IMG/VR virus record: IMGVR_UViG_2563366923_000006 | Reading direction: 5' to 3' (one strand) | Source: a virus | Lineage: Duplodnaviria > Heunggongvirae > Uroviricota > Caudoviricetes | Length of the DNA stretch: 39,953 nucleotides | Part shown: positions 1-39,953 of the stretch, piece after piece | Numbering within the stretch: the stretch's first letter is position 1 | How the letters are laid out: every line of letters begins with the position of its first letter | Translations under genes and position numbers: made by a program | Notes under the pieces: generated by a model | What the model saw: the letters and a program-made list of their open reading frames with translations, nothing else | Told to the model about the DNA's origin: nothing | Database searches by the model: none

Positions 1-462
1 ATGCTGGGTGATTGTTTCCCTCCTGATTTTAAGGCTAATTTTAGTCGTGAAAGAGGTATATCACCCGGTGATGTATTGTATCTTCATTGTGATTTTACGA
101 CCCCACCTAAAGTAAAATATATGGTGGTTGTTTGCTGTGAACCTCTTTTAGTTCTTCTAATAAATTCAGATATAAATGAATTTATTAAGAGAAACAATGA
201 TCTTATGGCTTGTCAGGTCGAAATTAATAGAGAGGACCATGATTTTCTTAAATGGGACTCATTTGTTAATTGCATTGAGGCTCATGCTGCTTTCGATCTT
301 GAAATTATTAAAGAGAAAATAGCCATCCAATATGGCGACGTGCTAAAAGGTCGCATTACAGATCATTGTATGAGACAAGTTCGATGTGCAGTTGAGATAT
401 CTAAAATCATGGTTAAACGGCATAAAAAACTGATACTCGCTGCTCTTCAACATTATGAATAA
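1..462 (+). CDS. Hypothetical protein, AT-rich; may be 5'-truncated by window edge
   Basis: 153-aa ORF beginning at window position 1; no recognisable family; convergent with the minus-strand operon to its right. Confidence 0.3.
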   Translation: MLGDCFPPDFKANFSRERGISPGDVLYLHCDFTTPPKVKYMVVVCCEPLLVLLINSDINEFIKRNNDLMACQVEINREDHDFLKWDSFVNCIEAHAAFDLEIIKEKIAIQYGDVLKGRITDHCMRQVRCAVEISKIMVKRHKKLILAALQHYE

Positions 463-483
463 ACCCACCTTCGGATGGGTTTA
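462..483. terminator. Hairpin between convergent genes (aaaccca-N-tgggttt with ttcg-type loop)
   Basis: Inverted repeat read directly; no strong T-run on either side, so terminator function is uncertain. Confidence 0.3.
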
Positions 484-495
484 TTCATATTCTAT

Positions 496-768
496 TTAAA
501 TGAGCCTTTGTTTATGGGTTCTGACCCTTTCCCACTCAGCACGCCCTTCTTCTCGCCTTTTGTCTATGTATTCCGCAAGATCCTGAATATTGATGCAACG
601 TTTTGCTTTTTGTGATGTGCCGATGCGATATGTTGGAACGGGCAACTTACAAGCGTTTGCTTTTGCTTCTGCCGTGGCTGGACTCATACCAAAGTATTTT
701 TGACTAACTGCTGAGAGTTCAATGTTTAGGGTATTGAATTCAGCCATCAGTAAAAACAAGGTATTCAT
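496..768 (-). CDS. PrtN-like (pyocin-activator family) small phage regulatory protein
   Basis: 90 aa; N-terminal MNTLFLLMAEF and overall pattern recalled as PrtN-family; GGAG 7 nt upstream of ATG. Confidence 0.5.
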   Translation of the reverse strand: MNTLFLLMAEFNTLNIELSAVSQKYFGMSPATAEAKANACKLPVPTYRIGTSQKAKRCINIQDLAEYIDKRREEGRAEWERVRTHKQRLI

Positions 769-804
769 ATCATTTCTCCATCATAACCGGCTGCACCCGG
801 TGAG

Positions 805-1620
805 TTACTTATTCATTTCAATAATATTATTTTCTATCATTGATTTATTTAAAACCAAAGAAGGAGCAAGATGGTTGTCTATTTTAAATAATGCATAACT
901 TTTAAACCGTTGGTGATATCCGTAACCAATAAGGATGCTAGAAAAATCTCTTAATTTATCTTCTTTAAGAACATGAAAATGAAATGGGTTGTCGCCATTT
1001 ATGGACAATGAAGCATCTATTATGCAGTATTTCTCTCCGTTGTCATTTGCATAGAAAAAAATATAAGACATTCTGTTTGTTAAGACAATGCCATTAAATT
1101 TTATTATGTCTGGAATTATTTTGTTTTTCATATTTGGTGCCACATGTTTATTTTCAGAAATACATTTGATTTCATCTCCAGATGTCGTGATTATATAAAA
1201 ATGAAACTTATCAGAAATATCTAACTTAACTACGCCATCATTATTATAAAGGCTGCTAAATTTTGGTAGTTCAACTTTTAAAGAATCATAGTTCTTTAGA
1301 AGAAGAGGGGAGTCAAATTTAATAACTTGTAGTATCCCTTTCCCTTCAACCTCCATATTGATTGAAGATATAGCAATTGCATTATCTCTTTTATTAGTCA
1401 GGATTATGGTTGATATATGCATGTCATATATTTTACTTACATTTGCTGAATACGATACTGTCACCTTTTTTGATATTTTTTGTACGCCAAAATATATAGT
1501 GAAGCCTGCGGCAAAAATAGATAAGAATTTAATGTCAAATAAGGACCATAACCACATTAGTTGCTCAATTGCTTCAGAGTTAATCATTTGCTTTACCATT
1601 ATCGCTGTAATACAACACAT
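805..1620 (-). CDS. Hypothetical membrane-anchored protein, strongly AT-rich; start uncertain (1638 TTG, or 1620/1599/1587 ATG)
   Basis: Long ORF with hydrophobic N-terminal segment (LMWLWSLFDIKFLSIFAAGFTIYFGV); no clear SD at any candidate start. Confidence 0.5.
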   Translation of the reverse strand: MCCITAIMVKQMINSEAIEQLMWLWSLFDIKFLSIFAAGFTIYFGVQKISKKVTVSYSANVSKIYDMHISTIILTNKRDNAIAISSINMEVEGKGILQVIKFDSPLLLKNYDSLKVELPKFSSLYNNDGVVKLDISDKFHFYIITTSGDEIKCISENKHVAPNMKNKIIPDIIKFNGIVLTNRMSYIFFYANDNGEKYCIIDASLSINGDNPFHFHVLKEDKLRDFSSILIGYGYHQRFKSYALFKIDNHLAPSLVLNKSMIENNIIEMNK

Positions 1621-1775
1621 GTGCGTATATATACGCAATGCAATTATTTTGCAAGTGCTTCATTTACTATCAATAGCTACGTCACGTTATCGTTTAATGG
1701 TTCTTTATAGGGGCGGCAATAGTTAAAATTATCGCTTCCGTAAACGCCCCCGCAGGGGCATTTGCAGTAATGAAA

Positions 1776-2600
1776 TCAGGCGGTGAAAGTACCAATAAAG
1801 GTTTCTACTTTGCTGTCTTTGAATTTTTCAACAAGCAGATCACGAAATTCGTTAGCCATTTCTTCCTGCACTGCTTCCAGCTGAATAATGCGCAGAACCA
1901 GTACAGGGCGATCACCAGTGATAATGCTGAGTCGTAATTTAAATGGACGTTCTTTCAGGCCTTCAAACGGAACGCATTTAAATTCAAATGCCACTGGCAT
2001 AATGTCTTTGGTCTTCGCTTCGACAGACTCCATCAGGGAGCGTTTGCCGCTGAAGTCATTGTCTTCAAAATCAGCAGTCTGGTTCGCTTCAATTGTGATT
2101 TTACGGACCGCCGCAGCCGCTTTTGTTGCCTGAATAGCGTCACCATTAGCATCAAAGCCCACAAGGTAGTCGGCCCAGTCTTCAATCCATTCTGCCAGTG
2201 ACTTCTGGGAGTTACGCTCGCCGTTAACAGACAACAGGGCAGAGAACGGTGCTGTCTTTTTCAGTTTGAGAGTGGCGGTGTTATCTGCGTGACCTGGTTC
2301 ATCAATAGTACCCAGGTTAAGCACACTGACTGCTCGCATATTATCGGCATCGATAAAGCAGCGGGTGCCTTCATCTGCAAGATCTTTAGAATAACGGGTA
2401 AAGTCATCGATGCTGGCAGTGGAAAGCGCACCACGGAAACGGAAGCGATTTAAATTAAATTTTTCCAGATCATGAATGCGGAAATTCTCAGGCAATGCCA
2501 CAGCATCGGCACCAATCTTACTGATAATTTCATTAACACCCTGAGCAGAAATAAGGGCATGGATTTGATTAATTGCGGTTGCGTCTAAGTTCTGAGACAT
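1776..2600 (-). CDS. YfdQ-like (DUF2303) phage protein
   Basis: 274 aa, same length and character as the CPS-53 prophage protein YfdQ (recalled); GAGGA SD 8 nt upstream. Confidence 0.7.
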
Positions 2601-2665
2601 AATAAGTCCTCACTATATTAAGATATTCAGTGATGAGATAAATAATCAGTTAATTAAGAACGATA

Positions 2666-3028
2666 TTAATGACCTGCTGCGCGGAGTTTTCCGTCAGGCT
2701 CACCGGCAAGAGTCAGTAATTGTCCCTGGTCTTCCTGCAGAATAGTCAGGCGACCACCGCGATTGACATACATCGGCGTTTCGGTGGTGTCTTCTTCGGA
2801 AATTTTCCCGCGGTTAGTCGGGCGAACATATGAGAGTTTGTGTTTGATTTTCACACGGTTCTCATCAAACGGTTCGATTTCCAGGTTGAGCGAGACCTTA
2901 CCTTTGGTTTTCGTGTTCATCACACCGGAAGCGACTTCACTGAGAACTGCGCCGATTTTGGTTTCAAATACGCCGCCGTCCAGCTCCCCGATAAATGCCT
3001 GCACATCAGTACTGCGTTCGCTAGCCAT
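2666..3028 (-). CDS. Hypothetical phage early protein (start at MASERS, not the longer tracked ORF)
   Basis: GAGGAG SD 6 nt upstream of ATG at 3028; protein-like composition. Confidence 0.6.
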   Translation of the reverse strand: MASERSTDVQAFIGELDGGVFETKIGAVLSEVASGVMNTKTKGKVSLNLEIEPFDENRVKIKHKLSYVRPTNRGKISEEDTTETPMYVNRGGRLTILQEDQGQLLTLAGEPDGKLRAAGH

Positions 3029-3075
3029 TTGCTGCTCCTCATCATATCGACCCTGCAAGGTCGGTTGGTTTCTCC

Positions 3076-3208
3076 ACAAAACAGAGAAGAACACCTGCGG
3101 TGACTGCCGCCCGGATGGATTGGGTTATGAGCCCGTCGTCCGGTGATGCTCTTCTCTGTTTTGTAAAAAGGACGGTACCAGCCGGAAGCAAGGGTACAAG
3201 CTGGTACC
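3076..3208. other. Structured noncoding region: perfect 15-bp inverted repeat (3076-3090 / 3150-3164) plus 9-bp stem (3174-3182 / 3200-3208)
   Basis: Inverted repeats read directly; only junk-like ORFs across 3029-3464. Confidence 0.4.
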
Positions 3209-3464
3209 GCCAAGACTACACACAGCATAAAGTTGTGGTGCCGGGTGCCTCCCGGTGCCTGGCGAAGGTTGCACACCAGGCGGGTGGGTATCCACAGAAG
3301 GTCGACTGTCAGCCTCAACCTTAACCCGCGTGCGCTGAGCCGCATTCACCACAACGCTAAGGATTCTCTCTGGTTGAAAATACTTAGCTGTTATGTGCCT
3401 GTCTTTTCACCACTTCAGGCTCGGTGGTATCCTTTTAAGCCCGTATACATAAAAGGAAAATCAA

Positions 3465-3710
3465 ATGACTTTTGATGAAAAAGAACTTGATAATGCAATT
3501 AATAAAATCATCGTAACGTCGCTCTTTTCCTGTCTCAGCGACACTCAGCAGAAACAGTTCTACGAATCGGCTTTCAACATGATCGAGCGTTGTTGTTTCT
3601 GCGATGCCGACGAGTTACCTGAAAAAATCAGGAAACAGTTGGCTGATGCTCTTCGAGTGCGACTTTCTGACCAATTTTCTGAAATGTGCTCTCCGAATTT
3701 GGACAAATAG
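3465..3710 (+). CDS. Hypothetical small protein
   Basis: 81 aa; AAGGAAAA upstream of ATG; overlaps the 3' end of a convergent minus-strand ORF. Confidence 0.35.
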   Translation: MTFDEKELDNAINKIIVTSLFSCLSDTQQKQFYESAFNMIERCCFCDADELPEKIRKQLADALRVRLSDQFSEMCSPNLDK

Positions 3711-3903
3711 AAAAAGGCCATTTCCATTCAGGGTCTGATGGAAATACTTCAGCCTGTTCCAAAGCACGGCGTAAAGAGAATACACCTCCAGCCATAATCT
3801 GATGTTTCCCATTGGTCCAGCTATCGCCGCTCTGATCTACAGGAGCGGCTATGTCGTATGACCAAACGACTTCACCACTATTGTTTAAAATCTGGACTTT
3901 CAT
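3628..3903 (-). CDS. Hypothetical small protein, second gene of early-left operon
   Basis: 91 aa; 8 bp downstream of the zinc-finger gene; GGAGG upstream. Confidence 0.4.
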   Translation of the reverse strand: MKVQILNNSGEVVWSYDIAAPVDQSGDSWTNGKHQIMAGGVFSLRRALEQAEVFPSDPEWKWPFSICPNSESTFQKIGQKVALEEHQPTVS

Positions 3904-3911
3904 TTTGTTCT

Positions 3912-4115
3912 TTAACCTCCAGATTTCCGCGCATCTAAAGGCGCATTCTCATTTGGTGTGAACTGAATAGTTGTGCTGATATTGATTAATGCCCCGACAC
4001 ACAAGACTACGCACTCAGAGCAGATAGCAACTTCATCTTTTCCGCCTTTGGCGATGATTTTTTTTGCCTGCAGCTCGTTTGCGCCACAAAACGAGCATGT
4101 GAAATAACGGTTCAT
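3912..4115 (-). CDS. Small ClpX-type zinc-finger protein (C4), first gene after the PL-like promoter
   Basis: CSFCG...CSEC motif closely matches the ClpX N-terminal zinc-binding domain signature (recalled). Confidence 0.5.
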   Translation of the reverse strand: MNRYFTCSFCGANELQAKKIIAKGGKDEVAICSECVVLCVGALINISTTIQFTPNENAPLDARKSGG

Positions 4116-4299
4116 TTGCGCTCTCTTACACATAGTATTTAACGAATCATCCGGTCATTCATACGCCACCGGCGGCTACTTCGTGTTCGTCCTGACTGTT
4201 CGTTTTTGACATTTACTGACCGCTTACGACACATGCACCATGCACCGTGTTGCAACTAGATTTTGTTGTAATCCTGTAGTTGGTCTGGAACAAAAGATA

Positions 4300-4350
4300 A
4301 AATTAAAATGCGATATACGCAAGTAATATTTTGCGAGATGTGCAAAATTA
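4300..4350. promoter_or_regulatory. OL/PL-like operator-promoter region (TGCGATATACGCA and TTGCGAGATGTGCAA elements)
   Basis: TTGCG/CGCAA half-site motifs shared with the cI-cro intergenic region. Confidence 0.4.
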
Positions 4351-4356
4351 TGGGTG

Positions 4357-4380
4357 ATAAAAAGCCACCTTTCGGTGGCC
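4357..4380 (-). terminator. Rho-independent terminator downstream of the repressor gene
   Basis: On the minus strand: GCCACC-GAAA-GGTGGC hairpin followed by TTTTT. Confidence 0.55.
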
Positions 4381-4399
4381 GATGGATGGGATATTGAAG

Positions 4400-5092
4400 T
4401 TAATTATGTCTCTTAAGGGTTTGCGACTGACTGATTAAGACCTTTCCAAAGACCATGAATCGGTGTTCGTTTTCGCTAGTAATTCCCCATTCACGGTAAA
4501 TCTGGTTATCAGAAATCACCAGCAGTTTGTCAGGAATCATTTGAAGTCTTTTAACGTATATTTTGTCATCAAAACCAAAGACATATATACCATCACCATC
4601 AAACTGATTGATGCTGACATCAACGAAGATGAGATCTCCTGGCTCAATGGTTGGACACATACTGTCCCCACGAACGTTGATAACTTTGATGTGATTGGCT
4701 GGTCGTCCGCCGAACATTGATACAGCATTATCAGTTCTGTATTCGATGGCATGAATCACATCAATGACATCACCGCCCTGGATAAGGCCATTTCCCGCAC
4801 TGGCACTGATATCCAACATTTCAATACGGAACACATCCTTCACCTGCGCAACATCCTCATCATTACTGTTTTTATATACAGTATTACTTTTGAGGGCAGA
4901 GGTAAAGAGATCAGCAATATCAACACCTAAGCTCTTGGCAATATTACTCAGTGTTTGTTCGGTAAATTGTTTCTGCTTACCCGTTTCTAAGCGCGAGATG
5001 TTCGCCGCATCTACTCCTATTGCTTCAGCGAGATCGGCGATTTTCATGTTCTTCGCTTGGCGAAGTTGTCTGACTCGTTTTCCTATGTTCAT
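4400..5092 (-). CDS. cI: CI-like phage repressor (XRE HTH + S24 LexA-like peptidase domain)
   Basis: N-terminal HTH; C-terminal S24-type domain; divergent from a Cro-like gene. Confidence 0.85.
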   Translation of the reverse strand: MNIGKRVRQLRQAKNMKIADLAEAIGVDAANISRLETGKQKQFTEQTLSNIAKSLGVDIADLFTSALKSNTVYKNSNDEDVAQVKDVFRIEMLDISASAGNGLIQGGDVIDVIHAIEYRTDNAVSMFGGRPANHIKVINVRGDSMCPTIEPGDLIFVDVSINQFDGDGIYVFGFDDKIYVKRLQMIPDKLLVISDNQIYREWGITSENEHRFMVFGKVLISQSQTLKRHN

Positions 5093-5189
5093 GCGTTTAT
5101 TACATTTCTTTATTGCGTGATAAGCAAATCAACTTGCGCAAAATACTTGCGTGAAATAACATGCATAACGCGCAATATTTGGAGGATAT
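5093..5189. promoter_or_regulatory. OR-like operator/promoter region between repressor and cro-like genes
   Basis: Repeated TTGCG(T/C) and CGCAA half-sites at 5113-5127, 5134-5141, 5148-5155, 5168-5175. Confidence 0.55.
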
Positions 5190-5450
5190 ATGCAATCACC
5201 ATTACGAAATGTGCGTAAGGCGCATGGTTTCACTTTGCAGCATGTTGCTGCGGGTGTTCAAGTCAATCCAGCGACGTTGAGTCGTATTGAGAGGCTGGAG
5301 CAGATTCCATCTATCGAGCTTGCAGAACGTTTAGCCAATTTTTTTAAGGGTGAAATCAGCGAAATGCAGATTCTTTATCCGGCACGTTTTCAATCTAGCC
5401 AAAACCAGAATGGGTTTAAACCACAGGAACAGGAGGTGAACCGTGGGTAA
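5190..5450 (+). CDS. Cro-like HTH regulator
   Basis: 86 aa XRE-type HTH; divergent from repressor; GGAGG SD. Confidence 0.7.
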   Translation: MQSPLRNVRKAHGFTLQHVAAGVQVNPATLSRIERLEQIPSIELAERLANFFKGEISEMQILYPARFQSSQNQNGFKPQEQEVNRG

Positions 5451-5994
5451 GCATCACTGGAAAATAGAAAAACAGCCTGAGTGGTACGTGAAAGCTGTCA
5501 GAAAAACTATCGCGGCGTTGCCGGGTGGTTACGCTGAAGCGGCTGATTGGCTCGATGTAACAGAAAACGCTTTATTCAACCGCCTTCGTGCAGATGGCGA
5601 TCAGATTTTCCCGCTGGGATGGGCAATGGTTTTACAGCGTGCTGGTGGCACTCACTTCATTGCTGATGCTGTGGCGCAGTCTGCAAATGGCGTATTTGTG
5701 TCTCTTCCTGACATCGAGGATGTGGACAACGCCGATATCAACCAACGCCTGCTGGAGGTCATTGAACAGATCGGCAGTTATTCAAAACAGATTCGTTCAG
5801 CAATTGAAGACGGTGTAGTGGAACCGCATGAGAAGACAGCAATTAACGATGAGCTGTACCTCTCAATTTCGAAGCTGCAGGAGCATGCAGCACTGGTCTA
5901 CAAAATCTTTTGCGTTTCAGAAAGTAGTGACGCCCGCGAGTGTGCAGCTCCGGGCGCCGTGGCGTGTCGTGACTGTGGAGAAACTAACGCATGA
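5443..5994 (+). CDS. CII-like phage regulatory protein (tentative), GTG start
   Basis: Position after cro; AGGAGG 6 nt upstream of GTG; family resemblance is from memory. Confidence 0.5.
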
Positions 5995-6329
5995 ACAGTT
6001 TAACAACACACTACCGTCGCTCGCAACTGATTGCGCTTCCTGTACCGGGTGGAAAAGCGAAGGTGGAGTATTGCTATGCAGTAAATGTACCAGGTGACAG
6101 GGTAATTGTAACCCACAGCTTTGCAGAGTGGGCTGTGGGTGATTTCAACCGGCAAAAGGAGACAGTCCTTTGCGACAAGTTAACCGCTGGTTCAAAGATC
6201 ACTACGGAGTGCCCGTCAGAGTCATTCGTTGGGAGCCGGAAACACAACGGGTTATCTACCTCCGCGAAGGCTATGAGTATGAGTGCTTCAGCCCGCTCGA
6301 ACAGTTTCGTCGTAAATTCAGGGAAATAG
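5991..6329 (+). CDS. Small ORF after cII-like gene; only the first ~60 codons look protein-like (tracked 112-aa ORF is probably over-extended)
   Basis: 3' half translates to S/A-rich junk while an alternate frame looks coding. Confidence 0.3.
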
Positions 6330-6349
6330 AGGTCGGTCATGAGCACTAA
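6170..6349 (+). CDS. Small protein (59 aa) from TTG start in alternate frame; may be the frameshifted 3' part of the preceding ORF
   Basis: AAAGGAG 7 nt upstream of TTG; protein-like translation ending [16 protein letters not shown]. Confidence 0.35.
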
Positions 6350-7280
6350 ATTAACCGGCTATGTATGGGATGGTTGCGCAGCGTCAGGCATGAAATTATC
6401 CAGCGTGGCAATTATGGCCCGCCTGGCTGATTTCAGTAATGACGAAGGTGTGTGCTGGCCATCAATTGAAACCATTGCCCGCCAGATTGGCGCGGGGATG
6501 AGTACCGTCAGAACGGCTATCGCACGGCTGGAAGCAGAAGGCTGGTTAACGCGTAAGGCGCGTCGCCAGGGTAACCGCAATGCGTCGAATGTTTATCAGC
6601 TTAACGTTGCGAAGCTTCAGGCAGCGGCATTTTCTCAACTGTCAGATTCTGACCCGTCAAAATCTGACGCATCAAAATCTGACCCGTCAAAATTTGATGC
6701 GTCGAAATCTGGCAAAAAAGCGGGTTTTCACCCGTCAGAATCTGGCGGGGATCCGTCAGTAAAATCAAAACATGATCCGTCAGATAAAAAACCTTCTCGT
6801 CCGGACGCTTCGCAACCGGACACGCAGACGGATGAACAGGATTTTTTAACTCGCCATCCTGATGCGGTTGTATTCAGCCCTAAAAAGCGCCAGTGGGGAA
6901 CGCAGGATGATTTGACCTGCGCACAGTGGCTCTGGAAAAAAATCATCGCCCTGTACGAGCAGGCTGCCGAATGTGACGGCGAGGTGGTTCGTCCCAAAGA
7001 ACCGAACTGGACAGCCTGGGCAAACGAAATTCGCCTGATGTGTGTGCAGGATGGTCGTACTCACAAACAAATCTGCGAGATGTACAGCCGCGTCAGCCGC
7101 GATCCGTTCTGGTGCCGTAACGTGCTCAGCCCGTCGAAGCTGCGGGAAAAATGGGATGAGCTTTCCCTGCGCTTATCGCCGTCCGTCAGCACATACACAG
7201 AAAAACGTGAAGATCCGTACTTCAAATCCAGTTACGACAACGTGGACTACAGCCAGATCCCGGCAGGATTCAGGGGGTGA
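6339..7280 (+). CDS. Replication initiator, O-like (N-terminal winged-helix HTH, DnaT-like C-terminal region)
   Basis: Position after cII; N-terminal HTH pattern; contains internal iteron-like repeats. Confidence 0.7.
   Translation: MSTKLTGYVWDGCAASGMKLSSVAIMARLADFSNDEGVCWPSIETIARQIGAGMSTVRTAIARLEAEGWLTRKARRQGNRNASNVYQLNVAKLQAAAFSQLSDSDPSKSDASKSDPSKFDASKSGKKAGFHPSESGGDPSVKSKHDPSDKKPSRPDASQPDTQTDEQDFLTRHPDAVVFSPKKRQWGTQDDLTCAQWLWKKIIALYEQAAECDGEVVRPKEPNWTAWANEIRLMCVQDGRTHKQICEMYSRVSRDPFWCRNVLSPSKLREKWDELSLRLSPSVSTYTEKREDPYFKSSYDNVDYSQIPAGFRG
6645..6790. repeat. Iteron-like direct repeats (C(C/G)RTCRAAATCTG units, ~7 copies) inside the O-like gene; putative origin
   Basis: Copies at about 6653, 6669, 6683, 6699, 6730, 6754, 6776; followed by an A-rich stretch. 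Confidence 0.55.
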
Positions 7281-7771
7281 TCATGAGTCTTTTGAATGAA
7301 GTTCAGAAATTCATTAAAGCCCATCCGGGGTGTACTTCCGGAGACATTGCGGATGCTTTTGCAGGTTACTCACGGCAGCGCGTTCTGCAGTCAGCAAGCA
7401 AGTTACGTCAGAGTGGGCGTGTGGCTCACCGTTGTGAAGGAGATACACGCAGACATTTCTCGCGCCTGACTGAGAGAGCGCAGGAGCCGGAACCACAACC
7501 AGTTCGTGAAACCAGACCTGTGCGCAAGTTCTATGTCGGCACTAACGACCCCCGGGTGATTTTGTGCCTGACCCGCCAGGCTGAAGAACTGGAGTCCAGG
7601 GGCTTATACCGTCGTGCTGCAACGGTGTGGATGGCGGCATTCCGTGAAAGCCATTCCCAGCCAGAACGAAACAATTTTCTGGCGCGTCGTGAGCAGTGTT
7701 TACGGAAAAGCAGCAAGCGCGCTGTATCGAGTGATGAGTGGTATCTGTCAGGGAATTACGTGGGGGCGTAA
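7277..7771 (+). CDS. Hypothetical phage protein, possibly regulatory
   Basis: 164-aa ORF translationally coupled to neighbours. Confidence 0.5.
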   Translation: MIMSLLNEVQKFIKAHPGCTSGDIADAFAGYSRQRVLQSASKLRQSGRVAHRCEGDTRRHFSRLTERAQEPEPQPVRETRPVRKFYVGTNDPRVILCLTRQAEELESRGLYRRAATVWMAAFRESHSQPERNNFLARREQCLRKSSKRAVSSDEWYLSGNYVGA

Positions 7772-8097
7772 TGACGACGTTAACTCAATGCCAGCAGCAG
7801 GTGCTGGATATGCTGATTTCTTACCAGAAAGAACGTGGCTTCCCGCCAACCAATCAGGAGGTGGCAACCATGCTGGGATACCGTTCGGTGAATGCAGCGG
7901 TGGAGCATCTTCGAGCACTGGAGAAAAAAGGCGTCATCACGATAAAGCGTGGCGTGGCCCGGGGGATAACGCTTCATACCGCGATGAAGGACGACGACAG
8001 CGAGGCGGTCGGGATTATCCGCGCACTGCTTGCCGGTGAGGAAAACAGCAGGCTGCGTGCAGCCCACTGGTTACATGAGAGGGGCCTGAAAGTATGA
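7771..8097 (+). CDS. LexA N-terminal DNA-binding-domain-like protein without peptidase domain
   Basis: MTTLTQCQQQVLDMLISYQKERGFPPTNQEVATMLGYRSVNAAVEHLRALEKKGVI resembles the LexA winged-helix domain; TAATG coupling. Confidence 0.6.
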   Translation: MTTLTQCQQQVLDMLISYQKERGFPPTNQEVATMLGYRSVNAAVEHLRALEKKGVITIKRGVARGITLHTAMKDDDSEAVGIIRALLAGEENSRLRAAHWLHERGLKV

Positions 8098-8483
8098 AGC
8101 TGATTCTGCCTTTTCCGCCCAGTGTGAACACGTACTGGCGACACCCCAACAAAGGGGCATTTGCTGGTAAGAGCCTGATAAGCGAGGCGGGGCGAAAATT
8201 TCAGAGCGCGGCGTGTGCCGCCATCATTGAGCAGTTACGTCGTCTGCCGAAACCAACGTCGGCACCTGCTTCAGTGGAGATCGTGTTGTTTCCTCCGGAT
8301 AACCGGATCCGCGATCTGGACAACTATAACAAGGCGCTGTTTGACGCCCTGACCCACGCGGGTGTGTGGGAAGACGACAGTCAGGTGAAAAGAATGCTGG
8401 TTGAGTGGGGACCGGTTATCCCGGGAGGGAAGGTCGAGATCACTATCAGTAAGTACGAGAAAACGGCGGGTGCAGCCGCCTGA
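8094..8483 (+). CDS. rusA: RusA Holliday-junction resolvase
   Basis: LPFPPSVNTYWRH ... RDLDNYNKALFDALT motifs typical of RusA. Confidence 0.85.
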   Translation: MKLILPFPPSVNTYWRHPNKGAFAGKSLISEAGRKFQSAACAAIIEQLRRLPKPTSAPASVEIVLFPPDNRIRDLDNYNKALFDALTHAGVWEDDSQVKRMLVEWGPVIPGGKVEITISKYEKTAGAAA

Positions 8484-8502
8484 TCAAGAGGAGAAACGAA
8501 GT

Positions 8503-9312
8503 ATGAATAATCTGATGGTCATTGATGGTATTGAAGTTCGTCGTGATGCTTATGGGCGTTACAGCCTGAACGATCTGCATCGCGCAGCAGTAGCATCTGG
8601 TGCAAATGCCAGAACCAAGGAGCCAGGAAAGTTTCTTTCCAGCCAACAAACTGTTGAGCTTGTTCATGAATTAACCAACACCCAGAATTTGGGTGTTGAC
8701 CCGGTGAGTGTGATTCATGGGGGAAATGAACGGGGAACGTATGTCTGTAAGGAACTGGTGTATGCCTATGCAATGTGGATCAGCCCGTCATTCCATCTGA
8801 AGGTGATCCGTACTTTCGATATGGTAACCAGCGCACCGGAAAAATTATCCGGACAGGCTGCTGACAAGATGCAGGCTGGCGTGATTCTGCTGGACTTTAT
8901 GCGCCGGGAGTTAAATCTGTCTAACTCATCTGTGCTTGGGGCCTGTCAGAAACTCCAGGAGGCTGTTGGCTTACCGAATCTGGCACCGCGCTATGCCATT
9001 GATGCACCTGCTGACGCGCCTGATGGCTCAAGCCGCCCGACGCTGTCGCTGAGTGCACTGCTGAAGCAGTATGGTATCCGCCTGACGGCTAATCAGGCAT
9101 ATCACCAGATGGTGAAGCTGGGGATCGTCGAGCAGCGCGAACGATACAGCCGTACCGGGATTAACAACATCAAAAAATTCTGGTCGCTGACGGCGAAAGG
9201 CTGCATGTTCGGCAAGAACATCACCAGTCCCGCAAATCCGCGTGAGACGCAGCCGCATTTCTTCGAATCCCGATTCCCTGAGCTGTTAAAGCTGCTCGAT
9301 ACCGTTCATTGA
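8503..9312 (+). CDS. KilA-N domain protein (antirepressor-like)
   Basis: N-terminal KilA-N-like pattern; AAGAGGAG SD; internal ATG chosen over the longer tracked ORF. Confidence 0.65.
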   Translation: MNNLMVIDGIEVRRDAYGRYSLNDLHRAAVASGANARTKEPGKFLSSQQTVELVHELTNTQNLGVDPVSVIHGGNERGTYVCKELVYAYAMWISPSFHLKVIRTFDMVTSAPEKLSGQAADKMQAGVILLDFMRRELNLSNSSVLGACQKLQEAVGLPNLAPRYAIDAPADAPDGSSRPTLSLSALLKQYGIRLTANQAYHQMVKLGIVEQRERYSRTGINNIKKFWSLTAKGCMFGKNITSPANPRETQPHFFESRFPELLKLLDTVH

Positions 9313-9313
9313 G

Positions 9314-10309
9314 GTGACCGTGAGAGCACTACTGACCCCTGAAATAGCCCCGCGTATGGGGATTGTATTGTTCAGACCAGGTTCAGAGCTGATGCCCCTG
9401 TTTATGCAGGGGCGTGTCCTGCTGGAGCCTGAGCCGGAACGTTATTCATCTTTCGCCAGTGGTGCCGTTCCGGCGGCATCACAACCGCTGGCGGATGATC
9501 CTGCCGTTAGGGCCGTGTTCCGCAATGAGGCAGTGATCCGTCGTGCTGGTGGCGTGGAATGTCTTGAAAGCTGGTTACTTCGTGAAAAAGGCTGCCAGTG
9601 GCCTCATTCCGACTGGCACAGCGAGAACATGACCACAATGCGACACGCGCCGGGCGCGATCCGTCTGTGCTGGCACTGCGATAACCAGCTGCGCGATCAG
9701 TTCACGGAACGGCTGGAATCAATGGCAACGGATAACTGTGCCCGCTGGGTGTTGTCTGTAGTCCGTCGGGATCTCGGTTTTGATGATAACCATGCCGTGA
9801 CAATGCCGGAACTGTGCTGGTGGTTGATTCGTAATGACCTGGCGGATGCCTTACCGGAAAGTGCAGCCCGTAAGGCACTGAGATTACCGAAGCCTGTTGT
9901 GCCGTCTGTCACCCGGGAAAGTGACCTTGTGCCTTCGGTTCCTGCCACCAGCATCATCCAGGATAAGGCGAAAAAGGTGCTGGCGCTGAAAGTGGATCCG
10001 GAGTCGCCGGAGTCTTTTATGTTACGCCCAAAACGCCGCCGCTGGGTTAATGAAAAGTACACGCGCTGGGTTAAGACACAGCCGTGTGCATGTTGTGGAA
10101 AGCCTGCTGATGATCCCCACCACCTGATAGGCCACGGTCAGGGTGGAATGGGTACAAAAGCGCATGACCTCTTTGTGTTGCCTTTGTGCAGAAAGCATCA
10201 CGACGAGCTGCATGCGGATACCGTGGCATTTGAAGAGAAGTATGGCTCTCAGCTGGAGCTGATATTTCGTTTTATCGATCGTGCGCTGGCAATTGGCGTA
10301 TTGGCGTAA
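9314..10309 (+). CDS. DUF968-like phage protein with C-terminal HNH-like Cys/His motifs
   Basis: CACCGK...HHLIGHG...LCRKHHDELH at C-terminus; GTG start. Confidence 0.65.
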   Translation: MTVRALLTPEIAPRMGIVLFRPGSELMPLFMQGRVLLEPEPERYSSFASGAVPAASQPLADDPAVRAVFRNEAVIRRAGGVECLESWLLREKGCQWPHSDWHSENMTTMRHAPGAIRLCWHCDNQLRDQFTERLESMATDNCARWVLSVVRRDLGFDDNHAVTMPELCWWLIRNDLADALPESAARKALRLPKPVVPSVTRESDLVPSVPATSIIQDKAKKVLALKVDPESPESFMLRPKRRRWVNEKYTRWVKTQPCACCGKPADDPHHLIGHGQGGMGTKAHDLFVLPLCRKHHDELHADTVAFEEKYGSQLELIFRFIDRALAIGVLA

Positions 10310-10322
10310 GTGGAGAACGAGC

Positions 10323-11075
10323 ATGAACCTTGAAGCCTTACCAAAATATTACTCCCCAAAATCTCCAAAATTGAGCGATGACGCACCGGCGACAGGCTCA
10401 GGTGGTTTAACGATTACGGATGTGATGGCTGCGCAGGGGATGGTGCAGTCGAAAGCACCGCTTGGGTTTGCCTTATTCCTGGCAAAAGTTGGTGTTCAGG
10501 ATCCTCAATTTGCGATTGAAGGTCTGCTCAATTACGCGATGGCACTGGATAACCCGACATTGAACAAATTGAGTGAAGAAACCCGGTTACAGATCATCCC
10601 TTACCTTGTGAATTTTGCCTTTGCTGATTATTCCAGGTCTGCGGCAAGTAAGGCTCGCTGTGAGCATTGTGCTGGTACTGGATTTCATAATGTATTGCGC
10701 GAAGTGGTGAAACACTCCAGAAGCGGGGAATCTGTTATCAAGGAAGAGTGGGTGAAGGAACTATGTCAGCATTGTCATGGTAAGGGAGAAGTCAGCACAG
10801 CGTGCAGAGGGTGTAAGGGTAAAGGTATTGTCCTGGATGAAAAAAGGACCCGGCTTCATGGCACGCCTGTTTATAAGATTTGTGGGCGTTGCAATGGAAA
10901 CCGGTTTAGCCGTTTACCAACCACACTGGCGCGGCATCATGTCCAGAAGCTGGTACCAGACCTGACGGATTATCAGTGGTACAAAGGATATGCAGATGTC
11001 ATTGATAAACTGGTTACAAAGTGCTGGCAGGAAGAAGCATATGCAGAGATACAATTGAGAAAGGTGACAAGATAA
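10323..11075 (+). CDS. Putative late-gene antiterminator (Q-like) with four CxxCxGxG zinc-finger repeats
   Basis: Position just upstream of the late promoter; CEHCAGTG, CQHCHGKG, CRGCKGKG, CGRCNGNR repeats. Confidence 0.55.
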   Translation: MNLEALPKYYSPKSPKLSDDAPATGSGGLTITDVMAAQGMVQSKAPLGFALFLAKVGVQDPQFAIEGLLNYAMALDNPTLNKLSEETRLQIIPYLVNFAFADYSRSAASKARCEHCAGTGFHNVLREVVKHSRSGESVIKEEWVKELCQHCHGKGEVSTACRGCKGKGIVLDEKRTRLHGTPVYKICGRCNGNRFSRLPTTLARHHVQKLVPDLTDYQWYKGYADVIDKLVTKCWQEEAYAEIQLRKVTR

Positions 11076-11106
11076 ATGGTTTTCGCCGAAGATGACGACA
11101 TGATGC

Positions 11107-11135
11107 TTGCATTTTTCAAAAAATATGGATAAGAT
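11107..11135 (+). promoter_or_regulatory. Late promoter candidate (TTGCAT-N17-TAAGAT)
   Basis: Near-consensus -35/-10 with 17-bp spacer immediately after the Q-like gene. Confidence 0.5.
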
Positions 11136-11182
11136 TTTCCCAACGATGGGCTTTGTATGTCTACCGTTGATAAGATTTAGGA

Positions 11183-11206
11183 ACCCGCCACTGAGCGGGT
11201 TTTTTG
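11183..11206 (+). terminator. Rho-independent terminator downstream of late promoter (tR'-like)
   Basis: ACCCGC-CACTGA-GCGGGT hairpin followed by TTTTTT. Confidence 0.65.
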
Positions 11207-11327
11207 TACCTGTAAACTTGGTGCAGTACAGTAAACACGCTGGTGGTCGTGAATACTGACTTTTTATCTTGCTGGATTTTTAGACAAGAGTTATTGGTAT
11301 GTCATGTTAACCAGAAGGGAAAAAGAC

Positions 11328-11531
11328 ATGCTAAAACAGCAAGATATGACAGAAACCGCCGCCGCAGTCCTTCATTTCTTACCTGCTGACAAGTGGGTAA
11401 CGCCACGCATGATGACGAGAACTACCGGAGTAAGCGAAGCCCGGTGCCAGTTAATACTGACTCAGTTAGTTCTGGCGGGTCTGGCGAAGGATAACGGCGG
11501 GTACGGGAATAAATTCAGACGCTGCCAGTAA
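11328..11531 (+). CDS. Hypothetical small protein
   Basis: AAGGGA upstream of internal ATG; 67 aa. Confidence 0.4.
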   Translation: MLKQQDMTETAAAVLHFLPADKWVTPRMMTRTTGVSEARCQLILTQLVLAGLAKDNGGYGNKFRRCQ

Positions 11532-11681
11532 TGGCGGTTTCCTGCTGTGAAAATGGGCGGCTGGTGGGTGTTGGTAGCACCTGCCAGCCATTCGCTCATG
11601 CTTACTGGTCACAAGCGAACCACGGCCCACTGCTTTAGCGCAAAAGCAGAGTGAGCCTACCAGAGTTACGCTTACTGATCC

Positions 11682-12734
11682 ATGAAAAATACTGTAAAAA
11701 TAAACAGTGTTGATTTAATCAACGCTGATTGCCTGCATTTTATTCAGTCCCTGCCTGATGATTCCATTGACCTGATTGTTACCGATCCGCCTTACTTCAA
11801 GGTGAAACCTAACGGTTGGGACAATCAGTGGAAAGGGGACGAAGATTACCTTAAGTGGCTGGACCACTGTCTGGCCCAGTTCTGGCGGGTGTTGAAACCT
11901 GCCGGAAGCCTTTACCTGTTCTGTGGGCATCGCCTGGCATCTGATATTGAGATCATGATGCGTGAACGTTTCAACGTGCTTAACCATATCATCTGGGCGA
12001 AGCCGTCCGGACGTTGGAATGGGTGTAATAAAGAAAGTCTGCGCGCATATTTTCCTGCCACAGAGCGCGTTCTGTTTGCTGAACATTACCAGGGGCCATA
12101 TCGCGGCAAAAGTGACGGCTATGCGGCAAAAGAAAGGGAACTCAAACAGCACATAATGGCACCGCTGATATCGTATTTCAGGGATGCTCGTGCCGAACTG
12201 GGTATAACGGCAAAACAAATTGCCGAAGCCACAGGTAAGAAAAATATGGTTTCCCACTGGTTTGGTGCCAGTCAGTGGCAGTTGCCGAATGAGGCTGACT
12301 ATCGGAAGTTACAGGCACTGTTTTCCCGTATAGCGGCAGAGAAGTTTCAGGAACAACAACTGGAACAACCACACCACCAGCTGGTGGCATCTTATGATTC
12401 ACTGAATCGCAAATATTCTGAATTGCTGGATGAGTTTAAATCTCTCCGGCGCTATTTCTCCGTATCAGTTTCCGTGCCTTATACCGATGTCTGGACGCAT
12501 AAGCCCGTTCAGTTCTATCCGGGTAAACATCCGTGCGAGAAACCGGCGGATATGCTCCGGCAAATAATCAATGCCAGTAGTCGACCTGGTGATCTGGTTG
12601 CTGATTTCTTTATGGGATCCGGTTCCACAATAAAAGCAGCAATGGCGCTGGGGCGTCGGGCGTTAGGTGTTGAACTTGAGTCAGAGCGGTTTAATCAGAC
12701 GGTGAAAGAGGTAAGTGAACTGGTGGGGAAATAA
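11682..12734 (+). CDS. Orphan DNA N6-adenine/N4-cytosine methyltransferase (DPPY motif)
   Basis: IVTDPPY motif and later FxGxG; no adjacent restriction gene. Confidence 0.8.
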   Translation: MKNTVKINSVDLINADCLHFIQSLPDDSIDLIVTDPPYFKVKPNGWDNQWKGDEDYLKWLDHCLAQFWRVLKPAGSLYLFCGHRLASDIEIMMRERFNVLNHIIWAKPSGRWNGCNKESLRAYFPATERVLFAEHYQGPYRGKSDGYAAKERELKQHIMAPLISYFRDARAELGITAKQIAEATGKKNMVSHWFGASQWQLPNEADYRKLQALFSRIAAEKFQEQQLEQPHHQLVASYDSLNRKYSELLDEFKSLRRYFSVSVSVPYTDVWTHKPVQFYPGKHPCEKPADMLRQIINASSRPGDLVADFFMGSGSTIKAAMALGRRALGVELESERFNQTVKEVSELVGK

Positions 12735-12741
12735 TTCTGGT

Positions 12742-12766
12742 GGCCACGTTGCGTGGCCTTTTTATT
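12742..12766 (+). terminator. Rho-independent terminator after methyltransferase
   Basis: GGCCAC-loop-GTGGCC followed by TTTTT. Confidence 0.55.
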
Positions 12767-12810
12767 TCCAACACAGCACCCGCAAATATCGCGAGGTGAG
12801 AGATGACGAA

Positions 12811-13146
12811 ATGCCTCATAACCCAAATACCTGGCCGGACTGGCTGGAGTTGTTTCAGAGCTGGTGGCGTGGAGACACACCGCTGGGTGCAGTGATTATG
12901 TCGATCGTTATGGCTGGTTTGCGCATCGCCTATTTTGGCGGTGGTGGTGGCTGGAAGCGAAAAACGCTCGAGATTTTGCTATGTGGCGCTCTGACGCTGA
13001 CCTTTGCATCCGCTCTTGAGTATGTCGGATGGCCTAAATCGCTTTCTGTTGCCATTGGTGGTGGCGTGGGGCTGATCGGTGTCGATGCTATTCGTGGGGC
13101 TGCAATGCGAGTAATCGGTAACAAATTTGGTAGCTCGAAGGAGTAA
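12811..13146 (+). CDS. Holin (lambda S-like)
   Basis: Transmembrane-segment pattern and position immediately before the endolysin; GAGGTGAGAG upstream. Confidence 0.7.
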   Translation: MPHNPNTWPDWLELFQSWWRGDTPLGAVIMSIVMAGLRIAYFGGGGGWKRKTLEILLCGALTLTFASALEYVGWPKSLSVAIGGGVGLIGVDAIRGAAMRVIGNKFGSSKE

Positions 13147-13149
13147 TTT

Positions 13150-13626
13150 ATGCAGGCACTAAATTCCCAGCGTAAAGCTTTCCTGGATATGGTGGCATGG
13201 TCAGAAGGAACGGATAACGGGCGACAACCGACACGTAACCACGGTTATGATGTTATTGTTGGTGGCGAACTGTTCACTGATTACTCCGATCACCCTCGCA
13301 AACTTGTCACGCTAAACCCCAAACTCAAATCAACAGCCGCCGGACGTTACCAGCTTCTTTCACGCTGGTGGGATGCTTACCGTAAACAGCTTGGCCTGAA
13401 AGATTTTTCTCCAGAAAGCCAGGACGCTGTAGCTCTGCAACAGATTAAAGAGCGTGGCGCTTTACCGATGATTGACCGCGGTGATATTCGTCAGGCAATC
13501 GACCGTTGCAGCAATATCTGGGCTTCACTGCCGGGCGCTGGTTATGGCCAGTTCGAGCATAAGGCTGACAGCCTGATTGCAAAATTCAAAGAAGCAGGCG
13601 GAACGGTCAGAGAGATTGAGGTATGA
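13150..13626 (+). CDS. R: Endolysin, lambda R-type lytic transglycosylase
   Basis: Near-identical over most of its length to lambda R as recalled ([20 protein letters not shown] ...). Confidence 0.9.
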
Positions 13627-14090
13627 GCAGAGTCACCGCGATTATCTCCGCTCTGGTTATCTGCATCATCGTCTGCCTGTCATGGGCTGTTAATCATTAC
13701 CGTGATAACGCCATCGCCTACAAAGAGCAGCGCGATAAAAAAGGCAGTGAGCTGAAGCAGGCGACTGCCACCATTACTGACATGCAGCAGCGCCAGCGTA
13801 CTGCTGATGCACTCGATGCTAAATACACGAAGGAGTTAGCTGATGCGAAAGCTGAAAATGATGCTCTTCGGCGCGAGCTTGATAATGGTGGTAGGGTGCT
13901 CGTCAAAGGAAAATGCCCTATGCCATCCTCAGCCGAAACCTCCAGCGCCTCCGGCATGGGCAATGATGCCTCCGTCGAACTCTCTCCAGTTGCTGGACGA
14001 AACGTTCTCGGTATCCGGGACGGAATTATCCGCGACCAAACAGCACTGAGAACGCTTCAGGAATACATCAGGACGCAATGCCTGAAATAA
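13623..14090 (+). CDS. Rz: Rz inner-membrane spanin
   Basis: [30 protein letters not shown] matches lambda Rz N-terminus. Confidence 0.85.
13843..14049 (+). CDS. Rz1: Rz1 outer-membrane lipoprotein spanin, embedded in +1 frame within Rz
   Basis: Lipobox-like VVGCSS and proline-rich PPAPPAW segment. Confidence 0.7.
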
Positions 14091-14122
14091 TTTTTTTGCA
14101 AATCACAAAGTCCATTTAATGA

Positions 14123-14146
14123 GCCTCGCGATGCGGGGCTTTTTTA
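14123..14146 (+). terminator. Rho-independent terminator after lysis cassette
   Basis: Hairpin followed by TTTTTT. Confidence 0.5.
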
Positions 14147-14288
14147 TGTCCGCAGTAAACGCGCATCTCACGCGCATATTAACGAGAGCCTTTCAGTAAG
14201 CGAGCCTGAGAAATGCCGTTATAGGTGGCGACCTCTCTCGGGCGGCTTTTCTGTGAGACAGGCTCACTTTCTAAAAGGTAAAGACGCT

Positions 14289-14786
14289 ATGAAAGCAATC
14301 ACGCTTTTTAATACACCGATCCGTGTTGATGAATCAGGAATGATCTGCCTCACTGATATGTGGAAAGCCAGTGGTAAAAGTGAATCTGAATCTCCGTACC
14401 ACTACCTGCGAAACAAGCAGACCAAAGAGTTCTTAGCCGAGCTGGAGAAAAACCACGAATCTGTGGTTTTTACTGAGCGCGGTGTACACGGTGGAACATA
14501 TGGCGGGAAGTTTGTTGCTTACGATTATGCGGCTTGGTTAAACCCCGGGTTCAAGTACGCGGCCTATAAAGTCCTCGATGACTACTTCACTGGAGAACTT
14601 CAGCATCGCAACAGCTTAAGTGCGCAGCTCAACATGAAATGTCATGAGTTTGACCAGAAGAAAGACATGGCGAGCTTCTGCGGACAAGGGCTGGCGGCAT
14701 GGCGCTATACGAAGCCAGTGTTGGTCGCTGAGATTAACTCCCTGGCTAACCAGCTGCAGATTACGATCCCCGGGCTTCCGGGATGA
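14289..14786 (+). CDS. KilA-N domain protein (second copy)
   Basis: KilA-N-like pattern; AAGGTAAAG upstream of ATG. Confidence 0.55.
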   Translation: MKAITLFNTPIRVDESGMICLTDMWKASGKSESESPYHYLRNKQTKEFLAELEKNHESVVFTERGVHGGTYGGKFVAYDYAAWLNPGFKYAAYKVLDDYFTGELQHRNSLSAQLNMKCHEFDQKKDMASFCGQGLAAWRYTKPVLVAEINSLANQLQITIPGLPG

Positions 14787-15040
14787 GTGATCGTGTCATT
14801 GAATGCGCCTCCAGAGCGGGGCGCGACTTCTCAGAGTTCATGAAAGGCGAGAAGGGCATGATGGAAGCATTGGCCTCGGTGGATGAGTTTGGCGAGCAGC
14901 TGCGCCTCAACGGCTGTGTCAATCATCACTTTGTTAGCTACATGATGCGGAACTCGATCATGCAGGCATTCATGGACATGGCAAAAGCCGAGAGGAAAGA
15001 AGAGCGCCGGCGTAAGCGAGCGGAAGCAAAAGCGAAGTAG
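14783..15040 (+). CDS. Hypothetical protein
   Basis: 85 aa, ATGA overlap with the preceding gene. Confidence 0.4.
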   Translation: MSDRVIECASRAGRDFSEFMKGEKGMMEALASVDEFGEQLRLNGCVNHHFVSYMMRNSIMQAFMDMAKAERKEERRRKRAEAKAK

Positions 15041-15393
15041 CCATTACAAAGCCCATCTACGGGTGGGCTTGATAATGAAACCGGAATTTATTCTGGGTAA
15101 CCAGTTACGGCAGTACAGCGATACAACCCAAGCCAGTAAGTGGGGAAATAACACTGGCAGCCACTGAAAGATGAACCTCCAGCCTTATGGCAAAAAAGAT
15201 TCTTTGTGGTGGCGGACTGATGGAAAGACATCGGTTATTGCAGAGACCATTCAATGAGTGGTCTCGACAATGGCTTATACCCTACACGGGATAACTTAAC
15301 TGATATCCCTTTTAACGGATAAACGGAGCCAACAATGGCAGAGAATGTCGGCATTATGGCAGTGAAATTTGGATAAATCGGAGATTAGTACAT

Positions 15394-15744
15394 ATGCCGC
15401 CACGAATCCCAAAAGCCTGCCGTGTTCGCGGTTGCCGCCATACCACCACAGATCCGTCAGGCTATTGTGAAAGCCACAAAAGCGAAGGCTGGACGCAATA
15501 TAAGCCAGGTCAGTCCCGTCACCAGCGCGGTTATGGTTCGAAGTGGGACGTTATCCGCGCGCGTGTGCTGAAGCGTGACAAAGGCCTGTGCCAGTTGTGC
15601 CTGCGTGCCGGTGTGGTACGTGAGGCGAAAACCGTTGACCACATCATCCCTAAAGCGCATGGCGGCACAGATGCCGACAGCAATCTGCAGAGCCTGTGCT
15701 GGCCGTGCCATAAGGCGAAGACGGCCCGTGAACGGCTAAAGTGA
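15394..15744 (+). CDS. HNH endonuclease (packaging-associated)
   Basis: Cys-rich N-terminus, DHIIPKAHGG and CWPCH HNH motifs; precedes terminase. Confidence 0.8.
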   Translation: MPPRIPKACRVRGCRHTTTDPSGYCESHKSEGWTQYKPGQSRHQRGYGSKWDVIRARVLKRDKGLCQLCLRAGVVREAKTVDHIIPKAHGGTDADSNLQSLCWPCHKAKTARERLK

Positions 15745-15770
15745 TAATAATTCTCAACTGTCTGAGGGGA

Positions 15771-15830
15771 GGGGCGGGTCAAATCCCTGTGACCTGACGT
15801 CTTCCGGACTGCCCGCCCCATCGTTTTTTT
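15771..15830 (+). terminator. Long GC-rich hairpin (GGGGCGGG ... CCCGCCCC) followed by T7 run; terminator and/or cos-region structure
   Basis: Inverted repeat and T-run read directly between HNH and terS. Confidence 0.45.
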
Positions 15831-15869
15831 ATACCCGCGAAAAATGAAATTTAACCAGGAGTGCCGCAT

Positions 15870-16364
15870 ATGGCTGGAACGGCGGGGCGTTCCGGGCGTC
15901 GCCCCAAGCCAACGGCGCGCAAGGCGCTGGCCGGAAACCCCGGCAAGCGAGCCCTGAACAAAGATGAACCTGTTTTTACGCCCATCAAAGGTGTTGAGCC
16001 ACCAGAGTGGTTCGCTGAAGAAGATCTCCCTCTCGCCACGATCATGTGGCAACTGACAACCAAAGAACTCTGCGGTCAGGGCCTGTTGTGCGTGACTGAC
16101 CTCGCGGTGCTTGAGCGGTGGTGCGTGGCCTATGAGTTCTGGCGACGTGCCGTGAAAAATATTGCCATACAGGGCAACACCATCACCGGTGCAATGGGCG
16201 GCAGGGTCAAAAATCCGGAGCTGACCGCCAAAAAAGAACAGGAGTCCGAGATGAGCAGCACGGGGGCAATGCTCGGACTCGACCCCAGCAGCCGCCAGCG
16301 TCTGATTGGCCTGGCGGGGCAGAAGAAAGCCACTAACCCGTTTCTGAAAATCATCGAGTCATGA
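15870..16364 (+). CDS. Terminase small subunit (P27 family-like)
   Basis: AGGAG 9 nt upstream of ATG; immediately precedes the large terminase. Confidence 0.7.
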
Positions 16365-18094
16365 GCCGGAAATCTTACCCCAACGTAAATGCTGCCAATC
16401 AGTATGCCCGTGATGTTGTGCGCGGAAAGATTGTGGCCTGCCAGTTTGTGATTCAGGCCTGCCAGCGCCATCTTGATGACCTGATGGCGGAAAAAAGTAA
16501 GTCGTTTCGTTACCGCTTCGACAAGGACCTGGCTGAACGGGCCGCCAAATTTATTCAGCTGTTGCCGCACACCAAGGGTGAGTGGGCATTCAAGAGGATG
16601 CCCATCACGCTGGAGCCGTGGCAGCTATTTGTGGTCTGCTGTGCGTTTGGCTGGGTCAATAAAGGGTCCCGGCTGCGCCGCTTCCGGGAGGTGTATACCG
16701 AAATCCCCCGTAAGAACGGCAAATCGGCAATCTCTGCCGGTGTTGCCCTGTATTGTTTTGCCTGTGATAACGAGTTTGGCGCGGAAGTGTATTCCGGTGC
16801 CACGACAGAGAAACAGGCGTGGGAAGTCTTTCGCCCGGCGCGACTGATGTGTAAACGCACACCCATGCTGACGGAAGCGTTCGGGATTGAGGTTAACGCC
16901 TCAAACATGAATCGTCCGGAGGATGGCGCGCGGTTTGAACCGCTGATCGGTAACCCCGGTGATGGTTCATCACCCCACTGTGCGGTGGTGGATGAATATC
17001 ACGAGCACGCCACCGATGCGCTTTACACCACGATGCTTACCGGGATGGGGGCGCGACGTCAGCCACTGATGTGGGCCATTACTACTGCCGGGTACAACAT
17101 TGAGGGGCCGTGCTACGACAAGCGAAGGGAAGTTATCGAGATGCTCAACGGGTCGGTACCCAACGATGAACTGTTCGGGATCATCTATACCGTTGACGAA
17201 GGCGATGACTGGACCGACCCGCAGGTGCTGGAAAAAGCTAACCCGAATATTGGCGTGTCGGTTTATCGCGAATTTTTGTTAAGTCAGCAGCAGCGTGCGA
17301 AAAATAACGCCCGTCTGGCAAACGTCTTTAAAACAAAACACCTCAATATCTGGGTGTCGGCGCGTTCGGCGTATTTCAACCTGGTGAGCTGGCAGAGCTG
17401 CGAGGATAAATCACTGACCCTTGAGCAGTTCGAGGGGCAGCCGTGCATTCTGGCCTTTGACCTGGCGCGTAAGCTGGATATGAACAGCATGGCGCGACTT
17501 TATACCCGCGAGATTGACGGTAAAACGCATTACTACAGTGTGGCCCCGCGTTTCTGGGTACCGTATGACACGGTGTACAGCGTCGAGAAAAATGAAGATC
17601 GCCGGACAGCCGAACGCTTTCAGAAATGGGTGGAAATGGGCGTCCTGACCGTTACCGATGGTGCAGAGGTGGATTATCGCTACATCCTCGAAGAGGCCAA
17701 AGCGGCGAACAAAATCAGCCCGGTCAGCGAGTCACCCATCGACCCCTTCGGGGCGACCGGGCTGTCACATGACCTTGCTGATGAAGACCTGAATCCCATC
17801 ACCATCATTCAGAACTACACCAACATGTCCGACCCGATGAAAGAGCTGGAAGCGGCAATTGAATCGGGGCGCTTTCATCATGATGGCAATCCCATCATGA
17901 CCTGGTGTATCGGCAACGTGATCGGCAAAACCATTCCGGGTAACGATGATGTGGTGAAGCCCGTCAAAGAGCAGGCGGAAAACAAAATCGATGGTGCAGT
18001 TGCGCTGATTATGGCGGTTGGCAGAGCCATGCTGTATGAGAAAGAAGACACGCTGTCCGACCACATTGAGTCCTACGGGATCCGCTCGCTTTAA
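16361..18094 (+). CDS. Terminase large subunit
   Basis: 577 aa with ATPase and nuclease regions typical of HK97-type large terminases. Confidence 0.9.
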
Positions 18095-18105
18095 CTGAGG
18101 TAATT

Positions 18106-18288
18106 ATGATCATGCTGATTCTCGCGCCTCTGGTGGGCGTGCTGGGTGCGCTTTTGCTGGCGTATGGTGCCTGGCTGATTTATCCCCCGGCGGGGTTTGT
18201 TGTTGCCGGGGCGTTGTGCCTGTTCTGGTCGTGGCTGGTGGCGCGATATCTCGACCGTACACAGTCGTCTGTCGGCGGAGGTAAATAG
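18106..18288 (+). CDS. Small hydrophobic protein
   Basis: 60 aa, predicted membrane helices; GAGG SD. Confidence 0.45.
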
Positions 18289-19529
18289 TGTTCTTTTCGG
18301 GATTATTTCAACGAAAAAGTGACGCACCGGTGACCACGCCAGCAGAGCTGGCGGATGCTATCGGTTTGTCCTACGACACCTATACCGGAAAGCAGATCAG
18401 CAGCCAGCGGGCCATGCGACTGACGGCGGTTTTTTCCTGTGTCAGGGTGCTGGCGGAGTCGGTCGGGATGTTGCCCTGCAACCTGTATCACCTGAACGGC
18501 AGCCTGAAGCAGAGAGCCACTGGCGAACGTCTGCATAAGCTGATCTCCACGCATCCCAATGGCTATATGACGCCGCAGGAGTTCTGGGAGCTGGTGGTCA
18601 CCTGTCTGTGCCTGCGGGGAAACTTTTACGCCTACAAAGTGAAAGCATTTGGCGAAGTGGCTGAACTGCTGCCCGTCGATCCCGGCTGTGTGGTACCGAA
18701 GCTTAACAGTAGCTGGGAGCCGGTCTATCAGGTCACATTCCCGGATGGCTCCACGGATGTACTGAGCCAGGAGGATATCTGGCATGTGCGCACGCTGACG
18801 CTGGACGGACTGGTGGGGCTGAATCCCATCGCCTATGCCCGCGAGGCAATATCGCTGGCGGCAGCGACCGAAGAGCACGGGGCCAGACTGTTCAGCAATG
18901 GCGCGGTGACGTCGGGTGTGTTGCGTACAGAGCAGACGCTGTCAGATCAGGCTTATGAGCGCCTGAAGAAAGATTTTGAGGAGCGTCACACCGGGCTTGG
19001 CAATGCTCACCGCCCGATGATCCTTGAGATGGGGCTGGACTGGAAGTCGATGGCGCTGAACGCCGAGGACAGCCAGTTCCTGGAAACCCGCAAGTTTCAG
19101 CTTGAAGAAATCTGTCGTCTGTTCCGGGTGCCGTTGCACATGGTGCAGAACACCGATCGCGCCACCTTCAACAATATCGAAGAGCTGGGGCTGGGATTTA
19201 TCAACTATTCACTGGTGCCGTATCTGACCCGCATCGAACAGCGGATCAACACCGGACTGGTACGAAAAAGTAAGCAGGGCGTTTATTACGCCAAATTTAA
19301 CGCCGGGGCGTTACTGCGCGGGGATATGAAGTCCCGTTTTGAAGCCTACGCCACCGGGATCAACTGGGGAATTTACTCTCCCAATGACTGCCGCGACCTG
19401 GAAGATATGAATCCGCGTCCCGGTGGTGATGTCTATCTCACACCGATGAACATGACCACGAAACCCTCCGATGGCAGTAAAGCCGGTAAGCAGAAGGATA
19501 ACGCCAATGCAGACGAAACAACGTCTTGA
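18288..19529 (+). CDS. Portal protein (HK97 family)
   Basis: Size, order and sequence pattern; GGAGG upstream of GTG. Confidence 0.85.
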   Translation: MFFSGLFQRKSDAPVTTPAELADAIGLSYDTYTGKQISSQRAMRLTAVFSCVRVLAESVGMLPCNLYHLNGSLKQRATGERLHKLISTHPNGYMTPQEFWELVVTCLCLRGNFYAYKVKAFGEVAELLPVDPGCVVPKLNSSWEPVYQVTFPDGSTDVLSQEDIWHVRTLTLDGLVGLNPIAYAREAISLAAATEEHGARLFSNGAVTSGVLRTEQTLSDQAYERLKKDFEERHTGLGNAHRPMILEMGLDWKSMALNAEDSQFLETRKFQLEEICRLFRVPLHMVQNTDRATFNNIEELGLGFINYSLVPYLTRIEQRINTGLVRKSKQGVYYAKFNAGALLRGDMKSRFEAYATGINWGIYSPNDCRDLEDMNPRPGGDVYLTPMNMTTKPSDGSKAGKQKDNANADETTS

Positions 19530-20157
19530 TGTACCGCTGAGTCTGAAATCTGTCAGTGACTCCGGTGAGTTTGAAGGGTATGGCTCCGTCTTTGGTGTAA
19601 AGGACAGCCACGATGATGTGGTGATGTCCGGGGCATTTGCTGCTTCCCTGCGGGCGTGGAGTGACAGAAAAGCGTTACCTGCGCTGCTCTGGCAGCACCG
19701 CATGGATGAGCCCATCGGAGTTTACACCGAAATGAAGGAAGACGATGTCGGGCTTTACGTCAGGGGGCGGTTGCTCATTGATGATGATCCCCTGGCAAAA
19801 CGCGCACATGCACACATGAAGGCCGGTTCGTTAACCGGCCTTTCTATTGGGTACGTCCTGAAAGACTGGGAATACGACCGGACGAAAGAAGCCTTTTTGC
19901 TGAAAGAAATCGACCTCTGGGAAGTCAGTCTGGTGACGTTTCCGTCTAACGACGAGGCGCGGATCAGCGACGTCAAGAACGCGCTGGCCCGCGGGGAAAT
20001 CCCTGAACAGAAAAAAATCGAAAGAGTCCTGCGTGATGTCGGACTCTCCCGTACCCAGGCCAAAGCATTCATGGCCGGGGGCTATGGCGCACTGTCCCTG
20101 CGCGACGCTGAGGATGTGGGCTCTGCACTGAATGCACTGAAAAATCTGAACTTCTAA
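19507..20157 (+). CDS. Prohead protease (HK97 family)
   Basis: Position between portal and capsid; AAGGA upstream. Confidence 0.8.
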   Translation: MQTKQRLDVPLSLKSVSDSGEFEGYGSVFGVKDSHDDVVMSGAFAASLRAWSDRKALPALLWQHRMDEPIGVYTEMKEDDVGLYVRGRLLIDDDPLAKRAHAHMKAGSLTGLSIGYVLKDWEYDRTKEAFLLKEIDLWEVSLVTFPSNDEARISDVKNALARGEIPEQKKIERVLRDVGLSRTQAKAFMAGGYGALSLRDAEDVGSALNALKNLNF

Positions 20158-20171
20158 TCAGGAGAAATACG

Positions 20172-21377
20172 ATGGCGGTTGATATTAAAGATGTGGAACA
20201 GGTCGCGCAGGAGCTGCAGCAGAAGTTTGACGACTTCAAGGCAAAGAACGACAAGCGCGTGGATGCGATTGAGCAGGAAAAAGGCAAACTTGCCGGGCAG
20301 GTGGAAACCCTGAACGGGAAACTCAGCGAGCTGGAAAATCTCAAAAGCGATCTTGAAAAAGAGCTGCTTGAGCTGAAACGTCCGGCAGGTGGTGTGCAAA
20401 ATAAACTGGCCACTGAGCATAAAGAAGCGTTTGTGGGCTTTCTGCGTAAAGGCCGTGAAGACGGTCTGCGCGATCTGGAGCGCAAGGCATTACAGGTGGG
20501 CACCGATGAAGACGGTGGCTATGCCGTGCCGGAAGCACTGGATCGCAACATTCTCACCCTGCTGAAAGATGAAGTGGTGATGCGCCAGGAAGCTACGGTG
20601 ATCACTGTTGGCGGTTCCGACTACAAAAAACTGGTGAATCTGGGCGGTACGGCTTCCGGATGGGTGGGGGAAACGGATACGCGATCCCAGACTGCCACCC
20701 CCAGACTGGAGCTGATTGAACCTCTCATGGGGGAAATTTACGGCAACCCGCAGGCTACCCAGAAAATGCTGGACGATGCCTTCTTCAACGTGGAGGCCTG
20801 GATCAACAGCGAGCTGGCAACCGAATTTGCCGAACAGGAAGAAATTGCCTTTACCTCAGGCGATGGCACCAAGAAGCCGAAAGGGTTCCTGGCGTATGAA
20901 TCCACTGATGAAAACGACAAGGTCCGGGCGTTCGGCAAACTTCAGCATATTGTATCCGGCGAAGCGACGGCGGTGACCGCAGACGCCATTATCAAACTGA
21001 TTTACACGCTGCGTAAGGCACACCGCACTGGCGCGAAGTTCATGATGAACAACAACAGCCTGTTTGCCATCCGTCTGCTGAAAGACACCGAGGGTAACTA
21101 TCTGTGGCGTCCGGGGCTGGAACTGGGGCAGCCGTCCTCTCTGGCGGGTTACGGTATCGCTGAAAACGAACAGATGCCGGATATCGCCGCTGATGCGAAA
21201 GCCATTGCATTTGGTAACTTCAAACGGGGTTACACCATCGTTGACCGTATCGGCACCCGCATTCTGCGTGACCCGTACACCAATAAACCGTTTGTCGGTT
21301 TTTATACCACCAAGCGCACCGGCGGGATGCTGGTCGATTCGCAGGCCATCAAACTGCTGAAGATTGCAGCGGCGTAA
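20172..21377 (+). CDS. Major capsid protein (HK97 fold) with N-terminal coiled-coil delta domain
   Basis: Coiled-coil N-terminal ~100 aa followed by capsid domain; position after protease. Confidence 0.9.
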   Translation: MAVDIKDVEQVAQELQQKFDDFKAKNDKRVDAIEQEKGKLAGQVETLNGKLSELENLKSDLEKELLELKRPAGGVQNKLATEHKEAFVGFLRKGREDGLRDLERKALQVGTDEDGGYAVPEALDRNILTLLKDEVVMRQEATVITVGGSDYKKLVNLGGTASGWVGETDTRSQTATPRLELIEPLMGEIYGNPQATQKMLDDAFFNVEAWINSELATEFAEQEEIAFTSGDGTKKPKGFLAYESTDENDKVRAFGKLQHIVSGEATAVTADAIIKLIYTLRKAHRTGAKFMMNNNSLFAIRLLKDTEGNYLWRPGLELGQPSSLAGYGIAENEQMPDIAADAKAIAFGNFKRGYTIVDRIGTRILRDPYTNKPFVGFYTTKRTGGMLVDSQAIKLLKIAAA

Positions 21378-21426
21378 TCACTCAGGGGCGTGGAACCGCG
21401 CCCCCTGTTCTGACGGGTGAAGAATC

Positions 21427-21618
21427 ATGATCCTGAAACAAGATCTGAAATGGTCACCGGACGGTATGCGTGTTGAGGTCATTCGGGCCGGTGAGTATGA
21501 CGACGGGGCGCTTCCTGCCCGGGTGCAGGAGATTGCACTTCAGGCCGGGTTAGCAGAGCGCGGAACCAGTGCAAAAAGCAGTAAAGCGACAAAAGAGAAA
21601 AAAAGCCACGACCAGTAA
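21427..21618 (+). CDS. Hypothetical small protein
   Basis: 63 aa between capsid and connector genes. Confidence 0.4.
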   Translation: MILKQDLKWSPDGMRVEVIRAGEYDDGALPARVQEIALQAGLAERGTSAKSSKATKEKKSHDQ

Positions 21619-21630
21619 AGAGGGCTGAGT

Positions 21631-21954
21631 ATGCTTCTGACAATGGAAGAGATTAAAGCCCAACTCAGGCTGGATGAGGATTTCGATGCTGATGACCGCC
21701 ATCTGCAACTGCTGGCCTGTGCGGCGCAAAAGCGGACGGAAACGTATCTGAACCGGAAGCTCTATGCTCCGGATGAAACCATTCCGGACAGCGATCCGGA
21801 CGGGCTGCACCTGCCGGATGATATTCGTCTGGGGATGCTGATGCTTATCAGCCATTTTTACGAAAACCGCTCGTCGGTTACGGAAGTGGAGAAACTCGAC
21901 ATGCCGCAGAGTTTTGGCTGGCTTGTCGGCCCGTACAGGTACTTTCCGCAATGA
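21631..21954 (+). CDS. Head-tail connector (gp6-like)
   Basis: Size and position; pattern recalled from gp6-like adaptors. Confidence 0.7.
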   Translation: MLLTMEEIKAQLRLDEDFDADDRHLQLLACAAQKRTETYLNRKLYAPDETIPDSDPDGLHLPDDIRLGMLMLISHFYENRSSVTEVEKLDMPQSFGWLVGPYRYFPQ

Positions 21955-22361
21955 AAATTCGTCAGGCGCAGACCAGCGCAACCTACATTCTGCCGGACCC
22001 CGGTGAACTGAATAAACGCGTCCTGATCCGCCAGCGGGTGGATATGCCCGCGGATAACTTTGGCGTGGATCCTCAATACCCGGTTGCGTTCCGGACATGG
22101 GCGAAGGTTGTCCAGACCAGTGCCACCACCTGGCAGGAAACCGCGCAGACCGGGGACGCCATCACCCATTACATCACCATTCGTTACCGCCGGGGGATCA
22201 CCGCTGATTATGAGGTGGTCTGCGGTGACAGTGTGTACCGGGTGAAACGTCAGCGCGATCTGAACGGGGCGCGGCGCTTTCTGCTGCTGGAGTGTACGGA
22301 ACTGGGCGAATTTACGCAGAGTCACGGAGGCAGCAATGGCGACTCCCTTTTTTCACGTTGA
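21951..22361 (+). CDS. Head closure / head-tail joining protein
   Basis: Translationally coupled; typical position. Confidence 0.65.
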   Translation: MKIRQAQTSATYILPDPGELNKRVLIRQRVDMPADNFGVDPQYPVAFRTWAKVVQTSATTWQETAQTGDAITHYITIRYRRGITADYEVVCGDSVYRVKRQRDLNGARRFLLLECTELGEFTQSHGGSNGDSLFSR

Positions 22362-22842
22362 TGTTCAGCAGCCCGCGGAGATGCGCTTTAACCGTGCCCG
22401 TGTCCGGCGGGCGTTTGTCACGATTGGGCAGCGTCATATGCGTGATGCCCGTCGGCTGGTGATGCGCCGTGCGCGGTCGGCACCGGGTGAAAACCCCGGT
22501 TATCAGACCGGACGCCTGGCTCGTTCGATTGGTTACATGGTGCCGAGAGCCAGTAAAAAGCGAGCCGGTTTTATGACACGCATTGCCCCTAACCAGCGCA
22601 ACGGGAAGGGGAACCGGATGATCTCTGGTGACTTCTATCCGGCGTTTCTGTTTTTTGGTGTCCGGGGAGGAGCAAAGCGTCGTCGCAGCCATCATCGTGG
22701 TGCATCCGGTGGCAGCGGCTGGCGACTGGCTCCACGTAATAACTTTATGGTGGAAACGCTTGAAAAGAACCGCAGCTGGACACGCTATTTTCTGGCGCGG
22801 GAATTACGTAAATCACTGAAGCCGGAGCGACGACACAGATGA
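22336..22842 (+). CDS. HK97 gp10-like tail component
   Basis: Basic protein at the expected position; GGAGG SD. Confidence 0.65.
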   Translation: MATPFFHVDVQQPAEMRFNRARVRRAFVTIGQRHMRDARRLVMRRARSAPGENPGYQTGRLARSIGYMVPRASKKRAGFMTRIAPNQRNGKGNRMISGDFYPAFLFFGVRGGAKRRRSHHRGASGGSGWRLAPRNNFMVETLEKNRSWTRYFLARELRKSLKPERRHR

Positions 22843-23399
22843 AACTGACGCCTGTTATTGCTGCGCTGCGTGCCCGCTGCCCGTATTTTGAAAACCGGGT
22901 GGCAGGCGCGGCACAGTTCAAAAATCTGCCGGAGGTCGGAAAGCTGAGACTCCCGGCGGCGTATGTGGTACCGGGTGATGACTCTCCGGGAGAAAACAAA
23001 AGCCAGACCGACTACTGGCAGGAGCTGAAAGAGGGCTTCTCCGTGGTTGTCATACTGAGTAACGGGCGTGATGAGCGCGGTCAGTTTGCTTCGTATGATG
23101 TGGTGGACGATGTCCGGCAGATGCTCTTTAAGGCCCTGCTGGGCTGGAACCCGGAAGCGTGCGGTAACCCGATTACCTATGACGGCGGCACGCTGCTGGA
23201 TCTGAATCGTCATGAGCTGATTTATCAGTTCGATTTTTCGGTCATCAGCGAGCTGACCGAAGACGATACCCGCCAGCAGGATGACCTGAACAGTCTGGAT
23301 GAACTGCGAACGCTGGCGATTGATGTTGATTATCTCGATCCCGGTAACGGGCCTGACGGCGATATCGAACATCACACCGAAATAACCCTTCCTTCCTGA
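22839..23399 (+). CDS. Tail terminator / completion-like protein
   Basis: Position immediately before the sheath module. Confidence 0.55.
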   Translation: MKLTPVIAALRARCPYFENRVAGAAQFKNLPEVGKLRLPAAYVVPGDDSPGENKSQTDYWQELKEGFSVVVILSNGRDERGQFASYDVVDDVRQMLFKALLGWNPEACGNPITYDGGTLLDLNRHELIYQFDFSVISELTEDDTRQQDDLNSLDELRTLAIDVDYLDPGNGPDGDIEHHTEITLPS

Positions 23400-23407
23400 G
23401 AATCTTC

Positions 23408-23578
23408 ATGTTTGTGAAACCTGTTAAAGGGCGGTCAGTGCCTGACCCTGCCCGCGGTGACCTTTTGCCCACCGAAGGGCGAAATGTTGATGAGAACAAC
23501 TACTGGCTGCGCCGTGAAGCAGCGGGTGATATCCGGCGCGTGAATAAAAAGGTGAACACCGATGACGATAAGCTTTAA
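23408..23578 (+). CDS. Small Mu-type tail-module protein (DUF2635-like), 56 aa
   Basis: Below the ORF-track size cutoff; MFVKPVKGRSVPDP ... pattern recalled from Mu-like tail modules. Confidence 0.5.
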   Translation: MFVKPVKGRSVPDPARGDLLPTEGRNVDENNYWLRREAAGDIRRVNKKVNTDDDKL

Positions 23579-25058
23579 CACCATTCCGTCGAATACGCTG
23601 GTTCCGCTGTTTTATGCGGAAATGGATAACTCGGCGGCGAATACTGCACAGGACAGCGGAGCATCGCTGCTGATTGGTCATGCCAATAACGGTGCAGAGA
23701 TTGTTGCCAACAGTCTGGTGCTGATGCCGTCGGCAGACTATGCACGCCAGATTTGTGGTGCGGGAAGTCAGCTGGCGCGTATGGTCGAGGCTTATCGCCA
23801 GACCGACCCGTTTGGTGAGCTGTATGTGATTGCCGTTCCTGAATCCACGGGCGCGGCGGCAACGGTTACGCTGACGGTGACCGGGGCGGCAACCGAAACC
23901 GGCACGGTTAATGTTTATGTGGGACGTACCCGCGTACAGGCACCGGTGACCAACGGCGATAACGTTGCGACGATTGCCAGCAGTATCAAAGATGCCATCA
24001 ATGCCGTTCCGGCCCTGCCGTTTACGGCTTCATCTTCGGCAGGCGTGGTCACACTGACCGCGCGTCATAAGGGGCTTTGCGGGAATGAAATTCCTGTCAG
24101 CCTCAATTACTACGGGTTTGGTGGGGGCGAAGTGCTGCCAGCGGGCGTACAGATTGCCGTGGCGACGGGTACCGCCGGAACGGGCGCTCCGGTTCTCACC
24201 GGCGCGGTGGCTGCAATGGCGGATGAGCCGTTTGATTATATCGGCCTGCCGTTCAACGACACGGCCTCCGTTAACACGCTGGTGACCGAGATGAACGATA
24301 CCAGCGGTCGCTGGAGCTATGCGCGTCAGCTGTATGGTCATGTGTATACGGCAAAGATCGGCACGCTGTCAGAACTGGTGACCGCAGGTGACCAGTTTAA
24401 CCAGCAGCACATTACCCTGGCGGGATACGAAAAAGACACTCAGACGCCAGCCGACGAGCTGGCGGCAAGCCGTACCGCCCGCGCAGCGGTGTTTATTCGC
24501 AACGATCCGGCACGTCCCACGCAGACCGGTGAGCTGGTGGGTATGCTGCCTGCGCCGAAGGGGAAACGGTTCACGATGACCGAGCAACAGACCCTGCTGT
24601 CTCATGGCGTGGCAACGGCGTATGTCGAAAGTGGGGTACTGCGCATTCAGCGTGATGTCACCACGTACAGGAAAAACGCTTACGGGGTTGCGGATAACAG
24701 CTACCTCGACAGTGAGACGCTGCATACCAGCGCGTATGTACTGCGCAAACTGAAATCCGTCATTACCAGTAAGTACGGGCGTCACAAGCTTGCCAGTGAC
24801 GGTACCCGCTTTGGTCCCGGTCAGGCGATTGTCACCCCGGCGGTGATCAAAGGGGAACTGCTGGCAACCTACCGTCAGCTCGAGCGTGCGGGGATCGTGG
24901 AAAACTACGAACTGTTTAAGCAGTACCTGGTTGTGGAGCGTGATGCCAGCGATCCGAACCGCCTGAACACGCTGTTCCCGCCTGACTATGTTAACCAGTT
25001 GCGTGTCTTTGCCGTGGTTAACCAGTTCCGTCTTCAGTATTCAGAGGAGTCTGCATAA
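23562..25058 (+). CDS. Tail sheath protein (Mu gpL-like)
   Basis: 498 aa; followed by tube and chaperone with frameshift. Confidence 0.85.
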   Translation: MTISFNTIPSNTLVPLFYAEMDNSAANTAQDSGASLLIGHANNGAEIVANSLVLMPSADYARQICGAGSQLARMVEAYRQTDPFGELYVIAVPESTGAAATVTLTVTGAATETGTVNVYVGRTRVQAPVTNGDNVATIASSIKDAINAVPALPFTASSSAGVVTLTARHKGLCGNEIPVSLNYYGFGGGEVLPAGVQIAVATGTAGTGAPVLTGAVAAMADEPFDYIGLPFNDTASVNTLVTEMNDTSGRWSYARQLYGHVYTAKIGTLSELVTAGDQFNQQHITLAGYEKDTQTPADELAASRTARAAVFIRNDPARPTQTGELVGMLPAPKGKRFTMTEQQTLLSHGVATAYVESGVLRIQRDVTTYRKNAYGVADNSYLDSETLHTSAYVLRKLKSVITSKYGRHKLASDGTRFGPGQAIVTPAVIKGELLATYRQLERAGIVENYELFKQYLVVERDASDPNRLNTLFPPDYVNQLRVFAVVNQFRLQYSEESA

Positions 25059-25414
25059 TGGCCCGTATCGGGGGAACCTGTTATTTCAAAATTGACGGTC
25101 AGCAGCTATCGCTGACCGGCGGCATTGAGGTGCCCATGAACAAAACGGTTAACGATGACATCATCGGCCTGGACGGTTCAGTGGACCGCAAGGAAACTCA
25201 CCGTGCACCTTATGTCAAAGGGACCTTCAAGGTGCCGAAGAATTTTCCGGTGAGCAAAATCACCTCATCTGATGAGATGACCATCACTGCCGAGCTGGCG
25301 AACGGTCAGGTCTATGTACTGTCGTCTGCCTGGCTGCACGGCGAAGCGAACCATAATGCCGAAGAAGGCACGGTCGATCTTGAGTTCCACGGTGAAGAAG
25401 GGGATTACCAGTAA
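25058..25414 (+). CDS. Tail tube protein (Mu gpM-like)
   Basis: AGGAG SD, TAATG overlap with sheath. Confidence 0.8.
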   Translation: MARIGGTCYFKIDGQQLSLTGGIEVPMNKTVNDDIIGLDGSVDRKETHRAPYVKGTFKVPKNFPVSKITSSDEMTITAELANGQVYVLSSAWLHGEANHNAEEGTVDLEFHGEEGDYQ

Positions 25415-25683
25415 TGAAAGAGCTTGAGTTAAAGAAACCGATTACCGCTCATGGCGAGACACTCTCCGTACTGGAGTTTGATGAGCCCACCGGGAAAGAT
25501 GTCCGCGAGCTGGGATATCCCTACCAGATGAATCAGGATGAGTCCGTCAGACTTCTGGCGCATGTGGTATCGAAATACATCGTGCGGCTGGCGAAAGTGC
25601 CGCAAAGCTCTGTCGACCAGATGTCTCCGGCAGACCTGAATGCAGCGGCGTGGCTTGTGGCCGGTTTTTTCCTCCAGGCCTGA
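25414..25683 (+). CDS. Tail assembly chaperone
   Basis: Position between tube and tape measure; slippery site near 3' end. Confidence 0.7.
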   Translation: MKELELKKPITAHGETLSVLEFDEPTGKDVRELGYPYQMNQDESVRLLAHVVSKYIVRLAKVPQSSVDQMSPADLNAAAWLVAGFFLQA

Positions 25684-25832
25684 CGGCTGAATACCTCACT
25701 GATCGCTTCTTTGACTGCGCCAGTTACTGGCGCATTAATCCCTTCGAATTGCTGAATATGCCGATCAGTGAAATTCCCTTGCTGGTCAGTCAGGCAAACA
25801 GGATAGAGCAGGAGAAACGCACACATGGCTGA
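25650..25832 (+). CDS. -1 frame extension of tail assembly chaperone (programmed frameshift at T TTT TTC, 25665-25671)
   Basis: Slippery heptamer in zero frame; -1 frame stays open to the start of the tape measure gene. Confidence 0.6.
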   Translation: MACGRFFPPGLTAEYLTDRFFDCASYWRINPFELLNMPISEIPLLVSQANRIEQEKRTHG

Positions 25833-27660
25833 ATTTGAGCTTAAGGCGTTGATCACCGGTGTCGACAGGCTTTCTCCCGCGCTGTCGAAAATGCAAAAGA
25901 AAATCCGGGGATTTAAACGCCAGGCGGAAGAAGCGTCACAGGGTGGGCTGGCGCTTGGTGGCGGACTGGCAGCGGGTCTGACGCTTTCCCTGAAATCTTA
26001 TGCCGATCAGGAAAACGCCGCCACCGGGCTGAAAGTCGCCATGATGGATGCGAACGGCGAGGTTGGAAAGAGCTTTCAGGACATCAATAAACTGGCTATT
26101 GGCCTGGGTAACCAGCTACCCGGTACAACGGCTGATTTCCAGAACATGATGCAGATGCTGGTGCGTCAGGGGATCCCGGCAGAAAACATTCTTGGTGGTG
26201 TGGGTAAAGCGACAGCTTATCTTGCGGTACAACTGAAAAAAACACCGGAAGCGGCTGCTGAGTTTGCTGCAAAGATGCAGGATGCTACCGGAACGGCGTC
26301 AGAAGACATGATGGGGCTGTTCGACACTATCCAGAAGGCGTTTTATCTGGGCGTTGACGATACCAACATGTTGTCCTTCTTCACTAAAACCAGTTCTGTT
26401 CTGAAGATGGTGAACAAGGACGGTCTTCAGGCTGCACAGAGCCTTGCCCCCATCAGCGTCATGATGGATCAGATGGGGATGAACGGGGAGTCGGCAGGTA
26501 ATGCCCTGCGAAAAGTTATCCAGTCCGGATTAAGCGTTAAGAAAATCAGGGACGTCAATAAAGTCATGGCCCGCCAGAGACTCGGGGTACAGCTCGATTT
26601 TACTGACGGCAAAGGAAGTTTTGGCGGTCTTGATAACATGTTCAGGCAACTGGCAAAGCTGCGAAAACTGACCGACGTTAAGCGAACAGGTGTACTTAAG
26701 GCAATATTTGGTGATGATGCCGAAACCCTTCAGGTGGTCAATGCACTAATCGATAAAGGAAAGGATGGCTACGATCAGATCCAGCAGAAGATGAATAAAC
26801 AGGCCAGCCTGAATAAACGTGTTCAGGCACAGCTTGGTACGCTGTCCAACCTGTGGGAGGCAATGACGGGGACCGCAACTAACGGCCTTGCGGCTATTGG
26901 CGGCGCATTTTCTGGTGACGCCAAAAATATTACGCAATGGCTGGGGGAGTTGGGGGAAAAATTCACGAAGTTTGCGGATGAAAATCCCCGGGTTATTCGC
27001 GGCGTCGTCGGGCTTGCTGCCGGTCTTGCGATTCTGAAACTGGGATTGATGGGCGTTGGCGGTGCCATCAGTATTGTCAGCAGGATCATGTCGATGACGC
27101 CGATTGGCATGATTGCGACGGCGATAGCCCTGGCTGCGGGATTAATTATCACTAACTGGGATGTTGTCGGACCTTATTTCAAGAAGCTCTGGGAAACCAT
27201 TGGTCCTTATTTTGAGGCTGGCTGGGAACTTCTGAAGAAGGTTTTTGCCTGGTCGCCGCTGGGGATGGTAATCAATAACTGGGGACCGGTTGTTAAGTGG
27301 TTTCAGGATATGTGGGACAAGCTGAAGCCAATTATTGAGTGGTTTACCGACAGTTCCGGTGACACGGTCGATGCCATTAACTCGGCGCAGTGGGGCGCGG
27401 GTGCTTATGATGCTTATGGGACGGGAATACCGGCGCGGGGATACACACCTTATCCGGCGGTAGATCCGGCTCAGTCAAACAACGCCTCCGATGCTACAGG
27501 CCCGAATCCCTTCATGATTAACAAAGCTTCTGCGCCAAAAGTTGACGGTGAGATCAAGGTCTCTTTTGTGAATTCGCCTCCGGGTATGCGGGTTATGGAA
27601 ACGCGATCCAGCGGTTTTGATATAAATCACGATGTTGGCTATACGCATATTGGCAGATGA
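25825..27660 (+). CDS. Tail tape measure protein
   Basis: 611 aa, Ala/Gly-rich with hydrophobic segments. Confidence 0.85.
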   Translation: MAEFELKALITGVDRLSPALSKMQKKIRGFKRQAEEASQGGLALGGGLAAGLTLSLKSYADQENAATGLKVAMMDANGEVGKSFQDINKLAIGLGNQLPGTTADFQNMMQMLVRQGIPAENILGGVGKATAYLAVQLKKTPEAAAEFAAKMQDATGTASEDMMGLFDTIQKAFYLGVDDTNMLSFFTKTSSVLKMVNKDGLQAAQSLAPISVMMDQMGMNGESAGNALRKVIQSGLSVKKIRDVNKVMARQRLGVQLDFTDGKGSFGGLDNMFRQLAKLRKLTDVKRTGVLKAIFGDDAETLQVVNALIDKGKDGYDQIQQKMNKQASLNKRVQAQLGTLSNLWEAMTGTATNGLAAIGGAFSGDAKNITQWLGELGEKFTKFADENPRVIRGVVGLAAGLAILKLGLMGVGGAISIVSRIMSMTPIGMIATAIALAAGLIITNWDVVGPYFKKLWETIGPYFEAGWELLKKVFAWSPLGMVINNWGPVVKWFQDMWDKLKPIIEWFTDSSGDTVDAINSAQWGAGAYDAYGTGIPARGYTPYPAVDPAQSNNASDATGPNPFMINKASAPKVDGEIKVSFVNSPPGMRVMETRSSGFDINHDVGYTHIGR

Positions 27661-27676
27661 CGGAACCAGATATAAT
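27650..27676 (+). promoter_or_regulatory. Moron promoter candidate (TTGGCA-N15-TATAAT)
   Basis: Sigma70-like hexamers read directly. Confidence 0.45.
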
Positions 27677-27712
27677 TTGTCTTTAAGTTTGTTATCAACT
27701 GAAGGGAAATCT

Positions 27713-28090
27713 ATGGGTCTGTTACATGCCATTATAGGTAATGCCGGTGAAATTAATGCATCAGATGCACAACAGGAATTAGGGGCTGTTTTAGGTGAGG
27801 GAGAAAATGTCGAACTTGCCTATAAACTCATTCGTGACCAAATTATTCTGACTAACAGAAGGTTAATTTTTATTGATAAGCAGGGTGTCACAGGGAAAAA
27901 AGTAGAGTATCGTTCGATTCCTTATAAATCTGTGACAAACTTTTCTATTGAAACCGCCGGGCATCTTGATCTTGATGCTGAAATGAAGATATGGATTTCT
28001 GGTATTGCAGAACCGATAAAAAAACAGTTCAGTAAAGGAGCAAACATTTATAAATTGCAGGCTCATCTGGCTCAAAAAATAGCAGGGTAA
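27713..28090 (+). CDS. AT-rich moron protein with bacterial PH-domain-like pattern
   Basis: GAAGGGAAA upstream; composition visibly AT-richer than flanks; own promoter and terminator. Confidence 0.6.
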   Translation: MGLLHAIIGNAGEINASDAQQELGAVLGEGENVELAYKLIRDQIILTNRRLIFIDKQGVTGKKVEYRSIPYKSVTNFSIETAGHLDLDAEMKIWISGIAEPIKKQFSKGANIYKLQAHLAQKIAG

Positions 28091-28116
28091 ACCTTACATT
28101 AATTTATGTCTTTCAT

Positions 28117-28139
28117 GCCCACTTCGGTGGGCTTTTTTA
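28117..28139 (+). terminator. Rho-independent terminator after moron
   Basis: GCCCAC-TTCG-GTGGGC followed by TTTTTT. Confidence 0.75.
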
Positions 28140-28153
28140 TATCCGGAGTTTAT

Positions 28154-29524
28154 ATGACGTGGAAAGACAGGCTTCAGGACGCGTCATTTCGCGGTGTGCC
28201 GTTTAAGGTTGAAGAAGAAAGTGCGGGAACAGGTCGCCGTGTGGAAACACACGAATATCCGAACCGCGACAAACCCTATACCGAAGATCTGGGAAAAGTC
28301 ACTTTCCGCCCGTCCATCACGGCTTATGTGGTGGGCGATGACTGCTTTGACCAGCGCGATCGCCTGATTGACGCGCTGAATAAACCCGGTCCCGGCACGC
28401 TTGTCCACCCGACTTACGGTGAGCTGAAAGTCTGTGTTGACGGAGAGGTTCGGGTCAGCACATCGAAAAGTGAAGGGCGTATTGTCCGCTTTGACCTGAA
28501 GTTTGTCGAAGCGGGAGAACTCTCTTACCCCACATCAGGTGCGGCGACGGCGCAGACGCTGATGTCATCCTGTTCTGCACTGGATGACTGCATCAGTGAC
28601 AGCTTCAGCGGTTTCAGTATCGATGGTGTGGCGGATTTCGTGCAGAACGACGTTATCGGTAATGCCAGCATAATGCTGGGGTATGTTTCTGATGCGATGA
28701 AAGTGGTGGATTCTGCCGTATCGGATGCCGCCAGGCTGTTGCAGGGGGATATCTCGGTACTTCTGCCGCCGCCATCGTCAGGCAAAAATTTCGTTGAGCA
28801 GGTGCAGAAAATGTGGCGTACCGGGAAACGCCTTTATGGTAACGCCAGCGACCTGGTCACCATGATCAAAACGCTTTCCGGTGTCAGCCTCGGCAGCGAT
28901 CTGCAACCGCGCGGCGTCTGGAAAACGGACAGTAAAACCACCGCCACGGCGACGCAGCAGCGTAACGTGGTTGCCAGCACCCTTCGTGCGACCGCAATCA
29001 GCGAAGCGGCGTATGCCGTCACCCGATTGCCTGCGCCAACAACTTCCGCGGTGATGCAGAATGCCGCAGTGGGGCAGTCAACAACTTCCGCGGTGATGCA
29101 GAATGCCGCAGTGGGGCAGTCAACAACTTCCGCGCAGAGCACCGGCTGGCCTTCCGTCACGCATCCGGCACTGAACAATGCACCGGCGGTGAAAAACACG
29201 GTTGACCTGCCAACGTGGGAAGAACTGACTGACATTCGCGACACACTGAATACGGCAATTGATAAGGAGTTGTCCCGTACAACCAGTGATGCGCTGTTTC
29301 TGGCGCTGCGCCGGGTGAAAGCAGATCTGAATGCGGATATCAACACGCGCCTTGAACAGTCTGCTCGGATCATTCAGCGCACGCCGGATGAGGTCTTACC
29401 CGCGCTGGTGCTGGCGGCGACCTGGTTTGATAACGCGGCGCGTGACGCGGACATTATCCGGCGTAATGCCATTACGCATCCCGGCTTTGTGCCGGTGATC
29501 CCTCTGAAGGTGCCAGTGCAATGA
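28154..29524 (+). CDS. DNA circularization protein N-like (Mu gpN-type tail protein)
   Basis: N-terminal MTWKDRLQDASFRGVPFKVE pattern; GGAG SD. Confidence 0.75.
   Translation: MTWKDRLQDASFRGVPFKVEEESAGTGRRVETHEYPNRDKPYTEDLGKVTFRPSITAYVVGDDCFDQRDRLIDALNKPGPGTLVHPTYGELKVCVDGEVRVSTSKSEGRIVRFDLKFVEAGELSYPTSGAATAQTLMSSCSALDDCISDSFSGFSIDGVADFVQNDVIGNASIMLGYVSDAMKVVDSAVSDAARLLQGDISVLLPPPSSGKNFVEQVQKMWRTGKRLYGNASDLVTMIKTLSGVSLGSDLQPRGVWKTDSKTTATATQQRNVVASTLRATAISEAAYAVTRLPAPTTSAVMQNAAVGQSTTSAVMQNAAVGQSTTSAQSTGWPSVTHPALNNAPAVKNTVDLPTWEELTDIRDTLNTAIDKELSRTTSDALFLALRRVKADLNADINTRLEQSARIIQRTPDEVLPALVLAATWFDNAARDADIIRRNAITHPGFVPVIPLKVPVQ
29037..29134 (+). repeat. In-frame 42-bp tandem duplication (2.3 copies) encoding repeated TTSAVMQNAAVGQS
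   Basis: Two perfect 42-bp copies (29037-29078, 29079-29120) plus 14-bp partial third. Confidence 0.9.
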
Positions 29525-30600
29525 ACGATAACGTCACGCTACGGGTAAATGGCCGGGAGTGGAATGGCTGGACATCGGTGCGCATCGGTGCCGGTATTGA
29601 ACGGCTGGCGCGGGATTTCAGCGTGGAGATCACCCGCCAGTGGCCGGGAGATGAGGGTATCACCACGCTTCAGCCGCGCATTAAAAATGGTTCAAAAGTG
29701 GAAGTGCTGATTGGTGATGAGCTGGTGATCACCGGCTGGGTGGAGGCGACCCCCGTTCGTTACGATGCCCGTTCGGTCAGCACCGGTATTGCCGGACGTA
29801 GTCTGACGGCTGACCTGATTGACTGTGCAGCCGAACCGACACAGTTTAACGGACGCTCGCTGGTGCAGATTGCGCAGGCGCTTGCTGCGCCTTTCGGCAT
29901 TGAGGTGGTGAACAGCGATGCGCCGTCGGGTGTTATTCCGGATGTCCAGCCTGATCACGGTGAAACGGTGATCGAGGTGATCAACAAAATACTCGGTCAG
30001 CAGCAGGCGCTGGCTTATGACGACCCGCACGGCAGGCTGGTGATTGGTGGTATTGGCTCAACGCGGGCACATACCGCGCTGGTACTTGGGGAAAACATCC
30101 TTTCCTGTGATACGGAGAAGAGTATCCGGGAGCGGTTTTCAGTTTACCAGGTGGCGGGGCAGCGTGCCGGAAACGACGATGATTTCGGTGAGGCCACCAC
30201 CACCGCGCTGCGGGCCCGCACAGAGGACGCATTTATTGCCCGTTACCGTCCGATGTATATCAGGCAGACAGGGCAGGCTACGGGGGCAGGCTGTATTGCC
30301 CGTGCGGACTTTGAAGCCCGACAACGGGCGGCGCGGACGGATGAAACCACCTATGTGGTGCAGGGCTGGCGACAGGGTAACGGTACGCTGTGGCAGCCCA
30401 ACCAGCGGGTGATTGTCTTTGATCCGGTCTGTGGTTTCGACAATACCGAACTGCTTGTTTCGGAAGTCACGTTTACTCAGGACCAGAACGGCACCCTGAC
30501 GGAAATCCGTGTCGGCCCACCTGATGCTTATCTGCCTGAACCCGAAGCCCCCGGCGCGCGGAAAAAGAAAAAAGCCAGAGTACAGGAGGAGCCGTTCTGA
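29521..30600 (+). CDS. Baseplate hub / Mu gpP-like tail protein
   Basis: Size and position in Mu-type baseplate module. Confidence 0.75.
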   Translation: MNDNVTLRVNGREWNGWTSVRIGAGIERLARDFSVEITRQWPGDEGITTLQPRIKNGSKVEVLIGDELVITGWVEATPVRYDARSVSTGIAGRSLTADLIDCAAEPTQFNGRSLVQIAQALAAPFGIEVVNSDAPSGVIPDVQPDHGETVIEVINKILGQQQALAYDDPHGRLVIGGIGSTRAHTALVLGENILSCDTEKSIRERFSVYQVAGQRAGNDDDFGEATTTALRARTEDAFIARYRPMYIRQTGQATGAGCIARADFEARQRAARTDETTYVVQGWRQGNGTLWQPNQRVIVFDPVCGFDNTELLVSEVTFTQDQNGTLTEIRVGPPDAYLPEPEAPGARKKKKARVQEEPF

Positions 30601-31148
30601 TGAGGACGATTGAAGCCATGCAGCGACAACTCCTCGGCCTGATTGGGCGGGCCGTGGTGAAAAGCATCAGTGCCGCCACGAAATGTCAGACCGTGGATGT
30701 GTCCCTGATTGCCGGTGAACCCAAAGCCGGGGTTGAACATCTTGAACCCTACGGTTTTACCGCAAGGGCAAACAGCGGTGCGGAAGCGGTGGTGTTGTTT
30801 CCGGATGGCGACCGTTCTCATGCGGTGGTTGTTACGGTGTCGGACCGTCGCTACCGCCTGAAAGGGCTGCAAACGGGGGAGGTGGCTGTCTATGACGATC
30901 AGGGGCAGTCCGTGACGCTGACCCGGGAGGGGATCGTGGTGGACGGTGCAGGTAAAACGATCACGTTTCGCAATGCGCCTAAGGCACGCTTTGAAATGGA
31001 CCTGGAAGTGACAGGACAGGTGAAAGACCTGTGCGACTCCGGCGGCACCACCATGTCAGCGATGCGGCTTGCCTATAACGGGCATCGTCACAGAGAGAAC
31101 GGTCAGGGAAGTAACACCGACAAACCTGATAAAGCGATGGAGGCATGA
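30600..31148 (+). CDS. Baseplate spike (gpV / Mu gp45-like)
   Basis: Order and size. Confidence 0.7.
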   Translation: MRTIEAMQRQLLGLIGRAVVKSISAATKCQTVDVSLIAGEPKAGVEHLEPYGFTARANSGAEAVVLFPDGDRSHAVVVTVSDRRYRLKGLQTGEVAVYDDQGQSVTLTREGIVVDGAGKTITFRNAPKARFEMDLEVTGQVKDLCDSGGTTMSAMRLAYNGHRHRENGQGSNTDKPDKAMEA

Positions 31149-31573
31149 TGGAACTGTGGCTGACGGTGAACGGTAAACGCACCTGCGCCAGCGCACCGCT
31201 GGATCCGCTGCCCCGCGCCGTGGTGATTTCCCTGTTCACCTGGCGGCGGGCGGAGCCTGATGACAACGCCGACGTCCCGATGGGATGGTGGGGGGATACC
31301 TGGCCTGCGGTACAGAATGACCGTTACGGCTCCCGACTGTGGCTGCTTCAGCGCAGCAAACTGACCAATCAGCTGGTGCAGACGGTAAGGGGGTATATCC
31401 GCGAATGCCTGCAATGGATGATTGATGACGGCGTGGTGTCCCGTATTGATCTGGATATCCGCCGCACCGGGATTAATGAGCTTGGTAACAGTATCACTCT
31501 CTGGCGTCGTGACGGACCGGTAATGATTTCTTTTGATGATCTGTGGAGTGCGATAACGCATGGCGGACAGTGA
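31145..31573 (+). CDS. Baseplate protein (Mu gp46 / gpW-like)
   Basis: Order and size. Confidence 0.7.
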   Translation: MMELWLTVNGKRTCASAPLDPLPRAVVISLFTWRRAEPDDNADVPMGWWGDTWPAVQNDRYGSRLWLLQRSKLTNQLVQTVRGYIRECLQWMIDDGVVSRIDLDIRRTGINELGNSITLWRRDGPVMISFDDLWSAITHGGQ

Positions 31574-32618
31574 ATTTCAGCGCCCGACGCTGGCAGAAAA
31601 TATCAGTATGCTCCGTAACGATTTATTCGCCAGGCTGGACGTCAGCGACACGCTCCGGCGCATGGATGAAGACGTGCGGGCAAAGGTGTATGCGGCGGCG
31701 CTGCATACGGTTTACGGGTACATCGATTATCTGGCAATGAATATGCTGCCTGACCTGTGCGATGAGTCCTGGCTGGCGCGACATGCTGCGATGAAACGGT
31801 GTCCGCGCAAGGGGGCCACGGCTGCCAGCGGGTATATGCGCTGGGAAGGTGTCAGCGATGGCCTGAAGGTGACTGCCGGGAGCGTGATTCAGCGCGATGA
31901 CCTGGTTCAGTACACGGCAACTGCCGATGCAACCAGCTCCGGTGGTGTCCTGCGTGTGCCGATCACTTGCTCAACTACAGGCGCGGTCGGTAACGCTGAC
32001 GACGGTACGGCATTAATCCTGGTCACGCCGGTGAATGGTCTGCCGTCTTCCGGTGTTGCAGATACCCTGACTGGCGGATTCGATACTGAAGATCTGGAAA
32101 CGTGGCGCGCCCGCGTCATTGAGCGGTATTACTGGACGCCGCAGGGCGGGGCTGACGGGGACTATGTCGTCTGGGCTAAAGAAGTGCCCGGCATTACCCG
32201 CGCATGGACATACCGTCACTGGATGGGAACGGGAACTGTCGGTGTGATGATTGCCAGCAGTGACCTGATTAATCCCATTCCGGAAGAATCAACGGAAACG
32301 GCGGCAAGACAACATATCGTGCCACTGGCCCCGGTGGCAGGCTCTGATTTGTATGTGTTCAGGCCGGTGGCACATACGGTGGATTTTCATATCCGCGTGA
32401 CGCCGGACACACCGGAAATACGGGCTGCCATCACCGCGGAGTTGCGTTCGTTCCTGCTGCGTGATGGTTATCCGCAGGGAGAACTGAAGGTATCGCGTAT
32501 CAGTGAGGCGATTTCCGGTGCGAACGGGGAATACAGCCATCAGTTGTTTGCACCGGCAGACAATATCTCCATTGCAAAAAATGAACTGGCGGTACTGGGG
32601 ACGATTTCATGGACGTGA
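31560..32618 (+). CDS. Baseplate J-like protein (Mu gp47)
   Basis: Order and size. Confidence 0.75.
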
Positions 32619-33193
32619 CAAACGATGATTACATCCGTCTGTTGTCGGCACTGTTGCCCCCCGGTCCGGCGTGGTCAGCCAGCGATCCGGCGATTGCCGG
32701 TGCGGCACCGTCATTAACCCGCGTTCATCAGCGTGCGGATGCCCTGATGCGGGAGCTGGATCCGCGCACCACCACCGAACTGATAAATCGCTGGGAGCGT
32801 CTGTGCGGCCTGCCGGATGAATGTATTCCCGCAGGGACACAGACCCTTCGCCAGCGTCAGCAACGACTGGATGCGAAGGTTAACCTGGCGGGCGGCATCA
32901 ATGAGGATTTTTACCTTGCACAGCTTGCTGCCCTGGGCAGACCAGACGCCACCATCACGCGATACGACAAAAGCACGTTCACCTGCTCATCGGCCTGTAC
33001 TGACGCGGTGAATGCGCCGGAATGGCGGTATTACTGGCAGGTCAACATGCCAGCCGCCACCAACACCACCTGGATGACATGTGGCGATCCCTGTGATTCC
33101 GCACTGCGTATCTGGGGCGACACCGTTGTCGAGTGTGTGCTTAACAAACTCTGCCCGTCGCATACCTACGTAATTTTTAAATATCCGGAGTAA
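32609..33193 (+). CDS. Tail protein (Mu gp48 / YmfQ-like)
   Basis: Position before tail fibre. Confidence 0.7.
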
Positions 33194-33196
33194 TCC

Positions 33197-33865
33197 ATGC
33201 ATCGTATAGACACGAAAACCGCGCAGAAGGATAAGTTCGGCGCGGGTAAGAACGGTTTTACCCGTGGTAATCCCCAGACTGGTACGCCTGCCACCGATCT
33301 GGATGATGACTACTTTGACATGTTGCAGGAGGAGCTTTGCAGCGTTGTGGAGGCATCCGGTGCCAGCCTGGAGAAGGGGCGGCATGACCAGTTGCTTACC
33401 GCACTTCGCGCACTGCTGTTAAGCCGCAATAATCCGTTTGGTGATATCAAATCGGACGGCACGGTACCAACGGCTCTCGAAAACCTTGGTTTAGGAGATA
33501 TCAGTGCTACAGGTGTTGCGACAGGTAGTATGGGCGGAACCGGATATGCCATATTTCCGATGATGATTGGCGGTGCACGTAAGACTTTTATTATGCAATG
33601 GGGATTGCTGACGCCTCTGAAATCAGGTGGCTATGTGAATATTAACCTTCCTGTCGCTTTTCCTACTATGGTGATGCAGGCATATGCAACACATGATAAT
33701 GCGACACTAAACACACGCCCGACAGTATATGCAATTACTACAACAAGCCGAACCACTATCACTGCGACGGCGACGTGCTTAGATGCTGGCTCAGTGGGCG
33801 CTACAGTGACACGCAGTAGTGACGATACTGCGTGTTACGGTCGTTATTTTGCAATAGGGTGCTGA
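33197..33865 (+). CDS. Tail fibre protein; constant N-terminus fused to variable C-terminus inside invertible segment
   Basis: [10 protein letters not shown]-terminus typical of e14/Mu-type fibres; recombination site inside the gene. Confidence 0.8.
33475..33498. repeat. Invertase crossover site, left (hix/gix-like; GAAAACC-TT-GGTTTAG)
   Basis: Inverted partner at 35337-35362; encodes ENLGLGD. Confidence 0.65.
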
Positions 33866-33866
33866 A

Positions 33867-34310
33867 ATGAATCTTAAATATTTTTCTCCATCTGAAAATG
33901 CGTTTTATGCCGGGGAGCTTAAAGAAAGCTATATCGCTGCTGGCTCATGGCCTTCTGATGCCTCGGAGGTTGATGAAAGTCTTTATCTTGAGTTTATCGA
34001 TAAACCGCCAGCAGGTAAGTATCGAGGAGTGGATAATGCAGGAATGCCCTGCTGGCTTGAAATTCCTCCTCCCACAGTAGAGGAAATGGCATCGAATGCA
34101 GAGAATATAAGACAGCAGCTCATTGATAAGGCAAATGTTTATATAAACAATCGTCAGTGGCCGGGAAAAGCAGCGATAGGCCGTTTAAAGGCAGATGAAC
34201 TGGAACGATATAACCTTTGGCTGGATTATCTGGACGCACTGGAACTGGTCGATACTTCCGGTGCGCCAGATATTGAATGGCCTACGCCTCCGGCAGCTCA
34301 GGCCAGATGA
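33867..34310 (+). CDS. Tail fibre assembly protein (Tfa)
   Basis: C-terminal LDYLDALELVDTS-APDIEWP motif. Confidence 0.75.
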   Translation: MNLKYFSPSENAFYAGELKESYIAAGSWPSDASEVDESLYLEFIDKPPAGKYRGVDNAGMPCWLEIPPPTVEEMASNAENIRQQLIDKANVYINNRQWPGKAAIGRLKADELERYNLWLDYLDALELVDTSGAPDIEWPTPPAAQAR

Positions 34311-34884
34311 CATCCGGCGCGGTGCTGGTATCCGTTGCCGTCACCGCGTCAATGTAATCCAGCACAGCGTTTAATCGGGTGGTTTCTGTCTGCGTCAGCT
34401 TCCTCCCGGCCTGCAATTTCAGTTGAATCAGACTAATGGAAGCCATTGCAGTATCAATCAGTGACTGACGCTGTGCTTCTGCCGCGCTTACTGCGGCGCT
34501 ATGCTGTGCCTCAGTATCTGTCACCCATTTCTCACCATCCCATTTATCGTATGGCGTTAACGGGGCGATAGTGGTTGTATTTTCGGGGTAATCACCCAGA
34601 GCTGTGATTTCTTTGGCGTCTCCCGTTTCGGTGTTATAGACGATTTCACCGCGATGGTCTGGCACATATTCCCATGAGTTTAAATCTGCCGAACGGCAGA
34701 TTGCATAACCAGCCTTATGTATACCAGGTTCATCCAGACAGGAATATGCCGGGATACCAACACCAACGGCAAGATATTCATTTGAAGTGGAAATATATTC
34801 CCGAGTTTCACCATCATAGCTATAGACGGTAATATCCCCCGCCTTCGTGGCAATAAGCTCGCTATTTAATACAGCGTTATCCAT
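34282..34884 (-). CDS. Alternative tail fibre assembly protein (Tfa')
   Basis: Shares C-terminal LDYIDAVTATDTSTAPDVIWP motif with Tfa. Confidence 0.75.
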   Translation of the reverse strand: MDNAVLNSELIATKAGDITVYSYDGETREYISTSNEYLAVGVGIPAYSCLDEPGIHKAGYAICRSADLNSWEYVPDHRGEIVYNTETGDAKEITALGDYPENTTTIAPLTPYDKWDGEKWVTDTEAQHSAAVSAAEAQRQSLIDTAMASISLIQLKLQAGRKLTQTETTRLNAVLDYIDAVTATDTSTAPDVIWPELPEA

Positions 34885-35349
34885 TATGCAGCCCTCACGA
34901 TAAAGTTAAATGCAATATTTCGCGCACGTGTTTCCGTTGATGTTCTGGCAACAAGTGATGCATCAAAATAATAATTCGCCTGTTTATATGTACCACCTGT
35001 CGCAATTGGTGTGAGATTTGGTTGCACTATTGAAGAGGTAAATGCGCCGAAAGTATTATTATTTGTCCCCGTGGTCATATCAAAAAAGCTACCTGTAATA
35101 TTTTGCAGCGTATCGCTCTGAGCACTCAATAACGCTCGCCCACTGTCCACTCCACGCCCATCATCCCAGCCACGAATAAACTCACCCCGCAGATCTGGCA
35201 GCACAAGACCGGGGTAAACCAGTGCCAGCTTCGGATAATTTTCAGCTGCAAATGGAGCGCCGTTACATTTCAGCCATCCTGTTGGTGGAGTGGCTAAAGG
35301 CCACGGAACAGGCACACCAACGGGTAATGCCGAACCTTCTCCCAAACCA
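34884..35349 (-). CDS. Alternative tail-fibre C-terminal cassette (Sv'), expressed only after inversion
   Basis: Begins at crossover (INVGLGEGSA); LPDLRGEFIRGWDDGRG tail-collar-like motif. Confidence 0.65.
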
Positions 35350-35362
35350 ACGTTTATGAAAA
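35337..35362. repeat. Invertase crossover site, right (CCAAACC-AA-CGTTTAT)
   Basis: Reverse complement matches left site around the TT core. Confidence 0.65.
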
Positions 35363-35416
35363 TGCAGAAATAGCGCGCAAATGGCATCGTTCCTGTTTTT
35401 GTCAGGAGGAGCTATC

Positions 35417-35973
35417 ATGCTTATTGGCTATGTTCGCGTATCAACAAATGACCAGAACACCGATCTACAACGTAATGCGTTGAACTGTGCAGGATGTGAG
35501 CTGATTTTTGAAGACAAGATAAGCGGTACAAAGTCCGACAGACCAGGACTGAAAAAGCTGCTCAGGACATTATCGGCAGGTGACACGCTGGTGGTCTGGA
35601 AACTGGACCGACTGGGGCGCAGTATGCGGCATCTTGTCGTGCTGGTGGAAGAGTTGCGCGAACGTGGCGTTAATTTTCGCAGCCTGACGGATGCTATTGA
35701 TACCAGCACACCAATGGGGCGCTTTTTCTTTCATGTGATGGGTGCCCTGGCTGAAATGGAGCGAGAGTTTATTGTCGAACGTACTAGGGCGGCTTTGCCG
35801 CAGCACGACAAGAAGGGAGGAACGGTGGGCGAAAGCCAAAGCTGACAGTAGAACAATGGGGGCAGGCTGGCAGGTTGATTGAATCGGGAATATATCAGCA
35901 GCAAGTCGCACTGATTTATGATCTGGGTATTTCAACGGTGTATAAAAAATTCCCTGTAGCAAGTAAACCATAG
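35417..35973 (+). pseudogene. Serine DNA invertase (Pin/Gin/Hin family), apparently frameshifted, separating the catalytic domain from the C-terminal HTH
   Basis: Catalytic domain intact to ~35790, then premature stop at 35845; the +1 frame continues as a Gin-like HTH (PKLTVEQWGQAGRLIESGI...) to 35973. Confidence 0.65.
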
Positions 35974-35999
35974 CCTTACGCCACATTGATGATCGCGGA

Positions 36000-36695
36000 T
36001 TATGCACTATTTTTAGGTCTTGTAACCCGAGGTGGGAGTTGTTTGGTTATATGTTCAAGTGATTTTTTGCCCAAGATAGTTCTTTGGACAAAACTTTCTA
36101 TAGCTTCTAGCATTTGTTCGAACTCACTTTTATTCGGGCTCCAACTGCGATGTGCGGCGGCGTTTCCTGCATCAATTACTGAAGATATAACGCATGCCTC
36201 AGTGTCGCCTATGACTCCATCTTGTTTTAATTTTTCAACTTTTTCACCAAGCGGCAAACCGGGGTGAATTTGTAACAGTTCAGCAGTTCGATCAAAAATC
36301 GTCCGTAAACCGATGGACGAAAGAATGAAATGGTCAGAAGTATATGAAGAATACATTTCATTAAATATTTGAAAGAGCTGACGATCAACTGATTCAAGCT
36401 TGGATAACCATATCGGAGCTTGAAATGTTTCAGCGGCAGGATAGGTAGTGATCATATCTATAGGCGTTTCTACAAATTCACCATCACGATATTCGTGGGT
36501 AGTATGCTCACTGAAGTGTTCGTTGTGGTGATAGAAGACAGTATCACAGCCATTGCATTGGAGTAGGTGATGGTAATGGTACCCATAAACTGGATATTGG
36601 GAATCCTCCCAGCTAGTGGTTAGCTTCCCATGCACAGTGCAGTTACGTAACCCACCGCATGTAGGGCAAAGAGCCTTGAGTATTTCCTTTTTCAT
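36000..36695 (-). CDS. Cargo protein: N-terminal zinc ribbon (CxxC...CxxC) plus C-terminal helical domain resembling DUF4145
   Basis: Cys pairs C10/C13 and C47/C50; C-terminal GDTEACVISSVIDAGNAAAH resembles the DUF4145 GNxxAH motif (recalled); AT-rich. Confidence 0.55.
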   Translation of the reverse strand: MKKEILKALCPTCGGLRNCTVHGKLTTSWEDSQYPVYGYHYHHLLQCNGCDTVFYHHNEHFSEHTTHEYRDGEFVETPIDMITTYPAAETFQAPIWLSKLESVDRQLFQIFNEMYSSYTSDHFILSSIGLRTIFDRTAELLQIHPGLPLGEKVEKLKQDGVIGDTEACVISSVIDAGNAAAHRSWSPNKSEFEQMLEAIESFVQRTILGKKSLEHITKQLPPRVTRPKNSA

Positions 36696-36770
36696 AAAGT
36701 CTCTGATTCTATATGTAGGTTAAGACCACTATTAGCTATACGGACCTAATAATCAATCGTGTGCAGATAC

Positions 36771-36797
36771 AAAAAAGCCCGTATAGCGGGATTTCAT
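36771..36797 (-). terminator. Weak hairpin with T-run on the minus strand
   Basis: CCCG-CTATA-CGGG followed by TTTTTT on the minus strand; only a 4-bp stem. Confidence 0.3.
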
Positions 36798-37043
36798 GTC
36801 ACTAAGGGCCGCGGCTACTTTGCGTATCTTTTTTGTCTTCTCACCGTCTGGCCGGTATTTTGCTGAGACTGCTTATTTCCAGTTTTTACTAGTGCTGTAC
36901 TGGTACTGCCCAATCATGATTGGTGGGGGACGGAGTTGAGACCGCAGCCACGTCGTATGCAAGAACGCGCTGCGGTTGGCTGGTGAACTTTCGATAGTGC
37001 GAGTATTGAATGATTTCCAGCCGTTACAGATTTTACGTGTTTA

Positions 37044-37292
37044 TTAGTGAACAAACCACTCGTCAGCAGATTCCCAGGTATCTTTCAGAGTCTCCTGAAC
37101 AAAAGTTTTTGCAGAATCCTTATCTGCGGTGCGTGTAACAGAAAGGCCATCATTGCTGGTGGCTTTTACTAACACCTCAACATCGTCATAACGCTTACTG
37201 ATGCGTCGGGTTAATTCTTCCTTTAACGCATCCACAGCACCGGTTGGCATTTTAGTCATTTTTTCTTTGGCTATGCAGATTTCAATACGCAT
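37044..37292 (-). CDS. dinI: DinI-like DNA-damage-inducible protein
   Basis: MRIEICIAK ... [11 protein letters not shown] matches the DinI family pattern; GGAGGG SD. Confidence 0.8.
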
Positions 37293-37307
37293 AAAAGTCC
37301 CTCCATA

Positions 37308-37323
37308 CTGTGTTTGTATACAG
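37308..37323. promoter_or_regulatory. LexA box (CTGTGTTTGTATACAG)
   Basis: CTGT-N8-ACAG match directly upstream of the dinI-like SD. Confidence 0.7.
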
Positions 37324-37335
37324 CATTATTTTTAA

Positions 37336-37351
37336 CTGTATGGATAAACAG
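37336..37351. promoter_or_regulatory. LexA box (CTGTATGGATAAACAG)
   Basis: Second CTGT-N8-ACAG match 12 bp from the first. Confidence 0.65.
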
Positions 37352-37353
37352 TG

Positions 37354-38451
37354 TCAAGAGGTCTTATTTCTGCTCCTTTGGAGCTCTTCAAAACGATTAT
37401 GTAAAGATTTCGGATACAGTTCGGTATATACCTGCCATAGCACGTTTAATGAACGATGCCCTGTAACTTGGGCGACTTCCTCAATACTAAAACCAGCCTC
37501 AAATAAGCGACTTGCCCCTTCTCTACGCAAATCATGGTATCGCAGATCCTTAATACCTAATTTGCTTCTTACTCTCTGAAATCCCGCAGTAACAGAAGTG
37601 CTGTTATATGGAAAAATGAATTCCGATTTTTGGGGCTGTCGTTGGACGATATCCCAGGCTTCCCCAAGCAAGGCTACTTTCATGTGGTTACCTTCCTTTT
37701 TGCGTGGATCTTTCCTGTCTCTTACGAGTATAGATTTTTGTTCCTGGTCGAGATCTTCCCATCGTAACCGGCATACTTCTCCGATTCGCATACAGGACCA
37801 TACAGAAAATTTGAGGATATCAACGAACGGAATTTTTGAGCATTTATGAGTAGATCGTTGTTGAAGGCCTGCAATGAGCATGTCCAGTTCATCAGATGCT
37901 GGTCTACGATTACGACGGTTTGATTTACCAATCAAACCAAGTTTAAGTAGATATGGGCGAGCGCTTTTCGCCGGGTTTGATGTGTAATTAATTCCGTATA
38001 CAGGTTTGGCCGCATCCAGAACACTGCCAAGATAACTAACATCGTGGCTGACTGTTGCAGGACCTGCACCAGCGTTGTTTCTTAGCCTGCAATGTTCAAT
38101 TACGTCATTTTCTGTCAGTTCAGATAGTTTGATCGCGGAGATGTCACTATCCATAAGCAGTTCCAGCACATATCTTTTAGTACGGCCTGCTTTACCTCCG
38201 GCATTTGGGTCATTTAAATATTTGTGTAGTAAGTCACGGACTGTAAGTCCGTCAACTGCATTTGATGATGGAATGCCATATAGATCTAATTCCATCACTT
38301 TCTGTGTGCCCCATGTTTTGGCATGAGCATGTTTAGGGAATGTTTTGCTTTCCCTGTAAGTGATAACACCTTTTTCTTTGATAATCACATTACAGCGATA
38401 GCGTGGTGTGCCATCGGATTTTAGTCGTTTCTCTATGTTATAGTACGCCAT
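37354..38451 (-). CDS. int: Tyrosine integrase (dusA-associated type)
   Basis: 365 aa with C-terminal catalytic motifs (HDLRR ... VTGH ... Y); abuts dusA. Confidence 0.9.
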   Translation of the reverse strand: MAYYNIEKRLKSDGTPRYRCNVIIKEKGVITYRESKTFPKHAHAKTWGTQKVMELDLYGIPSSNAVDGLTVRDLLHKYLNDPNAGGKAGRTKRYVLELLMDSDISAIKLSELTENDVIEHCRLRNNAGAGPATVSHDVSYLGSVLDAAKPVYGINYTSNPAKSARPYLLKLGLIGKSNRRNRRPASDELDMLIAGLQQRSTHKCSKIPFVDILKFSVWSCMRIGEVCRLRWEDLDQEQKSILVRDRKDPRKKEGNHMKVALLGEAWDIVQRQPQKSEFIFPYNSTSVTAGFQRVRSKLGIKDLRYHDLRREGASRLFEAGFSIEEVAQVTGHRSLNVLWQVYTELYPKSLHNRFEELQRSRNKTS

Positions 38452-38468
38452 TACACGACCTCGTTATT

Positions 38469-38505
38469 TCGGGTTCCCATAAAACGTGGGAACCTGTGCG
38501 GGAAC
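38469..38505. repeat. Three copies of a 9-bp GGGAACC-containing motif (one inverted) in the int-dusA intergenic region
   Basis: CGGGTTCCC 38469-38477, GTGGGAACC 38486-38493, GCGGGAACC 38498-38505. Confidence 0.5.
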
Positions 38506-38539
38506 CTAACGCGAGAAAAATAGCCTGAAATGTTCAAAA

Positions 38540-39577
38540 ATGCACGATAATCATGAAACACAAAAAATTAATCAAACCAGCGTGATGCCTGAAAAAACTG
38601 GTGTTTACTGGAATTCTCGGTTTAGCATTGCTCCTATGCTCGACTGGACGGACAGACATTGCCGCTATTTCTTGCGTCTGCTTTCCCGCAATACGTTGCT
38701 GTATACTGAAATGGTAACTACAGGGGCGATTATTCACGGTAAAGGTGATTACCTGGCGTATAGTGAAGAAGAACATCCGGTAGCGTTGCAACTCGGCGGT
38801 AGCGATCCGGCGGCGCTGGCGCAGTGTGCGAAGCTGGCAGAAGCGCGTGGATATGATGAGATCAACCTGAATGTCGGCTGCCCGTCTGACCGGGTGCAGA
38901 ACGGCATGTTTGGTGCGTGTCTGATGGGTAATGCGCAGCTGGTTGCCGACTGCGTGAAAGCGATGCGCGATGTGGTGTCGATTCCGGTGACGGTGAAAAC
39001 GCGTATTGGCATCGACGACCAGGACAGCTATGAATTTCTCTGCGATTTCATCAACACCGTTTCCGGCAAAGGCGAGTGTGAGATGTTCATCATCCATGCA
39101 CGTAAAGCCTGGCTTTCGGGGTTAAGTCCGAAAGAAAACCGTGAGATCCCGCCGCTCGATTATCCGCGTGTGTATCAACTGAAGCGTGACTTTCCGCATC
39201 TGACAATGTCGATTAACGGTGGTATCAAGTCGCTGGAAGAGGCCAAAGCACACCTGCAACATATGGATGGCGTGATGGTCGGGCGCGAGGCGTATCAGAA
39301 TCCGGGTATTCTGGCGGCGGTAGACCGGGAGATCTTTGGTTCCTCGGATATCGATGCCGATCCGGTGGCGGTAGTGCGCGCCATGTATCCGTACATTGAG
39401 CGTGAACTCAGCCAGGGGACGTATCTCGGTCATATTACCCGGCATATGTTGGGCTTGTTCCAGGGTATTCCTGGCGCGCGGCAGTGGCGGCGTTATTTAA
39501 GTGAAAATGCCCATAAAGCGGGTGCAGACATTAATGTGCTGGAACACGCGCTCAAACTGGTGGCGGATAAGCGTTAA
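38540..39577 (+). CDS. dusA: tRNA-dihydrouridine synthase A; 5' end probably element-derived
   Basis: 345 aa typical DusA; first ~35 codons AT-rich unlike the rest of the gene. Confidence 0.9.
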
Positions 39578-39659
39578 CTTTTCACCAAAAAATAGTCAAA
39601 TTCACCACGCCCTGCGCACCGTCGCGGGGCGTTTTGCTGTTAAATCAATAGATTATTTT

Positions 39660-39676
39660 TGGCATGATTCTTGTAA
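39660..39676 (+). promoter_or_regulatory. Sigma-54-type promoter candidate upstream of pspG (TGGCAT-N5-TTGT)
   Basis: GG/-24-like spacing read directly; -12 element is imperfect. Confidence 0.4.
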
Positions 39677-39710
39677 TGCCAGCAAGAGATTTCATATTTG
39701 GGAGTGCATC

Positions 39711-39953
39711 ATGCTGGAACTACTTTTTGTGATTGGCTTTTTTGTCATGCTGATGGTCACCGGCGTTTCGTTGCTGGGCATTATCGCCGCGCTGGTTGTG
39801 GCGACGGCCATTATGTTCCTCGGCGGTATGCTGGCATTGATGATTAAGTTGCTGCCGTGGTTACTACTGGCGATTGCGGTGGTGTGGGTTATTAAGGCGA
39901 TTAAAGCACCAAAAGTGCCGAAATATCAGCGTTATGACCGCTGGCGTTACTAA
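39711..39953 (+). CDS. pspG: Phage shock protein G
   Basis: 80-aa hydrophobic protein MLELLFVIGFFVMLMV... matching PspG; start at internal ATG of the longer tracked ORF. Confidence 0.85.
   Translation: MLELLFVIGFFVMLMVTGVSLLGIIAALVVATAIMFLGGMLALMIKLLPWLLLAIAVVWVIKAIKAPKVPKYQRYDRWRY

Follow-up and report, generated by a model that had tools for sequence, protein, structure and literature searches.

The stretch of DNA that was analysed (39,953 nucleotides, hereafter the window) is an mEp460-type lambdoid prophage, located in the 5' end of the Escherichia coli gene dusA. Four complete E. coli chromosomes contain bases 1-1730 of the window at 99.8-99.9% identity. The gene order in NZ_CP124436 was zur, a short dusA 5' remnant, a Panacea-domain gene, the ORF found at window positions 1-462 (ORF153) and a PrtN-family gene, followed by a 260-aa hypothetical gene, yfdQ, yfdP, the cI/cro immunity region and the replication genes. 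Genomes carrying exactly this DNA had the dusA 5' remnant next to zur, to the left of the element. At the right end of the window, a tyrosine integrase gene (37354-38451, minus strand; PF00589, E = 8e-21) adjoined attR and, at a distance of 88 bp, a full-length dusA (38540-39577), with pspG in the same region. The N-terminus of this full-length dusA was unlike that of the left-junction remnant, and therefore the element supplies a new dusA 5' end. Exact att repeats of at least 12 nt were not found when the left junction was compared with positions 38380-38760, as expected for an element that brings a diverged dusA 5' end. The likely excisionase partner of the integrase lies at the other prophage end. 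The layout of integrase, Panacea or other cassette, and excisionase gene (xis) was common to the window, mEp460 and Lys8385Vzw.

The left end of the window is formed by ORF153 (1-462, plus strand, 35% GC), and the original prediction had correctly described it as a convergent AT-rich ORF faced by its two neighbours. It is the second gene of a two-gene cassette with a Panacea domain (PanA-like), the first gene of which lies just left of the window and matched Pfam PF13274 in the RefSeq context. As the second gene of such a pair, ORF153 is a candidate toxin; the same slot was occupied by a YafO toxin in PhiR40_1. The toxin-antitoxin-like pair is situated ~30 bp beyond the xis-type gene, and a bidirectional hairpin terminator (454-489) was detected between the two, with z scores of -5.9 on the plus strand and -6.5 on the minus strand.

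The xis-type gene itself (496-768, minus strand) encodes a 90-aa protein of the PrtN/PF11112 family. Its product matched Pfam PF11112, PyocinActivator, with 79.9 bits (E = 1.5e-22, model positions 1-73 of 74), the gathering cut-off of this family being 24.2 bits. It also matched phrog_1300, "excisionase" (E = 6e-39), and its counterpart in mEp460, gp25, is annotated as an excisionase. The spacer between this gene and the next one (769-804, minus strand) holds its Shine-Dalgarno sequence, GGAG.

Beyond the spacer lies a long ORF on the minus strand (805-1638), with 29% GC and a GC3 of 0.26; the neighbouring yfdQ has 45.7% GC. It had been taken for a 277-aa AT-rich protein with an N-terminal anchor. 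The AT-richness and the single N-terminal hydrophobic segment were upheld, but the protein is 260 aa long and is therefore named ORF260 here (805-1587, minus strand). The TTG start at 1638, which would give 277 aa, was rejected on three grounds. All 14 homologues in the alignment (39-93% identity) begin at the position of the ATG at 1587, with the N-terminus Met-(Ile/Leu/Tyr)-Asn, in which M1 and N3 are invariant; phrog_14996 aligns with residues 18-277 of the long ORF (E = 6e-176); and the RefSeq annotation of the gene spans 783 nt. The reading frame was intact at 260 aa in 18 of the 18 copies collected. Its dN/dS was 0.35 in comparison with a 96% identical allele and 0.07 in comparison with the Citrobacter homologue. 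ORF260 is thus a real gene under purifying selection, and it is not decaying.

ORF260 is the single gene of a 926-bp cassette (801-1726) with a GC content of 0.30, inserted in a prophage whose remaining sequence has 0.518. The cassette borders were sharp. Other phages matched the xis region only up to 800, which places the border 800/801 inside the spacer, and homology to the yfdQ block, found in Stx phages, Ayreon and others, picked up again at 1726-1727. A conserved terminator-like hairpin just downstream of yfdQ (1727-1775, minus strand; RNA fold -23 kcal/mol, z = -3.7) forms the end of the conserved early-left block, and the annotation of phage Ayreon has a terminator at the matching site. 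In mEp460, Lys8385Vzw and PhiR40_1, the slot of the cassette was filled with 2.3-3.6 kb of exonuclease, ea22-like, eaE-like and HD-hydrolase genes. Of 5426 complete E. coli genomes, 741 had the xis region and 99 of these the cassette, always whole and in a single copy; the cassette is therefore accessory, and its gene is not a core gene of this phage group. The original prediction, that accessory cargo had been acquired horizontally at the distal end of the early-left operon, is supported by these counts, by the sharp borders and by the GC comparison (29% for the AT-rich ORF versus 51.8% for the rest of the prophage). In kind, the cassette is ordinary prophage cargo, and the family that it encodes is uncharacterised.

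To delimit this family, 1.84 billion cluster representatives were searched with a profile, which recovered 226 relatives of ORF260 at E ≤ 0.001, nearly all of them 235-275 aa long and with a common layout. When 133 full-length members were scanned, the window protein included, all 133 matched phrog_14996 (PHROGs v4) from end to end. This membership gives ORF260 a name, without a functional annotation. An alignment-based search with 15 sequences of the family recovered only three species-representative genomes. ORF260 matched no Pfam or NCBIfam family, the Pfam scan of the 133 members gave no common family, and there was no match to the PADLOC v2.0.0 defence profiles at E ≤ 1. A profile search of PDB sequences with the family returned a chance match only (E = 0.15), and a literature search on the protein accessions and on phrog_14996 found nothing. 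We note this lack of a sequence or fold link to known defence or exclusion proteins as a point against a defence role. The family, for which Pfam has no entry, is compact and well conserved, and no solved structure is a neighbour of its C-terminal domain.

The AlphaFold2 model of full-length ORF260 (pLDDT 82) consisted of a long N-terminal helix (residues 4-39), a beta-sandwich (~42-141) and an alpha/beta domain (~156-260). The beta-sandwich is predicted to be Ig-like, and the modelled C-terminal alpha/beta domain is of unassigned fold. Residues K37, N65, P94, S111 and C142 were nearly invariant in the family, and they matched no recognised catalytic motif. The 133 members were characterised by one hydrophobic segment, with a mean H17 of 1.84. 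The segment of the window protein was borderline, with a Kyte-Doolittle peak of 1.51 (19-residue window), and it includes an Asp and a Lys. Across the 133 members, the net charge of the segment flanks was +2.1 on the C-terminal side versus -0.4 on the N-terminal side, and K/R residues were more numerous on the C-terminal flank in 102 of them. According to the positive-inside rule, the positively charged flank faces the cytoplasm. Counting charges in this way, ORF260 is probably oriented N-out/C-in, with its globular part in the cytoplasm and tethered to the inner membrane.

Members of the family are solitary genes in prophages, satellites and islands, and no partner gene was conserved across the contexts examined. 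In Citrobacter and in four viral contigs, the family gene was located at the element end, with a small xis-like ORF and an integrase gene directly downstream; this placement was seen in at least four lineages. In Klebsiella and several viral contigs, it was found inside prophages, after a DNA methyltransferase gene in the early-right region. The Pseudomonas homologue was a chromosomal orphan within a small variable islet, and one contig had the gene at the end of an integrase/resolvase islet. Further copies had defence genes or related genes as neighbours. Two Pantoea species carried the family gene convergent to a type II-A retron (RT, E = 6e-107; NDT effector, E = 2e-59) and beside a P4-like primase. 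In two viral contigs it was located 238 bp downstream of IetA-IetS (E = 2e-143 and 4e-290), and in a metagenome contig it stood among HEPN_LA2681, DUF4062 and MvaT genes. A methyl-directed restriction enzyme (mREase_II) was two genes away in one Citrobacter variant, and other viral contigs had a DUF4145/MtlR-type HEPN-like gene next to it. Defence neighbours were present in roughly half of about a dozen contexts, a raw tally without a control set. The family genes had ~30% GC in hosts of ~50% GC, and every copy examined was preceded by an AT-rich spacer of at least 83 bp, compatible with a promoter of its own. Together, the contexts and the low GC form the pattern expected of conflict cargo, as a raw observation and not as a statistical test. 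The family recurs in the same variable slots as validated defence systems.

The explanation that we favour for the locus as a whole combines an RdfN-type excisionase with a swapped-in single-gene cassette that has a stand-alone anti-phage function, and we give it an even chance of being right. Taken separately, a stand-alone anti-phage role of ORF260, either in superinfection exclusion or in abortive infection, falls just short of that. The original prediction had raised an exclusion or abortive-infection function as a possibility, and the gene contexts make it plausible. The cytoplasmic domains, Ig-like and C-terminal, would sense some component of the infecting phage; the membrane helix would be the site of action, so that the effect would be exerted at the inner membrane. 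Extended to the family, the proposal is more tentative: phrog_14996 may be a previously unrecognised single-gene anti-phage system, membrane-tethered and blocking infection at the inner membrane. Equally tentative is the corresponding view of its mobility, in which an AT-rich cassette of ~0.9 kb might spread via prophages, P4-like satellites and defence islands of Gammaproteobacteria.

The main rival to an anti-phage role, which we regard as unlikely though well within consideration, is that ORF260 is an early lytic accessory protein. It would be a functional counterpart of the non-essential ea/kil-type genes of lambda. Synthesised from the leftward promoter once the prophage is induced, and not before, it would promote phage growth through an effect on a host membrane process and would not serve to protect the lysogen. 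Its location agrees with this, since the gene is on the same strand as yfdP, yfdQ and xis, in line with them and downstream of cI, and occupies the exact slot of the exo/ea22/eaE genes of related phages. So does the upstream region (1588-1726, minus strand), which is borne by the cassette. It contained a weak promoter-like match (-35 TTGATA at 1673-1668, -10 CAAAAT at 1651-1646), and a promoter consensus scan upstream of ORF260 was not above chance, with 12 sites versus 13.0 expected from shuffled sequences. The terminator-like hairpin ahead of the gene resembles the arrangement in antiterminated operons. Positioned downstream of this hairpin in the early-left string, ORF260 may be expressed only after induction, and in that case a role in the lytic cycle would fit better than protection of the lysogen; this too we note as a point against a defence role. 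An early lytic function is at odds, however, with the homologues that occur outside phage early operons, namely the Pseudomonas orphan, the integrase/resolvase islet, the copies beside the retron and P4-like primase, and the HEPN/DUF4062 island. Within phages, moreover, the position of the gene varies between the left end and the early-right region, and the upstream spacer found in every copy would leave room for independent expression. The anti-phage reading of ORF260 is the one we retain.

For the neighbouring gene at 496-768, the original prediction was a small regulator resembling PrtN. The family assignment was right (PF11112), but the function is more likely that of an excisionase. Elements specific for dusA have no classical xis and carry a small PF11112 protein, RdfN, in its place (Durand et al. 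2021, PMC8409611). RdfN is the sole recombination directionality factor (RDF) of such an element; it is needed for Int-mediated excision and is sufficient together with Int, as shown for IMEVchUSA3 only (PMC8409611). The window protein shares the features by which RdfN is recognised: a PF11112 domain in a protein of less than ~100 aa, integration at the dusA 5' end, and a tyrosine integrase beside dusA. We therefore read it as the prophage excisionase, and by this comparison it is most likely an excisionase of the RdfN type. It would be transcribed from the leftward promoter after induction, bind DNA close to the attachment sites and steer the integrase encoded at the far end (37354-38451) toward excision.

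A main function as a PrtN-like activator of transcription, with late or tail genes as possible targets, is quite improbable for this protein. This reading draws on the name of the family, which was given for the pyocin activator PrtN of Pseudomonas aeruginosa. PrtN, which acts on promoters of pyocin or tail-like genes by way of P-box repeats, is controlled by a cI-like repressor, and many RDFs also serve as transcription factors. The genomic evidence points the other way. The gene closes the early-left string on the att side, where xis is classically found; in a circularised phage genome, nothing but the Panacea cassette and attP would separate it from int; and it is conserved along with the dusA-type integrase across mEp460-like phages. 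PHROGs places phrog_1300 in the class of integration and excision, and RdfN alone is enough for Int-mediated excision of a dusA element (PMC8409611). The 496-768 protein may have a second role as a transcription factor, but nothing in this analysis calls for one. The excisionase is in this respect already known biology behind a misleading family name. In E. coli prophages, the automatic label "pyocin activator PrtN family protein" masks the function in excision in hundreds of cases.

The leader of ORF260 contains a perfect 16-nt palindrome, TGCGTATATATACGCA, at 1622-1637. The coordinates given for it previously, 1621-1634, were off by two (1623-1636 within the 16-mer), and it does not overlap the start region as had been thought, being placed 35-50 nt upstream of the true ATG at 1587. 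It is highly improbable that the palindrome is an operator of the prophage repressor or of another regulator that ties ORF260 expression to immunity. What suggested this was a resemblance to the operators of the immunity region, and part of it is real: the window has just two copies of the 10-mer TTGCGTATAT, one at the palindrome and, on the same strand, one at 4322 in the leftward operator region. The palindrome is also just downstream of the weak promoter-like match (1673-1646). The resemblance did not hold at the level of the operator motif, which in the window is TTGC-N7-GCA(A/T) at four sites (4308-4345, 5113-5175), compared with TTGC-N10-GCAC in the palindrome. Furthermore, the identical palindrome was found alongside three unrelated cI repressors, and in genomes L001 and L002 the cI proteins and the operator sets were both unrelated to those of the window. 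Its right arm was altered in 8 of the 18 copies, three having a G-to-A change and five a 2-bp deletion, and these changes made up two of the only six variable upstream positions. Homologues in Citrobacter and Klebsiella lacked the palindrome, and its RNA was no more stable than that of shuffled sequences (z = -0.23). Perfect palindromes of at least 16 nt are expected 0.64 times in a window of such composition and were present in 47% of simulated windows. The operator reading was thus rejected by the motif search, the comparison with two other immunity types and the 18-copy alignment, and the palindrome is best regarded as fortuitous or unconstrained within an AT-rich leader.

Two other candidate features of the leader were discarded. 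A LexA box was rejected by eye (LexA CTG-N10-CAG versus GCG-N8-CGC in the palindrome). With two sequences, the upstream region had appeared more conserved than the coding sequence (1/139 versus 32/783 differences), and this vanished with 12 unique sequences (6/139 versus 46/783). The extreme AT content of ORF260 and its lack of an annotated domain might suggest a decaying or spurious reading frame in AT-rich junk DNA. This is effectively refuted by the conservation data given above (18 of 18 copies intact, dN/dS of 0.07), and the 226 family representatives of matching length and architecture and the confident structure predictions (pLDDT 82 and 90.5) also contradict it.

If ORF260 does exclude phages, it would represent a new membrane-linked mechanism that needs a single gene. 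In dusA prophages, the end next to xis would then be a defence hotspot, with the Panacea cassette on one side and a DUF4145 gene near int.

In several respects the prophage resembles the dusA-specific elements described in PMC8409611, in which the dusA 5' end is likewise replaced by the element. The putative excisionase has the same Pfam domain as RdfN and a similarly small size (90 aa here, 76 aa there), and in the integrated state the partner tyrosine integrase is not adjacent to the RDF gene in either case. RdfN proteins are reported to be highly divergent, and the window protein is likened to them by domain, size, integration site and integrase. The carriers differ, with a tailed prophage here and an IncC-mobilisable island in PMC8409611. 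Expression presumably differs as well, the phage leftward promoter being used here and an AcaCD-responsive promoter in the RdfN elements.

The cassette can be compared with the "ea"/b-region and moron cassettes of lambda-type phages. It fills the same kind of non-essential slot, between the recombination or early-left genes and xis, and as in the "ea"/b-region cassettes the content of the slot is swapped among related phages with sharp borders. A classical moron has its own promoter and terminator, whereas for the cassette at 801-1726 neither was found above chance.

For ORF260, the closest parallels are single-gene membrane exclusion proteins encoded by prophages, such as lactococcal Sie2009, P22 SieA and HK97 gp15, together with T4 Imm, and also AbiP, a membrane-anchored abortive-infection protein. 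It departs from them in that most of the protein is predicted to lie in the cytoplasm, and it has no similarity to any PADLOC defence model. In other properties it is much like them: it is small to mid-size, AT-rich, dispensable and patchily distributed, with an N-terminal anchor, and it is encoded without a partner gene near the integration module of a temperate phage.

Over its first ~30 codons (window 38540-38650), the prophage-side copy of dusA differed from the remnant of the chromosomal gene that lies to the left of the prophage, and the two converged at the FSIAPMLD motif. The prophage thus supplies a replacement 5' end for dusA, and presumably a replacement promoter with it. attR maps close to window 38620-38650.

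Close to the integrase end, a GC-poor stretch encodes a DUF4145 protein of 231 aa (window 36000-36695, minus strand, E 9e-10). This gene may represent a second accessory cargo, at the opposite end of the prophage from the cassette of ORF260, the membrane-tethered phrog_14996 protein. DUF4145/HEPN-like genes adjoin ORF260 homologues elsewhere, as in the viral contig L046. Within the late-gene region, which otherwise has 52-60% GC, the local GC content dipped to 0.40 at window 27501-28000, around an ORF at 27632-28090.

Several ORF260 homologues had defence genes as neighbours. The IMG/VR contigs L045 (2357-5763) and L047 carry a complete IetA-IetS defence pair within a prophage, with a large DNA methyltransferase on one side and the ORF260 homologue on the other; a DNA polymerase III theta-like gene is directly downstream. 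In two Pantoea loci (L021 and L022, 7968-9984), a type II-A retron, consisting of a reverse transcriptase (RT) and an NDT effector, adjoins a P4-like primase, and the ORF260 homologue is convergent to the retron. In L022, an orphan CdiA-CT RNase A/CdiI pair was also found nearby. In E. coli strain E89 (NZ_CP121157, H46), and in this one genome, the match to window 518-1730, covering xis and the ORF260 cassette, was split in two by an IS1X2 insertion.

In the immunity region, four TTGC-N7-GCA(A/T) sites flank the S24-type cI gene (window 4400-5092), at 4308-4345 and 5113-5175; the whole window holds two further matches. The sites around cI are likely the operators OL and OR, and cI is followed by a terminator-like hairpin (window 4363-4380). 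Just left of the immunity region, a 73-aa ORF on the minus strand (window 3912-4133) matched PF06689, the C4 zinc finger of ClpX type, at E 1.4e-10.

Between attL and xis lies a two-gene cassette. Its first gene, within the ~590 bp immediately left of the window (7414-7995 in L001, an E. coli locus carrying the ORF260 cassette), codes for a protein with the Panacea/SocA antitoxin domain PF13274 (E 7e-20). The second, ORF153 (window 1-462, plus strand), encodes 153 aa at 35% GC and had no family match. The slot of ORF153 is occupied by a YafO toxin in the related phage PhiR40_1, and by unrelated small ORFs in other relatives. Together, the Panacea gene and ORF153 look like a PanA-PanT toxin-antitoxin pair, of which ORF153 is possibly a new toxin.

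Follow-up and report, generated by a model that had tools for sequence, protein, structure and literature searches.

DicF, a small RNA (sRNA) cut from the transcript of the dicB operon, a repressor-controlled early operon in the lambdoid Qin prophage, obtains its 3' end by termination or by RNase III, and a duplex of about 25 bp is a classical substrate of this enzyme. In lambda, the hairpins of the N-leader and sib are early-left elements that control downstream expression via RNase III, and the put element of phage HK022 modifies RNA polymerase. A dual-role model applies to IsrK of Gifsy-1, which is a short terminated sRNA and likewise the 5' part of the longer mRNA that it controls.

The described RNAs most closely related to the one treated here are STnc100 and PasD. 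Canonical STnc100 copies usually form genes by themselves, many with a promoter and terminator of their own, and are found in the late region of lambdoid or Stx prophages, behind Q and stx and close to lysis genes. An overlap with canonical STnc100 is shown by EcOnc27/sRNA103 of E. coli O157:H7, an Hfq-binding RNA that changes the transcript levels of fimZ and espA when overexpressed (PMC12711010). Eleven STnc100 copies are transcribed in strain EDL933 with mostly low ribosome coverage, one of them confirmed by Northern blotting (PMC5331693). The RNAs PasD1 and PasD2 of EPEC (Pearl Mizrahi 2021; Zhu, Shabalina & Storz 2026) are stabilised by Hfq and have many RIL-seq targets (PMC8550237); they have been described as structural relatives of STnc100 (bioRxiv 10.64898/2026.05.13.724894) and show that the scaffold can carry different seeds.

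The DNA considered here, hereafter the window, is a stretch of 39,953 nucleotides (IMG/VR record IMGVR_UViG_2563366923_000006) representing an SfV-like lambdoid prophage. Judged by sequence and predicted fold, its positions 3029-3464 encode a minus-strand structured RNA, a divergent and unannotated relative of the STnc100/PasD phage small RNAs. The STnc100/PasD prophage RNA family itself is already known; what is new is an early-operon variant scoring below the Rfam threshold. In common with canonical STnc100, the window element has helix P1, an AAU segment, helix P2 with its UNAGC loop, helix P4, the invariant P5 hairpin CCGGG-AGGCA-CCCGG and the closing strand CACCAC. Both are prophage-borne and consist of a structured domain, a linker and a U-tailed terminator. 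In contrast to the canonical copy of phage 933W, which scores 207.7 bits against the Rfam model, the window copy reaches 43.4 bits. It is located in the early-left operon, between the immunity region and yfdP, instead of the late region, carries a hairpin (H1) where canonical STnc100 has its promoter, and is followed by an extra hairpin (HL) downstream.

The likeness to PasD, prophage-encoded like the window element, is by published description, and the neighbours of PasD are Q and LpxR of late regions, whereas the window element is early-left. DicF, with its 53 nt, is devoid of a structured 5' domain, while the window RNA has a structured core; in phage phiES15, a kil-type division inhibitor follows the RNA, a counterpart to the order of DicF and dicB. 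The window RNA and IsrK resemble each other neither in sequence nor in structure, and the IsrK homologue of phages ST64B and sal3 occupies a different place, beyond the immunity region. Whereas the promoter is immediately followed by the two simple stem-loops of put in HK022, HL is branched at its tip and some 1.1 kb distant from the putative pL. Phage P1 has a core unit devoid of a terminator in its ban operon, which is under C1 control; tRNA genes lie on one side of the unit and tciA on the other. The core of P1-like phages and of several chromosomal copies likewise stands directly before a ribosome-binding site and an open reading frame (ORF), without a terminator. This arrangement of the P1-like copies fits a role in cis better than an sRNA reading.

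Locus, distribution and family assignment

Positions 3029-3464 are 98% identical to positions 24618-25053 of phage SfV, where the counterpart is an unannotated gap between orf32 and orf33, and equally so in SfII, SfIV and many E. coli phages. About half of the complete E. coli genomes (2,786 of 5,426) match the stretch, and 1,814 of the 5,426 carry at least 80% of it, the full-length copies being 95-100% identical. Salmonella phage ST64B and the serotype-converting Shigella phages SfV, SfII and SfIV carry the element, too. On the minus strand, RNA modules account for about 360 of the 436 bases. The literature on transcripts of phages ST64B and SfV holds nothing on this RNA. As a source of transcript data, K-12 was discarded, its CPS-53 prophage retaining only the last 57 nt before yfdP.

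The gene order around the element is the same in SfV. Leftward, the minus-strand yfdP-like gene (2666-3028; its product matches phrog_204, RefSeq YfdP and SfV orf32) and the yfdQ-like DUF2303 gene (1776-2600, minus strand) follow. To the right of the element lies an 81-aa ORF on the plus strand (3465-3710; full-length phrog_3311 match), which is divergent from the RNA locus and whose short leader with the Shine-Dalgarno sequence AAGGA (3431..3464, plus strand) is outside of it. Beyond this ORF, orf33 (3628-3903), the gene of a ClpX-zinc-finger protein (3912-4133) and the cI-type repressor gene (4400-5092), which is succeeded by a strong terminator (4380-4363), occupy the minus strand, and cro (5190-5450), a cII-like gene (5443-5994) and Q (10281-11075) the plus strand. 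Mosaic junctions between phages occur at about 3213 and about 3400.

The identification rests on an Rfam scan evaluated by E-value and on a covariance model (R1) built here. The only meaningful Rfam match was STnc100 (RF02076; 3385..3162, minus strand; E = 6.7e-8), aligned untruncated over model positions 1-206 of 206 with the terminator hairpin included. A covariance search against Rfam had been proposed in a first-pass annotation of this DNA, and it did return a family, at 43.4 bits and thus under the cut-off; at the gathering threshold, which is 47 bits for STnc100, the scan gave no match in the window. Among early-operon relatives, P1-like L087 (41.3 bits), phiES15 (40.6), sal3 (37.5) and ST64B (35.1) are all sub-threshold, and this range of 35-41 bits is separated from that of canonical copies (72-208), the lower part of which is occupied by the tandem copies of Superficieibacter (72-92 bits).

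Relatives were gathered from phage records, from IMG/VR contigs using the motif GGTGAATGCGGCTNAGCGCACGCGGG, from species-representative genomes using ACCGGGARGNNCCCGGCACC, and from phage 933W, which has a canonical copy behind stx2B. In an alignment of 57 sequences including the window, GGUGAAU and ACCGGGAGGCACCCGGCACC are invariant and enclose a variable interior, the motifs GGUGAAU ... CACCGGGAGGCACCCGGCACC, which close P1, being invariant columns. RNAalifold recovered P1, P2, P2a and P5 with compensatory pairs, and these helices with P4 added constitute R1. A search with this model gave 93 copies in 88 loci, the window element scoring 84.7 bits; no second core copy was found by R1 in the window, including the late region after Q (10281-11075). 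Altogether, the family spans about 50 enterobacterial species and several phage groups, P1-like phages included, and tandem arrays of up to six cores exist, the latter on a Pantoea plasmid. A tRNA-like end was dismissed as a family feature, CCA directly following P1 in only 9 of 73 copies, all of one Kosakonia-type lineage.

Fold of the core and architecture of the transcript

The STnc100-type core (about 127 nt; 3232..3355, minus strand) is delimited by the Rfam match, model R1 and covariation, and is pseudoknotted. Its family fold comprises P1 (3355..3347 with 3240..3232), the AAU segment (3346..3344), P2 (3343..3328), P2a (3327..3324 with 3285..3282), the 7-bp pseudoknot P3 (AAGGUUG 3322..3316 with CAACCUU 3271..3265), P4 (3281..3274 with 3264..3257) and P5 (3255..3241). 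In the alignment of the 93 hits, pairing extends to 94.8% of cells (77.6% in shuffles), both partners have changed in 21 of 27 pairs, and the covariation score amounts to 0.443 against 0.138 in shuffles (0 of 500 reach it) and 0.03-0.10 with partners slid, values to be read with the caveat that this alignment was fitted to the covariance model. In P2 of the window, GCGGC/GC-CGC replaces the canonical CCCCC/GGGG with full compensation.

The pseudoknot joins the P4 loop to the nucleotides immediately following P2, by a pairing whose sequence is lineage-specific (AAGGUUG/CAACCUU in the window, UGGUUAU/AUAACCA in P1, CUGGU/ACCAG in 933W). The offsets of the two strands vary, which precludes counting by alignment column, and the pairing was therefore assessed by a per-sequence permutation test; over 49 distinct strand sequences, own strands form on average 5.46 Watson-Crick bp versus 3.56 for mismatched partners (0 of 2000 permutations). 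Every helix and the pseudoknot are intact in the window copy, in which AAGGUUG has two possible partners, CAACCUU of the P4 loop or the nearby UCGACCUU. The core is a genuine, elaborately folded RNA. Family-wide, its junctions and loops (GGUGAAU, the UNAGC loop, CACCGGGAGGCACCCGGCACC) are most conserved, peripheral helices and pseudoknot strands vary freely, and the presumed seed is most variable. This combination of a variable seed with conserved junctions and loops is unusual for base-pairing sRNAs and counts against an sRNA reading.

Upstream of the core lies the block AUACCACCGAGCCUGAAGUGGUGAAAAGACAGGCACAUAAC (3390..3430, minus strand); despite differing flanks, its conservation amounts to 82-94% in Salmonella phage 118970_sal3 and Cronobacter phage phiES15. 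It contains a possible GCCUG/CAGGC hairpin followed by the single-stranded ACAUAAC segment, likely a 5' processing region. The sequence GGCACAYAAC precedes H1 in every subtype and adjoins a tRNA 3' end in P1-like contigs. Hairpin H1 (GCUAAG ... CUUAGC; 3356..3388, minus strand), obtained by inverted-repeat search and minimum free energy folding, abuts the core. All early-operon subtypes have a hairpin at this position, the stem of which (6-14 bp) differs in sequence, for example AUGAAGCGCAUUUC/GGAAUGCGCUUCAU versus AUGAAGCACACUCC/GGAGUGUGCUUCAU. As the helix pairs in each subtype with different sequence, it must be transcribed.

In many canonical copies, only 0-3 nt lie between the core and the -10 box of a sigma-70 promoter, and a consensus scan of the stretch gave no sigma-70 promoter of the RNA's own. 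The candidate AAGACA-17-TATTTT (8 of 12 matches) was rejected, since its start would fall inside H1 and it is absent from sister variants. Just left of the cI terminator, the motif CGCAAAATAnTnnCTTGCGT, also found at pR (5134-5160), occurs in a segment containing the promoter-like TTGCGT-17-TATCTT. On account of this shared motif and promoter-like site, we infer pL at about 4317-4289, firing leftward; operator-like repeats are common to the pR and pL regions. With no own promoter found, the window RNA is most simply regarded as being transcribed from pL and cut out, and its expression in the lysogen is uncertain. The plus-strand ORF 3465-3710 is located between the putative pL and the RNA in opposite orientation, which was counted against the reading as a pL transcript.

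Downstream of the core, a single-stranded linker, UUUAUGCUGUGUGUAGUCU (3213..3231, minus strand; unpaired in the folds), represents the candidate seed. Its part GCUGUGUG(U/A)AG(U/A)CUU is retained in ST64B, sal3 and phiES15 despite unrelated terminator hairpins, so that GCUGUGUGUAGUCUU is conserved beside three unrelated terminators; other linkers substitute in L058 and mEp460-type variants. Apart from the linker itself, no complement within 3 mismatches was found in the phage, and a duplex scan for targets in the phage genome gave no outlier at any translation start. The best non-self duplexes, inside a structural gene or antisense to cII, were treated as chance.

The linker is followed by an intrinsic terminator (3165..3212, minus strand) with a 13-bp GC-rich stem, a 17-nt loop and C plus UUUUU (3170 and 3169..3165). 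The fold of this segment amounts to -26.3 kcal/mol (z = -3.95). It was overlooked by a consensus scan only because its 17-nt loop exceeds the 8-nt limit of that scan. A weak DicF match of the hairpin (RF00039; 19.4 bits versus a cut-off of 48, E 0.19) does not make the RNA a DicF member, being under 48 bits and confined to the terminator hairpin, with the DicF seed not conserved. Under a loose script rule, a hairpin with U-run follows 53 of the 93 cores within 22-147 nt (median 47); about 40 of the 53 lie within roughly 60 nt and resemble true terminators, while a few correspond to the P2 hairpin of the next core.

The terminator is adjoined by HL (100 nt; 3070..3169, minus strand), a hairpin with a stem of about 25 bp and a branched tip. 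Its DNA arms, 3076-3100 and 3140-3164, are 25 nt long and 84% complementary, and its 5' arm takes in the U-tract of the terminator. With -62.8 kcal/mol, HL is far more stable than its dinucleotide shuffles (-39.7 +/- 3.9; z = -6.0, 0 of 200 as good). The stem persists in an alignment of 18 HL variants, which shows only one compensatory change, of G:C to A:U, and several one-sided exchanges between G:U, G:C and A:U. HL is homologous to the H1 hairpin of P1, with AAGAGCAU...ACGGGYUCAUAWCCCAAUC in common; the GGG-YUCAUAW-CCC hairpin therein bears only a superficial likeness to a T-arm. It ends 42 nt before the yfdP start codon, and the remainder of the yfdP-like 5' UTR (3026..3069, minus strand) comprises a hairpin at 3063..3048, GAGGAG at 3040..3035 and the ATG at 3028..3026. 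Phage mEp460 and Stx2c phages share only 3029-3213 with the window, terminator and HL being kept and the core reduced to its final ~16 nt, and HL stays with the terminator also where the downstream gene is yfdR instead of yfdP. HL is followed by UUGUGGAGAAAC, which resembles the start of the core (UUGUGGUGAAUG), and P1 has a second hairpin of HL type followed by AUUGUGGUGAAUGC. HL may hence be the stump of a second tandem unit; with 9 of 14 matches and the same order of hairpin and GUGGUGAAUGC in P1, a core stump in HL plus UUGUGGAGAAAC is suggestive, not demonstrable.

These modules contain both repeats that the first-pass annotation had pointed out. The perfect 15-bp inverted repeat (3076-3090/3150-3164) is present as the core of the longer HL arms, and the 9-bp stem (3174-3182/3200-3208) belongs to the terminator, where 10 bp are perfect (3173-3182/3200-3209) and 13 bp are formed upon folding. 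Real as both are, they had been taken as one feature without a strand, and are now assigned to two modules of a minus-strand transcript. The position just upstream of a minus-strand gene start is borne out by the GAGGAG and ATG of the yfdP-like gene (3040..3035 and 3028). RNA folding, suggested there as a check, gave z-scores against dinucleotide shuffles of -6.0 for the segment of the long hairpin, -3.95 for that of the terminator and -3.7 for the 231-nt RNA. A regulatory RNA, one of the functions considered at the time, is supported by the STnc100/PasD relationship on the minus strand and a fold with compensatory changes. The proposed attenuator holds in so far as the 9-bp stem is an intrinsic terminator in the early-left operon, from the anatomy of which a limit to read-through is deduced.

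Proposed mode of action and rival explanations

By the anatomy of its relatives, which it matches, and by the linker conserved beside unrelated terminators, the window RNA is probably a processed Hfq-type sRNA, the terminator of which is also a barrier within the early-left operon. A structured RNA, some 225-270 nt in length, would be transcribed leftward from pL within this operon, without a promoter of its own, and its 5' end would be cut in the AU-rich ACAUAAC segment just upstream of H1. Most transcripts would end at the terminator, with the 3' end near 3165, releasing an Hfq-type sRNA in which the linker would serve as base-pairing seed and the core as stable scaffold. As an intrinsic terminator inside the early-left operon, the same element would reduce the transcription that reaches yfdP-yfdQ-yfdR and, further on in SfV, xis and int. 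Read-through transcripts would fold HL and thereby absorb the U-tract. HL is a plausible RNase III substrate, the cleavage of which might free the sRNA from the mRNA that follows, in the manner of DicF within the dicB operon; this role of RNase III at HL is purely inferential.

A protein-coding role of the stretch is hardly credible. The high GC content of the stretch accounts for its stop-free ORFs of 74-141 aa. Hypothetical coding sequences (CDSs) are placed here in phage records, and ORF 3100-3324 (plus strand) matches phrog_3651 (E 7e-49), so that hypothetical proteins, phrog_3651 or ORFs of 74-80 aa might be proposed as products. PGAP, however, calls a CDS only as a 'frameshifted' pseudogene, and relative to ST64B, 118970_sal3 and phiES15 (about 78% identity), each candidate ORF contains 2-8 frameshifting indels, with substitutions flat over codon positions and without third-position excess. 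Moreover, the open frames vary between subtypes, the candidate ORFs have no Pfam match, and the nucleotide changes keep RNA pairing instead. The phrog_3651 match and the recorded CDSs are therefore best read as mis-calls propagated from conserved DNA. The initial impression of a stretch with no protein-like ORF was correct in substance, and the small gene that might have been found by homology has come down to a family match with unconserved reading frames. An action of the inverted repeats as DNA, be it as recombination site, as suggested initially, as protein operator or as cruciform, is equally far-fetched. The long repeat is perfect over 15 bp, and mosaic junctions lie at the two positions given above; such joints at conserved RNA modules are, however, predicted by homologous recombination alone. 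Furthermore, the arms are separated by 39-59 bp of conserved and itself structured sequence, and no integrase, invertase or other recombinase gene is adjacent. The stem pairing survives the few changes seen, which are G:U-tolerant or compensatory and fit RNA, and the HL hairpin type recurs upstream of cores in P1 and P1-like phages as an RNA module. The suggestion of a recombination site hence finds no support.

A cis-acting leader is a more serious contender, if still rather unlikely. Here, the core would be a riboswitch-like, protein-binding or antitermination/processing module of phage early operons that responds to some signal by setting read-through of the adjacent terminator or translation of the next gene. 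Invariant junctions and loops with a free periphery are the pattern of ligand- or protein-binding RNAs, the P1-like and several chromosomal cores directly precede a ribosome-binding site and ORF, the alternative partners of AAGGUUG (CAACCUU or UCGACCUU) are a possible switch, and no N-like antiterminator was seen among the genes checked in these phages, although the terminator blocks the early-left operon. On the other hand, the leader lacks a known ligand or protein partner, a linker of 20-45 nt separates core and terminator without an evident competing antiterminator, and no overlap of terminator and antiterminator was seen. In addition, many relatives stand alone with their own promoter and terminator, tandem arrays occur, and relatives bind Hfq and have targets in trans. 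That the locus is an evolutionary relic, a decaying STnc100-type gene in a recombination-prone module junction and functionless beyond its terminator, is improbable. The sub-threshold Rfam score, the negative promoter scan, the loss of all but the core's end in mEp460 and Stx2c-type phages, and the likeness of HL plus UUGUGGAGAAAC to a second-unit stump would agree with decay. However, all helices and the pseudoknot of the window are intact, the subtype is kept with compensatory changes across phages of E. coli, Shigella, Salmonella and Cronobacter and P1-like plasmid prophages, and near-identical full-length copies reside in the 1,814 E. coli genomes mentioned above. The processed Hfq-type sRNA thus remains the preferred reading.

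Meaning for early-left gene control

If the favoured sRNA model holds, an RNA regulator and a terminator would stand together at the entry to the early-left genes of recombination and accessory functions, which bears on the timing of xis and int. Somewhat more speculatively, the core might be an autonomous pseudoknotted module for ligand or protein binding, RNA processing or antitermination, an idea that we hold only tentatively. In enterobacterial phages and plasmids, it may then occur in three formats, namely as stand-alone genes and arrays of up to six, as ban-operon leaders beside genes and tRNAs, and as operon-embedded early-left units. If so, the window element would act in cis on early-left read-through or on the fate of the mRNA, and exchangeable linkers and terminators would provide copies with trans-acting targets.

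Since its Rfam score falls just under the threshold, the element has been left unannotated or miscalled as hypothetical or frameshifted proteins, and its recognition would remove spurious ORF families such as phrog_3651. Its abundance, the place it holds at the entrance to the early-left genes and its strongly conserved pseudoknotted core are what make it of interest. For the STnc100/PasD group as a whole, the comparison suggests a shared, elaborate, covarying pseudoknotted fold, which reaches P1-like phages and about 50 enterobacterial species.

Genes and reading frames around the RNA

In the window, the minus-strand STnc100-type RNA is overlapped on the opposite strand by an ORF at 3100-3324 (+) with a match to phrog_3651. 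Likewise, in E. coli CE0021a (locus L249, 1514-1824), a pseudogene annotated by PGAP as a 'frameshifted hypothetical protein' spans the RNA, and both look like ORFs mis-called over a conserved RNA gene. Beside the RNA and divergent from it lies an 81-aa ORF (3465-3710, +), which carries a good Shine-Dalgarno sequence, is matched by phrog_3311 over its full length and shares an 83-nt overlap with the 3' end of orf33 (3628-3903, -). This ORF is called in phage records, is absent from the PGAP annotation and would be antisense to the transcript of the early-left promoter pL. The first gene downstream of the inferred pL (window ~4317-4289, firing leftward) is found at 3912-4133 (-); its 73-aa product contains a C4 zinc finger of the ClpX type (PF06689, E 1.4e-10), and SfV lacks a counterpart of the gene at that position. 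A Q antiterminator (PF03589) is encoded within window 10281-11680, and the ~600-bp gap following it is without an STnc100-type core according to the Rfam scan and the family covariance model R1. The Q antiterminator family is the usual neighbour of PasD/STnc100.

Variation of the RNA in other genomes

The pseudoknotted core is also present, unannotated, in the ban operon of phage P1 (NC_005856; locus L002, 2660-3128; ~69.7-70.2 kb of the record) between upl and tciA. There, the core has an H1 hairpin upstream, and a second H1-like hairpin, with AUUGUGGUGAAUGC after it, is antisense to the plp gene. The core unit of P1-like IMG/VR contigs is placed directly between tRNA genes. Cores can additionally be arranged in tandem (L205, 946-1992; L184, 3112-4489; L200, 6366-7005; L237; L198), with six copies in ~1 kb and a second stretch of five on one plasmid of Pantoea sp. 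App145 and three in Superficieibacter; some arrayed cores have their own terminators, others abut directly.

In Salmonella phage 118970_sal3 (L006, ~2790-2990), H1 is enlarged to ~120 nt and includes two hairpins that resemble T-arms, CUGG-UUCGAUU-CCAG and GUCCG-UUCAAUU-CGGAC, both with a T-loop of consensus sequence. Kosakonia-type copies (L150, L183, L187, L190, L206, L213 and others) carry CCA directly after the 3' strand of the closing stem, e.g., CACCACACG-CCA, which recalls the acceptor end of a tRNA. As a general feature of the family, this CCA was rejected, being confined to one lineage (9 of 73 copies). Most of the core is lost in mEp460 (L005, 2501-2700) and the Stx2c/Stx2a phages, where all that survives is the terminator, the long hairpin and the final ~16 nt of the core (CACCGGUCACCACAAC), and plus-strand ORFs take the place of the remainder; compared with the window, the mosaic joint falls at ~3213.

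Further RNA regulators in related phages

In phage 933W (L008, 2501-2760), the canonical STnc100 lies downstream of stx2B and scores 207.7 bits. Directly behind it, the other strand shows matches to sRNAs of the AsxR/AgvB type, and together these constitute a dense convergent sRNA pair. In ST64B (L003, 409-597) and sal3 (L006, 48-124), matches to IsrK and C4 antisense RNA exceed the Rfam cut-offs and lie across the immunity region from the STnc100-type RNA. Several RNA regulators are therefore present in these prophages.

Follow-up and report, generated by a model that had tools for sequence, protein, structure and literature searches.

Can a temperate phage interfere with a host protease by carrying a free relative of that protease's substrate-docking domain, and is this what the first early-left gene of the virus record IMGVR_UViG_2563366923_000006 is for? 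The stretch of 39,953 nucleotides analysed here (hereafter the window) is a lambdoid E. coli prophage resembling SfV, SfII, CPS-53 and e14. A preliminary description had proposed that its early-left operon opens with a free protein of about 67 amino acids (aa) that resembles the ClpX N-terminal zinc-binding domain (ZBD) and is followed 8 bp later by a 91-aa partner, and that the first of these could act as a decoy protecting the phage's O-like initiator or could modulate ClpXP.

The open reading frame in question (3912-4133, minus strand) would encode 73 aa if begun at its first ATG (4133). The ATG at 4115, which is also the RefSeq start, gives 67 aa plus stop (3912-4115, minus strand), and this product (MNRYF...) lines up with all homologues at their MN.Y start, and in these homologues an AGGAG Shine-Dalgarno sequence lies upstream; the gene assignment draws on Pfam, fold, RefSeq and pN/pS. 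The four cysteines are spaced C7-x2-C10-x21-C32-x2-C35 (CSFCG...CSEC), and the protein matches the Pfam family zf-C4_ClpX (PF06689) over profile positions 2-34 of 39 (E = 1.4e-10; 41.3 bits, above the gathering score of 27 bits). C7/C10 and C32/C35 align with C14/C17 and C36/C39 of ClpX, with a 3-residue insertion vs. ClpX in the hairpin loop separating the Cys pairs, and phmmer against the PDB matched the protein to ClpX ZBD chains only (2ds5, E = 2.5e-4). Besides the four cysteines, residues specific to ClpX are kept (CSFCG with Phe16, the K-L/I-I-A-G strand, ICxECV and the L-C of the helix), and Phe16 is present in every sequence of the homologue alignment; the Ile46 equivalent varies among homologues (A/T/V/I/K/L), and the Tyr34 equivalent is an invariant Ala in the family. 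Identity to ClpX amounts to 34-37%, and the NCBIfam ClpX model (NF003745 / TIGR00382) is matched at positions 6-43 of 418 only (25.8 bits vs. a cut-off of 359). The protein is the domain alone, lacking both the AAA+ ATPase module and the IGF loop, and is not a ClpX. The domain assignment itself was already known, as the protein is entered in RefSeq/PGAP (WP_001083098.1) under the name 'ClpX C4-type zinc finger protein'; its PHROGs family (phrog_5259) is annotated as of unknown function, and a literature search for phage or orphan ClpX zinc fingers and for phage ClpX inhibitors returned nothing relevant and no paper on the function of this protein.

We built an AF2 monomer model from seven family members, in which the ZBD core (residues 1-45) reached a pLDDT of 70-81 and the tail was disordered. 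Foldseek placed this model on the ClpX ZBD structures 2ds5/2ds6/2ds8 (target-normalised TM 0.78-0.81; rmsd 1.5-1.7 Å; probability 1.00) and found no fold other than the ClpX ZBD below E = 1. The predicted fold is a treble clef of two beta-hairpins and a C-terminal helix, an assignment that we consider solid, and the model presents the protein as essentially a bare ClpX-type treble-clef zinc-binding domain with a short tail. The proposed free ClpX-type zinc finger of about 67 aa is thereby borne out by the PF06689 match, the PDB sequence matches and the AF2 fold: the alignment and structure comparison with the ClpX N-domain that had been suggested as a check gave a fitting Cys spacing and a model that superposes on the three ClpX structures, and the protein proved to be neither a known antiterminator nor another characterised early protein. 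With E. coli ClpX it shares the Pfam family, the treble clef (TM about 0.8), the four cysteines, CSFCG, K-L/I-I-A, ICxECV and the LC helix; unlike ClpX, it has no AAA+ module, begins its domain at the N-terminal Met and has a more hydrophobic helix.

Comparison with homologues gave a pN of 0.14-0.19 and a pS of 0.67-0.93, with synonymous sites saturated, and a dN/dS of about 0.1-0.2 where computable; these values indicate that the ZBD core is under strong purifying selection and that the gene is functional. Only the ZBD core of ~46 residues is conserved across the family, and the tails vary. The tail in the window is short and non-conserved, and its last codons derive from a recombination junction, being part of the shared sequence upstream of the 91-aa gene discussed below.

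Homologues of the ZBD protein occur in the Salmonella phages 118970_sal3 and F1055, as a very common 112-aa protein of Salmonella prophages and in a metagenomic prophage, and several unrelated phages carry orphan ZBDs (Salmonella 118970_sal3, Pseudomonas PP9W2 and Bacillus phage G). The other phage orphan ZBDs (118970_sal3 gp052, F1055 gp38, the PP9W2 'Clp protease' and phrog_5259/20296/12435) belong to the same family or fold, and those of the Salmonella phages hold the same first-after-repressor position as that of the window, from which they differ in their tails and, in some cases, by further fused domains. A profile search of 1.84 billion representatives yielded 632 matches at E ≤ 0.001; the best 150 of these 632 were mostly short orphan or tandem ZBD proteins and included only two of ClpX length (416 aa), both near the bottom. 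With ClpX-length proteins at this rank and an identity to ClpX of 34-37%, the family is not a recent capture of host clpX. A Pfam scan of sampled profile matches revealed fusions to OTCase and MshEN and many proteins with 2-4 tandem ZBDs. Since such fusions and orphan or tandem ZBDs are common outside phages, the ClpX-type ZBD fold is a general interaction module. One metagenomic protein of 2505 aa (P0016) has 37 stretches matching the ZBD profile. Within our loci, two 121-aa proteins (L120/L131) consist of a ZBD fused to a C-terminal domain of ~70 aa that stands without a ZBD, as a 94-aa protein, in the same genomic slot in L076. Among the ZBD homologues with extra C-terminal parts (L120, L131, P0009, P0010, P0013 and P0021), another such addition is a motif that recurs at the C-terminus, I-x-I/V-x-F-x-x-A/S-P. 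Both this motif and the L120-type domain are missing from the window protein.

The gene order supports the placement of the ZBD gene at the head of the early-left operon. Upstream of it lie a 230-aa cI-type repressor with HTH and S24-peptidase domains (4400-5092, minus strand; domain and RefSeq annotation), the intrinsic terminator of the repressor gene (4363-4380, minus strand; also annotated in SfII) and an OL/PL-like operator region (4290-4350), read from the sequence by the repeats it has in common with OR (5100-5180); the operator-like repeats (CGCAAAATA..ACTTGCG) occur in both the PL-like and the OR (cI/cro intergenic) regions. A consensus sigma-70 promoter scan of the window returned no PL, and inspection by eye gave weak candidates only. 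The 'PL-like region' named in the preliminary description is supported by synteny (cI, its terminator and the operator-like repeats), and the order after the cI-type repressor agrees with its statement that the ZBD gene is the first open reading frame of the operon. In six loci found via the protein, the ZBD gene is likewise the first open reading frame behind a cI-type repressor, in the same orientation and ~200 bp downstream, and the repressor beside ZBD homologues has an S24 peptidase domain wherever its domains are on record.

Alignment with blastn showed that the match of SfV and SfII to the window stops at position 3905 and resumes at 4141; between these points the two phages have 45 bp and the window 235 bp. 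The segment missing from these two phages (3906-4140, minus strand) holds the ZBD gene, which is a discrete, optional cassette directly behind a conserved leader RNA; because of this position, ZBD is the first protein made from the PL transcript upon infection or induction. The whole 1.2-kb arrangement is present in 121 of 5426 complete E. coli genomes, and near-identical prophages without the ZBD cassette exist, so that the cassette is dispensable. We considered and rejected a link between ZBD and one immunity/replication module, as the cassette was seen beside no fewer than three different PL/operator flanks, and every one of these flanks is also known from loci that lack the cassette. The replication initiators beside ZBD differ by locus as well (HTH_36, Phg_2220_C or O-like), and because of these differing neighbours no link to an O-like initiator, or to any specific protected client, is indicated. 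In the leader itself, the window carries a 7-nt tandem duplication (GGTGCAT GGTGCAT; 4233-4246, minus strand) relative to SfII.

The 91-aa gene that follows (3628-3903, minus strand) belongs to the SfV orf33 family (phrog_3195). It is a real gene, with homologues of 57-63% identity that are conserved along its whole length. It begins 8 nt past the ZBD stop, with a GGAGG within the last ZBD codons, so that the two are probably translationally coupled; orf33 is nonetheless an independent module. The description of it as the 'partner' of ZBD did not hold up, as each gene is found without the other: orf33 alone is the first early-left gene in SfV, vB_EcoM-720R4, SKA5 and Rac-like prophages (L012-L015), and ZBD occurs without orf33 in six loci (L003, L004 and L007-L010), including Salmonella prophages, where other open reading frames follow. 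Because each occurs alone, orf33 is not an obligate partner. Its AF2 model was poor (pLDDT 44), and it had no Pfam, NCBIfam or PADLOC match. Its conserved companion, instead of ZBD, is a convergent 81-aa gene (phrog_3311; 3465-3710, plus strand); the two genes share 83 bp at their 3' ends. L015 has an equivalent pair (1824-2105, plus strand, and 2032-2262, minus strand) at 62-63% protein identity, the 3' overlap measuring 74-83 bp across the two loci. PADLOC, NCBIfam and Pfam returned nothing for the 81-aa protein. The annotation of this pair is divided: PGAP calls only the 81-aa gene and leaves orf33 unannotated, whereas in SfV the authors annotated orf33 alone.

Immediately upstream of the ZBD cassette, ~65 nt (4141-4205) are conserved and form the body of a structured leader RNA (4135-4209, minus strand; P1, P2, the linker CACGAAGUAGCCGCC and P3), which we delimited by a covariance model, R1, and by covariation. 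R1 matched the window once (84.9 bits, E = 1.6e-22), with no second (PR) copy. The structure was derived from 73 distinct sequences, and a pattern scan of IMG/VR gave about 90 family members (L016-L135). It has three helices, namely an outer stem (P1) and two hairpins, the invariant P2 (GGC-AGGAC-GCC) and P3, with the conserved linker CACGAAGUAG between the hairpins. In the alignment 94.9% of cells were paired (vs. 19-40% with slid partners), 10 of the 16 pairs had changed on both sides, and the covariation score was 0.47 (vs. ≤0.11 for slid partners). In the window and in L001, P2, elsewhere invariant as GGC...GCC, reads GUC...GAA with one pair lost (4172-4192, minus strand); four other ZBD-bearing loci (L065, L088, L117 and L135) keep the P2 consensus.

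The RNA is conserved in SfV (L006), SfII, ST64B (L011) and Salmonella phages, and is found also in phages of Yersinia, Pectobacterium, Citrobacter, Klebsiella, Pantoea and Aeromonas and in T5-like Providencia phages. It is present in 1845 of the 5426 complete E. coli genomes, always unannotated, including the e14 element of E. coli K-12, where it lies between ymfK and ymfJ (L137, 2499-2574). A scan of 3300-5300 against Rfam 15 at E ≤ 10 and a literature search with its sequence both returned nothing relevant to it, and we regard the leader RNA, which is missing from Rfam 15, as previously undescribed. An identity with the put-like RNAs of HK022/HK639 was rejected, since the annotated putL-like RNA of HK639 is dissimilar and R1 has no match in HK639. 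We also discarded a 31-aa arginine-rich open reading frame (MCRKRSVNVKNEQSGRTRSSRRWRMNDRMIR; 4139-4234, minus strand) as an N-like gene: the Salmonella phages keep neither its start nor its stop, and because of this and of a conservation pattern that is that of RNA stems it is probably no gene. The conserved stretch is non-coding.

In SfV-type loci a TTGACA-16-CATAAT promoter precedes the start of the RNA by about 8 nt. A hairpin that follows the RNA in these loci was examined as a PL terminator and rejected because it is oriented for the opposite strand, and for the same reason it offers no evidence for antitermination. In L020 (1331-1350) and in many SfV-type loci, this hairpin is strong, lies directly after the RNA and would terminate transcription in the direction of PL and cI. 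The leader RNA is a candidate cis-acting element of N-less lambdoid phages, in which it may serve in processive antitermination or in some other leader function.

Behind this RNA, the first open reading frame is far from constant. Among the ~90 IMG/VR loci it is ZBD in 8 and orf33 in about 11, and in the remainder it is one of dozens of unrelated open reading frames of 40-120 aa; eight of these alternative proteins were scanned and gave no Pfam domain, and PADLOC and NCBIfam returned nothing for them either. Because the first open reading frame varies in this way, ZBD is one option in a hypervariable slot for the first early gene. The slot looks like a hot spot of first-expressed accessory genes, which possibly serve host takeover or anti-defence.

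What, then, might a free ClpX-type ZBD do as the first protein of an infection? Small phage proteins that blunt host AAA+ proteases are known: in lambda, RexB shields O from ClpXP and CIII inhibits FtsH, and in T4, PinA inhibits Lon. Of these, rexB lies between cI and PL, a position that adjoins that of the ZBD cassette, and cIII lies within the PL operon. The ZBD protein has no sequence or fold kinship with any of the three, and to our knowledge none of them mimics a protease domain. Among host proteins, the stress-regulated anti-adaptors IraD/IraM/IraP bind RssB directly; their folds are unrelated to that of ZBD, and the outcome (stabilised sigmaS) would be the same if the phage ZBD were to sequester RssB.

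We suggest, tentatively and at somewhat less than even confidence, that the ZBD protein mimics the ClpX N-domain and dampens N-domain-dependent degradation by ClpXP. Its own dimer might titrate the ligands of the ClpX ZBD (adaptor tails of the SspB/RssB type, trigger factor and substrates of the lambda-O/MuA type), or it might pair with ClpX's own N-domains; by either route N-domain-dependent degradation would be selectively dampened, substrates recognised by the pore (ssrA tags) would be spared, and the phage would benefit in that labile proteins, its own or those of the host, would be stabilised early. In ClpX, the ZBD is the docking site of SspB, RssB and trigger factor via a hydrophobic pocket with Phe16 and Ile46 among its residues, is needed for the degradation of lambda O, which also uses the pocket containing Phe16 (PMC7804408), and is a dimerisation domain (as PMC7804408 relates, citing Wojtyra 2003). 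The isolated ClpX ZBD inhibits RssB-mediated degradation of sigmaS in trans in vitro (PMC7226468). Given this published docking and in-trans inhibition, a free homologue, abundant and expressed early, could titrate ligands or pair with ClpX. The recombinant ZBD resembles the phage protein in being free of the motor, and shows that such a molecule is able to inhibit ClpXP degradation that is adaptor-mediated and N-domain-dependent (PMC7226468; Wojtyra/Thibault as reported in PMC7804408); it is, however, a laboratory fragment of ClpX, whereas the homologue in the phage is natural and diverged.

Mimicry is the best-supported mechanism because conservation tracks the ClpX-specific pattern beyond the metal ligands. 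In its favour are the Pfam, PDB sequence and fold matches, the retained Phe16, the purifying selection, the conserved first position, the confinement of conservation to the core and the recurrence in unrelated phages; against it are the variable Ile46, the change of Tyr34 to Ala, the loop insertion, the absence of a recent clpX capture, the general use of ZBDs as modules, the dispensable cassette and the differing initiators. It is somewhat less likely again that the mechanism extends further, such that enterobacterial temperate phages would deploy a trans-acting ClpX N-domain mimic as their first early protein, from the hypervariable slot behind the leader RNA, and with it titrate adaptors or N-domain-dependent substrates or poison N-domain dimers.

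The same observations can be read differently. The ZBD protein may instead be a small zinc-stabilised scaffold for dimerisation or interaction, whose target is unrelated to ClpX (a host defence, a restriction or a transcription component) and which is one of many interchangeable takeover or anti-defence genes in the slot. That the slot holds dozens of unrelated small open reading frames, with no Pfam domain in the eight scanned, fits this reading, as do the fusion of the ZBD in L120/L131 to a domain that occupies the slot alone in L076, the tandem arrays and fusions to unrelated enzymes, and the loss of the Ile46 and Tyr34 equivalents; conservation that follows ClpX beyond the Cys ligands speaks against it, no result points to another target, and PADLOC gave no match. 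Because ZBDs are common outside phages in both orphan and tandem form, we hold a role unrelated to ClpX to be possible, and about as likely as a decoy.

Two further roles are considerably less probable. As an adaptor rather than an inhibitor, the protein would pair with the ClpX N-domain or sit on the ring, and its variable C-terminal part would recruit a target for ClpXP; the dimerisation of the ClpX ZBD reported in PMC7804408 (after Wojtyra 2003) would allow this, and the C-terminal parts of the homologues do vary, including the separable domain of L120 (vs. L076) and the I-x-I/V-x-F-x-x-A-P motif. The window tail, however, is short, non-conserved and, at its end, derived from the recombination junction with the region upstream of orf33, and we judge this role unlikely. 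The protein could also be pictured as a replacement for lambda N, an antiterminator acting on the leader RNA, as it sits at the position of N, right after the structured RNA, in an operon where no N-like protein was detected. Yet it lacks an arginine-rich motif, it stands behind the RNA in only about 8 of the about 90 IMG/VR loci found via the RNA pattern, and SfV and SfII have the RNA without ZBD; this role is essentially excluded.

Were the ClpX mimicry that we tentatively favour to be true, the ZBD protein would be the first natural inhibitor that copies the substrate-docking domain of an AAA+ protease, and ClpX would join the proteases tuned by temperate phages at the lysis-lysogeny decision (FtsH via CIII, Lon via PinA). 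It would also provide a compact tool, of about 46 residues, for turning off the N-domain-dependent branch of ClpXP only, that is, the branch that handles lambda O, MuA, SspB-assisted ssrA substrates and RssB/sigmaS. At present the main value of the protein is that it marks an accessory-gene slot and the conserved leader RNA that adjoins it.

In the early-right operon of the window, a 119-aa protein (7738-8097, plus strand) consists of a LexA-type DNA-binding domain only; it is named 'LexA family protein' by RefSeq in L001, and the same gene is present in SfII.

Follow-up and report, generated by a model that had tools for sequence, protein, structure and literature searches.

The stretch of DNA analysed here (39,953 bp, referred to as the window) carries a prophage of the SfII/SfIV-like lambdoid type. 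Its O-like replication initiator gene is located on the plus strand at 6339–7280 and encodes a protein of 313 amino acids, identified from the open reading frame list, the Pfam family HTH_36, PHROG 391 and an AlphaFold2 model. At the DNA level the gene is 99–99.7% identical to genes of the Shigella phages SfIV and SfII and of several E. coli phages, and these near-identical genes are labelled “DNA replication protein O,” “primosomal protein” or “replication protein.” Some relatives are named “Replication protein 15” by NCBI. Upstream of the initiator gene are cI, cro-like, and CII (CP76) genes, and downstream are a PerC-like gene (7277–7771) and then LexA-N-like and RusA genes. Neither the open reading frame list nor Pfam revealed a P-like, DnaC-like or helicase gene directly 3′ of the initiator gene. 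In many relatives a gene for a Dam-type methylase adjoins the initiator gene.

The protein as a whole belongs to PHROG 391, “replication initiation O-like” (E 1e-135), and contains an HTH_36 winged helix at residues 23–70 (Pfam, E 4e-11). AlphaFold2, supplied with an alignment of 50 sequences, modelled a winged-helix domain (residues 1–99), a stretch with pLDDT below 50 (residues 102–162, corresponding to DNA 6642–6824), which is predicted to be a disordered inter-domain linker, and a helical C-terminal domain (residues 164–280). The model of the N-domain resembles dimeric ArsR/MarR-type winged-helix DNA binders (Foldseek search of the PDB), and a sequence search of solved structures gave weak matches of the MarR winged-helix type only and no match for the C-domain. 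The C-domain is 31% identical to that of lambda O (BLASTP, E 7e-26) and 36% identical to that of phi80 gp15 (E 4e-25). The N-domain on the other hand cannot be assigned to the lambda O N-domain family, as residues 1–69 were left unaligned by BLASTP against lambda O, the alignment starting at residue 70 and being weak until the C-domain, and as Pfam returned no family of the lambda-O N-domain type but only HTH_36, GntR, and other HTH/winged-helix families.

The iteron array and the adjoining core

Five 13-bp palindromic iterons (GTCARAATCTGRC) are found in tandem at 6641–6713, i.e., at 6641–6653, 6656–6668, 6671–6683, 6686–6698, and 6701–6713, with a period of exactly 15 bp and a spacer of 2 bp. 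An isolated sixth iteron (GTCAGAATCTGGC), identified by pattern search and conserved in the type-A homologues examined, follows at 6734–6746, so that the start-to-start distances of the six units are 15, 15, 15, 15, and 33 bp. The array was detected by Tandem Repeats Finder as well as by repeat and pattern searches, and is conserved in homologues. Over 6648–6711 Tandem Repeats Finder reported periods of 15 bp (4.3 copies, 81% matches) and 30 bp (88% matches). When up to two mismatches to GTCARAATCTGRC were allowed, 10 matches were found over both strands of the window (39,953 bp), where 3.4 ± 2.1 would be expected; nine of these are within 6641–6746, on the six sites, and the remaining one is at the level of chance. 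The presence of repeats inside the O-like gene, at the predicted place and far above chance, is confirmed by pattern search and Tandem Repeats Finder. About seven copies of a C(C/G)RTCRAAATCTG motif, spaced by 15–25 bp, had been proposed; the full units number six, their period in the array is fixed at 15 bp, and the additional “copies” belong to a distinct element, GATCCGTCAG, which starts at 6750 and 6774 and is each time followed by an A-rich run.

Each unit is a palindrome of 6+1+6 bp, a property that had been overlooked in the original prediction. The first unit (GTCAGATTCTGAC) is perfect, and the arms of the six units are complementary at 6/6 positions in one, 5/6 in three, and 4/6 in two. 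Dyad symmetry within each unit fits a predicted dimer binding site, as expected. The array encodes the peptide DPSKSDASKSDPSKFDASKS (residues 105–124), exactly as first read, and the residue that differs between peptide units (P, A, or T) corresponds to the 2-bp spacer separating the palindromes.

The array is separated from the sixth iteron by a 20-bp A6...T4 spacer (AAAAAAGCGGGTTTTCACCC, 6714–6733). The A-run and the T-run of the spacer are retained in homologues while its small hairpin is not, and a terminator-like hairpin on the minus strand (6734–6721) was rejected for this lack of conservation. No promoter-like sites were found in a scan for promoters and terminators.

Downstream of the sixth iteron is an invariant core (6750–6791), delimited by the repeat family, the alignment and the stability profile, which consists of two copies of GATCCGTCAG (6750–6759 and 6774–6783 by repeat search), each with its A-rich run, and which holds two GATC sites. 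The GATCC(G/A)TCAG pair is constant in homologues across iteron types. The Asp codon of the core is GAT in 92 cases and GAC in 2, by which GATC is preserved; within the iterons GAC is used 140 times and GAT 35 times. Duplex stability in the gene is lowest for the 40-mer beginning at 6758; with about 33% G+C it is among the 3.4% least stable 40-mers in the window. The A-rich stretch originally noted after the repeats is present but modest. Next to the core is a conserved GC-rich block (CCTTCTCGTCCGGACGCTTCGCAACCGGAC, 6792–6821), which includes the palindrome GTCCGGAC and was recognised from synonymous identity and alignment. With this block the DNA-constrained segment ends on its right side, next to a mosaic junction. 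Synonymous identity over codons 151–165 is 9/9 to 10/10 with four of five diverged homologues and 4/5 with the fifth, P0076. An extent of 6645–6790 had been suggested for the whole element; the array is indeed located there, but the putative functional block continues to about 6821–6833. Searching for DnaA boxes with at most one mismatch gave none between 5983 and 8773 and a number in the entire window that equals chance.

Constraint on the DNA and co-variation with the initiator

The gene was compared with eight homologous phage genes (59–84% protein identity in the N-terminal part) and four homologues from bacterial genomes. Where a residue is identical between the window and the eight phage homologues, the codon is also identical in 72–95% of cases in the repeat region compared to 34–57% in the N-domain, although amino-acid identity shows the opposite trend with the repeat-region peptide being less conserved than the N-domain. 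Fisher tests of the repeat region against the N-domain gave p-values from 9e-8 to 3e-3, which are indicative only, as the homologues are not phylogenetically independent. A sliding profile of synonymous identity placed the constraint at codons ~100–165 (window ~6636–6833), coinciding with the low-pLDDT linker; the repeats and the conserved block downstream of them therefore coincide with linker-coding DNA as predicted by AlphaFold2. Synonymous identity in the flanking C-domain was only ~40–50% in the same comparisons. Serine is encoded by TCA or TCT at 164 of 184 positions in the linker but at 70 of 291 elsewhere (13 homologues; p 3e-47, again only indicative). In P0093, a relative from E. coli, nearly the same palindrome, TCCAGAATCTGGA, repeated with the same 15-bp period, specifies another peptide, GPDSGRPETEPPETERPESERPEN (RPETE...), from which it follows that the peptide is dictated by the DNA motif and not the reverse. 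As judged from these codon comparisons, the DNA of the segment is under selection independently of the encoded peptide. The dual constraint suspected at the outset is borne out, synonymous sites being far more conserved in the repeats than in the flanking domains.

When a single genome of each species was scanned, 80 loci were returned, 69 of which have the N-domain. These 69 loci span Shigella, Pantoea, Erwinia, Edwardsiella, Providencia, Proteus, Enterobacter, Kluyvera, Yersinia, Rahnella, and other Enterobacterales. Absence of the repeats from related genes had been named beforehand as evidence against an origin; the best repeat period just 3′ of the N-domain was 15 or 30 bp in 69 of 69. 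Three types of iteron track three types of recognition helix and wing among these loci: GTCA(A/G)A(A/T)TCTGAC is found with helix STVRTAI and wing GNRNASN, GT(C/T)AACGGTTGAC with helix TTVSAAI and wing SGGRNLSN, and TTCAGATTCTGAA with helix STVITAI and wing GQRSGTN. Relatives of the other types carry, in place of this sixth site, a palindrome that matches their type, while the GATC core and the block following it (6750–6821) are unchanged across types. More distant HTH_36 initiators, i.e., those of Min27, ST64B, Vibrio phage D77, and ZF40, have palindromic 21–24-bp repeats of their own at the same position in the gene.

The number of units is variable. Among near-identical viral contigs the gene is 912, 927, 942, 957, or 972 nt long, i.e., it changes in steps of 15 bp, and homologues carry from one or two up to about 10 units. 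Arrays reduced to one or two units are common in nature, one of them (P0034) being present on 128 contigs. The N-domain and array are joined to at least three unrelated C-domains, and mEp460, whose N-domain is different and is accompanied by 23-bp repeats of its own, has DNA in common with the window only from 6781 onwards (6781–7280). The swapped C-domains and the point at which sharing with mEp460 begins indicate a module junction at the right edge of the array and core. The same arrangement of the junction is known for lambda–phi80 hybrid O proteins, and Furth and co-workers reportedly found that such hybrids join in ori.

Of 5,426 complete E. coli genomes, 2,059 contained the 301-bp segment. 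In K-12 a relic that has lost the N-domain by deletion persists in the cryptic prophage CPS-53, flanked by yfdO and yfdP. In the RefSeq records sampled the gene was called only “helix-turn-helix domain-containing protein,” with one “phage replication protein O.” Matches in a plasmid collection were either prophages carried by large replicons or entire circular phage genomes that had been deposited as plasmids, and they give no evidence of autonomous plasmid replication.

Comparison with known origins and the proposed mechanism

The origin of phage lambda consists of four iterons and a 38-bp sequence of high A+T content (PMC3349717). According to the lambda record the four iterons, of 18 bp each, lie within O (nt 349–433 of the gene), and the A+T-rich region follows them. 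The locus described here resembles lambda in having dyad-symmetric (here presumed) initiator sites in the middle of the gene (nt 349–433 of 900 in lambda, nt 303–408 of 942 here) and a flexible linker as the peptide encoded by the origin. An A-rich stretch downstream of the repeats, easily melted in lambda, has a candidate counterpart here. Positions 6757–6786 align with the junction of the A+T-rich region and the right arm in lambda (CGTCAGA) at 23 of 30 positions, a score that none of 500 shuffled sequences reached; this is suggestive only, as the A-rich composition may inflate the score. Unlike in lambda, the N-domain is an HTH_36 winged helix, the units are 13 bp with a 15-bp period (18 bp at 20–24 bp in lambda), there are six sites of which one is isolated, together with the invariant GATC-bearing core, the A-rich element is weaker (~33% G+C compared to 22.5%), no P gene follows the initiator gene, and the protein carries a DnaT-like tail where lambda O ends ...DWIYGVDL.

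Phage phi80 has four annotated gp15-binding palindromes inside gene 15, encoding the repetitive peptide FPKTGKSFPKSG..., and its gp15 has a homologous C-domain. The least stable 40-mer is just downstream of the repeats in the lambda, phi80 and window genes, and at 32.5% G+C that of phi80 is close to the one found here. On the other hand the phi80 iterons (TTCCCGAAAACGGGAA) have a spacing of 21 bp, the phage has an N-domain of the lambda O type and a P-like gene 14, and gp15 is without the GFRG tail. The initiator genes of phages lambda, P22, and L contain iterons that differ from one phage to the next, and gene 18 of phage L contains six imprecise copies of a short (11-bp) repeat (PMC8022706). 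The Salmonella phages P22 and L are therefore similar in having type-specific repeats in the initiator gene, short units included, but their repeat sequences differ and they encode a DnaB-type helicase of their own, gene 12 (PMC8022706). The winged-helix Rep protein, direct-repeat array and adjoining unwinding element of plasmid iteron origins (P1 oriR, F, pSC101, RK2) are also reminiscent of the present arrangement. The plasmid iterons, however, are ~17–22 bp on a repeat of ~22 bp, are located outside the rep gene and are accompanied by DnaA boxes, and a plasmid-type iteron origin was rejected because of the 15-bp spacing and the absence of DnaA boxes near the array. GATC sites are present in the unwinding element of P1 oriR and of oriC, in parallel to the two conserved GATC sites of the core. 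The design is a textbook one, from which the locus departs, relative to lambda, in the HTH_36 domain, the compact 15-bp spacing and the missing P-type loader gene. It is very probably an unannotated case of the known lambda-type design and not a new kind of element. The absence of a loader gene downstream also led to rejection of an O–P type initiator and loader module.

It is very likely that ~6641–6821 is the replication origin of the prophage, contained in that section of the prophage's initiator gene which encodes the linker. This reading is based on the O-like initiator, the position in the linker, the synonymous constraint, the co-variation of iterons and initiator, and the binding sites at the equivalent place in lambda and phi80, and all comparative tests applied agree with the intragenic, lambda-like iteron origin originally suggested. 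The literature search, which did not extend to the SfV genome paper, returned no origin mapping, cloning, footprinting or motif sequences for this initiator family; a paper on Pf-5 that surfaced concerns an unrelated plasmid-type oriV.

Initiation may be envisaged as follows. Once the early rightward operon has been transcribed, the N-terminal winged helices would bind the palindromes cooperatively as dimers, and the resulting nucleoprotein complex would destabilise the adjoining, weakly A+T-rich core (6750–6791), which is the proposed region of unwinding and loading. The C-terminal domain and the tail would then bring in the host DnaB helicase; a phage P or DnaC-like loader would not be used, and recruitment would perhaps proceed through the DnaT-like tail. 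The (DPSKS)n peptide would be a tolerated by-product in the disordered linker. That the N-domain is the part that binds the palindromes is presumed from its predicted fold and its co-variation with the iterons. Classical iterons have a spacing of roughly two helical turns. A period of 15 bp should set neighbouring sites about 150° apart, i.e., on nearly opposite faces of the helix, so that a wrapped O-some as in lambda is not assured and the complex may be of a different kind.

Counting against an origin are the only moderate A+T-richness of the core, the frequency of reduced arrays and the absence of DnaA boxes nearby. The first two of these would also suit a role of the repeats in control, in which the initiator is bound for autoregulation, titration, handcuffing or exclusion of related phages and initiation takes place elsewhere; plasmid iterons and ITN3-4 of lambda join in inhibitory phenomena (PMC3349717), and collapsed arrays persist in many genomes. 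This is nevertheless improbable. Apart from the single chance-level match no 13-mer is found elsewhere in the 40-kb window, the conserved A-rich core to which the array is joined has similarity to the ori junction of lambda, and the homologous lambda and phi80 genes use the equivalent sites as origin; given this core and these precedents, a role in control is less economical than an origin.

Slightly less probable still is that 6750–6821 has been conserved as a recombination junction between modules, or by recent exchange, and not for origin function. Mosaic boundaries are found exactly here, as seen from the limited sharing with mEp460 and from the three or more unrelated C-domains that come after the same N-domain and array. 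However, the invariance is at the level of codons and extends over 69 species, the ratio of 92 GAT to 2 GAC keeps GATC intact, and the flanking C-domain has only ~40–50% synonymous identity. Use of the region as a junction is in any case compatible with its being an origin, the two not being mutually exclusive.

It is very improbable that the repeats are nothing but a slippage-prone peptide repeat in a low-complexity linker, with copies that are alike due to recent expansion or gene conversion and with no function as DNA. The variation of unit number in 15-bp steps even among near-identical phages, and the location of the peptide in a predicted disordered region, are what such a process would give, but it leaves the dyad symmetry of every unit unexplained, and it has to contend with identical codons being used in homologues that approach synonymous saturation in their N-domains, with a DNA motif that is retained while the peptide changes (P0093), and with the co-variation with the recognition helix. 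Equally remote is a constraint from RNA or single-strand structure or from an overlapping frame: the region does fold better than shuffled sequences (z −5.2 for RNA, −4.45 for ssDNA) and alternative frames of 60 aa (6580–6762, plus strand) and 55 aa (6601–6768, minus strand) in the open reading frame list are open through the array, but such folding is intrinsic to palindromic repeats in series, every change in copy number would displace the long-range pairs, an Rfam scan of 5900–7800 found no family above threshold (the sole match, to a miRNA model, scored 30.7 bits where the cut-off is 97 bits and was judged spurious), the alternative frames are open simply because the motif has no stops in them, and the constraint runs to 6821, past their ends.

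The C-terminal tail and a possible route of helicase recruitment

The protein carries a C-terminal tail, VDYSQIPAGFRG (7242–7277, plus strand), which is proposed to be a motif for recruitment of a host factor from its likeness to the extreme C-terminus of E. coli DnaT. The window protein ends ...DYSQIPAGFRG and DnaT of E. coli K-12 ends ...EPDSQIPPGFRG; compared with ...SQIPPGFRG of DnaT, eight of nine residues of the tail are identical. Some homologues end ISEPDTEIPPGFRG, to be compared with VSEPDSQIPPGFRG in DnaT. All of the 50 homologues compared have G310, and at least 90% conservation is seen for both F311 and R312. The same tail is found on the unrelated C-domains of Flotzy, Kp4866-6, and ST64B.

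The tail was present in 42 of the 69 species loci and absent in 27. A lambda-P, phi80-gp14 or DnaC-like gene within ~1–1.4 kb downstream was found at none of the 42 tail-bearing loci, whereas a loader gene was found downstream at 8 of the 27 tail-less loci, seven of them P-like and one DnaC-like (Fisher p 2.7e-4 for exclusivity of tail and loader, with lineages that are not independent). The seven P-like genes come after initiators ending ...PEAWENTL or ...AQGWEDVL. This exclusivity supports, but does not prove, a route mediated by the tail. A 2026 paper on the structure of the preprimosome states that it is unknown how DnaT recruits DnaB–DnaC (PMC13377028), as do reviews, and contacts of the last residues of DnaT are not described in the preprimosome papers searched.

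It is possible, although on balance doubtful, that the origin is loader-less, i.e., that the array-bound initiator recruits the host helicase by way of the DnaT-like tail, which would replace a phage loader of the P or DnaC type; the same tentative reading holds that the ...SQIPAGFRG tail was copied from, or is convergent with, the C-terminus of DnaT. If true, the tail would be the element by which DnaT hands off to DnaB–DnaC or to another partner in the primosome, and the GATC core (6750–6791) would be the loading site. As many relatives encode a Dam-type methylase beside the initiator, the core may perhaps be gated by Dam methylation.

Definition of the origin gives the correct annotation for a very common prophage replicon and explains the odd repetitive peptide. 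It also provides a compact, type-specific set of initiators and iterons with at least three specificities, in which the reading of closely packed sites by winged helices can be studied. The tail, finally, could make the question of how DnaT recruits DnaB–DnaC directly testable.

Conservation of the array and core outside the window

The iteron array and the core are also found in the chromosome of E. coli K-12, where the cryptic prophage CPS-53 retains them, 99.3% identical, in a gap that lies upstream of yfdO and bears no annotation. This relic lies between yfdO and yfdP (record L020, which covers MG1655 2,470,500-2,476,500) and matches window positions 6572-6860. The winged-helix N-domain of the initiator is deleted in CPS-53, yfdO is a C-terminal fragment of the O-like initiator, and the PerC-like neighbour gene is yfdN.

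The core may resemble ori-lambda. Window positions 6757-6786 (AGTAAAATCAAAACATGATCCGTCAGATAA) match lambda 39,141-39,170 (AGAAAAAAGAAAAGATTATTCGTCAGAGAA; L022 842-871) at 23 of 30 positions, and the aligned lambda stretch is the junction of the A+T-rich region with the right arm. Phage phi80 carries AAAAGATCTTCGTCCGAGAA in the equivalent position. The lambda alignment scored higher than all of 500 shuffles, but base composition may inflate its score.

Variation in the array and its spacer

In six homologues of the initiator (P0016, P0020, P0030, P0034, P0063, and P0069), the array has shrunk to one or two units, and one of these variants, P0034 from Salmonella, is present on 128 contigs. All six are natural deletion variants, which apparently arose through recombination between units. 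A terminator-like hairpin on the (-) strand (6721-6734), CGGGTGAAAACCCG with a T-run, is located in the spacer that separates iteron 5 from iteron 6. Its stem is not kept in homologues, in which conservation of this element is limited to the A-run and the T-run.

The ends of the initiator gene and its neighbours

The C-terminal 12 residues of the initiator (7242-7277), ending in DYSQIPAGFRG, form a DnaT-like tail, which is identical at eight of nine residues to the end of host DnaT, EPDSQIPPGFRG (dnaT of E. coli K-12, L009 2979-3518, (-) strand). The GFRG terminus is almost invariant among 50 initiator homologues and is also found on unrelated C-domains. Among the 69 species loci, an adjacent P/gp14/DnaC-like gene was found at none of the 42 loci bearing the tail, as opposed to 8 of the 27 without it.

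At the other end, the start codon of the initiator is overlapped by a 59-aa DUF4222 ORF (6170-6349, (+) strand; Pfam E 1.8e-18), a regular upstream neighbour of initiators of this family. This ORF in turn overlaps, in a different frame, a 112-aa ORF of PHROG 1170 (5991-6329, (+) strand) that is annotated in phage records. As the DUF4222 frame is the better conserved in the relatives KpF5, P7641, and 733R5 (83-85% versus 52% for the 112-aa frame), it is the small DUF4222 ORF that looks like the gene under selection.

The initiator module, typically enterobacterial, was also found at 45-74% identity in records whose labels point to non-enterobacterial hosts: Elizabethkingia phage EKP1 (L007), Chryseobacterium sp. 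(L143), Vagococcus sp. (L149), Martelella alba (L167), and Bacillota MAG (L177). For these five labels, contamination or mislabelled assemblies seem likelier than a true host range.

GATC sites of the core

Each core repeat carries one GATC site (6750-6753 and 6774-6777). The Asp codon of the repeat is fixed as GAT, preserving GATC (GAT 92 versus GAC 2). Many relatives (L002-L005, L008, L011, L014, and L019) have a gene for a Dam-type or other adenine methylase directly downstream of the initiator; the window has none at that place, and SfIV likewise lacks the gene (PMC3851460). It is possible that the origin is controlled by methylation at the core GATC sites.

Follow-up and report, generated by a model that had tools for sequence, protein, structure and literature searches.

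Does a phage protein that carries a LexA-type DNA-binding domain without the autocleavage domain still act at LexA boxes? The question is raised by a 108-aa gene product in a 39,953-nucleotide stretch of viral DNA (IMG/VR record IMGVR_UViG_2563366923_000006), which was analyzed at its full length and is called the window here. The window represents a temperate phage of the SfV-like type that combines lambdoid early genes with a Mu-like contractile tail, and 79% of its first 25 kb matches phage vB_EcoM-720R4 at 98% identity. A sequence-only reading of this DNA had suggested that the protein resembles the N-terminal winged helix of LexA, that it could not be inactivated by RecA-stimulated cleavage, and that it might occupy LexA boxes, including two upstream of a dinI-like gene, or phage operators. 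The features considered are compiled in Table 1.

Table 1. Positions in the window of the LexA-like gene, its domains, neighboring genes, and candidate target sites
Feature	Position	Strand	Details
LexA-DBD-only gene	7771..8097	+	108 aa, ATG to TGA, stop codon 8095-8097; ORF list, PF01726, PHROG 362
LexA-type winged helix-turn-helix, aa 1-69	7771..7977	+	Helices 6-22, 28-35, and 40-52; strands 56-58 and 66-68; AF2
Recognition helix, aa 39-52	7885..7926	+	SVNAAVEHLRALEK; LexA, SPNAAEEHLKALAR
Flexible linker, aa 70-74	7978..7992	+	pLDDT <50 at 72-74; length varies in family alignment
Predicted helical hairpin, aa 75-108	7993..8094	+	Helices 75-88 and 93-103; AF2 pLDDT 88-91
PerC-like/YfdN-like regulator	7277..7771	+	164 aa; Pfam PerC E = 7e-10; PHROG 1324
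RusA Holliday-junction resolvase	8094..8483	+	Pfam RusA E = 4e-15
DinI-family gene	37292..37044	-	82 aa; Pfam DinI E = 1e-19; directly after integrase stop codon
Two SOS boxes, candidate targets	37306-37325; 37334-37353	-	TACTGTGTTTGTATACAGCA; AACTGTATGGATAAACAGTG; perfect CTGT-N8-ACAG
Near-consensus SOS box, candidate target	4864..4883		TACTGTTTTTATATACAGTA; inside cI-like ORF 4400..5092, minus strand
SOS box, candidate target	11690..11709		TACTGTAAAAATAAACAGTG; over codons 3-9 of N6/N4 DNA methyltransferase gene

A LexA-type winged helix without the protease domain

An in-frame GTG at 7738 offers an alternative start 11 aa farther upstream, while the ATG at 7771 coincides with the N terminus in every homologue and in LexA (MTTLT versus MKALT). 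Profile searches assigned the 108-aa protein to the family named in the sequence-only reading: the full Pfam LexA_DNA_bind model (PF01726; cutoff, 23.7 bits) was matched from position 1 to 65 of 65 with 69 bits (E = 2.9e-19), and the other winged-helix Pfam matches, Crp and Rrf2 only, were both below their cutoffs. The NCBIfam lexA model (TIGR00498) was matched over positions 1 to 91 of 203 with 70.2 bits, below the equivalog cutoff of 110.95 bits. With phmmer against the PDB, residues 2 to 90 were aligned with residues 2 to 86 of Escherichia coli LexA (E ~1e-15), and PHROG 362 covered residues 1 to 108, tail included, against positions 1 to 106 of its 106-position model (E = 4.3e-59). PADLOC returned only subthreshold winged-helix matches (CARF and Csa3) and therefore no link to a defense system.

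An AF2 model built on a 19-sequence family alignment reached a pLDDT of 84.7 (single-sequence AF2 was poor, with a pLDDT of 52), and values were about 90 in the winged-helix part (aa 1 to 69). Foldseek placed this model on the LexA-DNA complex 3jso with an rmsd of 1.0 Å over 68 residues at 50% identity, and alignment with residues 1 to 69 of E. coli LexA gave 51% identity. The protein thus has the fold of the LexA N-terminal domain (residues 1 to 84; PDB 1lea and 3jso) and shares with it S39, N41, A42, E45, K53, R64, and G65. Unlike LexA, it has a more basic wing (K59 and R60) and an added C-terminal helical hairpin, and its gene belongs to an early operon of a phage instead of being an autoregulated host gene. 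No Peptidase_S24 domain was found with Pfam in the ORF or downstream of it, where rusA is the next ORF, and the Ser119-Lys156 dyad is absent from the chain, which ends at residue 108. These results confirm a LexA-type winged helix without the S24 peptidase/dimerization domain. Because the peptidase domain and the Ser/Lys dyad are missing, RecA-stimulated self-cleavage is not possible, just as the initial reading had held.

Reviews of the crystal structure, the secondary sources from which the contact residues were taken, list S39, N41, A42, and E45 as the base contacts of LexA with its operator and R28 as a backbone contact (PMC11442139; bioRxiv 10.1101/2020.07.14.201889); an older model adds E44 (PMC3091678). 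In the alignment with the LexA DNA-binding domain, the window protein keeps all four base-contacting residues, whose conservation had been proposed as a check, and it carries V for P40, V for E44, and N for R28. We compared these positions in 16 family representatives (39 to 95% identical to the window protein) and in 12 similarly distant proteins with true-LexA-like N-terminal domains (36 to 58%). S39 is present in 16/16 and 12/12 proteins, respectively, N41 in 15/16 and 12/12, A42 in 11/16 and 11/12, and E45 in 11/16 and 6/12, whereas R28 (0/16 versus 12/12) and E44 (0/16 versus 11/12) are lost throughout the family. E45 is changed to G, L, I, T, or D in five of the 16 lineages, and A42 is also changed in five; the P0131, P0138, and P0150 lineages, only 39 to 43% identical to the window protein, retain all four base contacts in the helix SPNAAAEH. 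Throughout the family, R64, G65, and I66 of the wing do not vary, nor do K53 and Q8. The family is thus LexA-like in its core contacts, and the loss of R28 and E44 is a consistent signature that could alter affinity or specificity.

The length and hydrophobic pattern of the tail are conserved even in lineages that are only 39 to 51% identical, with A97 and L101 invariant in the family alignment. HMMER aligned the first tail helix with the hinge and cleavage-site segment of LexA (residues 78 to 86), placing A88-G89 on A84-G85; this dipeptide lies within a predicted helix and is swapped in relatives (LLANEE, LLVGEE, LLTRKE, and others). The only match of the tail in the PDB was insignificant (HOIL-1L LTM hairpin; E = 1). 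Based on the predicted structure, we propose that the hairpin at aa 75 to 108 is a dimerization or partner-binding module. The LexA DNA-binding domain alone does not repress sulA-lacZ, and it does so when fused to any dimerizing module (Dmitrova system; PMC7160566); by analogy, a natural DNA-binding domain with a conserved hairpin would fit this dimerizer-fusion logic. Such engineered fusions (Dmitrova 1998, as in PMC7160566) repress SOS-box promoters, are not RecA cleavable, and likewise combine a LexA DNA-binding domain with a dimerization module, which is predicted in the window protein. However, they are artificial and contain authentic LexA residues 1 to 87, while the window domain is only ~50% identical to LexA and the dimerizing role of its hairpin is putative.

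Other proteins and copies show different arrangements. P0133, P0156, P0161, and P0163 (140 to 165 aa) contain two tandem LexA DNA-binding domains and are single-chain pseudodimers, a different solution to the missing dimerization domain. A separate subfamily of 157 to 158 aa (P0351, P0319, and similar proteins), abundant in Klebsiella and Raoultella, joins a LexA DNA-binding domain to an unrelated C-terminal region and is misnamed “SOS-response repressor and protease LexA.” One Shigella flexneri copy (CP182557; L012 211-533) is frameshifted after about residue 80 and has lost the hairpin, an example of decay in a prophage. At the 3' end of the window gene, positions 8043 to 8072 form an imperfect inverted repeat that on the minus strand resembles a terminator hairpin followed by TTTTCC; this may be only a coding coincidence.

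Operon, distribution, and relatives

The LexA-like gene is translationally coupled to both neighbors: its ATG shares a nucleotide with the TAA stop codon of the PerC-like gene (TAATG), and its TGA stop codon overlaps the start of rusA (ATGA). No sigma-70-like promoter or plus-strand terminator-like site was called between the cro promoter region and the LexA-like gene, which is therefore part of the early-right operon. The gene order is cro (5190), cII/YmfL-like (5443), a 112-aa ORF, an O-like replication protein gene (6339), the PerC-like gene, and the LexA-like gene, followed by the genes for RusA, a KilA-N protein, DUF968/HNH, and Q (10281). Relatives of the PerC/YfdN-like protein include the Pch/PerC activators of the LEE virulence island.

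The gene is present in 2,233 of 5,426 complete E. coli genomes (41%), in up to four copies each, and in 61 phage records, including SfII, SfIV, SfV (orf42), mEp460, mEp390, cdtI, and Stx2a- and Stx2c-converting phages. It is labeled “LexA family transcriptional regulator” or “LexA DNA binding domain protein,” and the window protein is 95 to 97% identical to RefSeq clusters of the former name with thousands of members. A locus scan of IMG/VR yielded only copies that are 97 to 99% identical, and a scan of genome contigs yielded mostly genuine LexA genes from Halomonas and similar taxa. All 48 distinct IMG/VR alleles encode 108 aa, and with a dN/dS of ~0.19 the gene is under purifying selection. 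Phage-encoded LexA DNA-binding domains without a protease are already known and widespread (PMC6182141), and this family is already annotated; literature searches returned no functional study of the lambdoid LexA-DBD-only family. New are the R28/E44 signature, the conservation of the hairpin, the close synteny with rusA and methylase genes, and the placement in Gifsy-type SOS operons.

This synteny was examined in 14 lineages spanning 39 to 95% identity. In 12 of them, rusA lies directly 3' of the gene, the two either overlapping by 4 nt or being separated by one small ORF, and two lineages carry the gene without RusA; in a Proteus phage, the LexA-like protein is encoded directly before NinG. 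A DNA methyltransferase gene abuts the gene upstream in 6 of the 14 lineages, and in L011 one is found farther upstream, with an intergenic SOS-box promoter in between. Most relatives have a dam methylase gene between the PerC-like and LexA-like genes, which the window and SfIV lack.

In a Klebsiella/Enterobacter sublineage (L007, L011, L176, and L178, and also Klebsiella phage MK416021, L173), the gene resides in a Gifsy-type cassette consisting of a terminator, an SOS-box promoter, a DinI or RecA_C-only gene in some cases, phrog_1813, the LexA-DBD gene, phrog_1212, RusA in some cases, DUF968, and Q. A canonical SOS box overlaps the promoter upstream of the LexA-DBD operon in L007, L011, L176, and L178, and the gene is therefore SOS induced there. 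LexA control of the dinI-antirepressor-irsA operon has been proven experimentally in Gifsy prophages (PMC3121763). The Gifsy operon and the relatives have the same TTGAAY-N17-TATACTGT...ACAG promoter/SOS box, the Gifsy-2 promoter being nearly identical to that of L178, and the relatives carry the LexA-DBD gene in the irsA slot, followed by the phrog_1212 gene, a resolvase gene, DUF968, and Q. The window copy is unlike this type: it is transcribed from pR and lacks an SOS-box promoter of its own, the closest box on its upstream side being 2.9 kb away, in cI. In the Klebsiella/Enterobacter relatives, a product that binds SOS boxes would create a negative feedback loop. However, the recognition helix has diverged in three of the four Gifsy-type loci (SQNTVFIH, SSNAVLLH, and SPYAAYEH) while the upstream SOS box is still canonical, which argues that at least these three lineages would not read the SOS box as LexA does.

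Two assignments were rejected in the course of this comparison. The family is not IrsA, because Gifsy-2 STM1020 is a DUF1367/NinB-like protein with an hhalign probability of 0.4% against the family. Nor could phrog_1813 be identified as a GftA-like antirepressor, since the two have no BLASTP similarity and only a positional analogy, the antirepressor slot. In L176, a 95-aa ORF (4909-5262) behind a canonical SOS box encodes only a RecA C-terminal domain (PF21096, E = 9e-10) in the slot of DinI in sister phages and could be a RecA-directed modulator. The immunity regions covered (L007/L008 and L176) are Rac/DicA-like, both with an HTH-plus-YdaT pair; L007/L008 also encodes a 128-aa HTH-only repressor without an S24 domain.

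SOS boxes in the window and in related loci

The window contains four perfect CTGT-N8-ACAG sites against 0.56 expected, and 8 is the only enriched CTGT/ACAG spacing. Across 16 diverse loci, CTGT-N8-ACAG also ranks first in enrichment among the 4-N8-4 palindromes lying no more than 6 kb from the gene (13 observed versus 2.5 expected). This expected count was derived from k-mer frequencies, a mononucleotide shuffle being misleading given the CAGC/GCTG codon bias. A survey of CTGT/ACAG spacings, of all 4-N8-4 palindromes, and of inverted repeats in 7000-11700 revealed no alternative operator beyond the SOS boxes.

The two LexA boxes upstream of the dinI-like gene proved to be real; both overlap or bracket a strong TTGACA-18-AAAAAT promoter of this gene on the minus strand. 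The dinI-like gene (37044-37357 region) has the appearance of an SOS-induced moron at the phage's att-proximal end. The box at 4864-4883 falls where the S24-type repressor gene encodes the linker. Three divergent cI alleles (window, L002, and L013) conserve this box in their DNA, although the linker protein varies among them and only T-V-x-x-N-S, corresponding to CTGT...ACAG, is kept. This pattern suggests that the cI box is under DNA-level selection; no promoter was called adjoining it. The box at 11690 is also present in SfV orf48 (L001 34172) and in the distant locus L011 (8741). The N6/N4 methyltransferase gene over which it lies is located between Q and the lysis genes, the slot of stx in Stx phages.

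Among 53 close relatives with the gene, the module 7200-10300 is common to about 50, while the box of the cI region is found in 14 and that of the Q/methylase region in 13. The phage-borne boxes are therefore not coinherited with the gene, and a protein that targets SOS boxes would have its constant partner in the host regulon. Binding to phage immunity operators, which the sequence-only reading had also entertained, is unlikely, as the cI/cro intergenic region (5093-5189) has no CTGT-type sites.

Possible functions of the truncated LexA

We tentatively favor the view, possible though short of probable, that the protein is a hairpin-dimerized, RecA-insensitive LexA surrogate that is made early in lytic development and reoccupies SOS-type sites. 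Its synthesis from the early-right (pR) transcript would restrict it to prophage induction or phage infection. The hairpin would replace the LexA C-terminal domain as the dimerizer and set two winged helices on the CTGT-type inverted half-sites of SOS boxes, and the uncleavable product could then close SOS-box promoters again when host LexA has been destroyed. Candidate targets would be SOS genes of the host, the dinI-like gene of the phage itself, and, in rival prophages, antirepressors under LexA control. The net effect in lytic development would be that the SOS response is reset or shut off with a delay.

Binding to SOS boxes is favored because S39, N41, A42, and E45 are kept, because CTGT-N8-ACAG is the sole enriched spacing with no other operator-like palindrome in sight, and because the Klebsiella/Enterobacter relatives sit behind a Gifsy-type SOS-box promoter next to a DinI or RecA_C-only protein. 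The idea also has an engineered precedent in the repression of sulA-lacZ by LexA-DBD fusions (PMC7160566). Nevertheless, occupancy of LexA boxes is something that we infer against real counterevidence. The case is weakened because all 16 lineages lack R28 and E44, so that DNA reading may differ; because contact residues are altered in several lineages beside canonical boxes; because the LexA dimerization domain is absent and the DNA-binding domain alone does not repress sulA (PMC7160566); because inheritance of the gene is not linked to that of the phage-borne boxes; and because gp6 of GIL01, the only characterized truncated phage LexA, binds another palindrome and activates (PMC6182141). The broadest form of the idea, that a RecA-proof LexA surrogate, carried in ~40% of E. 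coli genomes by prophages that include Stx2a and Stx2c phages, acts as a novel-hairpin dimer to turn the SOS regulon off again once host LexA has been cleaved, seems to us rather doubtful. It would likely silence antirepressors under LexA control, colicins, and further functions that competing elements express upon SOS induction.

Instead of reading SOS boxes, the protein might be a phage-specific transcription factor with its LexA fold retuned to a private non-SOS operator, in the phage or in the host, where it would repress or activate; we regard this as unlikely, although it has a precedent. GIL01 gp6, from a Bacillus thuringiensis tectivirus, is likewise a phage-encoded LexA DNA-binding domain without a cleavage domain, and it resembles the window protein in architecture and timing: gp6 is made from early transcripts after SOS induction, and the window gene is also expressed early by its operon position. 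This truncated homologue binds GaCACAnnTGTGaC, its own palindrome over the -35 element of the late promoter, and activates that promoter (PMC6182141). The loss of R28 and E44 across the family, together with lineage-specific changes at positions 42 and 45, suggests altered or evolving specificity, and stand-alone LexA DNA-binding domains are common in unrelated phages. In contrast to the gp6 system, however, no such site was found in the window, and late transcription in these phages is controlled by the Q antiterminator. Neither the coinherited module 7200-10300 nor the surroundings of the gene in the 16 loci yielded a repeated or conserved palindrome other than the LexA type, and the E. coli clade retains all four LexA base-contacting residues. 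The two proteins also differ in their tails, a short extension in gp6 as opposed to a 34-aa hairpin, and in host clade and phage type.

The conserved neighborhood might instead reflect a function as a DNA-binding accessory of the RusA/NinG resolvase or of a DNA methyltransferase rather than as a transcription factor. The hairpin would then serve as the contact to the enzyme, which the winged helix would hold or regulate on DNA. RusA is a dimer and so could itself supply dimerization, and the adjacency of the gene to rusA (or NinG) and to methyltransferase genes in many lineages agrees with such a partnership; however, RusA works alone in E. coli K-12. The lambdoid nin gene order is positionally conserved in any case, which weakens the evidence from synteny, the same slot in Gifsy-2 holds an unrelated DUF1367/NinB-like gene, two lineages lack RusA, and the window and SfIV lack the upstream methylase. 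Even with λ NinH as a precedent for a small DNA-binding protein of the nin region (PMC7166090), we consider an accessory role improbable.

That the gene is a decaying, functionless remnant of a full-length LexA/cI-type repressor, as the alignment of the first tail helix with the LexA hinge and cleavage site, Ala-Gly dipeptide included, and the frameshifted Shigella copy might suggest, is effectively refuted by the selection data on the 48 intact alleles, by conservation of length and tail down to 39% identity, and by the abundance of the gene in complete E. coli genomes, and we give it almost no credence.

Should the favored reading, binding to SOS boxes, be true, many E. coli, Shigella, and Shiga toxin-producing E. 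coli lysogens would contain an uncleavable LexA mimic that is switched on as LexA is destroyed. Models of the SOS response, of Stx-phage induction, and of competition between coresident prophages would then change, and antibiotic-induced mutagenesis and toxin release could be affected. If the protein has its own target or a RusA/Dam partner instead, it would be one more uncharacterized nin-region factor. Either way, the gene is abundant, conserved, and easily testable.

Follow-up and report, generated by a model that had tools for sequence, protein, structure and literature searches.

A likely late-gene antitermination cassette whose Qλ-family protein carries a predicted second zinc ribbon

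The Q gene and its surroundings

The locus described here lies in a stretch of 39,953 nucleotides, which we call the window, from a virus of the Caudoviricetes (IMG/VR record IMGVR_UViG_2563366923_000006). Its coding features are the following:

9314-10309: 331-aa DUF968 protein with an HNH-like C-terminal region (YdfU-like), directly upstream of Q
10323..11075, plus strand: Q antiterminator gene of the Qλ family, long-arm form, 250 aa and a stop codon
10323..10454, plus strand: codons 1-44, the N-terminal segment, counterpart of λ Q residues 1-44 (torus/nozzle) by phmmer alignment
11304-11531: 75-aa ORF with no Pfam match, between the terminator tR′ and the holin gene
11682-12734: N6/N4 DNA methyltransferase, between tR′ and the holin gene

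The Q gene starts at an ATG codon located 6 nt after GGAGAA and 13-14 nt past the stop codon of the preceding gene. Upstream of it are genes for a LexA-DNA-binding-domain protein, RusA, a KilA-N protein and the YdfU-like DUF968/HNH protein, and it is followed by the 75-aa ORF, the N6/N4 DNA methylase, holin S, an endolysin-sized ORF and Rz/Rz1. This order bears out a first-pass annotation of the sequence, which had placed the gene at the Q position. The pairing of ydfU with ydfT is common to the K-12 Qin prophage, SfV and Ayreon. The endolysin-sized ORF had no Pfam match, and its SfV counterpart is annotated as lysin (R). Lying between tR′ and the holin gene, the 75-aa ORF and the methylase would be among the late genes that depend on Q. 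After the methylase, a second putative terminator is annotated in the SfV record.

The first-pass annotation had described the product as a Q-like late regulator and had proposed a profile search against antiterminator families as a check. In that search, the protein matched the Pfam family PF03589 ('Antitermination protein Q') with 179.9 bits against a cut-off of 26.7 (E-value of 9.6e-54), and gave a full-length match to PHROG 127 ('anti-termination protein Q-like', E-value of 1.4e-108). A phmmer search retrieved the λ Q structures 7UBM, 7UBN, 4MO1 and 7UBJ (E-value of 1e-37), and the alignment to λ Q (7UBM) covers two blocks of the 250-aa protein, residues 1-120 and 160-250. An AF2 model (pLDDT 89.8) had 7UBN_Q as its top PDB match in Foldseek (E-value of 9e-15, TM 0.78), and ranks 2-8 were λ Q every time. 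Chain Q of 7UBN is λ Q within a loading complex that contains NusA. Both the fold and the full-length homology reproduce the parts of λ Q, namely the torus segment, the helix-turn-helix body, the zinc-ribbon arm and the C-terminal helix. Since sequence, profile and fold all place the protein in the Qλ family, as the first reading had it, we assign it as a full-length Qλ-family antiterminator on this homology. The Pfam search gave no match of the protein to Q21 (PF06530) or Q82 (PF06323), so that the assignment is to the Qλ family only.

Several individual positions can be followed in the alignment. In the N-terminal segment, G39 is kept and V6 aligns with L6 of λ Q; near the C-terminus, λ L202 and T206 correspond to L245 and T249. 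At the arm tip, T133-G137 of λ Q (TELWG) aligns with T176-G180 (TRLHG), which puts R177 in the position of λ E134. In λ Q, residues G39, L202 and T206 are among those that matter, the substitution E134K raises DNA binding, and the N-terminal residues refold into a 'torus/nozzle' at the RNA-exit channel (PMC9388147).

Close relatives of the locus are abundant. A 978-bp region was 100% identical to vB_EcoM-720R4, 99.4% to mEp460 and Stx2c-converting phages, and 97.4% to Shigella phage SfV. The records of vB_EcoM-720R4, Ayreon, mEp460 and SfV name the gene Q or late gene regulator, while the Stx2c-converting phage rows carry no annotated feature at this region. The Q region was found at ≥80% identity in 2951 of 5426 complete E. 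coli genomes, where it is annotated 'antitermination protein Q' or ydfT. The protein is 94% identical to E. coli K-12 YdfT/QuuQ (b1559), the putative antitermination protein Q of the Qin prophage.

Promoter, pause element and terminator

Downstream of the Q gene, four regulatory features were placed:

11107..11135, plus strand: PR′-type late promoter, with -35 TTGCAT at 11107-11112, a 17-nt spacer and -10 TAAGAT at 11130-11135
Within the -35/-10 spacer: segment TTCAAAAA/TGGA, candidate Q-binding region
11142..11150, plus strand: putative σ70-dependent pause element AACGAT (+1 to +6), then GGG, by alignment to λ PR′
11179..11206, plus strand: intrinsic terminator tR′, with stem GGAACCCGC/GCGGGTTTTT, loop CACTGA and a T-tail, ending at about +63

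The promoter TTGCAT-N17-TAAGAT had been called near-consensus. It is present and homologous to λ PR′, but the adjective is wrong, because the hexamers match the consensus at only 3/6 (-35) and 4/6 (-10) positions, which is chance level in the window: hexamer pairs that match equally well are found about 7.5 times per kb on each strand. A consensus promoter scan did not list the site. Support for the promoter comes instead from homology and conservation. When aligned to λ PR′ (TTGACT-N17-TAAATT), both hexamers and the 17-nt spacer between them fall in register, and the ten bases CAACGATGGG are identical to λ PR′ at an equal distance from the -10. Based on this λ-identical pause element, we place the inferred start (+1) at 11142. 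In λ, too, AACGAT occupies +1 to +6. In λ, AACGAT is a -10-like element that causes σ70-dependent promoter-proximal pausing and lets Q load (PMC9388147).

The first-pass annotation overlooked this pause element, AACGATGGG, although no other feature of the locus speaks as strongly for Q action. Its sole plus-strand copy in the window is the one at +1. A minus-strand copy at 15817-15825 lacks PR′-like surroundings and was taken as chance. A second TAAGAT, at 11171-11176, was considered as a further pause or promoter element and rejected, because it is absent from relatives.

The spacer reads TTTTCAAAAAATATGGA here and TATTGAATAAAATTGGG in λ, where it forms the region of the Q-binding element, and it is similar among the close long-arm loci (T-TTC-AAAA..TGG). 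λ has a -35-like TTGACT adjoining the pause element, which is the site for the repositioned σ region 4. Long-arm Q loci instead have a T-rich TTTTCC or TTTTCT in this place (11135-11141 in the window). With TTGACT replaced by TTTTCC, the details of loading may differ from λ. Just 5′ of the -35, the bases GACATGATGC at 11097-11106 are common to λ PR′ (GGCATGATAT) and most close long-arm loci, and they are missing from loci where Q is only about 40% identical. This match could reflect residual homology, or mark an UP-like element or an extended Q-binding site.

A strong terminator about 60 nt after the promoter had also been claimed, and a hairpin with a T-run does occupy 11179-11206, ahead of the lysis genes. 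The tR′ hairpin has a ΔG of -13.1 kcal/mol; folding of the 74 nt that begin at +1 gives -21.2 kcal/mol (z -2.2). Both the SfV and the Ayreon record list a terminator here. The promoter and terminator scan did not list tR′, probably because the AGGAA ahead of the stem can form A-U and G-U pairs with the T-run, which lengthens the stem and leaves the tail short of T; folding and per-sequence hairpin detection recovered it. An Rfam search of 10900-11700 at permissive E-values gave nothing meaningful. Applied to the leaders of related loci, RNAalifold recovered a 5′ hairpin and put the terminator out of register, as loop lengths differ, and per-sequence detection was used instead.

The 5′ end of the leader, at 11142-11168 (+1 to +27), can pair as AACG.AUGGG ... 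CUA.CCGUU, and the λ leader likewise has AACGA...UCGUU. Across 16 loci, this pairing is kept in 96.9% of cells, compared with 30-48% when the partner is slid. Covariation was absent among these 16 loci (260-288 of 500 shuffles reached the observed values), as the pause element, which hardly varies, makes up the 5′ arm.

In Ayreon (L002), a cassette of about 650 bp sits exactly at tR′, between terminator copies AACCCGCCACTGAGCGGGTTTTTT at 3357-3383 and 4037-4063. It contains two ORFs, one of 37 aa and one of 141 aa, the latter with a lipoprotein-type signal (MTVMKKVLIAAIGFCLVGC...), and looks like a moron recombined into the terminator. A two-piece match that spans 1655 bp was also seen in mEp460, in many of the Stx2c-converting phages and in some E. 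coli genomes, all of which therefore probably carry the same insert. The window, at 11181-11205, has the single-copy, 'empty' state of the terminator.

We examined the cassette across related loci in one scan of species-representative genomes with an alignment of close homologues, which yielded 19 loci whose Q homologues are 38-98% identical. Their hosts are Escherichia, Shigella, Enterobacter, Mangrovibacter, Kosakonia, Phytobacter, Atlantibacter, Scandinavium, Buttiauxella and Entomohabitans. One contig, labelled as a metagenome-assembled genome of Veillonella parvula (L006), carries a 94%-identical Q cassette, with downstream sequence identical to that of an Escherichia ruysiae locus (L005) over the compared stretch. 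The Veillonella assignment is almost certainly a binning error and does not indicate a Firmicute host.

All three signals, the promoter, the pause element and the terminator, are found again in 15 of the 19 loci, which span nine genera and Q identities of 40-98%. In these 15, the pause element lies 41-70 nt past the Q stop codon, both hexamers are in the same register, and a GC-rich hairpin with a T-run ends at +50 to +68 in every case. AACGATGGG is exact in 13 loci, and the other two differ by one or two bases. The terminator stems are alike (ACCCGC/GCGGGT, CCTCGC/GCGGGG, CCCGCC/GGCGGG), with loops that vary freely. The ORFs of cassette loci at 40-73% identity are intact, at 250-273 aa. Among the loci where the cassette was missing, the ORF is interrupted in one (L020) and the downstream sequence differs in another (L015); the rest duplicate loci that are already in the count. 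The arrangement expected for Q-mediated antitermination, as originally proposed, is thus borne out by a PR′-type promoter, a λ-identical pause element and a terminator that are in register in 15 loci and λ. Two loci with a Q of about 40% identity, one from E. coli (L019, ~2490-2530) and one from Entomohabitans (L021, ~2470-2510), have tRNA-like sequences after the terminator. In Stx phages, tRNA genes are similarly placed.

Cysteine knuckles and the extra zinc module

The cysteine motifs of Q, with the two segments that they delimit, are as follows:

C113 and C116: knuckle 1, CEHCAGTG, strict CxxCxGxG
C148 and C151: knuckle 2, CQHCHGKG, strict CxxCxGxG
C161 and C164: knuckle 3, CRGCKGKG, strict CxxCxGxG
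C187 and C190: knuckle 4, CGRCNGNR, CxxCxGxR with R at the last position
10659..10787, plus strand: extra predicted zinc module, comprising knuckle 1, a long β-hairpin (aa 121-147) and knuckle 2, which λ Q lacks
10803..10904, plus strand: λ-equivalent zinc-ribbon arm, comprising knuckle 3, the arm tip T176-G180 and knuckle 4, in the part that aligns with λ Q 117-207

Eight of the nine cysteines in Q fall in these four CxxC knuckles, and all eight are invariant in a 37-sequence alignment with identities down to 28%. None of 200,000 shuffles of the protein reached three CxxCxG motifs, so the motifs are not due to chance. The first-pass annotation had reported four CxxCxGxG repeats of DnaJ type. 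Four Cys-pair knuckles are indeed present, but only three are strict, the fourth being CxxCxGxR; likewise, the DnaJ label suits the knuckle motif, but the rest of the protein has no DnaJ feature and the DnaJ profile PF00684 stays below its cut-off. The accompanying remark that this is unlike the single zinc site of λ Q stands, as the two knuckles of λ Q make one zinc ribbon.

In the alignment, C161, C164, C187 and C190 correspond to λ C118, C121, C144 and C147, which would make knuckles 3 and 4 the four-Cys ribbon of λ Q. Residues 121-159 are unmatched in the HMMER alignment to λ Q, and the extra Cys motifs form an insertion of about 43 aa in the λ Q zinc-ribbon arm. The AF2 model has strands 121-131 and 137-147 between knuckles 1 and 2, and short strands on either side of each knuckle pair, in the fashion of a zinc ribbon. 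In λ Q, the two knuckles share one Zn, and the arm (residues 114-152) contacts the Q-binding element, σ region 4 and the β′ zinc-binding domain (PMC9388147). The extra module is inserted at the arm base, with which λ Q touches the β′ zinc-binding domain of RNA polymerase.

To place this architecture within the family, we surveyed 54 representatives of clusters at 50% identity, restricted to proteins of 185-300 aa. Four Cys-pair knuckles were present in 29 of the 54; all four are CxxC in 8 of the 29, and the third is CxC in the other 21. Only two knuckles, as in λ, were found in 8 representatives, and 17 were fragments or degenerate. There are full-length short forms in which the sole Cys pairs are a knuckle-3-type CxC and knuckle 4, 25 aa apart. 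Across the family, the spacing from knuckle 1 to 2 is variable (14-63 aa), while those from knuckle 2 to 3 (13 aa) and from knuckle 3 to 4 (23-27 aa) are fixed. Judged by these counts, the four-knuckle form makes up the majority of Qλ-family sequence diversity, and λ Q is therefore a short form.

The four knuckles might constitute a genuine DnaJ-type Cys-rich domain with interleaved Zn sites (1+4 and 2+3), which would equip Q, besides antitermination, with a substrate-binding or thiol-active module like that of DnaJ, or at the least with the V-shaped DnaJ fold. Q does match DnaJ_CXXCXGXG with 30.9 bits, with weak profile matches also to TIGR02349 and anti-TRAP (NCBIfam RtpA, E-value of 6.6e-5; PDB 3LCZ, E-value of 0.11), but the score lies below the gathering cut-off of 32.7 and there are three strict repeats only. 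Precomputed Pfam tables list PF00684 (PF00684.26) for most Q homologues, which makes the assignment borderline. Likewise, Foldseek matched the Q model to the cysteine-rich region of DnaJA2 with a probability of 0.98 over 88 columns, but the structural match is poor (rmsd 8.9 Å, TM 0.14-0.24, E-value of 0.2), and profile searches detected neither a J domain nor a DnaJ C-terminal domain in Q. We do not take the four Cys knuckles for a chaperone domain.

We favour two tandem zinc ribbons, formed by knuckles 1+2 and 3+4, over the interleaved topology of DnaJ, because the segment from knuckle 3 to the C-terminus is homologous to λ Q, in which these two knuckles bind one Zn, and because short forms carry knuckles 3 and 4 alone. 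The spacings argue likewise, since that from knuckle 3 to 4 is fixed and λ-homologous and that from 1 to 2 is variable; a hairpin of variable length between knuckles 1 and 2 suggests that these form an adjacent pair. In the AF2 model, moreover, a β-hairpin separates knuckles 1 and 2 and strands flank each pair. The interleaved, DnaJ-like pairing is unlikely, and it keeps some weight because the 13-aa spacing from knuckle 2 to 3 resembles that of anti-TRAP and the DnaJ Zn2 site. Under the tandem arrangement, knuckles 1 and 2 with their variable β-hairpin are predicted to be a second zinc ribbon inserted at the arm base, and we predict two Zn per Q monomer.

Proposed mechanism and comparison with known systems

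Taken as a whole, the region is very probably the late-gene antitermination cassette of a lambdoid prophage of the SfV/Qin type, with a Qλ-family protein that bears a predicted second zinc ribbon as an insertion. By homology to λ, RNA polymerase would start at the PR′-type promoter, near 11142, after which σ70 region 2 would re-bind the -10-like AACGAT (+1 to +6) and the enzyme would pause at about +15 to +17. Q would then bind the DNA of the -35/-10 spacer through its helix-turn-helix body and zinc-ribbon arm, and contact σ region 4 and the β′ zinc-binding domain. Together with NusA, its N-terminal ~44 residues would fold into a nozzle at the RNA-exit channel that blocks formation of the terminator hairpin, much as the λ Q and NusA nozzle on the RNA-exit channel prevents the terminator hairpin (PMC9388147). 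The modified polymerase would read past 11179-11206 into the small ORF, the methylase, the lysis genes and the structural genes. If Q is absent, transcription would stop at the terminator and leave an RNA of about 63 nt.

The cassette could alternatively be an inactive relic, its gene kept by riding in cryptic prophages such as K-12 Qin while the promoter and terminator go unused. Qin is indeed cryptic and YdfT only 'putative', and the literature searched contained no experimental work on this protein or on any long-arm Qλ-family protein. However, the Q ORF and the lysis genes downstream are intact, Q is 100% identical in sequenced phage records including vB_EcoM-720R4 and Stx2c-converting phages, and intact Q ORFs with 40-73% protein identity occur in other genera together with the pause element and the terminator. 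We consider the relic reading very improbable, and retain that of a late-gene antitermination cassette.

A more tentative idea concerns the way in which such a protein loads. Long-arm Q may possibly engage RNA polymerase unlike λ Q, with a contact of the extra ribbon and its variable β-hairpin to DNA or RNA polymerase compensating for the missing TTGACT; we regard this as doubtful, though conceivable. If it were true, λ Q would be the minimal member of the family and not the typical one. The structurally characterised λ Q is the short form, and the commoner form of the family carries a putative second zinc module. As an identical Q occurs in records of Stx2c-converting phages, loading of this Q subtype could bear on their late-gene expression. 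As a discovery the locus matters little, being very common and already annotated: the Q gene, its role and the terminator are annotated in SfV and Ayreon, the gene also in K-12 as the putative antitermination protein Q (YdfT), and the logic of the cassette is textbook.

Among known systems, the Cys-rich domain of DnaJ/Hsp40 (PF00684) and anti-TRAP (RtpA) resemble Q in repeating the CxxCxGxG knuckle four times. Unlike DnaJ, Q has no J domain or client-binding domain, its fourth motif has R in place of the last G, most of its long-arm relatives have CxC as their third knuckle, and its topology is likely tandem and not interleaved. The Q21 and Q82 families likewise share the regulatory role and cassette logic that Q is proposed to have here (PMC9388147).

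The likeness to λ extends over the whole system. The two Q proteins are 34% identical overall, and their torus segments, four-helix bodies with helix-turn-helix, arms and C-terminal helices align. The 17-nt promoter spacer, the pause element within CAACGATGGG and the genome position of Q are shared as well. Compared with λ Q, the protein described here has four Cys pairs instead of two and an insertion of about 43 aa at the arm base. The -35 is weaker (TTGCAT against TTGACT), and the terminator ends at about +63, whereas tR′ is much further from the start in λ, at about +194.

Closest of all are K-12 YdfT, SfV, mEp460, Ayreon, vB_EcoM-720R4 and the Stx2c phages, whose Q proteins are 94-100% identical, 250 aa long and equipped with all four motifs. 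In relatives of the K-12 YdfT/SfV type, the downstream promoter, pause element and terminator, as well as the upstream ydfU-like gene, are as in the window. Some SfV/Ayreon-type relatives differ by the cassette of about 650 bp at a duplicated terminator, and otherwise in essentially nothing.

What the first reader, a model, noticed from the sequence alone, without database searches (positions are those of the whole stretch)
27650..28139. Self-contained moron (promoter, AT-rich ORF, terminator) between tape measure and baseplate genes
A 126-aa ORF is inserted between two otherwise tightly packed tail genes. It has its own sigma70-like promoter (TTGGCA-N15-TATAAT), a good SD, and a strong rho-independent terminator, and its base composition is clearly AT-richer than its neighbours. 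The protein has a bacterial PH-domain-like pattern. This is the classic architecture of a lysogen-expressed moron, possibly a superinfection-exclusion or other host-benefit function.
Basis: partly seen in the sequence, partly recalled or inferred. Interest (0 to 1): 0.6.

Follow-up and report, generated by a model that had tools for sequence, protein, structure and literature searches.

The report
Prophage cargo gene: bacterial PH-domain moron
A small, AT-rich accessory gene for a bacterial PH-domain ring protein sits at a swap site between two tail genes of an E. coli prophage; it is an ordinary phage "moron", but nobody yet knows what its protein does.

Summary
A 125-aa ORF (27713-28090, +) lies between the tape-measure gene and the Mu-N-like hub gene. 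Its GC is 0.38, against 0.52 and 0.57 for its neighbours. TTGGCA-N15-TATAAT precedes it and a GC hairpin with a T-run follows it. The protein is a full-length Pfam bPH_1 member, about 60% identical to the pentameric PHb1 crystal structures 3DCX and 3HSA.

Comparison supports the moron reading. SfII, SfV and SfI have the same junction without the gene. Only 28 of about 1094 E. coli genomes with this junction carry it, and IS1 breaks it in four. At least three other AT-rich cargo genes use the same slot, one of them antisense and Sie-like.

Two corrections apply. The terminator hairpin and the -35 hexamer belong to the phage backbone, not the cargo. The 15-nt spacer is suboptimal.

The gene is under strong purifying selection (dN/dS about 0.02 between two alleles). 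In unrelated temperate phages its homologues sit in the repressor-integrase operon, next to defence-like genes.

Lysogenic expression and function remain untested. My best guess is a lysogen-expressed phage-exclusion or envelope-associated factor. It is a new member of a known kind, of modest interest.

The parts
25825..27660 (+). Tail tape-measure gene (context, upstream neighbour)
   Evidence: PF10145 PhageMin_Tail E 1e-26 and tape-measure PHROGs. It is 98-99% identical at the protein level to the SfII TMP.
27650..27655 (+). -35-like hexamer TTGGCA, inside the last codons of the TMP gene (backbone sequence)
   Evidence: Read directly. The same TTGGCA is present at the end of the SfII TMP gene, which has no cargo. 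It is part of the only >=11/12 promoter-like site in the window.
27661..28097 (+). Cargo segment: DNA present here but absent from SfII, SfV and SfI (net +433 bp); boundaries approximate to about 20 nt on the right
   Evidence: Similarity to SfII stops at 27656 and resumes at 28118. Similarity to the other cargo states stops at 27644-27646 (alignment). GC of the segment is 0.373.
27671..27676 (+). -10 hexamer TATAAT (cargo sequence), 15 nt after the -35-like hexamer
   Evidence: It is the only TATAAT on the + strand of the window. Allele B has TATAAC at the same place.
27701..27707 (+). Shine-Dalgarno-like GAAGGGA, 5-6 nt before the ATG
   Evidence: The block is conserved in allele B (GGAAGGGG), whereas the 5' UTR between the -10 and this block is not alignable.
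27713..28090 (+). PHb1 (bPH_1) gene, 125 aa plus stop
   Evidence: PF08000 E 3e-48 over profile positions 2-121 of 122. phrog_7115 E 6e-54. PDB 3DCX and 3HSA at E 4e-39 and 1e-38. dN/dS about 0.02 against allele B. RefSeq annotates it as 'PH domain-containing protein' WP_001514801.1.
28117..28138 (+). Intrinsic-terminator-like hairpin GCCCAC-TTCG-GTGGGC plus T6 (backbone feature shared with empty sites)
   Evidence: A homologous hairpin is present in cargo-free SfII, where it is annotated as a terminator. It is also present at the 225-aa lipoprotein cargo state.
28154..29524 (+). Mu N / gp43-like 'DNA circularisation' / baseplate-hub gene (context, downstream neighbour)
   Evidence: PF07157 E 3e-34 and phrog_184 baseplate hub E 2e-143.

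Best explanation
This is a moron: an accessory gene acquired horizontally and parked at a cargo hot spot between the tape-measure gene and the Mu-N-like hub gene of a lambdoid, SfV-type temperate phage with a contractile Mu-like tail.

Shown:
- The roughly 435-bp AT-rich segment is an insertion relative to close relatives.
- The slot holds alternative cargo genes in other prophages.
- The gene is intact and under strong purifying selection.
- It encodes a soluble 125-aa PHb1 protein that keeps every residue of the family's conserved acidic binding site.

Inferred:
- Transcription starts at a hybrid sigma-70 promoter, formed by a backbone -35 inside the TMP's last codons and a cargo -10. The start would be near 27683.
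- Transcription stops at the backbone hairpin at 28117-28138, so the gene can be made in the repressed prophage without switching on the baseplate genes.
- During lytic growth, Q-antiterminated late transcription reads straight through.
- The protein forms a pentameric dome-shaped ring like its 60%-identical crystallised relatives and binds a basic partner protein through the acidic sites at the ring's base.
- The most likely payoff is protection of the lysogen against other phages at an early, envelope-proximal step, or some other change to a membrane-associated complex.

Rough probabilities:
- Accessory cargo, not a tail part: 0.95.
- Independently expressed in the lysogen: 0.6.
- Anti-phage or exclusion role specifically: 0.35.
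For: Insertion and hot spot:
- SfII, SfV and SfI match both flanks at 95-96% identity but span 568 bp where the window spans 1001 bp.
- Of 5426 complete E. coli genomes, 1094 have the junction. Only 28 have the PH gene.
- The same slot holds a 170-aa secreted protein in 85 genomes, a 225-aa lipoprotein in 55, and an antisense OB-fold membrane protein in 72.
- The OB-fold protein matches phrog_8545 'superinfection exclusion Sie-like' at E 5e-49.
- All cargos are AT-rich, with GC 0.31-0.42.

Not structural:
- IS1 interrupts the gene in 4 prophages.
- Plaque-forming phages exist with it (Edwardsiella phage EPP-1) and without it (SfII, SfV).

Functional gene:
- Against allele B there are 57 synonymous and 14 non-synonymous differences, giving dN/dS of about 0.02.
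- D42, D55, Q57, K63, E80, D86, D88 and E90 of the PHb1 binding site are all retained.

Expression signals:
- The promoter-like site is unique in the window.
- The -35/-10 block and the SD block are conserved between alleles, while the UTR between them is not.
- The terminator is predicted by scan and by folding.
- The window encodes CI, Q and integrase, so the late operon is antiterminated.

Lysogenic-module homologues:
- ul36 has CI, ImmA, ORF355, PH and int on one strand.
- A Vibrio 186-like phage has CI, PH, a SIR2 defence protein (PADLOC E 3e-64) and int.
- Five low-GC prophage contigs have HTH, AlbA2/HATPase, PH, one more ORF and int.
- Xu et al. 2010 (PMC2817789) had already noted PHb1 in phage lysogeny modules.
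Against: - No transcription data are available.
- The 15-nt spacer is outside the usual 16-18 nt range, and the standard scan misses the site.
- Allele B has TATAAC, lacking the key final T.
- The gene has the same orientation as the late operon, so it could be expressed only as a late gene.
- The protein has no hydrophobic segment: maximum Kyte-Doolittle(19) is 0.58. The three other cargos at the site score 1.7-2.2.
- It matches no PADLOC defence model, no NCBIfam model and no PHROG with a known function.
- Chromosomal homologues sit in unrelated housekeeping neighbourhoods, not defence islands.
- The molecular function of the PHb1 family is unknown.
- The gene is rare and sometimes broken by IS1, so any benefit is conditional.
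Confidence: 0.5

Rival explanations
1. Lytic-cycle passenger. The gene is transcribed only as part of the Q-antiterminated late operon. It acts during phage development, for example by modifying a host complex late in infection, and not in the lysogen. The promoter-like motif would then be a chance or very weak site.
For: - The gene is on the same strand as the late genes and has a good SD.
- Q is present.
- The 15-nt spacer is suboptimal and the scanner does not report the site.
- The -35 is simply TMP coding sequence also found in SfII.
- Allele B has TATAAC.
- One site of this quality per window is about what shuffles give, 0.86.
Against: - Homologues in four unrelated temperate phage groups lie in the repressor-integrase operon, not among late genes.
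- Another cargo at this very slot is antisense to the late operon, so it must be transcribed independently.
- The promoter block travels with the gene as non-coding DNA in allele-B phages and stays about 76-81% identical, while synonymous sites are saturated.
Confidence: 0.2
2. Host-physiology moron. The gene is expressed in the lysogen but gives the host a PHb1-type envelope or stress function that E. coli otherwise lacks, rather than acting against other phages.
For: - No other copy of this gene is detectable by DNA search in 5426 E. coli genomes. Distant protein homologues were not searched for.
- Chromosomal PHb1 genes are widespread and very conserved, at 60-66% identity from Vibrionaceae to Clostridia, and sit in housekeeping contexts.
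- According to Xu et al. 2010, B. subtilis YozO is in the sigma-W envelope-stress regulon and YvbH fractionates with the membrane.
Against: - In prophages the gene's neighbours are defence-like genes: SIR2, Schlafen/AlbA2, and a Sie-like alternative cargo.
- It is rare, in 0.5% of E. coli genomes, and broken by IS1 in 4 of 28.
- No phenotype is known for any family member.
Confidence: 0.25
3. Structural or assembly component of the Mu-type tail, for example a chaperone or cap acting with the tape-measure protein.
For: - It is positioned directly after the TMP gene.
- The family forms rings.
- It is kept at the same position in E. coli, Edwardsiella and IMG/VR prophages.
Against: - It is absent from SfII, SfV, SfI and about 97% of E. 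coli prophages with the same junction.
- IS1 disrupts it in some prophages.
- C5 symmetry does not match tail symmetry.
- Close homologues are stand-alone chromosomal genes.
- Its base composition is foreign to the tail module.
Confidence: 0.03
4. Functionless hitch-hiker: a recently captured gene with no selected role in the phage or lysogen.
For: It is rare, IS1-disrupted copies exist, and allele A is nearly clonal at >=99.2% identity across 24 genomes.
Against: - dN/dS is about 0.02 with saturated synonymous sites between alleles A and B, which occupy the same slot.
- All binding-site residues are retained.
- Carriage in several unrelated phage lineages looks independent.
Confidence: 0.07

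Closest known systems
PHb1 proteins of Pfam PF08000 (bPH_1, formerly DUF1696), crystal structures 3DCX (Shewanella loihica) and 3HSA (S. amazonensis); Xu et al. 2010, PMC2817789
   Same: - Single-domain protein of about 125 aa.
- About 60% identical over the full length.
- Full-length HMM match.
- All eight residues of the conserved acidic inter-subunit site are retained at the same numbering.
   Different: - It is carried by a prophage tail module rather than a chromosome.
- The H67/H76 inter-strand pair of PHb1(sl) is R67/N76 here.
- The oligomeric state was not tested.
- The family's function is unknown, so membership does not give a mechanism.
Phage-borne PHb1 genes in lysogeny modules: Lactococcus phage ul36 ORF124, Microbacterium phage Min1 ORF77, Vibrio phage 10N.286.45.B12_PE001 gene 4
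   Same: They are stand-alone bPH_1 proteins of 121-125 aa carried by temperate phages as non-essential cargo. Xu et al. noted the ul36 and Min1 cases.
   Different: - Those genes lie between repressor and integrase and are co-oriented with them. Here the gene sits inside the late tail operon with its own promoter-like site.
- They are only 37-45% identical.
Morons of lambdoid phages (the HK97/HK022 concept), in particular the HK97 gp15 moron in the tail-gene region, a superinfection-exclusion protein (Cumby et al. 2012; I know this paper from memory and saw it here only as a reference)
   Same: - An extra gene between two conserved tail genes of a Q-regulated lambdoid phage.
- Deviant AT-rich composition.
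- A promoter-like site upstream and a terminator downstream.
- Absent from close relatives.
   Different: - There is no sequence relationship.
- From my own knowledge, gp15 is an inner-membrane protein. This protein has no hydrophobic segment.
- Expression and phenotype are untested here.
- The terminator, and half of the promoter, are backbone sequence.
Lactococcal sie285 (bIL285 ORF2), a PHb-domain membrane protein listed among prophage superinfection-exclusion genes (PMC6127208; Xu et al. 2010)
   Same: It is a prophage-encoded protein that is produced in lysogens and contains a PHb core.
   Different: - It belongs to the distant 'third group', with an N-terminal extension (181 aa) and membrane association.
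- The paper I read reports a resistance phenotype only for sie309 and sie312.
- This is a lead, not evidence of function.
Alternative cargo at the same TMP/N slot: the OB-fold (PF12869) membrane protein matching phrog_8545 'superinfection exclusion Sie-like'
   Same: It occupies the same slot in the same prophage family, is AT-rich, and is small.
   Different: It is an unrelated protein, lies on the opposite strand with its own terminator, and has an N-terminal transmembrane segment.

Membership tests
Moron (extra transcription unit in a phage genome) | Gene present between two genes that are adjacent in closely related phages | tested here: met
   SfII, SfV and SfI have the TMP and N genes about 60 nt apart, where the window has 493 nt. 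Only 28 of 1094 E. coli genomes with the junction carry the gene.
Moron (extra transcription unit in a phage genome) | Base composition different from the surrounding phage genes | tested here: met
   GC is 0.378 (GC3 0.286), against 0.517 and 0.567 in the flanking genes. This is the lowest 3.6% of 378-bp windows.
Moron (extra transcription unit in a phage genome) | Own promoter upstream | tested here: inconclusive
   TTGGCA-N15-TATAAT is the only >=11/12 site in the window. However, the spacer is 15 nt, the standard scan misses it, the -35 is TMP coding sequence shared with cargo-free SfII, and allele B has TATAAC. Activity was not measurable here.
Moron (extra transcription unit in a phage genome) | Terminator downstream | tested here: met
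   A hairpin plus T6 lies at 28117-28138. It is a backbone feature also present at empty sites, so it was not brought in with the gene.
Moron (extra transcription unit in a phage genome) | Expressed from the repressed prophage | not testable with these tools
   The only support is indirect: homologues in other phages lie in the CI-int operon.
Pfam bPH_1 / PHb1 group 1 (PF08000) | Full-length match to the family model above the curated threshold, in a single-domain protein of about 125 aa | tested here: met
   163.2 bits against a cut-off of 27.7, covering profile positions 2-121 of 122. 3DCX and 3HSA match at E about 1e-39.
Pfam bPH_1 / PHb1 group 1 (PF08000) | Conserved acidic inter-subunit site (D42, D55, Q57, K63, E80, D86, D88, E90 in PHb1(sl)) | tested here: met
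   All eight residues are identical at the same positions in the translated ORF, checked against the residue list in the paper.
Pfam bPH_1 / PHb1 group 1 (PF08000) | C5 pentameric dome-shaped ring | not tested
   Inferred from about 60% identity to two pentameric crystal structures. The H67/H76 interface pair is replaced by R67/N76.
Superinfection-exclusion (Sie) proteins / known anti-phage defence systems | Sequence membership in a described Sie or defence family | tested here: not met
   No PADLOC hit at E <= 1. The PHROG matches are families of unknown function. There is no NCBIfam hit.
Superinfection-exclusion (Sie) proteins / known anti-phage defence systems | Membrane anchor or export signal, typical of injection-blocking Sie proteins | tested here: not met
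   Maximum Kyte-Doolittle(19) is 0.58. The three other cargos at the slot score 1.7-2.2.
Superinfection-exclusion (Sie) proteins / known anti-phage defence systems | Reduces infection by other phages | not testable with these tools
   This needs plating assays.
Structural component of Mu-type contractile tails | Conserved in syntenic tail modules | tested here: not met
   The gene is absent from SfII, SfV, SfI and most E. coli prophages with this module. IS1 disrupts it in four prophages.

The most novel reading that the evidence does not exclude
Stand-alone PHb1 rings may be a widespread, so far unrecognised class of prophage-encoded, lysogen-expressed factors acting against incoming phages, or modulating neighbouring defence genes. 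They would work as a soluble pentameric cap that binds a basic segment of a membrane-associated or phage protein. On this reading, the TMP/N junction of SfV-type prophages is a hot spot whose alternative cargos (a secreted protein, a lipoprotein, a Sie-like OB-fold protein and PHb1) are interchangeable phage-exclusion modules. That would give the PF08000 family, structurally solved in 2010 but still without a function, its first testable biological role.
Probability: 0.25. Interest if true: 0.55.

Novelty: new member of a known kind. Interest (0 to 1): 0.3.

Why it matters
Morons are where temperate phages keep genes that change their hosts, and this one is a clean natural experiment. One slot in one tail operon is empty in roughly half of an evenly spaced sample of matching records. 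Where it is filled, it holds at least four unrelated small genes. If the PHb1 cargo has a phenotype, it would assign a first function to a protein family conserved from Vibrionaceae to Clostridia. If it does not, this is simply one more annotated hypothetical prophage gene. Nothing here challenges current understanding.

Tried and rejected
Searches that found nothing useful:
- PADLOC and NCBIfam gave no hits for the PH protein.
- Rfam on 27300-28500 found nothing above gathering score. There were only weak isrB-like and Polynucleobacter-1 matches, the former overlapping the terminator.
- The built-in promoter scan misses the site because of the 15-nt spacer. It also found no convincing upstream promoter for the other cargos, so I cannot claim that every cargo brings its own promoter.
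- Literature searches for 'bacterial PH domain' with 'prophage', DUF1696, PF08000, YvbH, and bPH with 'phage defense' gave no functional study of PHb1 beyond Xu et al. 2010.
- A search for a described moron at this SfV-type junction found only a different moron, between Q and the lysis genes of SfIV.
- The Mahony 2008 paper on lactococcal sie genes is not held.

Leads I downgraded or rejected:
- I considered sie285, a PHb-containing Sie candidate, as functional precedent. I downgraded it because it belongs to a distant group with an N-terminal extension, and the paper I read reports phenotypes only for sie309 and sie312.
- Gene neighbourhoods of chromosomal homologues (Edaphovirga, Photobacterium, a gammaproteobacterium, a Clostridium-type contig) share no partner gene, so context gives no function.
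- I rejected the longer 152-aa ORF starting at 27632. The Pfam match starts at residue 3 of the 125-aa form, and an SD precedes 27713.
- I rejected a structural role (see rival explanations).
- I did not run structure prediction, because 60%-identical crystal structures already exist.
Full report
**What is there**

The window is a complete lambdoid temperate prophage with a Mu-like contractile tail, of the Shigella SfV/SfII/SfI type.
- It encodes a CI-type repressor (4400-5092, -), a Q antiterminator (10281-11075) and an integrase (37354-38451, -).
- It also has an HK97-type head and Mu-type tail genes, by analogy with a related annotated E. coli prophage.
- Between the tape-measure gene (25825-27660, PF10145) and the Mu-N-like 'DNA circularisation'/hub gene (28154-29524, PF07157) lies an ORF at 27713-28090 (+). 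It is 125 aa plus stop, not 126.

**The sequence signals**

- TTGGCA (27650-27655), a 15-nt spacer and TATAAT (27671-27676) precede the ORF.
- GAAGGGA lies about 6 nt before the ATG.
- GCCCAC-TTCG-GTGGGC plus T6 lies at 28117-28138.
- The ORF has GC 0.378 and GC3 0.286. The flanking genes have 0.517 and 0.567, and the window has 0.51.
- The built-in promoter scan does not list the site, because it requires a 16-18 nt spacer.
- A scan with spacers of 15-19 nt finds it as the only site matching at least 11 of 12 positions on either strand, and as the only TATAAT on the + strand.
- Shuffled sequence gives 0.86 such sites per window. The count alone is therefore unremarkable; the placement directly in front of the ORF is what counts.

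**It is an insertion at a cargo hot spot**

- Phages SfII, SfV and SfI match both flanks at about 95-96% identity. They span 568 bp where the window spans 1001 bp.
- In SfII the TMP stop is followed by about 60 nt and then the N gene.
- Similarity to SfII ends at 27656 and resumes at 28118.
- Among 5426 complete E. coli genomes, 1094 contain this junction.
- Only 28 contain the PH gene. All copies are at least 99% identical and all sit at this site. In four of them an IS1 element splits the gene.
- In an evenly spaced sample of 60 matching records, about half have the empty 568-bp junction.
- The same slot holds other cargo in other genomes:
  - a 170-aa protein with a signal-peptide-like N-terminus, in 85 genomes (also in phage SKA5);
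  - a 225-aa lipoprotein with a lipobox, in 55 genomes;
  - an OB-fold protein with an N-terminal transmembrane segment, encoded on the opposite strand, in 72 genomes.
- The OB-fold protein matches phrog_8545 'superinfection exclusion Sie-like' at E 5e-49.
- All these cargos are AT-rich, with GC 0.31-0.42.
The ORF is not a conserved structural component of syntenic tail modules.

**Corrections to 'self-contained'**

- The terminator hairpin is not cargo. A homologous hairpin (GTCCCAC-TCCG-GTGGGA plus T6) sits at the empty SfII junction, where the depositors annotated it as a terminator. The same hairpin follows the lipoprotein cargo.
- The -35 hexamer lies in the last codons of the TMP gene and is also present in cargo-free SfII.
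- What was inserted is therefore the -10 element, a 36-nt leader and the ORF. The promoter-like site is a backbone/cargo hybrid.
- Because the phage has Q, a terminator inside the late operon is tolerated during lytic growth. This rests on established knowledge of lambdoid Q antitermination. In the lysogen the terminator would confine any transcript from the cargo promoter.

**A second, old allele**

- IMG/VR prophage contigs L015 and L016, Edwardsiella tarda prophages and the plaque-isolated Edwardsiella phage EPP-1 carry a version 89-91% identical in protein at the same slot.
- Against the window allele there are 57-60 synonymous but only 14-18 non-synonymous differences. Synonymous sites are saturated and dN/dS is about 0.02.
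- The gene has therefore been kept under strong purifying selection for a long time.
- L016 has flanking tail genes 94-99% identical to the window (TMP 86%) but carries the divergent allele. The cassette is evidently exchanged between backbones.
- In these phages the TMP gene ends differently. A non-coding remnant of the window-type TMP 3' end, including TTGGCA, travels with the cargo.
- The -35/-10 block is about 81% identical between alleles and the SD block is also conserved. The leader between them is unalignable.
- That pattern fits functional expression signals. However, the -10 in this allele is TATAAC, which lacks the important final T.

**The protein**

- It is a full-length member of Pfam bPH_1 (PF08000, E 3e-48) and of phrog_7115, a family of unknown function.
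- It is about 60% identical to the Shewanella PHb1 crystal structures 3DCX and 3HSA.
- Xu et al. 2010 (PMC2817789) showed that those proteins form dome-shaped C5 pentamers. A conserved, mostly acidic site is built from two adjacent subunits. The authors predicted that it binds a partner protein rather than lipid.
- All eight residues of that site are retained here: D42, D55, Q57, K63, E80, D86, D88 and E90.
- The protein has no hydrophobic segment.
- The nearest non-phage relatives are stand-alone chromosomal genes: Edaphovirga at 72%, and Photobacterium, Shewanella and many Firmicutes at 60-66%.
- Their neighbourhoods are unrelated housekeeping genes.
- No other copy of the gene is detectable by DNA search in the E. 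coli genome set. Distant protein homologues were not searched for.

**When and why it is likely expressed**

- I could not measure transcription.
- The best indirect evidence comes from other temperate phages that carry stand-alone PHb1 genes. In each one the gene sits in the lysogeny operon, co-oriented with repressor and integrase.
  - Lactococcus ul36 has CI, ImmA, ORF355, PH and int.
  - A Vibrio 186-like phage has CI, PH, a SIR2-domain protein and int. The SIR2 protein matches PADLOC SIR2 defence models at E 3e-64.
  - Five low-GC prophage contigs have HTH, a Schlafen-AlbA2/HATPase protein, PH, one more ORF and int.
- Xu et al. had already noted PHb1 in phage lysogeny modules.
- Together with the Sie-like alternative cargo at this slot, this points to a lysogen-expressed function in phage-phage or phage-host conflict.
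- The protein matches no known defence or Sie family, and no member of PF08000 has a demonstrated function.

**Explanation I commit to**

- It is a moron. It is probably transcribed from the hybrid promoter near 27683 to the backbone terminator in the repressed prophage, and read through with the late operon after induction.
- The product is a soluble PHb1 ring that binds a basic partner at its acidic sites.
- The most likely payoff is exclusion of other phages, or modification of a membrane-associated complex.
- My probabilities:
  - accessory cargo rather than tail part, 0.95;
  - independent lysogenic expression, 0.6;
  - anti-phage role, 0.35;
  - host envelope or stress physiology, 0.25;
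  - purely late-expressed accessory, 0.2;
  - no function, under 0.1.

**Comparison and novelty**

- The architecture matches the lambdoid moron concept. From my own knowledge, it resembles the HK97 gp15 moron in the tail region; that paper was seen here only as a reference. There is no homology, and this protein has no membrane anchor.
- RefSeq already annotates the gene as 'PH domain-containing protein'.
- PHb1 genes in phages were noted in 2010.
- I found no description of this TMP/N junction as a cargo hot spot.
- It is a new member of a known kind, of modest interest.
- The open question of PHb1 function is what gives it any value beyond routine annotation.

Noticed in passing
Junction equivalent to window 27645-28150 in other genomes (L002, L022, L023, L024, L025): The TMP/N junction has several alternative states. 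It can be empty, or hold PHb1, a 170-aa secreted protein (phrog_8976), a 225-aa lipoprotein (phrog_1353), or an antisense OB-fold membrane protein (PF12869, phrog_8545 Sie-like) with its own minus-strand terminator. The three non-PH cargos all have hydrophobic N-termini.
   Followed up: partly
L003 1636-2789 (E. coli EC_J_9) and three other genomes: An IS1 element is inserted inside the PH gene, splitting it into 33-aa and 100-aa fragments.
   Followed up: yes
L015 about 4060-4160, L016 about 5900-6000, also L027 and L034: In allele-B phages, a non-coding remnant of a window-type TMP 3' end lies between the phage's own, different TMP stop and the PH gene. It is about 76% identical to the window sequence and includes the TTGGCA hexamer. 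This implies the cassette moved together with its upstream flank.
   Followed up: partly
L035 3150-5437 (Vibrio phage 10N.286.45.B12_PE001): A PHb1 gene lies directly upstream of a 612-aa SIR2-domain protein inside the CI-integrase operon. The SIR2 protein matches PADLOC pAgo-associated SIR2 models at E 3e-64. In L017-L020 the PHb1 gene lies directly downstream of a Schlafen-AlbA2/HATPase protein. I did not test whether PHb1 is a functional partner of these genes.
   Followed up: no
window 33197-35845: This looks like an invertible tail-fibre segment. Tail-fibre tip and assembly genes lie on the + strand (33197-34310). An opposed set lies on the - strand (34282-35387; Caudo_TAP and Collar domains). 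A serine invertase follows (35381-35845; Resolvase domain, E 7e-49).
   Followed up: partly
window 35860-36700: An AT-rich segment (GC about 0.39) encodes a 230-aa DUF4145 protein on the - strand, between the invertase and the integrase. It may be another cargo or defence-type gene.
   Followed up: no
window 37354-39577: The integrase (37354-38451, -) lies next to a dihydrouridine synthase gene (38540-39577, +; Dus, E 2e-104). This suggests the prophage is integrated at or beside a dus gene.
   Followed up: no
window 1-1640: This is the most AT-rich part of the window, with a minimum GC of 0.278 in 378-bp windows. A 276-aa minus-strand ORF (805-1638) there has no Pfam match. A DUF2303 gene lies next to it (1776-2600, -).
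   Followed up: no
window 11682-12734: An N6/N4 DNA methyltransferase gene (PF01555, E 1e-42) lies between the Q antiterminator and the lysis genes. This is a known moron position in SfV-type phages; PMC3851460 describes a different moron at that place in SfIV.
   Followed up: no

Follow-up and report, generated by a model that had tools for sequence, protein, structure and literature searches.

Results

The window (the whole 39,953-bp stretch of DNA analysed here) very probably carries a Din-family tail-fibre inversion switch, an orthologue of the e14 P segment that lies in an SfI/SfII-like prophage at dusA and would be flipped only in trans. It is a real and ordinary system of a known type with little new in principle, Gin/Cin/Pin-type invertible tail-fibre segments having been textbook material since the 1980s. 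The locus and its surroundings comprise the following features:

32609-33193, plus strand: baseplate gene of the Mu gp48 / YmfQ family (Pfam PF10076 Phage_Mu_Gp48, E=9e-27), directly upstream of the fibre gene
33197-33865, plus strand: fibre gene Sc+Sv, an ORF with a 222-aa product
33197-33487, plus strand: Sc, constant 5' part of the tail-fibre gene, 97 codons to the crossover core
33474-33499: left 26-bp recombination site, pixL-like, CTCTCGAAAACC-TT-GGTTTAGGAGAT, core TT at 33486-33487
33488-33865, plus strand: Sv, variable cassette joined at present to Sc (Pfam PF21882 Gp53-like_C, E=2.7e-11, residues 131-222 of 222 aa)
33867-34310, plus strand: Tfa, tail-fibre assembly chaperone for Sv (Pfam PF02413 Caudo_TAP, E=1e-31)
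34282-34884, minus strand: Tfa', chaperone for the alternative cassette (Pfam PF02413, E=9e-33)
34884-35348, minus strand: Sv', tail-collar variable cassette, at present unjoined to Sc (Pfam PF07484 Collar, E=8e-12, in the in-silico fusion)
35337-35362: right 26-bp recombination site, pixR-like, TTCTCCCAAACC-AA-CGTTTATGAAAA, core AA at 35349-35350
35349-35387, minus strand: leader, MPFARYFCIFINV..., outside the segment, with its ATG at 35387
35417-35973, plus strand: Pin-type serine invertase, a pseudogene (Resolvase domain PF00239, E=5e-49) with one G lost after 35790
37354-38451: tyrosine integrase, at the element end with DinI
38540-39577: dusA, beyond the integrase at the element end

Two inverted recombination sites bound the segment

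The original prediction had placed two inverted sites of ~26 bp at 33479-33494 and 35342-35357, and a direct check of the letters bears this out: the left stretch reads GAAAACCTTGGTTTAG and the right one CCAAACCAACGTTTAT, the reverse complement of which is ATAAACGTTGGTTTGG. When aligned as inverted repeats, a comparison that had been proposed as a means of refuting the pair, the sites match at 19 of 26 positions. Their core dinucleotides TT (33486-87) and AA (35349-50) are complementary and match after inversion. Each site is made up of two imperfect 12-bp half-sites around the 2-bp core, with the half-site form nTCTCnnAAACC. The 26-bp length is that of hix sites (PMC3798978), and two inverted sites of this kind are present in the window as in the Din family (Hin/Gin/Cin/Pin).

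The pair is absent from the output of a generic repeat finder because its longest exact common run is 7 nt, shorter than the 9-nt seed; its presence was established by aligning the sites directly and by scanning for the family pattern, with shuffled sequence as a control. Allowing up to 3 mismatches over the entire 39,953-bp window, the degenerate family pattern TCTCNNAAACCWWGGTTTNNGAGA matches at these two sites only, with 0.00 matches expected from 100 shuffles. Based on this expectation, and on the identity or near-identity of the sites to those of e14, we rejected a chance inverted repeat. A shufflon or multiple-inversion system was likewise rejected: Min of p15B and the shufflons have more than two crossover sites and several alternative 3' ends, whereas the whole window holds two sites and two cassettes only.

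Inversion would exchange the 3' end of the fibre gene

The invertible segment (33488-35348, 1861 bp) carries Sv and Tfa on the plus strand and Tfa' and Sv' on the minus strand, an arrangement anticipated by the original prediction and on which ORFs and Pfam domains agree. All four ORFs are intact, and tfa and Tfa' are convergent with a 29-bp overlap. The left core at 33486-87 falls in the ORF 33197-33865, which puts the crossover inside the fibre gene, as had been proposed. In-silico exchange at the cores joins Sv' in frame with the 97-aa constant N-terminus to give a 251-aa tail-collar fibre, so that the second refutation test, which asked for this join, was also passed. The fibre product is thus 222 aa (Gp53-like_C) at present and would be 251 aa (Collar) after inversion, the alternative 3' ends being exchanged together with their chaperone genes, a convergent Caudo_TAP pair. 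In comparisons with other E. coli genomes, the DNA stops matching at ~33498, where the left site has its inner edge.

On the other side of the segment, the leader at 35349-35387 runs into whichever cassette adjoins the invertase. At present it forms a 167-aa ORF, and in silico it forms a 138-aa ORF with the Gp53-like cassette after inversion. For annotation this means that a second 3' end of the fibre gene stays hidden and that the 167-aa minus-strand ORF is no independent gene in the usual sense.

The locus is an orthologue of the e14 P segment

In E. coli K-12, the P segment of e14 and its invertase PinE were reportedly treated by Plasterk and van de Putte in 1985 and by Mehta and colleagues in 2004. 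Judged by gene order, sites and sequence identity, the locus described here is its orthologue. The e14 order ymfQ, stfP (constant plus variable part), tfaP, tfaE (minus strand), stfE (minus strand), pinE is identical to that of the window, with ymfQ in the position of the baseplate gene 32609-33193. The comparison with known sites that the original prediction called for is equally clear: the right site is identical to the e14 right site at 26/26 positions (L007, the e14 locus, 5606-5631) and the left site to the e14 left site at 24/26 (L007 3779-3804), its inner half differing at 2 positions (GGTTTAGGAGAT vs GGTTTGGGAGAA). The constant head of StfP is 95% identical in nucleotides to that of the window, its 97 N-terminal amino acids differ at 2 positions, and K-12 tfaE is 90.7% identical in nucleotides to Tfa'.

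Inversion of the e14 segment was also studied by Kirigo et al. 2025 (PMC12529663), and the repeat CCTTCTCCCAAACCAA reported there for e14 is contained in the right site of the window. K-12 stfE starts with MPFACYFFIFINV, like the leader ORF of the window, which corresponds to stfE/stfE2 of that study (PMC12529663). The two loci also differ. While e14 is a defective lambdoid element at icd, the module resides here at dusA in another prophage, SfI/SfII-like and seemingly complete. Sv is a Gp53-like sequence different from that of e14, and Sv' is ~79% identical over part of its length only. The 3' end of the invertase is another allele compared to pinE (68% identity) and is frameshifted, and the place of e14 mcrA is taken by a DUF4145 gene.

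The Mu G segment has the same architecture, gp47-gp48-S(c+v)-U / U'-S'v (minus strand) followed by the invertase. Its 26-bp gix sites, read from the Mu record, have AAACC-NN-GGTTT centres (TTATCCAAAACCTCGGTTTACAGGAA and TTCCTGTAAACCGAGGTTTTGGATAA), and the half-sites of the window fit the TTnTCnnAAACC form seen in them. In contrast, the Mu segment is ~3 kb long with a constant part of ~170 codons and variable parts unrelated to those of the window, and its core dinucleotide is TC/GA compared to TT/AA. Mu Gin is intact, whereas the window invertase is frameshifted and 75% identical to Gin once repaired.

The adjacent invertase is a frameshifted pseudogene

Alignment makes it clear that the invertase belongs to the Din family by descent. 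Its catalytic domain retains YVRVST, the N-terminal serine motif. Over its initial 367 nt the gene has 91.6% identity to K-12 pinE, and the repaired protein is 85% identical to PinE. In the Din family a Fis-bound recombinational enhancer acts in cis from the 5' part of the invertase gene, and a few loose Fis-like motifs (GN6WN6C) occur at ~nt 71, 94 and 166 of the window gene as well as of pinE and gin. The lesion is the loss of one G, GCGGGC in intact alleles reading GCGGC in the window. According to three-frame translation, the frame-0 product ends after 142 aa at the stop 35843-35845, and the HTH domain is encoded at 35791-35970 in the +1 frame, out of frame because of the 1-nt deletion after 35790. 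This is further supported by tblastn, which splits the gene between two frames, and by Pfam, which finds only Resolvase in the truncated product and Resolvase plus HTH_7 once the deletion is repaired. The window thus does not encode the functional adjacent invertase with resolvase and HTH domains that is usual for the Din family, and as encoded the cis enzyme is, to judge from its reading frames, non-functional. A second invertase was not found within the 40-kb window. As the own invertase is without its DNA-binding domain, this copy would not be able to flip alone and would depend on an invertase in trans. The original prediction is therefore right as to structure, a Gin/Pin-type segment orthologous to e14 P, and needs to be qualified as to function, a change of host range by inversion, the cognate invertase being a frameshift pseudogene. 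The original prediction made no mention of the frameshift.

The frameshifted allele is widespread. We compared 12 frameshifted loci, namely L017, which is identical to the window, and 11 independent genomes, all annotated as 'frameshifted' in RefSeq. The deletion and E149G are common to all 12, and L118F is present in 11; both substitutions sit at positions that are invariant among intact alleles. The 1-nt gap with the RefSeq annotation 'frameshifted' is found in L001, L002 and L004. Intact 185-aa alleles exist at 95-98% identity and read ...RAGFAAARQEGRNGGRKPK.... A sequencing error was rejected as the origin of the frameshift since the deletion is linked to E149G not just in the window and its identical copy L017 but in all 11 independent genomes, which originate from different laboratories. 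Sequence similar to the invertase region occurs in ~39-44% of complete E. coli genomes (2121/5426; 2380/5426). A frame-0 GTG following an SD-like GGGAGG would give a peptide of 6 aa only.

Prophages with the dead allele occur in both orientations

Orientation diversity among prophages with the frameshifted allele was rejected as insufficient proof of trans-inversion because the cassettes are mosaic, and an isogenic pair was therefore sought and found. The two prophages of this pair, L008 and L022, both carry the pseudogene and have flanks that are 100% identical over 1000 bp upstream and 3500 bp downstream. Between the cores, the 1753-bp segment of one is the exact reverse complement of that of the other. 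This comparison indicates that inversion does still occur in prophages carrying the frameshifted allele. As the pair differs by the exact flip only and shares the same dead allele, the segment in such prophages is likely flipped by a trans-acting invertase. In addition, 509 complete E. coli genomes contain the constant part and Sv' as one contiguous fused sequence; the best match to this fusion covers 100% of the query at 97.8% identity and carries the annotation of a 756-bp gene. Together with the flipped copy in the P2-like prophage L013, both orientations are thus found in nature with breakpoints at the sites. Experimentally, PinQ, PinR and PinE each invert the e14 segment (PMC12529663). 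The pair L008/L022 exemplifies in nature a switch that still flips although its own invertase is dead, and fits these recent experiments in which several Pin paralogues act on one segment.

The same segment resides in different phage backbones

The host element is an SfI/SfII-like myovirus prophage with lambdoid early genes and a Mu-type baseplate, integrated at dusA in E. coli, and related loci share the dusA junction. Scaffold KB732580.1 of assembly GCA_000351325.1 matches the window at 100% identity. No repeat of the dusA 5' region that could mark the left attachment site was found anywhere in the window, and the prophage therefore extends past the window start. A PADLOC search with the DUF4145, DinI-like and first-ORF proteins gave no matches. 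In the Shigella phages SfIV, SfII and SfI the structural module shares the backbone of the window at 97% identity. SfIV has the same short fibre, Tfa and convergent Tfa', whereas its segment is cut by ISEhe3 after Tfa'; Sv' and the invertase are missing, the segment is locked, and an O-antigen glucosyltransferase follows.

Copies of the 1861-bp segment with 99.8-99.9% identity are also present in other phage backbones, one of them turned the other way round. This opposite copy is in L013, where the invertase is intact and similarity stops inside the 26-bp sites. P2-like prophages (e.g. L013, L014, L021; phage pro483) contain the same cassette pair bounded by the same inner half-sites, the segment being 99.9% identical in L013 and ~89% in other P2-like loci. 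In contrast to the window, their constant part is a long P2 gpH-like N-terminus, giving fibres of 401-475 aa, their baseplate genes are of the P2 type, and their invertases are intact (185-197 aa) with 5' parts only 77-87% identical. The occurrence of identical cassettes between crossover sites in Mu-type, P2-type and third-type tail modules exemplifies the movement of receptor-binding tips between phages, which matters for host-range prediction and phage engineering.

Discussion

From what is known of the enzyme family, a serine invertase dimer would bind each 26-bp site, the two sites would synapse, and each would be cleaved at the central TT/AA to leave ends staggered by 2 bp. Half of the tetramer would then rotate by 180 degrees before the ends are religated. 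In the window this rotation would turn over the 1861 bp from 33488 to 35348 and join the 97-codon fibre head either to Sv (Gp53-like tip, with Tfa) or to Sv' (tail-collar tip, with Tfa'). The result would be particles with alternative receptor-binding tips and presumably a changed host range. The switch would be inert alone and would flip when another invertase in the same cell, presumably one of the Din family, acts on it in trans.

A different view is that the segment is a frozen relic, once inverted and now locked in the Gp53-like orientation in the source strain, with sites that are decaying leftovers. The frameshift and the two substitutions at otherwise invariant positions, the lack of a further invertase within the 40-kb window and the two deviating positions of the left inner half-site are consistent with decay, and truly locked relatives do exist, as seen for SfIV with its IS-interrupted segment; L005 and L006 also bear IS or other damage. 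However, we consider a relic unlikely: L008 and L022 share the pseudogene and are set apart by an exact flip alone, the four segment ORFs are all intact, the right site is indistinguishable from the active e14 site over its 26 positions, inversion of e14 in trans by PinQ and PinR has been demonstrated (PMC12529663), and invertase-like sequence is present in the ~39-44% of complete E. coli genomes noted above (2121 and 2380 of 5426). Programmed -1 ribosomal frameshifting or transcriptional slippage might instead supply a low level of full-length invertase in cis. The frameshifted allele is widespread, its sequence being identical in 12 sampled loci, inversion still happens, and in the -1 frame no stop codon interrupts the stretch that begins shortly before the deletion and runs to the natural stop. 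Against this, no slippery heptamer of the X-XXY-YYZ type occurs at or around GGGCGGCTTTG, the run of three G hit by the deletion is too short for efficient slippage, the extra changes at conserved residues fit relaxed selection, and RefSeq calls the gene a pseudogene, all of which makes such a bypass extremely improbable.

It is also conceivable that inversion chiefly serves the bacterium, the 138-aa StfE2-like fusion of the leader and the Gp53-like cassette masking outer-membrane receptors and blocking adsorption of other phages. The minus-strand leader MPFARYFCIFINV, whose ATG lies beyond the segment, is conserved in K-12 stfE and would read into the Gp53-like cassette after inversion, and in e14 the fusion protein StfE2 made upon inversion blocks adsorption of phage T2 (PMC12529663). 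Unlike e14, however, the element here still has its complete complement of head, tail and baseplate genes, with 97-98% identity to those of SfII/SfI and vB_EcoM-720R4, and a role of the fibre in the virion is therefore expected. Moreover, a search for a promoter-like site of the leader ORF found none, and the Gp53-like cassette does not match the e14 locus in blastn at E 1e-5, the C-terminal proteins being visibly divergent. A host-defence function is thus quite unlikely, and a tail-fibre switch operated in trans is the reading we prefer.

With respect to this switch, the frameshifted allele could be more than decay. The dusA lineage may have ceded its fibre switch to the invertases of co-resident prophages, or the 142-aa fragment may modulate those enzymes, e.g. 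in mixed oligomers; we regard this as a speculation that is very unlikely to hold. In either version the rate of switching would vary with the other prophages in the cell, and the near-identical 1861-bp segment in three unrelated backbones would stem from the swapping of whole cassettes by invertases between co-resident phages.

Crossover sites and fibre cassettes

Analysis of ORFs and domains bears out the content that the original prediction had given to the segment, i.e. Sv and Tfa on the plus strand and Tfa' and Sv' on the minus strand, with the crossover falling inside the fibre gene, whose ORF runs across the left site.

Features of the segment and its downstream flank
33197-33865, plus: fibre gene, spanning the left site; first 97 codons constant, the remainder (Sv) encoding a Gp53-like C-terminal domain
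33474-33499: left 26-bp site, CTCTCGAAAACC-TT-GGTTTAGGAGAT, core TT at 33486-87
33867-34310, plus: Tfa chaperone gene (Caudo_TAP), downstream of the fibre gene
34282-34884, minus: Tfa' chaperone gene, in a 29-bp tail-to-tail overlap with tfa
34884-35348, minus: Sv', second variable part, phage tail-collar domain
35337-35362: right 26-bp site, TTCTCCCAAACC-AA-CGTTTATGAAAA, core AA at 35349-50
ATG at 35387, minus: leader MPFARYFCIFINV, outside the right site
ATG at 35417, plus: invertase gene (MLIGYVRVSTNDQ...), normal resolvase-type catalytic domain (PF00239, E=5e-49)
36000-36695, minus: DUF4145 gene, 231 aa (Pfam E=9e-10), directly downstream of the invertase pseudogene
37044-37292, minus: DinI-like gene
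37354-38451, minus: tyrosine integrase
38540-39577, plus: dusA

Both site strings are present where they had been placed and align as inverted repeats, agreeing at 19 of 26 positions. Between the cores lie 1861 bp (33488-35348), and the TT and AA dinucleotides are complementary, as required for strand exchange after inversion. A degenerate site pattern (≤3 mismatches) matches only these two sites in the 39,953-bp window and nothing in 100 dinucleotide-preserving shuffles. A generic repeat finder run on the window did not report the pair, because the longest exact run common to both sites is 7 nt. In a comparison with known pix sites, part of the check that had been proposed, the right site is identical to that of e14, the cryptic prophage of E. 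coli K-12, at 26/26 positions and the left site at 24/26, both differences lying in the inner, cassette-borne half-site. The right site includes the repeat CCTTCTCCCAAACCAA, which is the one given by Kirigo et al. for the e14 P segment (PMC12529663). The ten contexts compared all retain the inner half-site GGTTTAGGAGAT, whose sequence departs from that of e14, at the edge of the cassette, which argues for a working half-site.

In silico exchange at the cores fuses Sv' in frame to the constant N-terminus, as predicted, and changes the product from 222 to 251 aa. On the minus strand the leader reads into the adjoining cassette, giving a 167-aa ORF at present and a 138-aa leader+Gp53-like ORF after inversion, for which no promoter-like site was found. 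The latter is the predicted analogue of StfE2, the leader+Gp53-like fusion of e14 that is reported to block adsorption of phage T2 (PMC12529663), a consequence other than a change of host range. A hairpin of 13-16 bp with a terminator-like score (33803-33841, GTGACACGCAGTA...TACTGCGTGTTAC) falls in the last Sv codons, shortly before the stop codon at 33863-33865.

The invertase gene is frameshifted

The reading of the locus as a flip switch holds for its sites, cassettes and in-frame fusion; unmentioned in the original prediction is the frameshift in the cis invertase. The invertase frame proceeds into ...RTRAALPQHDKKGGTVGESQS* and stops at 35843-35845, and the helix-turn-helix domain is found in the +1 frame (35791-35970). 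The window reads GCGGC where intact alleles have GCGGGC, demonstrating the loss of one G after position 35790. With this G restored in silico (35417-35973), the protein is 95-98% identical to intact 185-aa E. coli proteins. Two substitutions, L118F and E149G, also mark the window allele; neither position varies among the intact alleles, PinE and Gin. The deletion and E149G are common to 12/12 sampled loci of the allele, i.e. 11 independent genomes and L017, a locus identical to the window; RefSeq labels the invertase 'frameshifted' in all 11. Of 5,426 complete E. coli genomes, 34 combine this invertase 3' end with the DUF4145 module, and at least two of these (loci L026 and L027) have the intact form. 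No signs of programmed frameshifting were found at the frameshift.

In invertases of this family the C-terminal domain binds the recombination sites. In Hin this DNA-binding domain is also contacted by Fis during activation (PMC3798978). Thus, the 142-aa catalytic fragment should be inactive.

Megablast similarity to ordinary pinE alleles ends at ~35781-35784, a few bases ahead of the 1-nt deletion, and the 3' end is that of another allele, which shares only about 68-69% identity with pinE. This makes the gene a mosaic with a junction near the frameshift.

Inversion in related prophages since the frameshift arose

At the present fibre junction, similarity in other genomes ends at ~33498, the inner edge of the left site. 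In 509 complete E. coli genomes the constant part is contiguous with the collar cassette; the top hit to this alternative fusion (97.8% over the full 500-bp query) falls within a gene annotated at 756 bp, which is precisely the predicted length. In dusA prophages that carry the frameshifted allele, the collar cassette lies beside the invertase in the window and in loci L001, L002 and L022-L025, and is fused to the constant part in L008-L010. As the cassettes are mosaic, mixed orientations alone do not prove inversion. The comparison of L008 (strain MEI148-20EC) with L022 (strain 20KM0223N) is decisive. Their flanks are 100% identical over 1,000 bp upstream and 3,500 bp downstream, including the invertase pseudogene, and between the cores they are exact reverse complements (1753/1753), showing that inversion happened after the frameshift arose.

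Each of the two chromosomes contains three matches to a query comprising the Sv' end, right site, invertase gene and DUF4145 gene, which is compatible with the presence of extra invertase genes. Gin, Cin, Hin and Pin cross-complement one another. Experimentally, PinQ, PinR and PinE each invert the e14 segment (PMC12529663). The locus and its relatives provide natural evidence, of modest interest, for inversion in trans where a segment has only a dead invertase of its own.

Proposed mechanism and relation to known switches

By analogy with the family, invertase dimers would bind both sites and, with a Fis-bound enhancer, form a synaptic tetramer on supercoiled DNA; both sites would then be cut with a 2-bp stagger at TT/AA, followed by rotation and religation. 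Members of this family carry that enhancer in the 5' part of their invertase genes. Here such an enhancer is putative. The gene shows 91.6% identity to pinE over its first 367 nt, with a few loose Fis-like motifs at positions shared with pinE and gin. Virions would carry either of two receptor-binding tips, each served by a chaperone of its own, with a change of host range as a possible outcome.

The manner of working resembles Mu G/Gin, P1 C/Cin and e14 P/Pin, and the Mu G segment shares both architecture and site style with the window. The e14 prophage has the same layout (ymfQ, stfP, tfaP, tfaE(-), stfE(-), pinE); the constant fibre head matches K-12 StfP at all but two residues, and K-12 stfE opens with the same leader as the minus-strand ORF. 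Judged from these sequences, the segment is by descent a copy of the e14-type module and belongs to an already known kind of inversion switch, so that surprise is low. It has the sites, cores, cassette arrangement and natural inversion of the family and lacks a functional cis invertase. A multiple-inversion system is ruled out, as the window contains only two sites.

Relatives span all stages of decay, from intact (L026, L027) through the dead invertase of the window to IS-truncated and invertase-less loci (Shigella phage SfIV; L005, L006). SfIV (L029, KC814930.1 17011-19735) shares the short fibre, Tfa and the convergent Tfa' with the window. ISEhe3 stands where the window has Sv', a right site and an invertase gene, and SfIV is a locked remnant of the same switch.

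Cassettes shared between tail modules

A search of public assemblies for the exact Tfa protein yielded loci L012, L013 and L014-L021, all with an identical protein. The whole 1861-bp segment recurs at 99.8-99.9% identity in two unrelated settings. In L013, a P2-like prophage whose invertase is intact (193 aa; gene only ~77% identical in its 5' part), it has the opposite orientation, and the collar cassette forms a 428-aa fibre with a P2 gpH-like head. In L012, where the baseplate module is of a third kind (myovirus tail), the segment is oriented as in the window. Near-identity to L013 spans 33477-35355 and ends within the 26-bp sites, which indicates that whole cassettes are exchanged there. 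Versions ~89% identical occur in further P2-like prophages in both arrangements. One site-bounded cassette is thus common to three tail-module types, a finding of modest interest.

Prophage context

Mu-type baseplate genes (gp44-gp48 homologues) lie upstream of the segment and are preceded by a head and tail region whose genes show 97-98% identity to those of Shigella phages SfII/SfI and of vB_EcoM-720R4, an E. coli phage; by its sequence the carrier element is not e14. With 99.9% identity to E. coli, the dusA-pspG flank identifies that species as the host, and over this region the window is 100% identical to GCA_000351325.1 scaffold KB732580.1. PMC4482086 describes a dedicated integrase family that inserts prophages at the dusA 5' end, and the DinI-like/integrase/dusA arrangement is typical of that family. 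No repeat of the dusA 5' region was found elsewhere in the window, placing the left end of the prophage beyond position 1.

The DUF4145 gene is 100% conserved across frameshift-allele prophages. Other cargo occupies a comparable position past the invertase, namely mcrA directly after pinE in e14 and a 1.3-kb hypothetical gene in locus L003; in locus L004 an hsdR-like gene follows farther on, past DUF4145. The region looks like a hot spot for cargo or defence genes. PADLOC gave no match for the DUF4145 protein, the DinI-like protein or the first window ORF (1-462, plus, 153 aa), located where the early genes of the prophage are.

The 472-aa DNA-circularization (Mu gp43-like) gene at 28106-29524 contains a perfect tandem repeat of 42 bp (2.3 copies, 29037-29134). 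Alignments to L005 and L006 are offset at this repeat, suggesting that its copy number varies.
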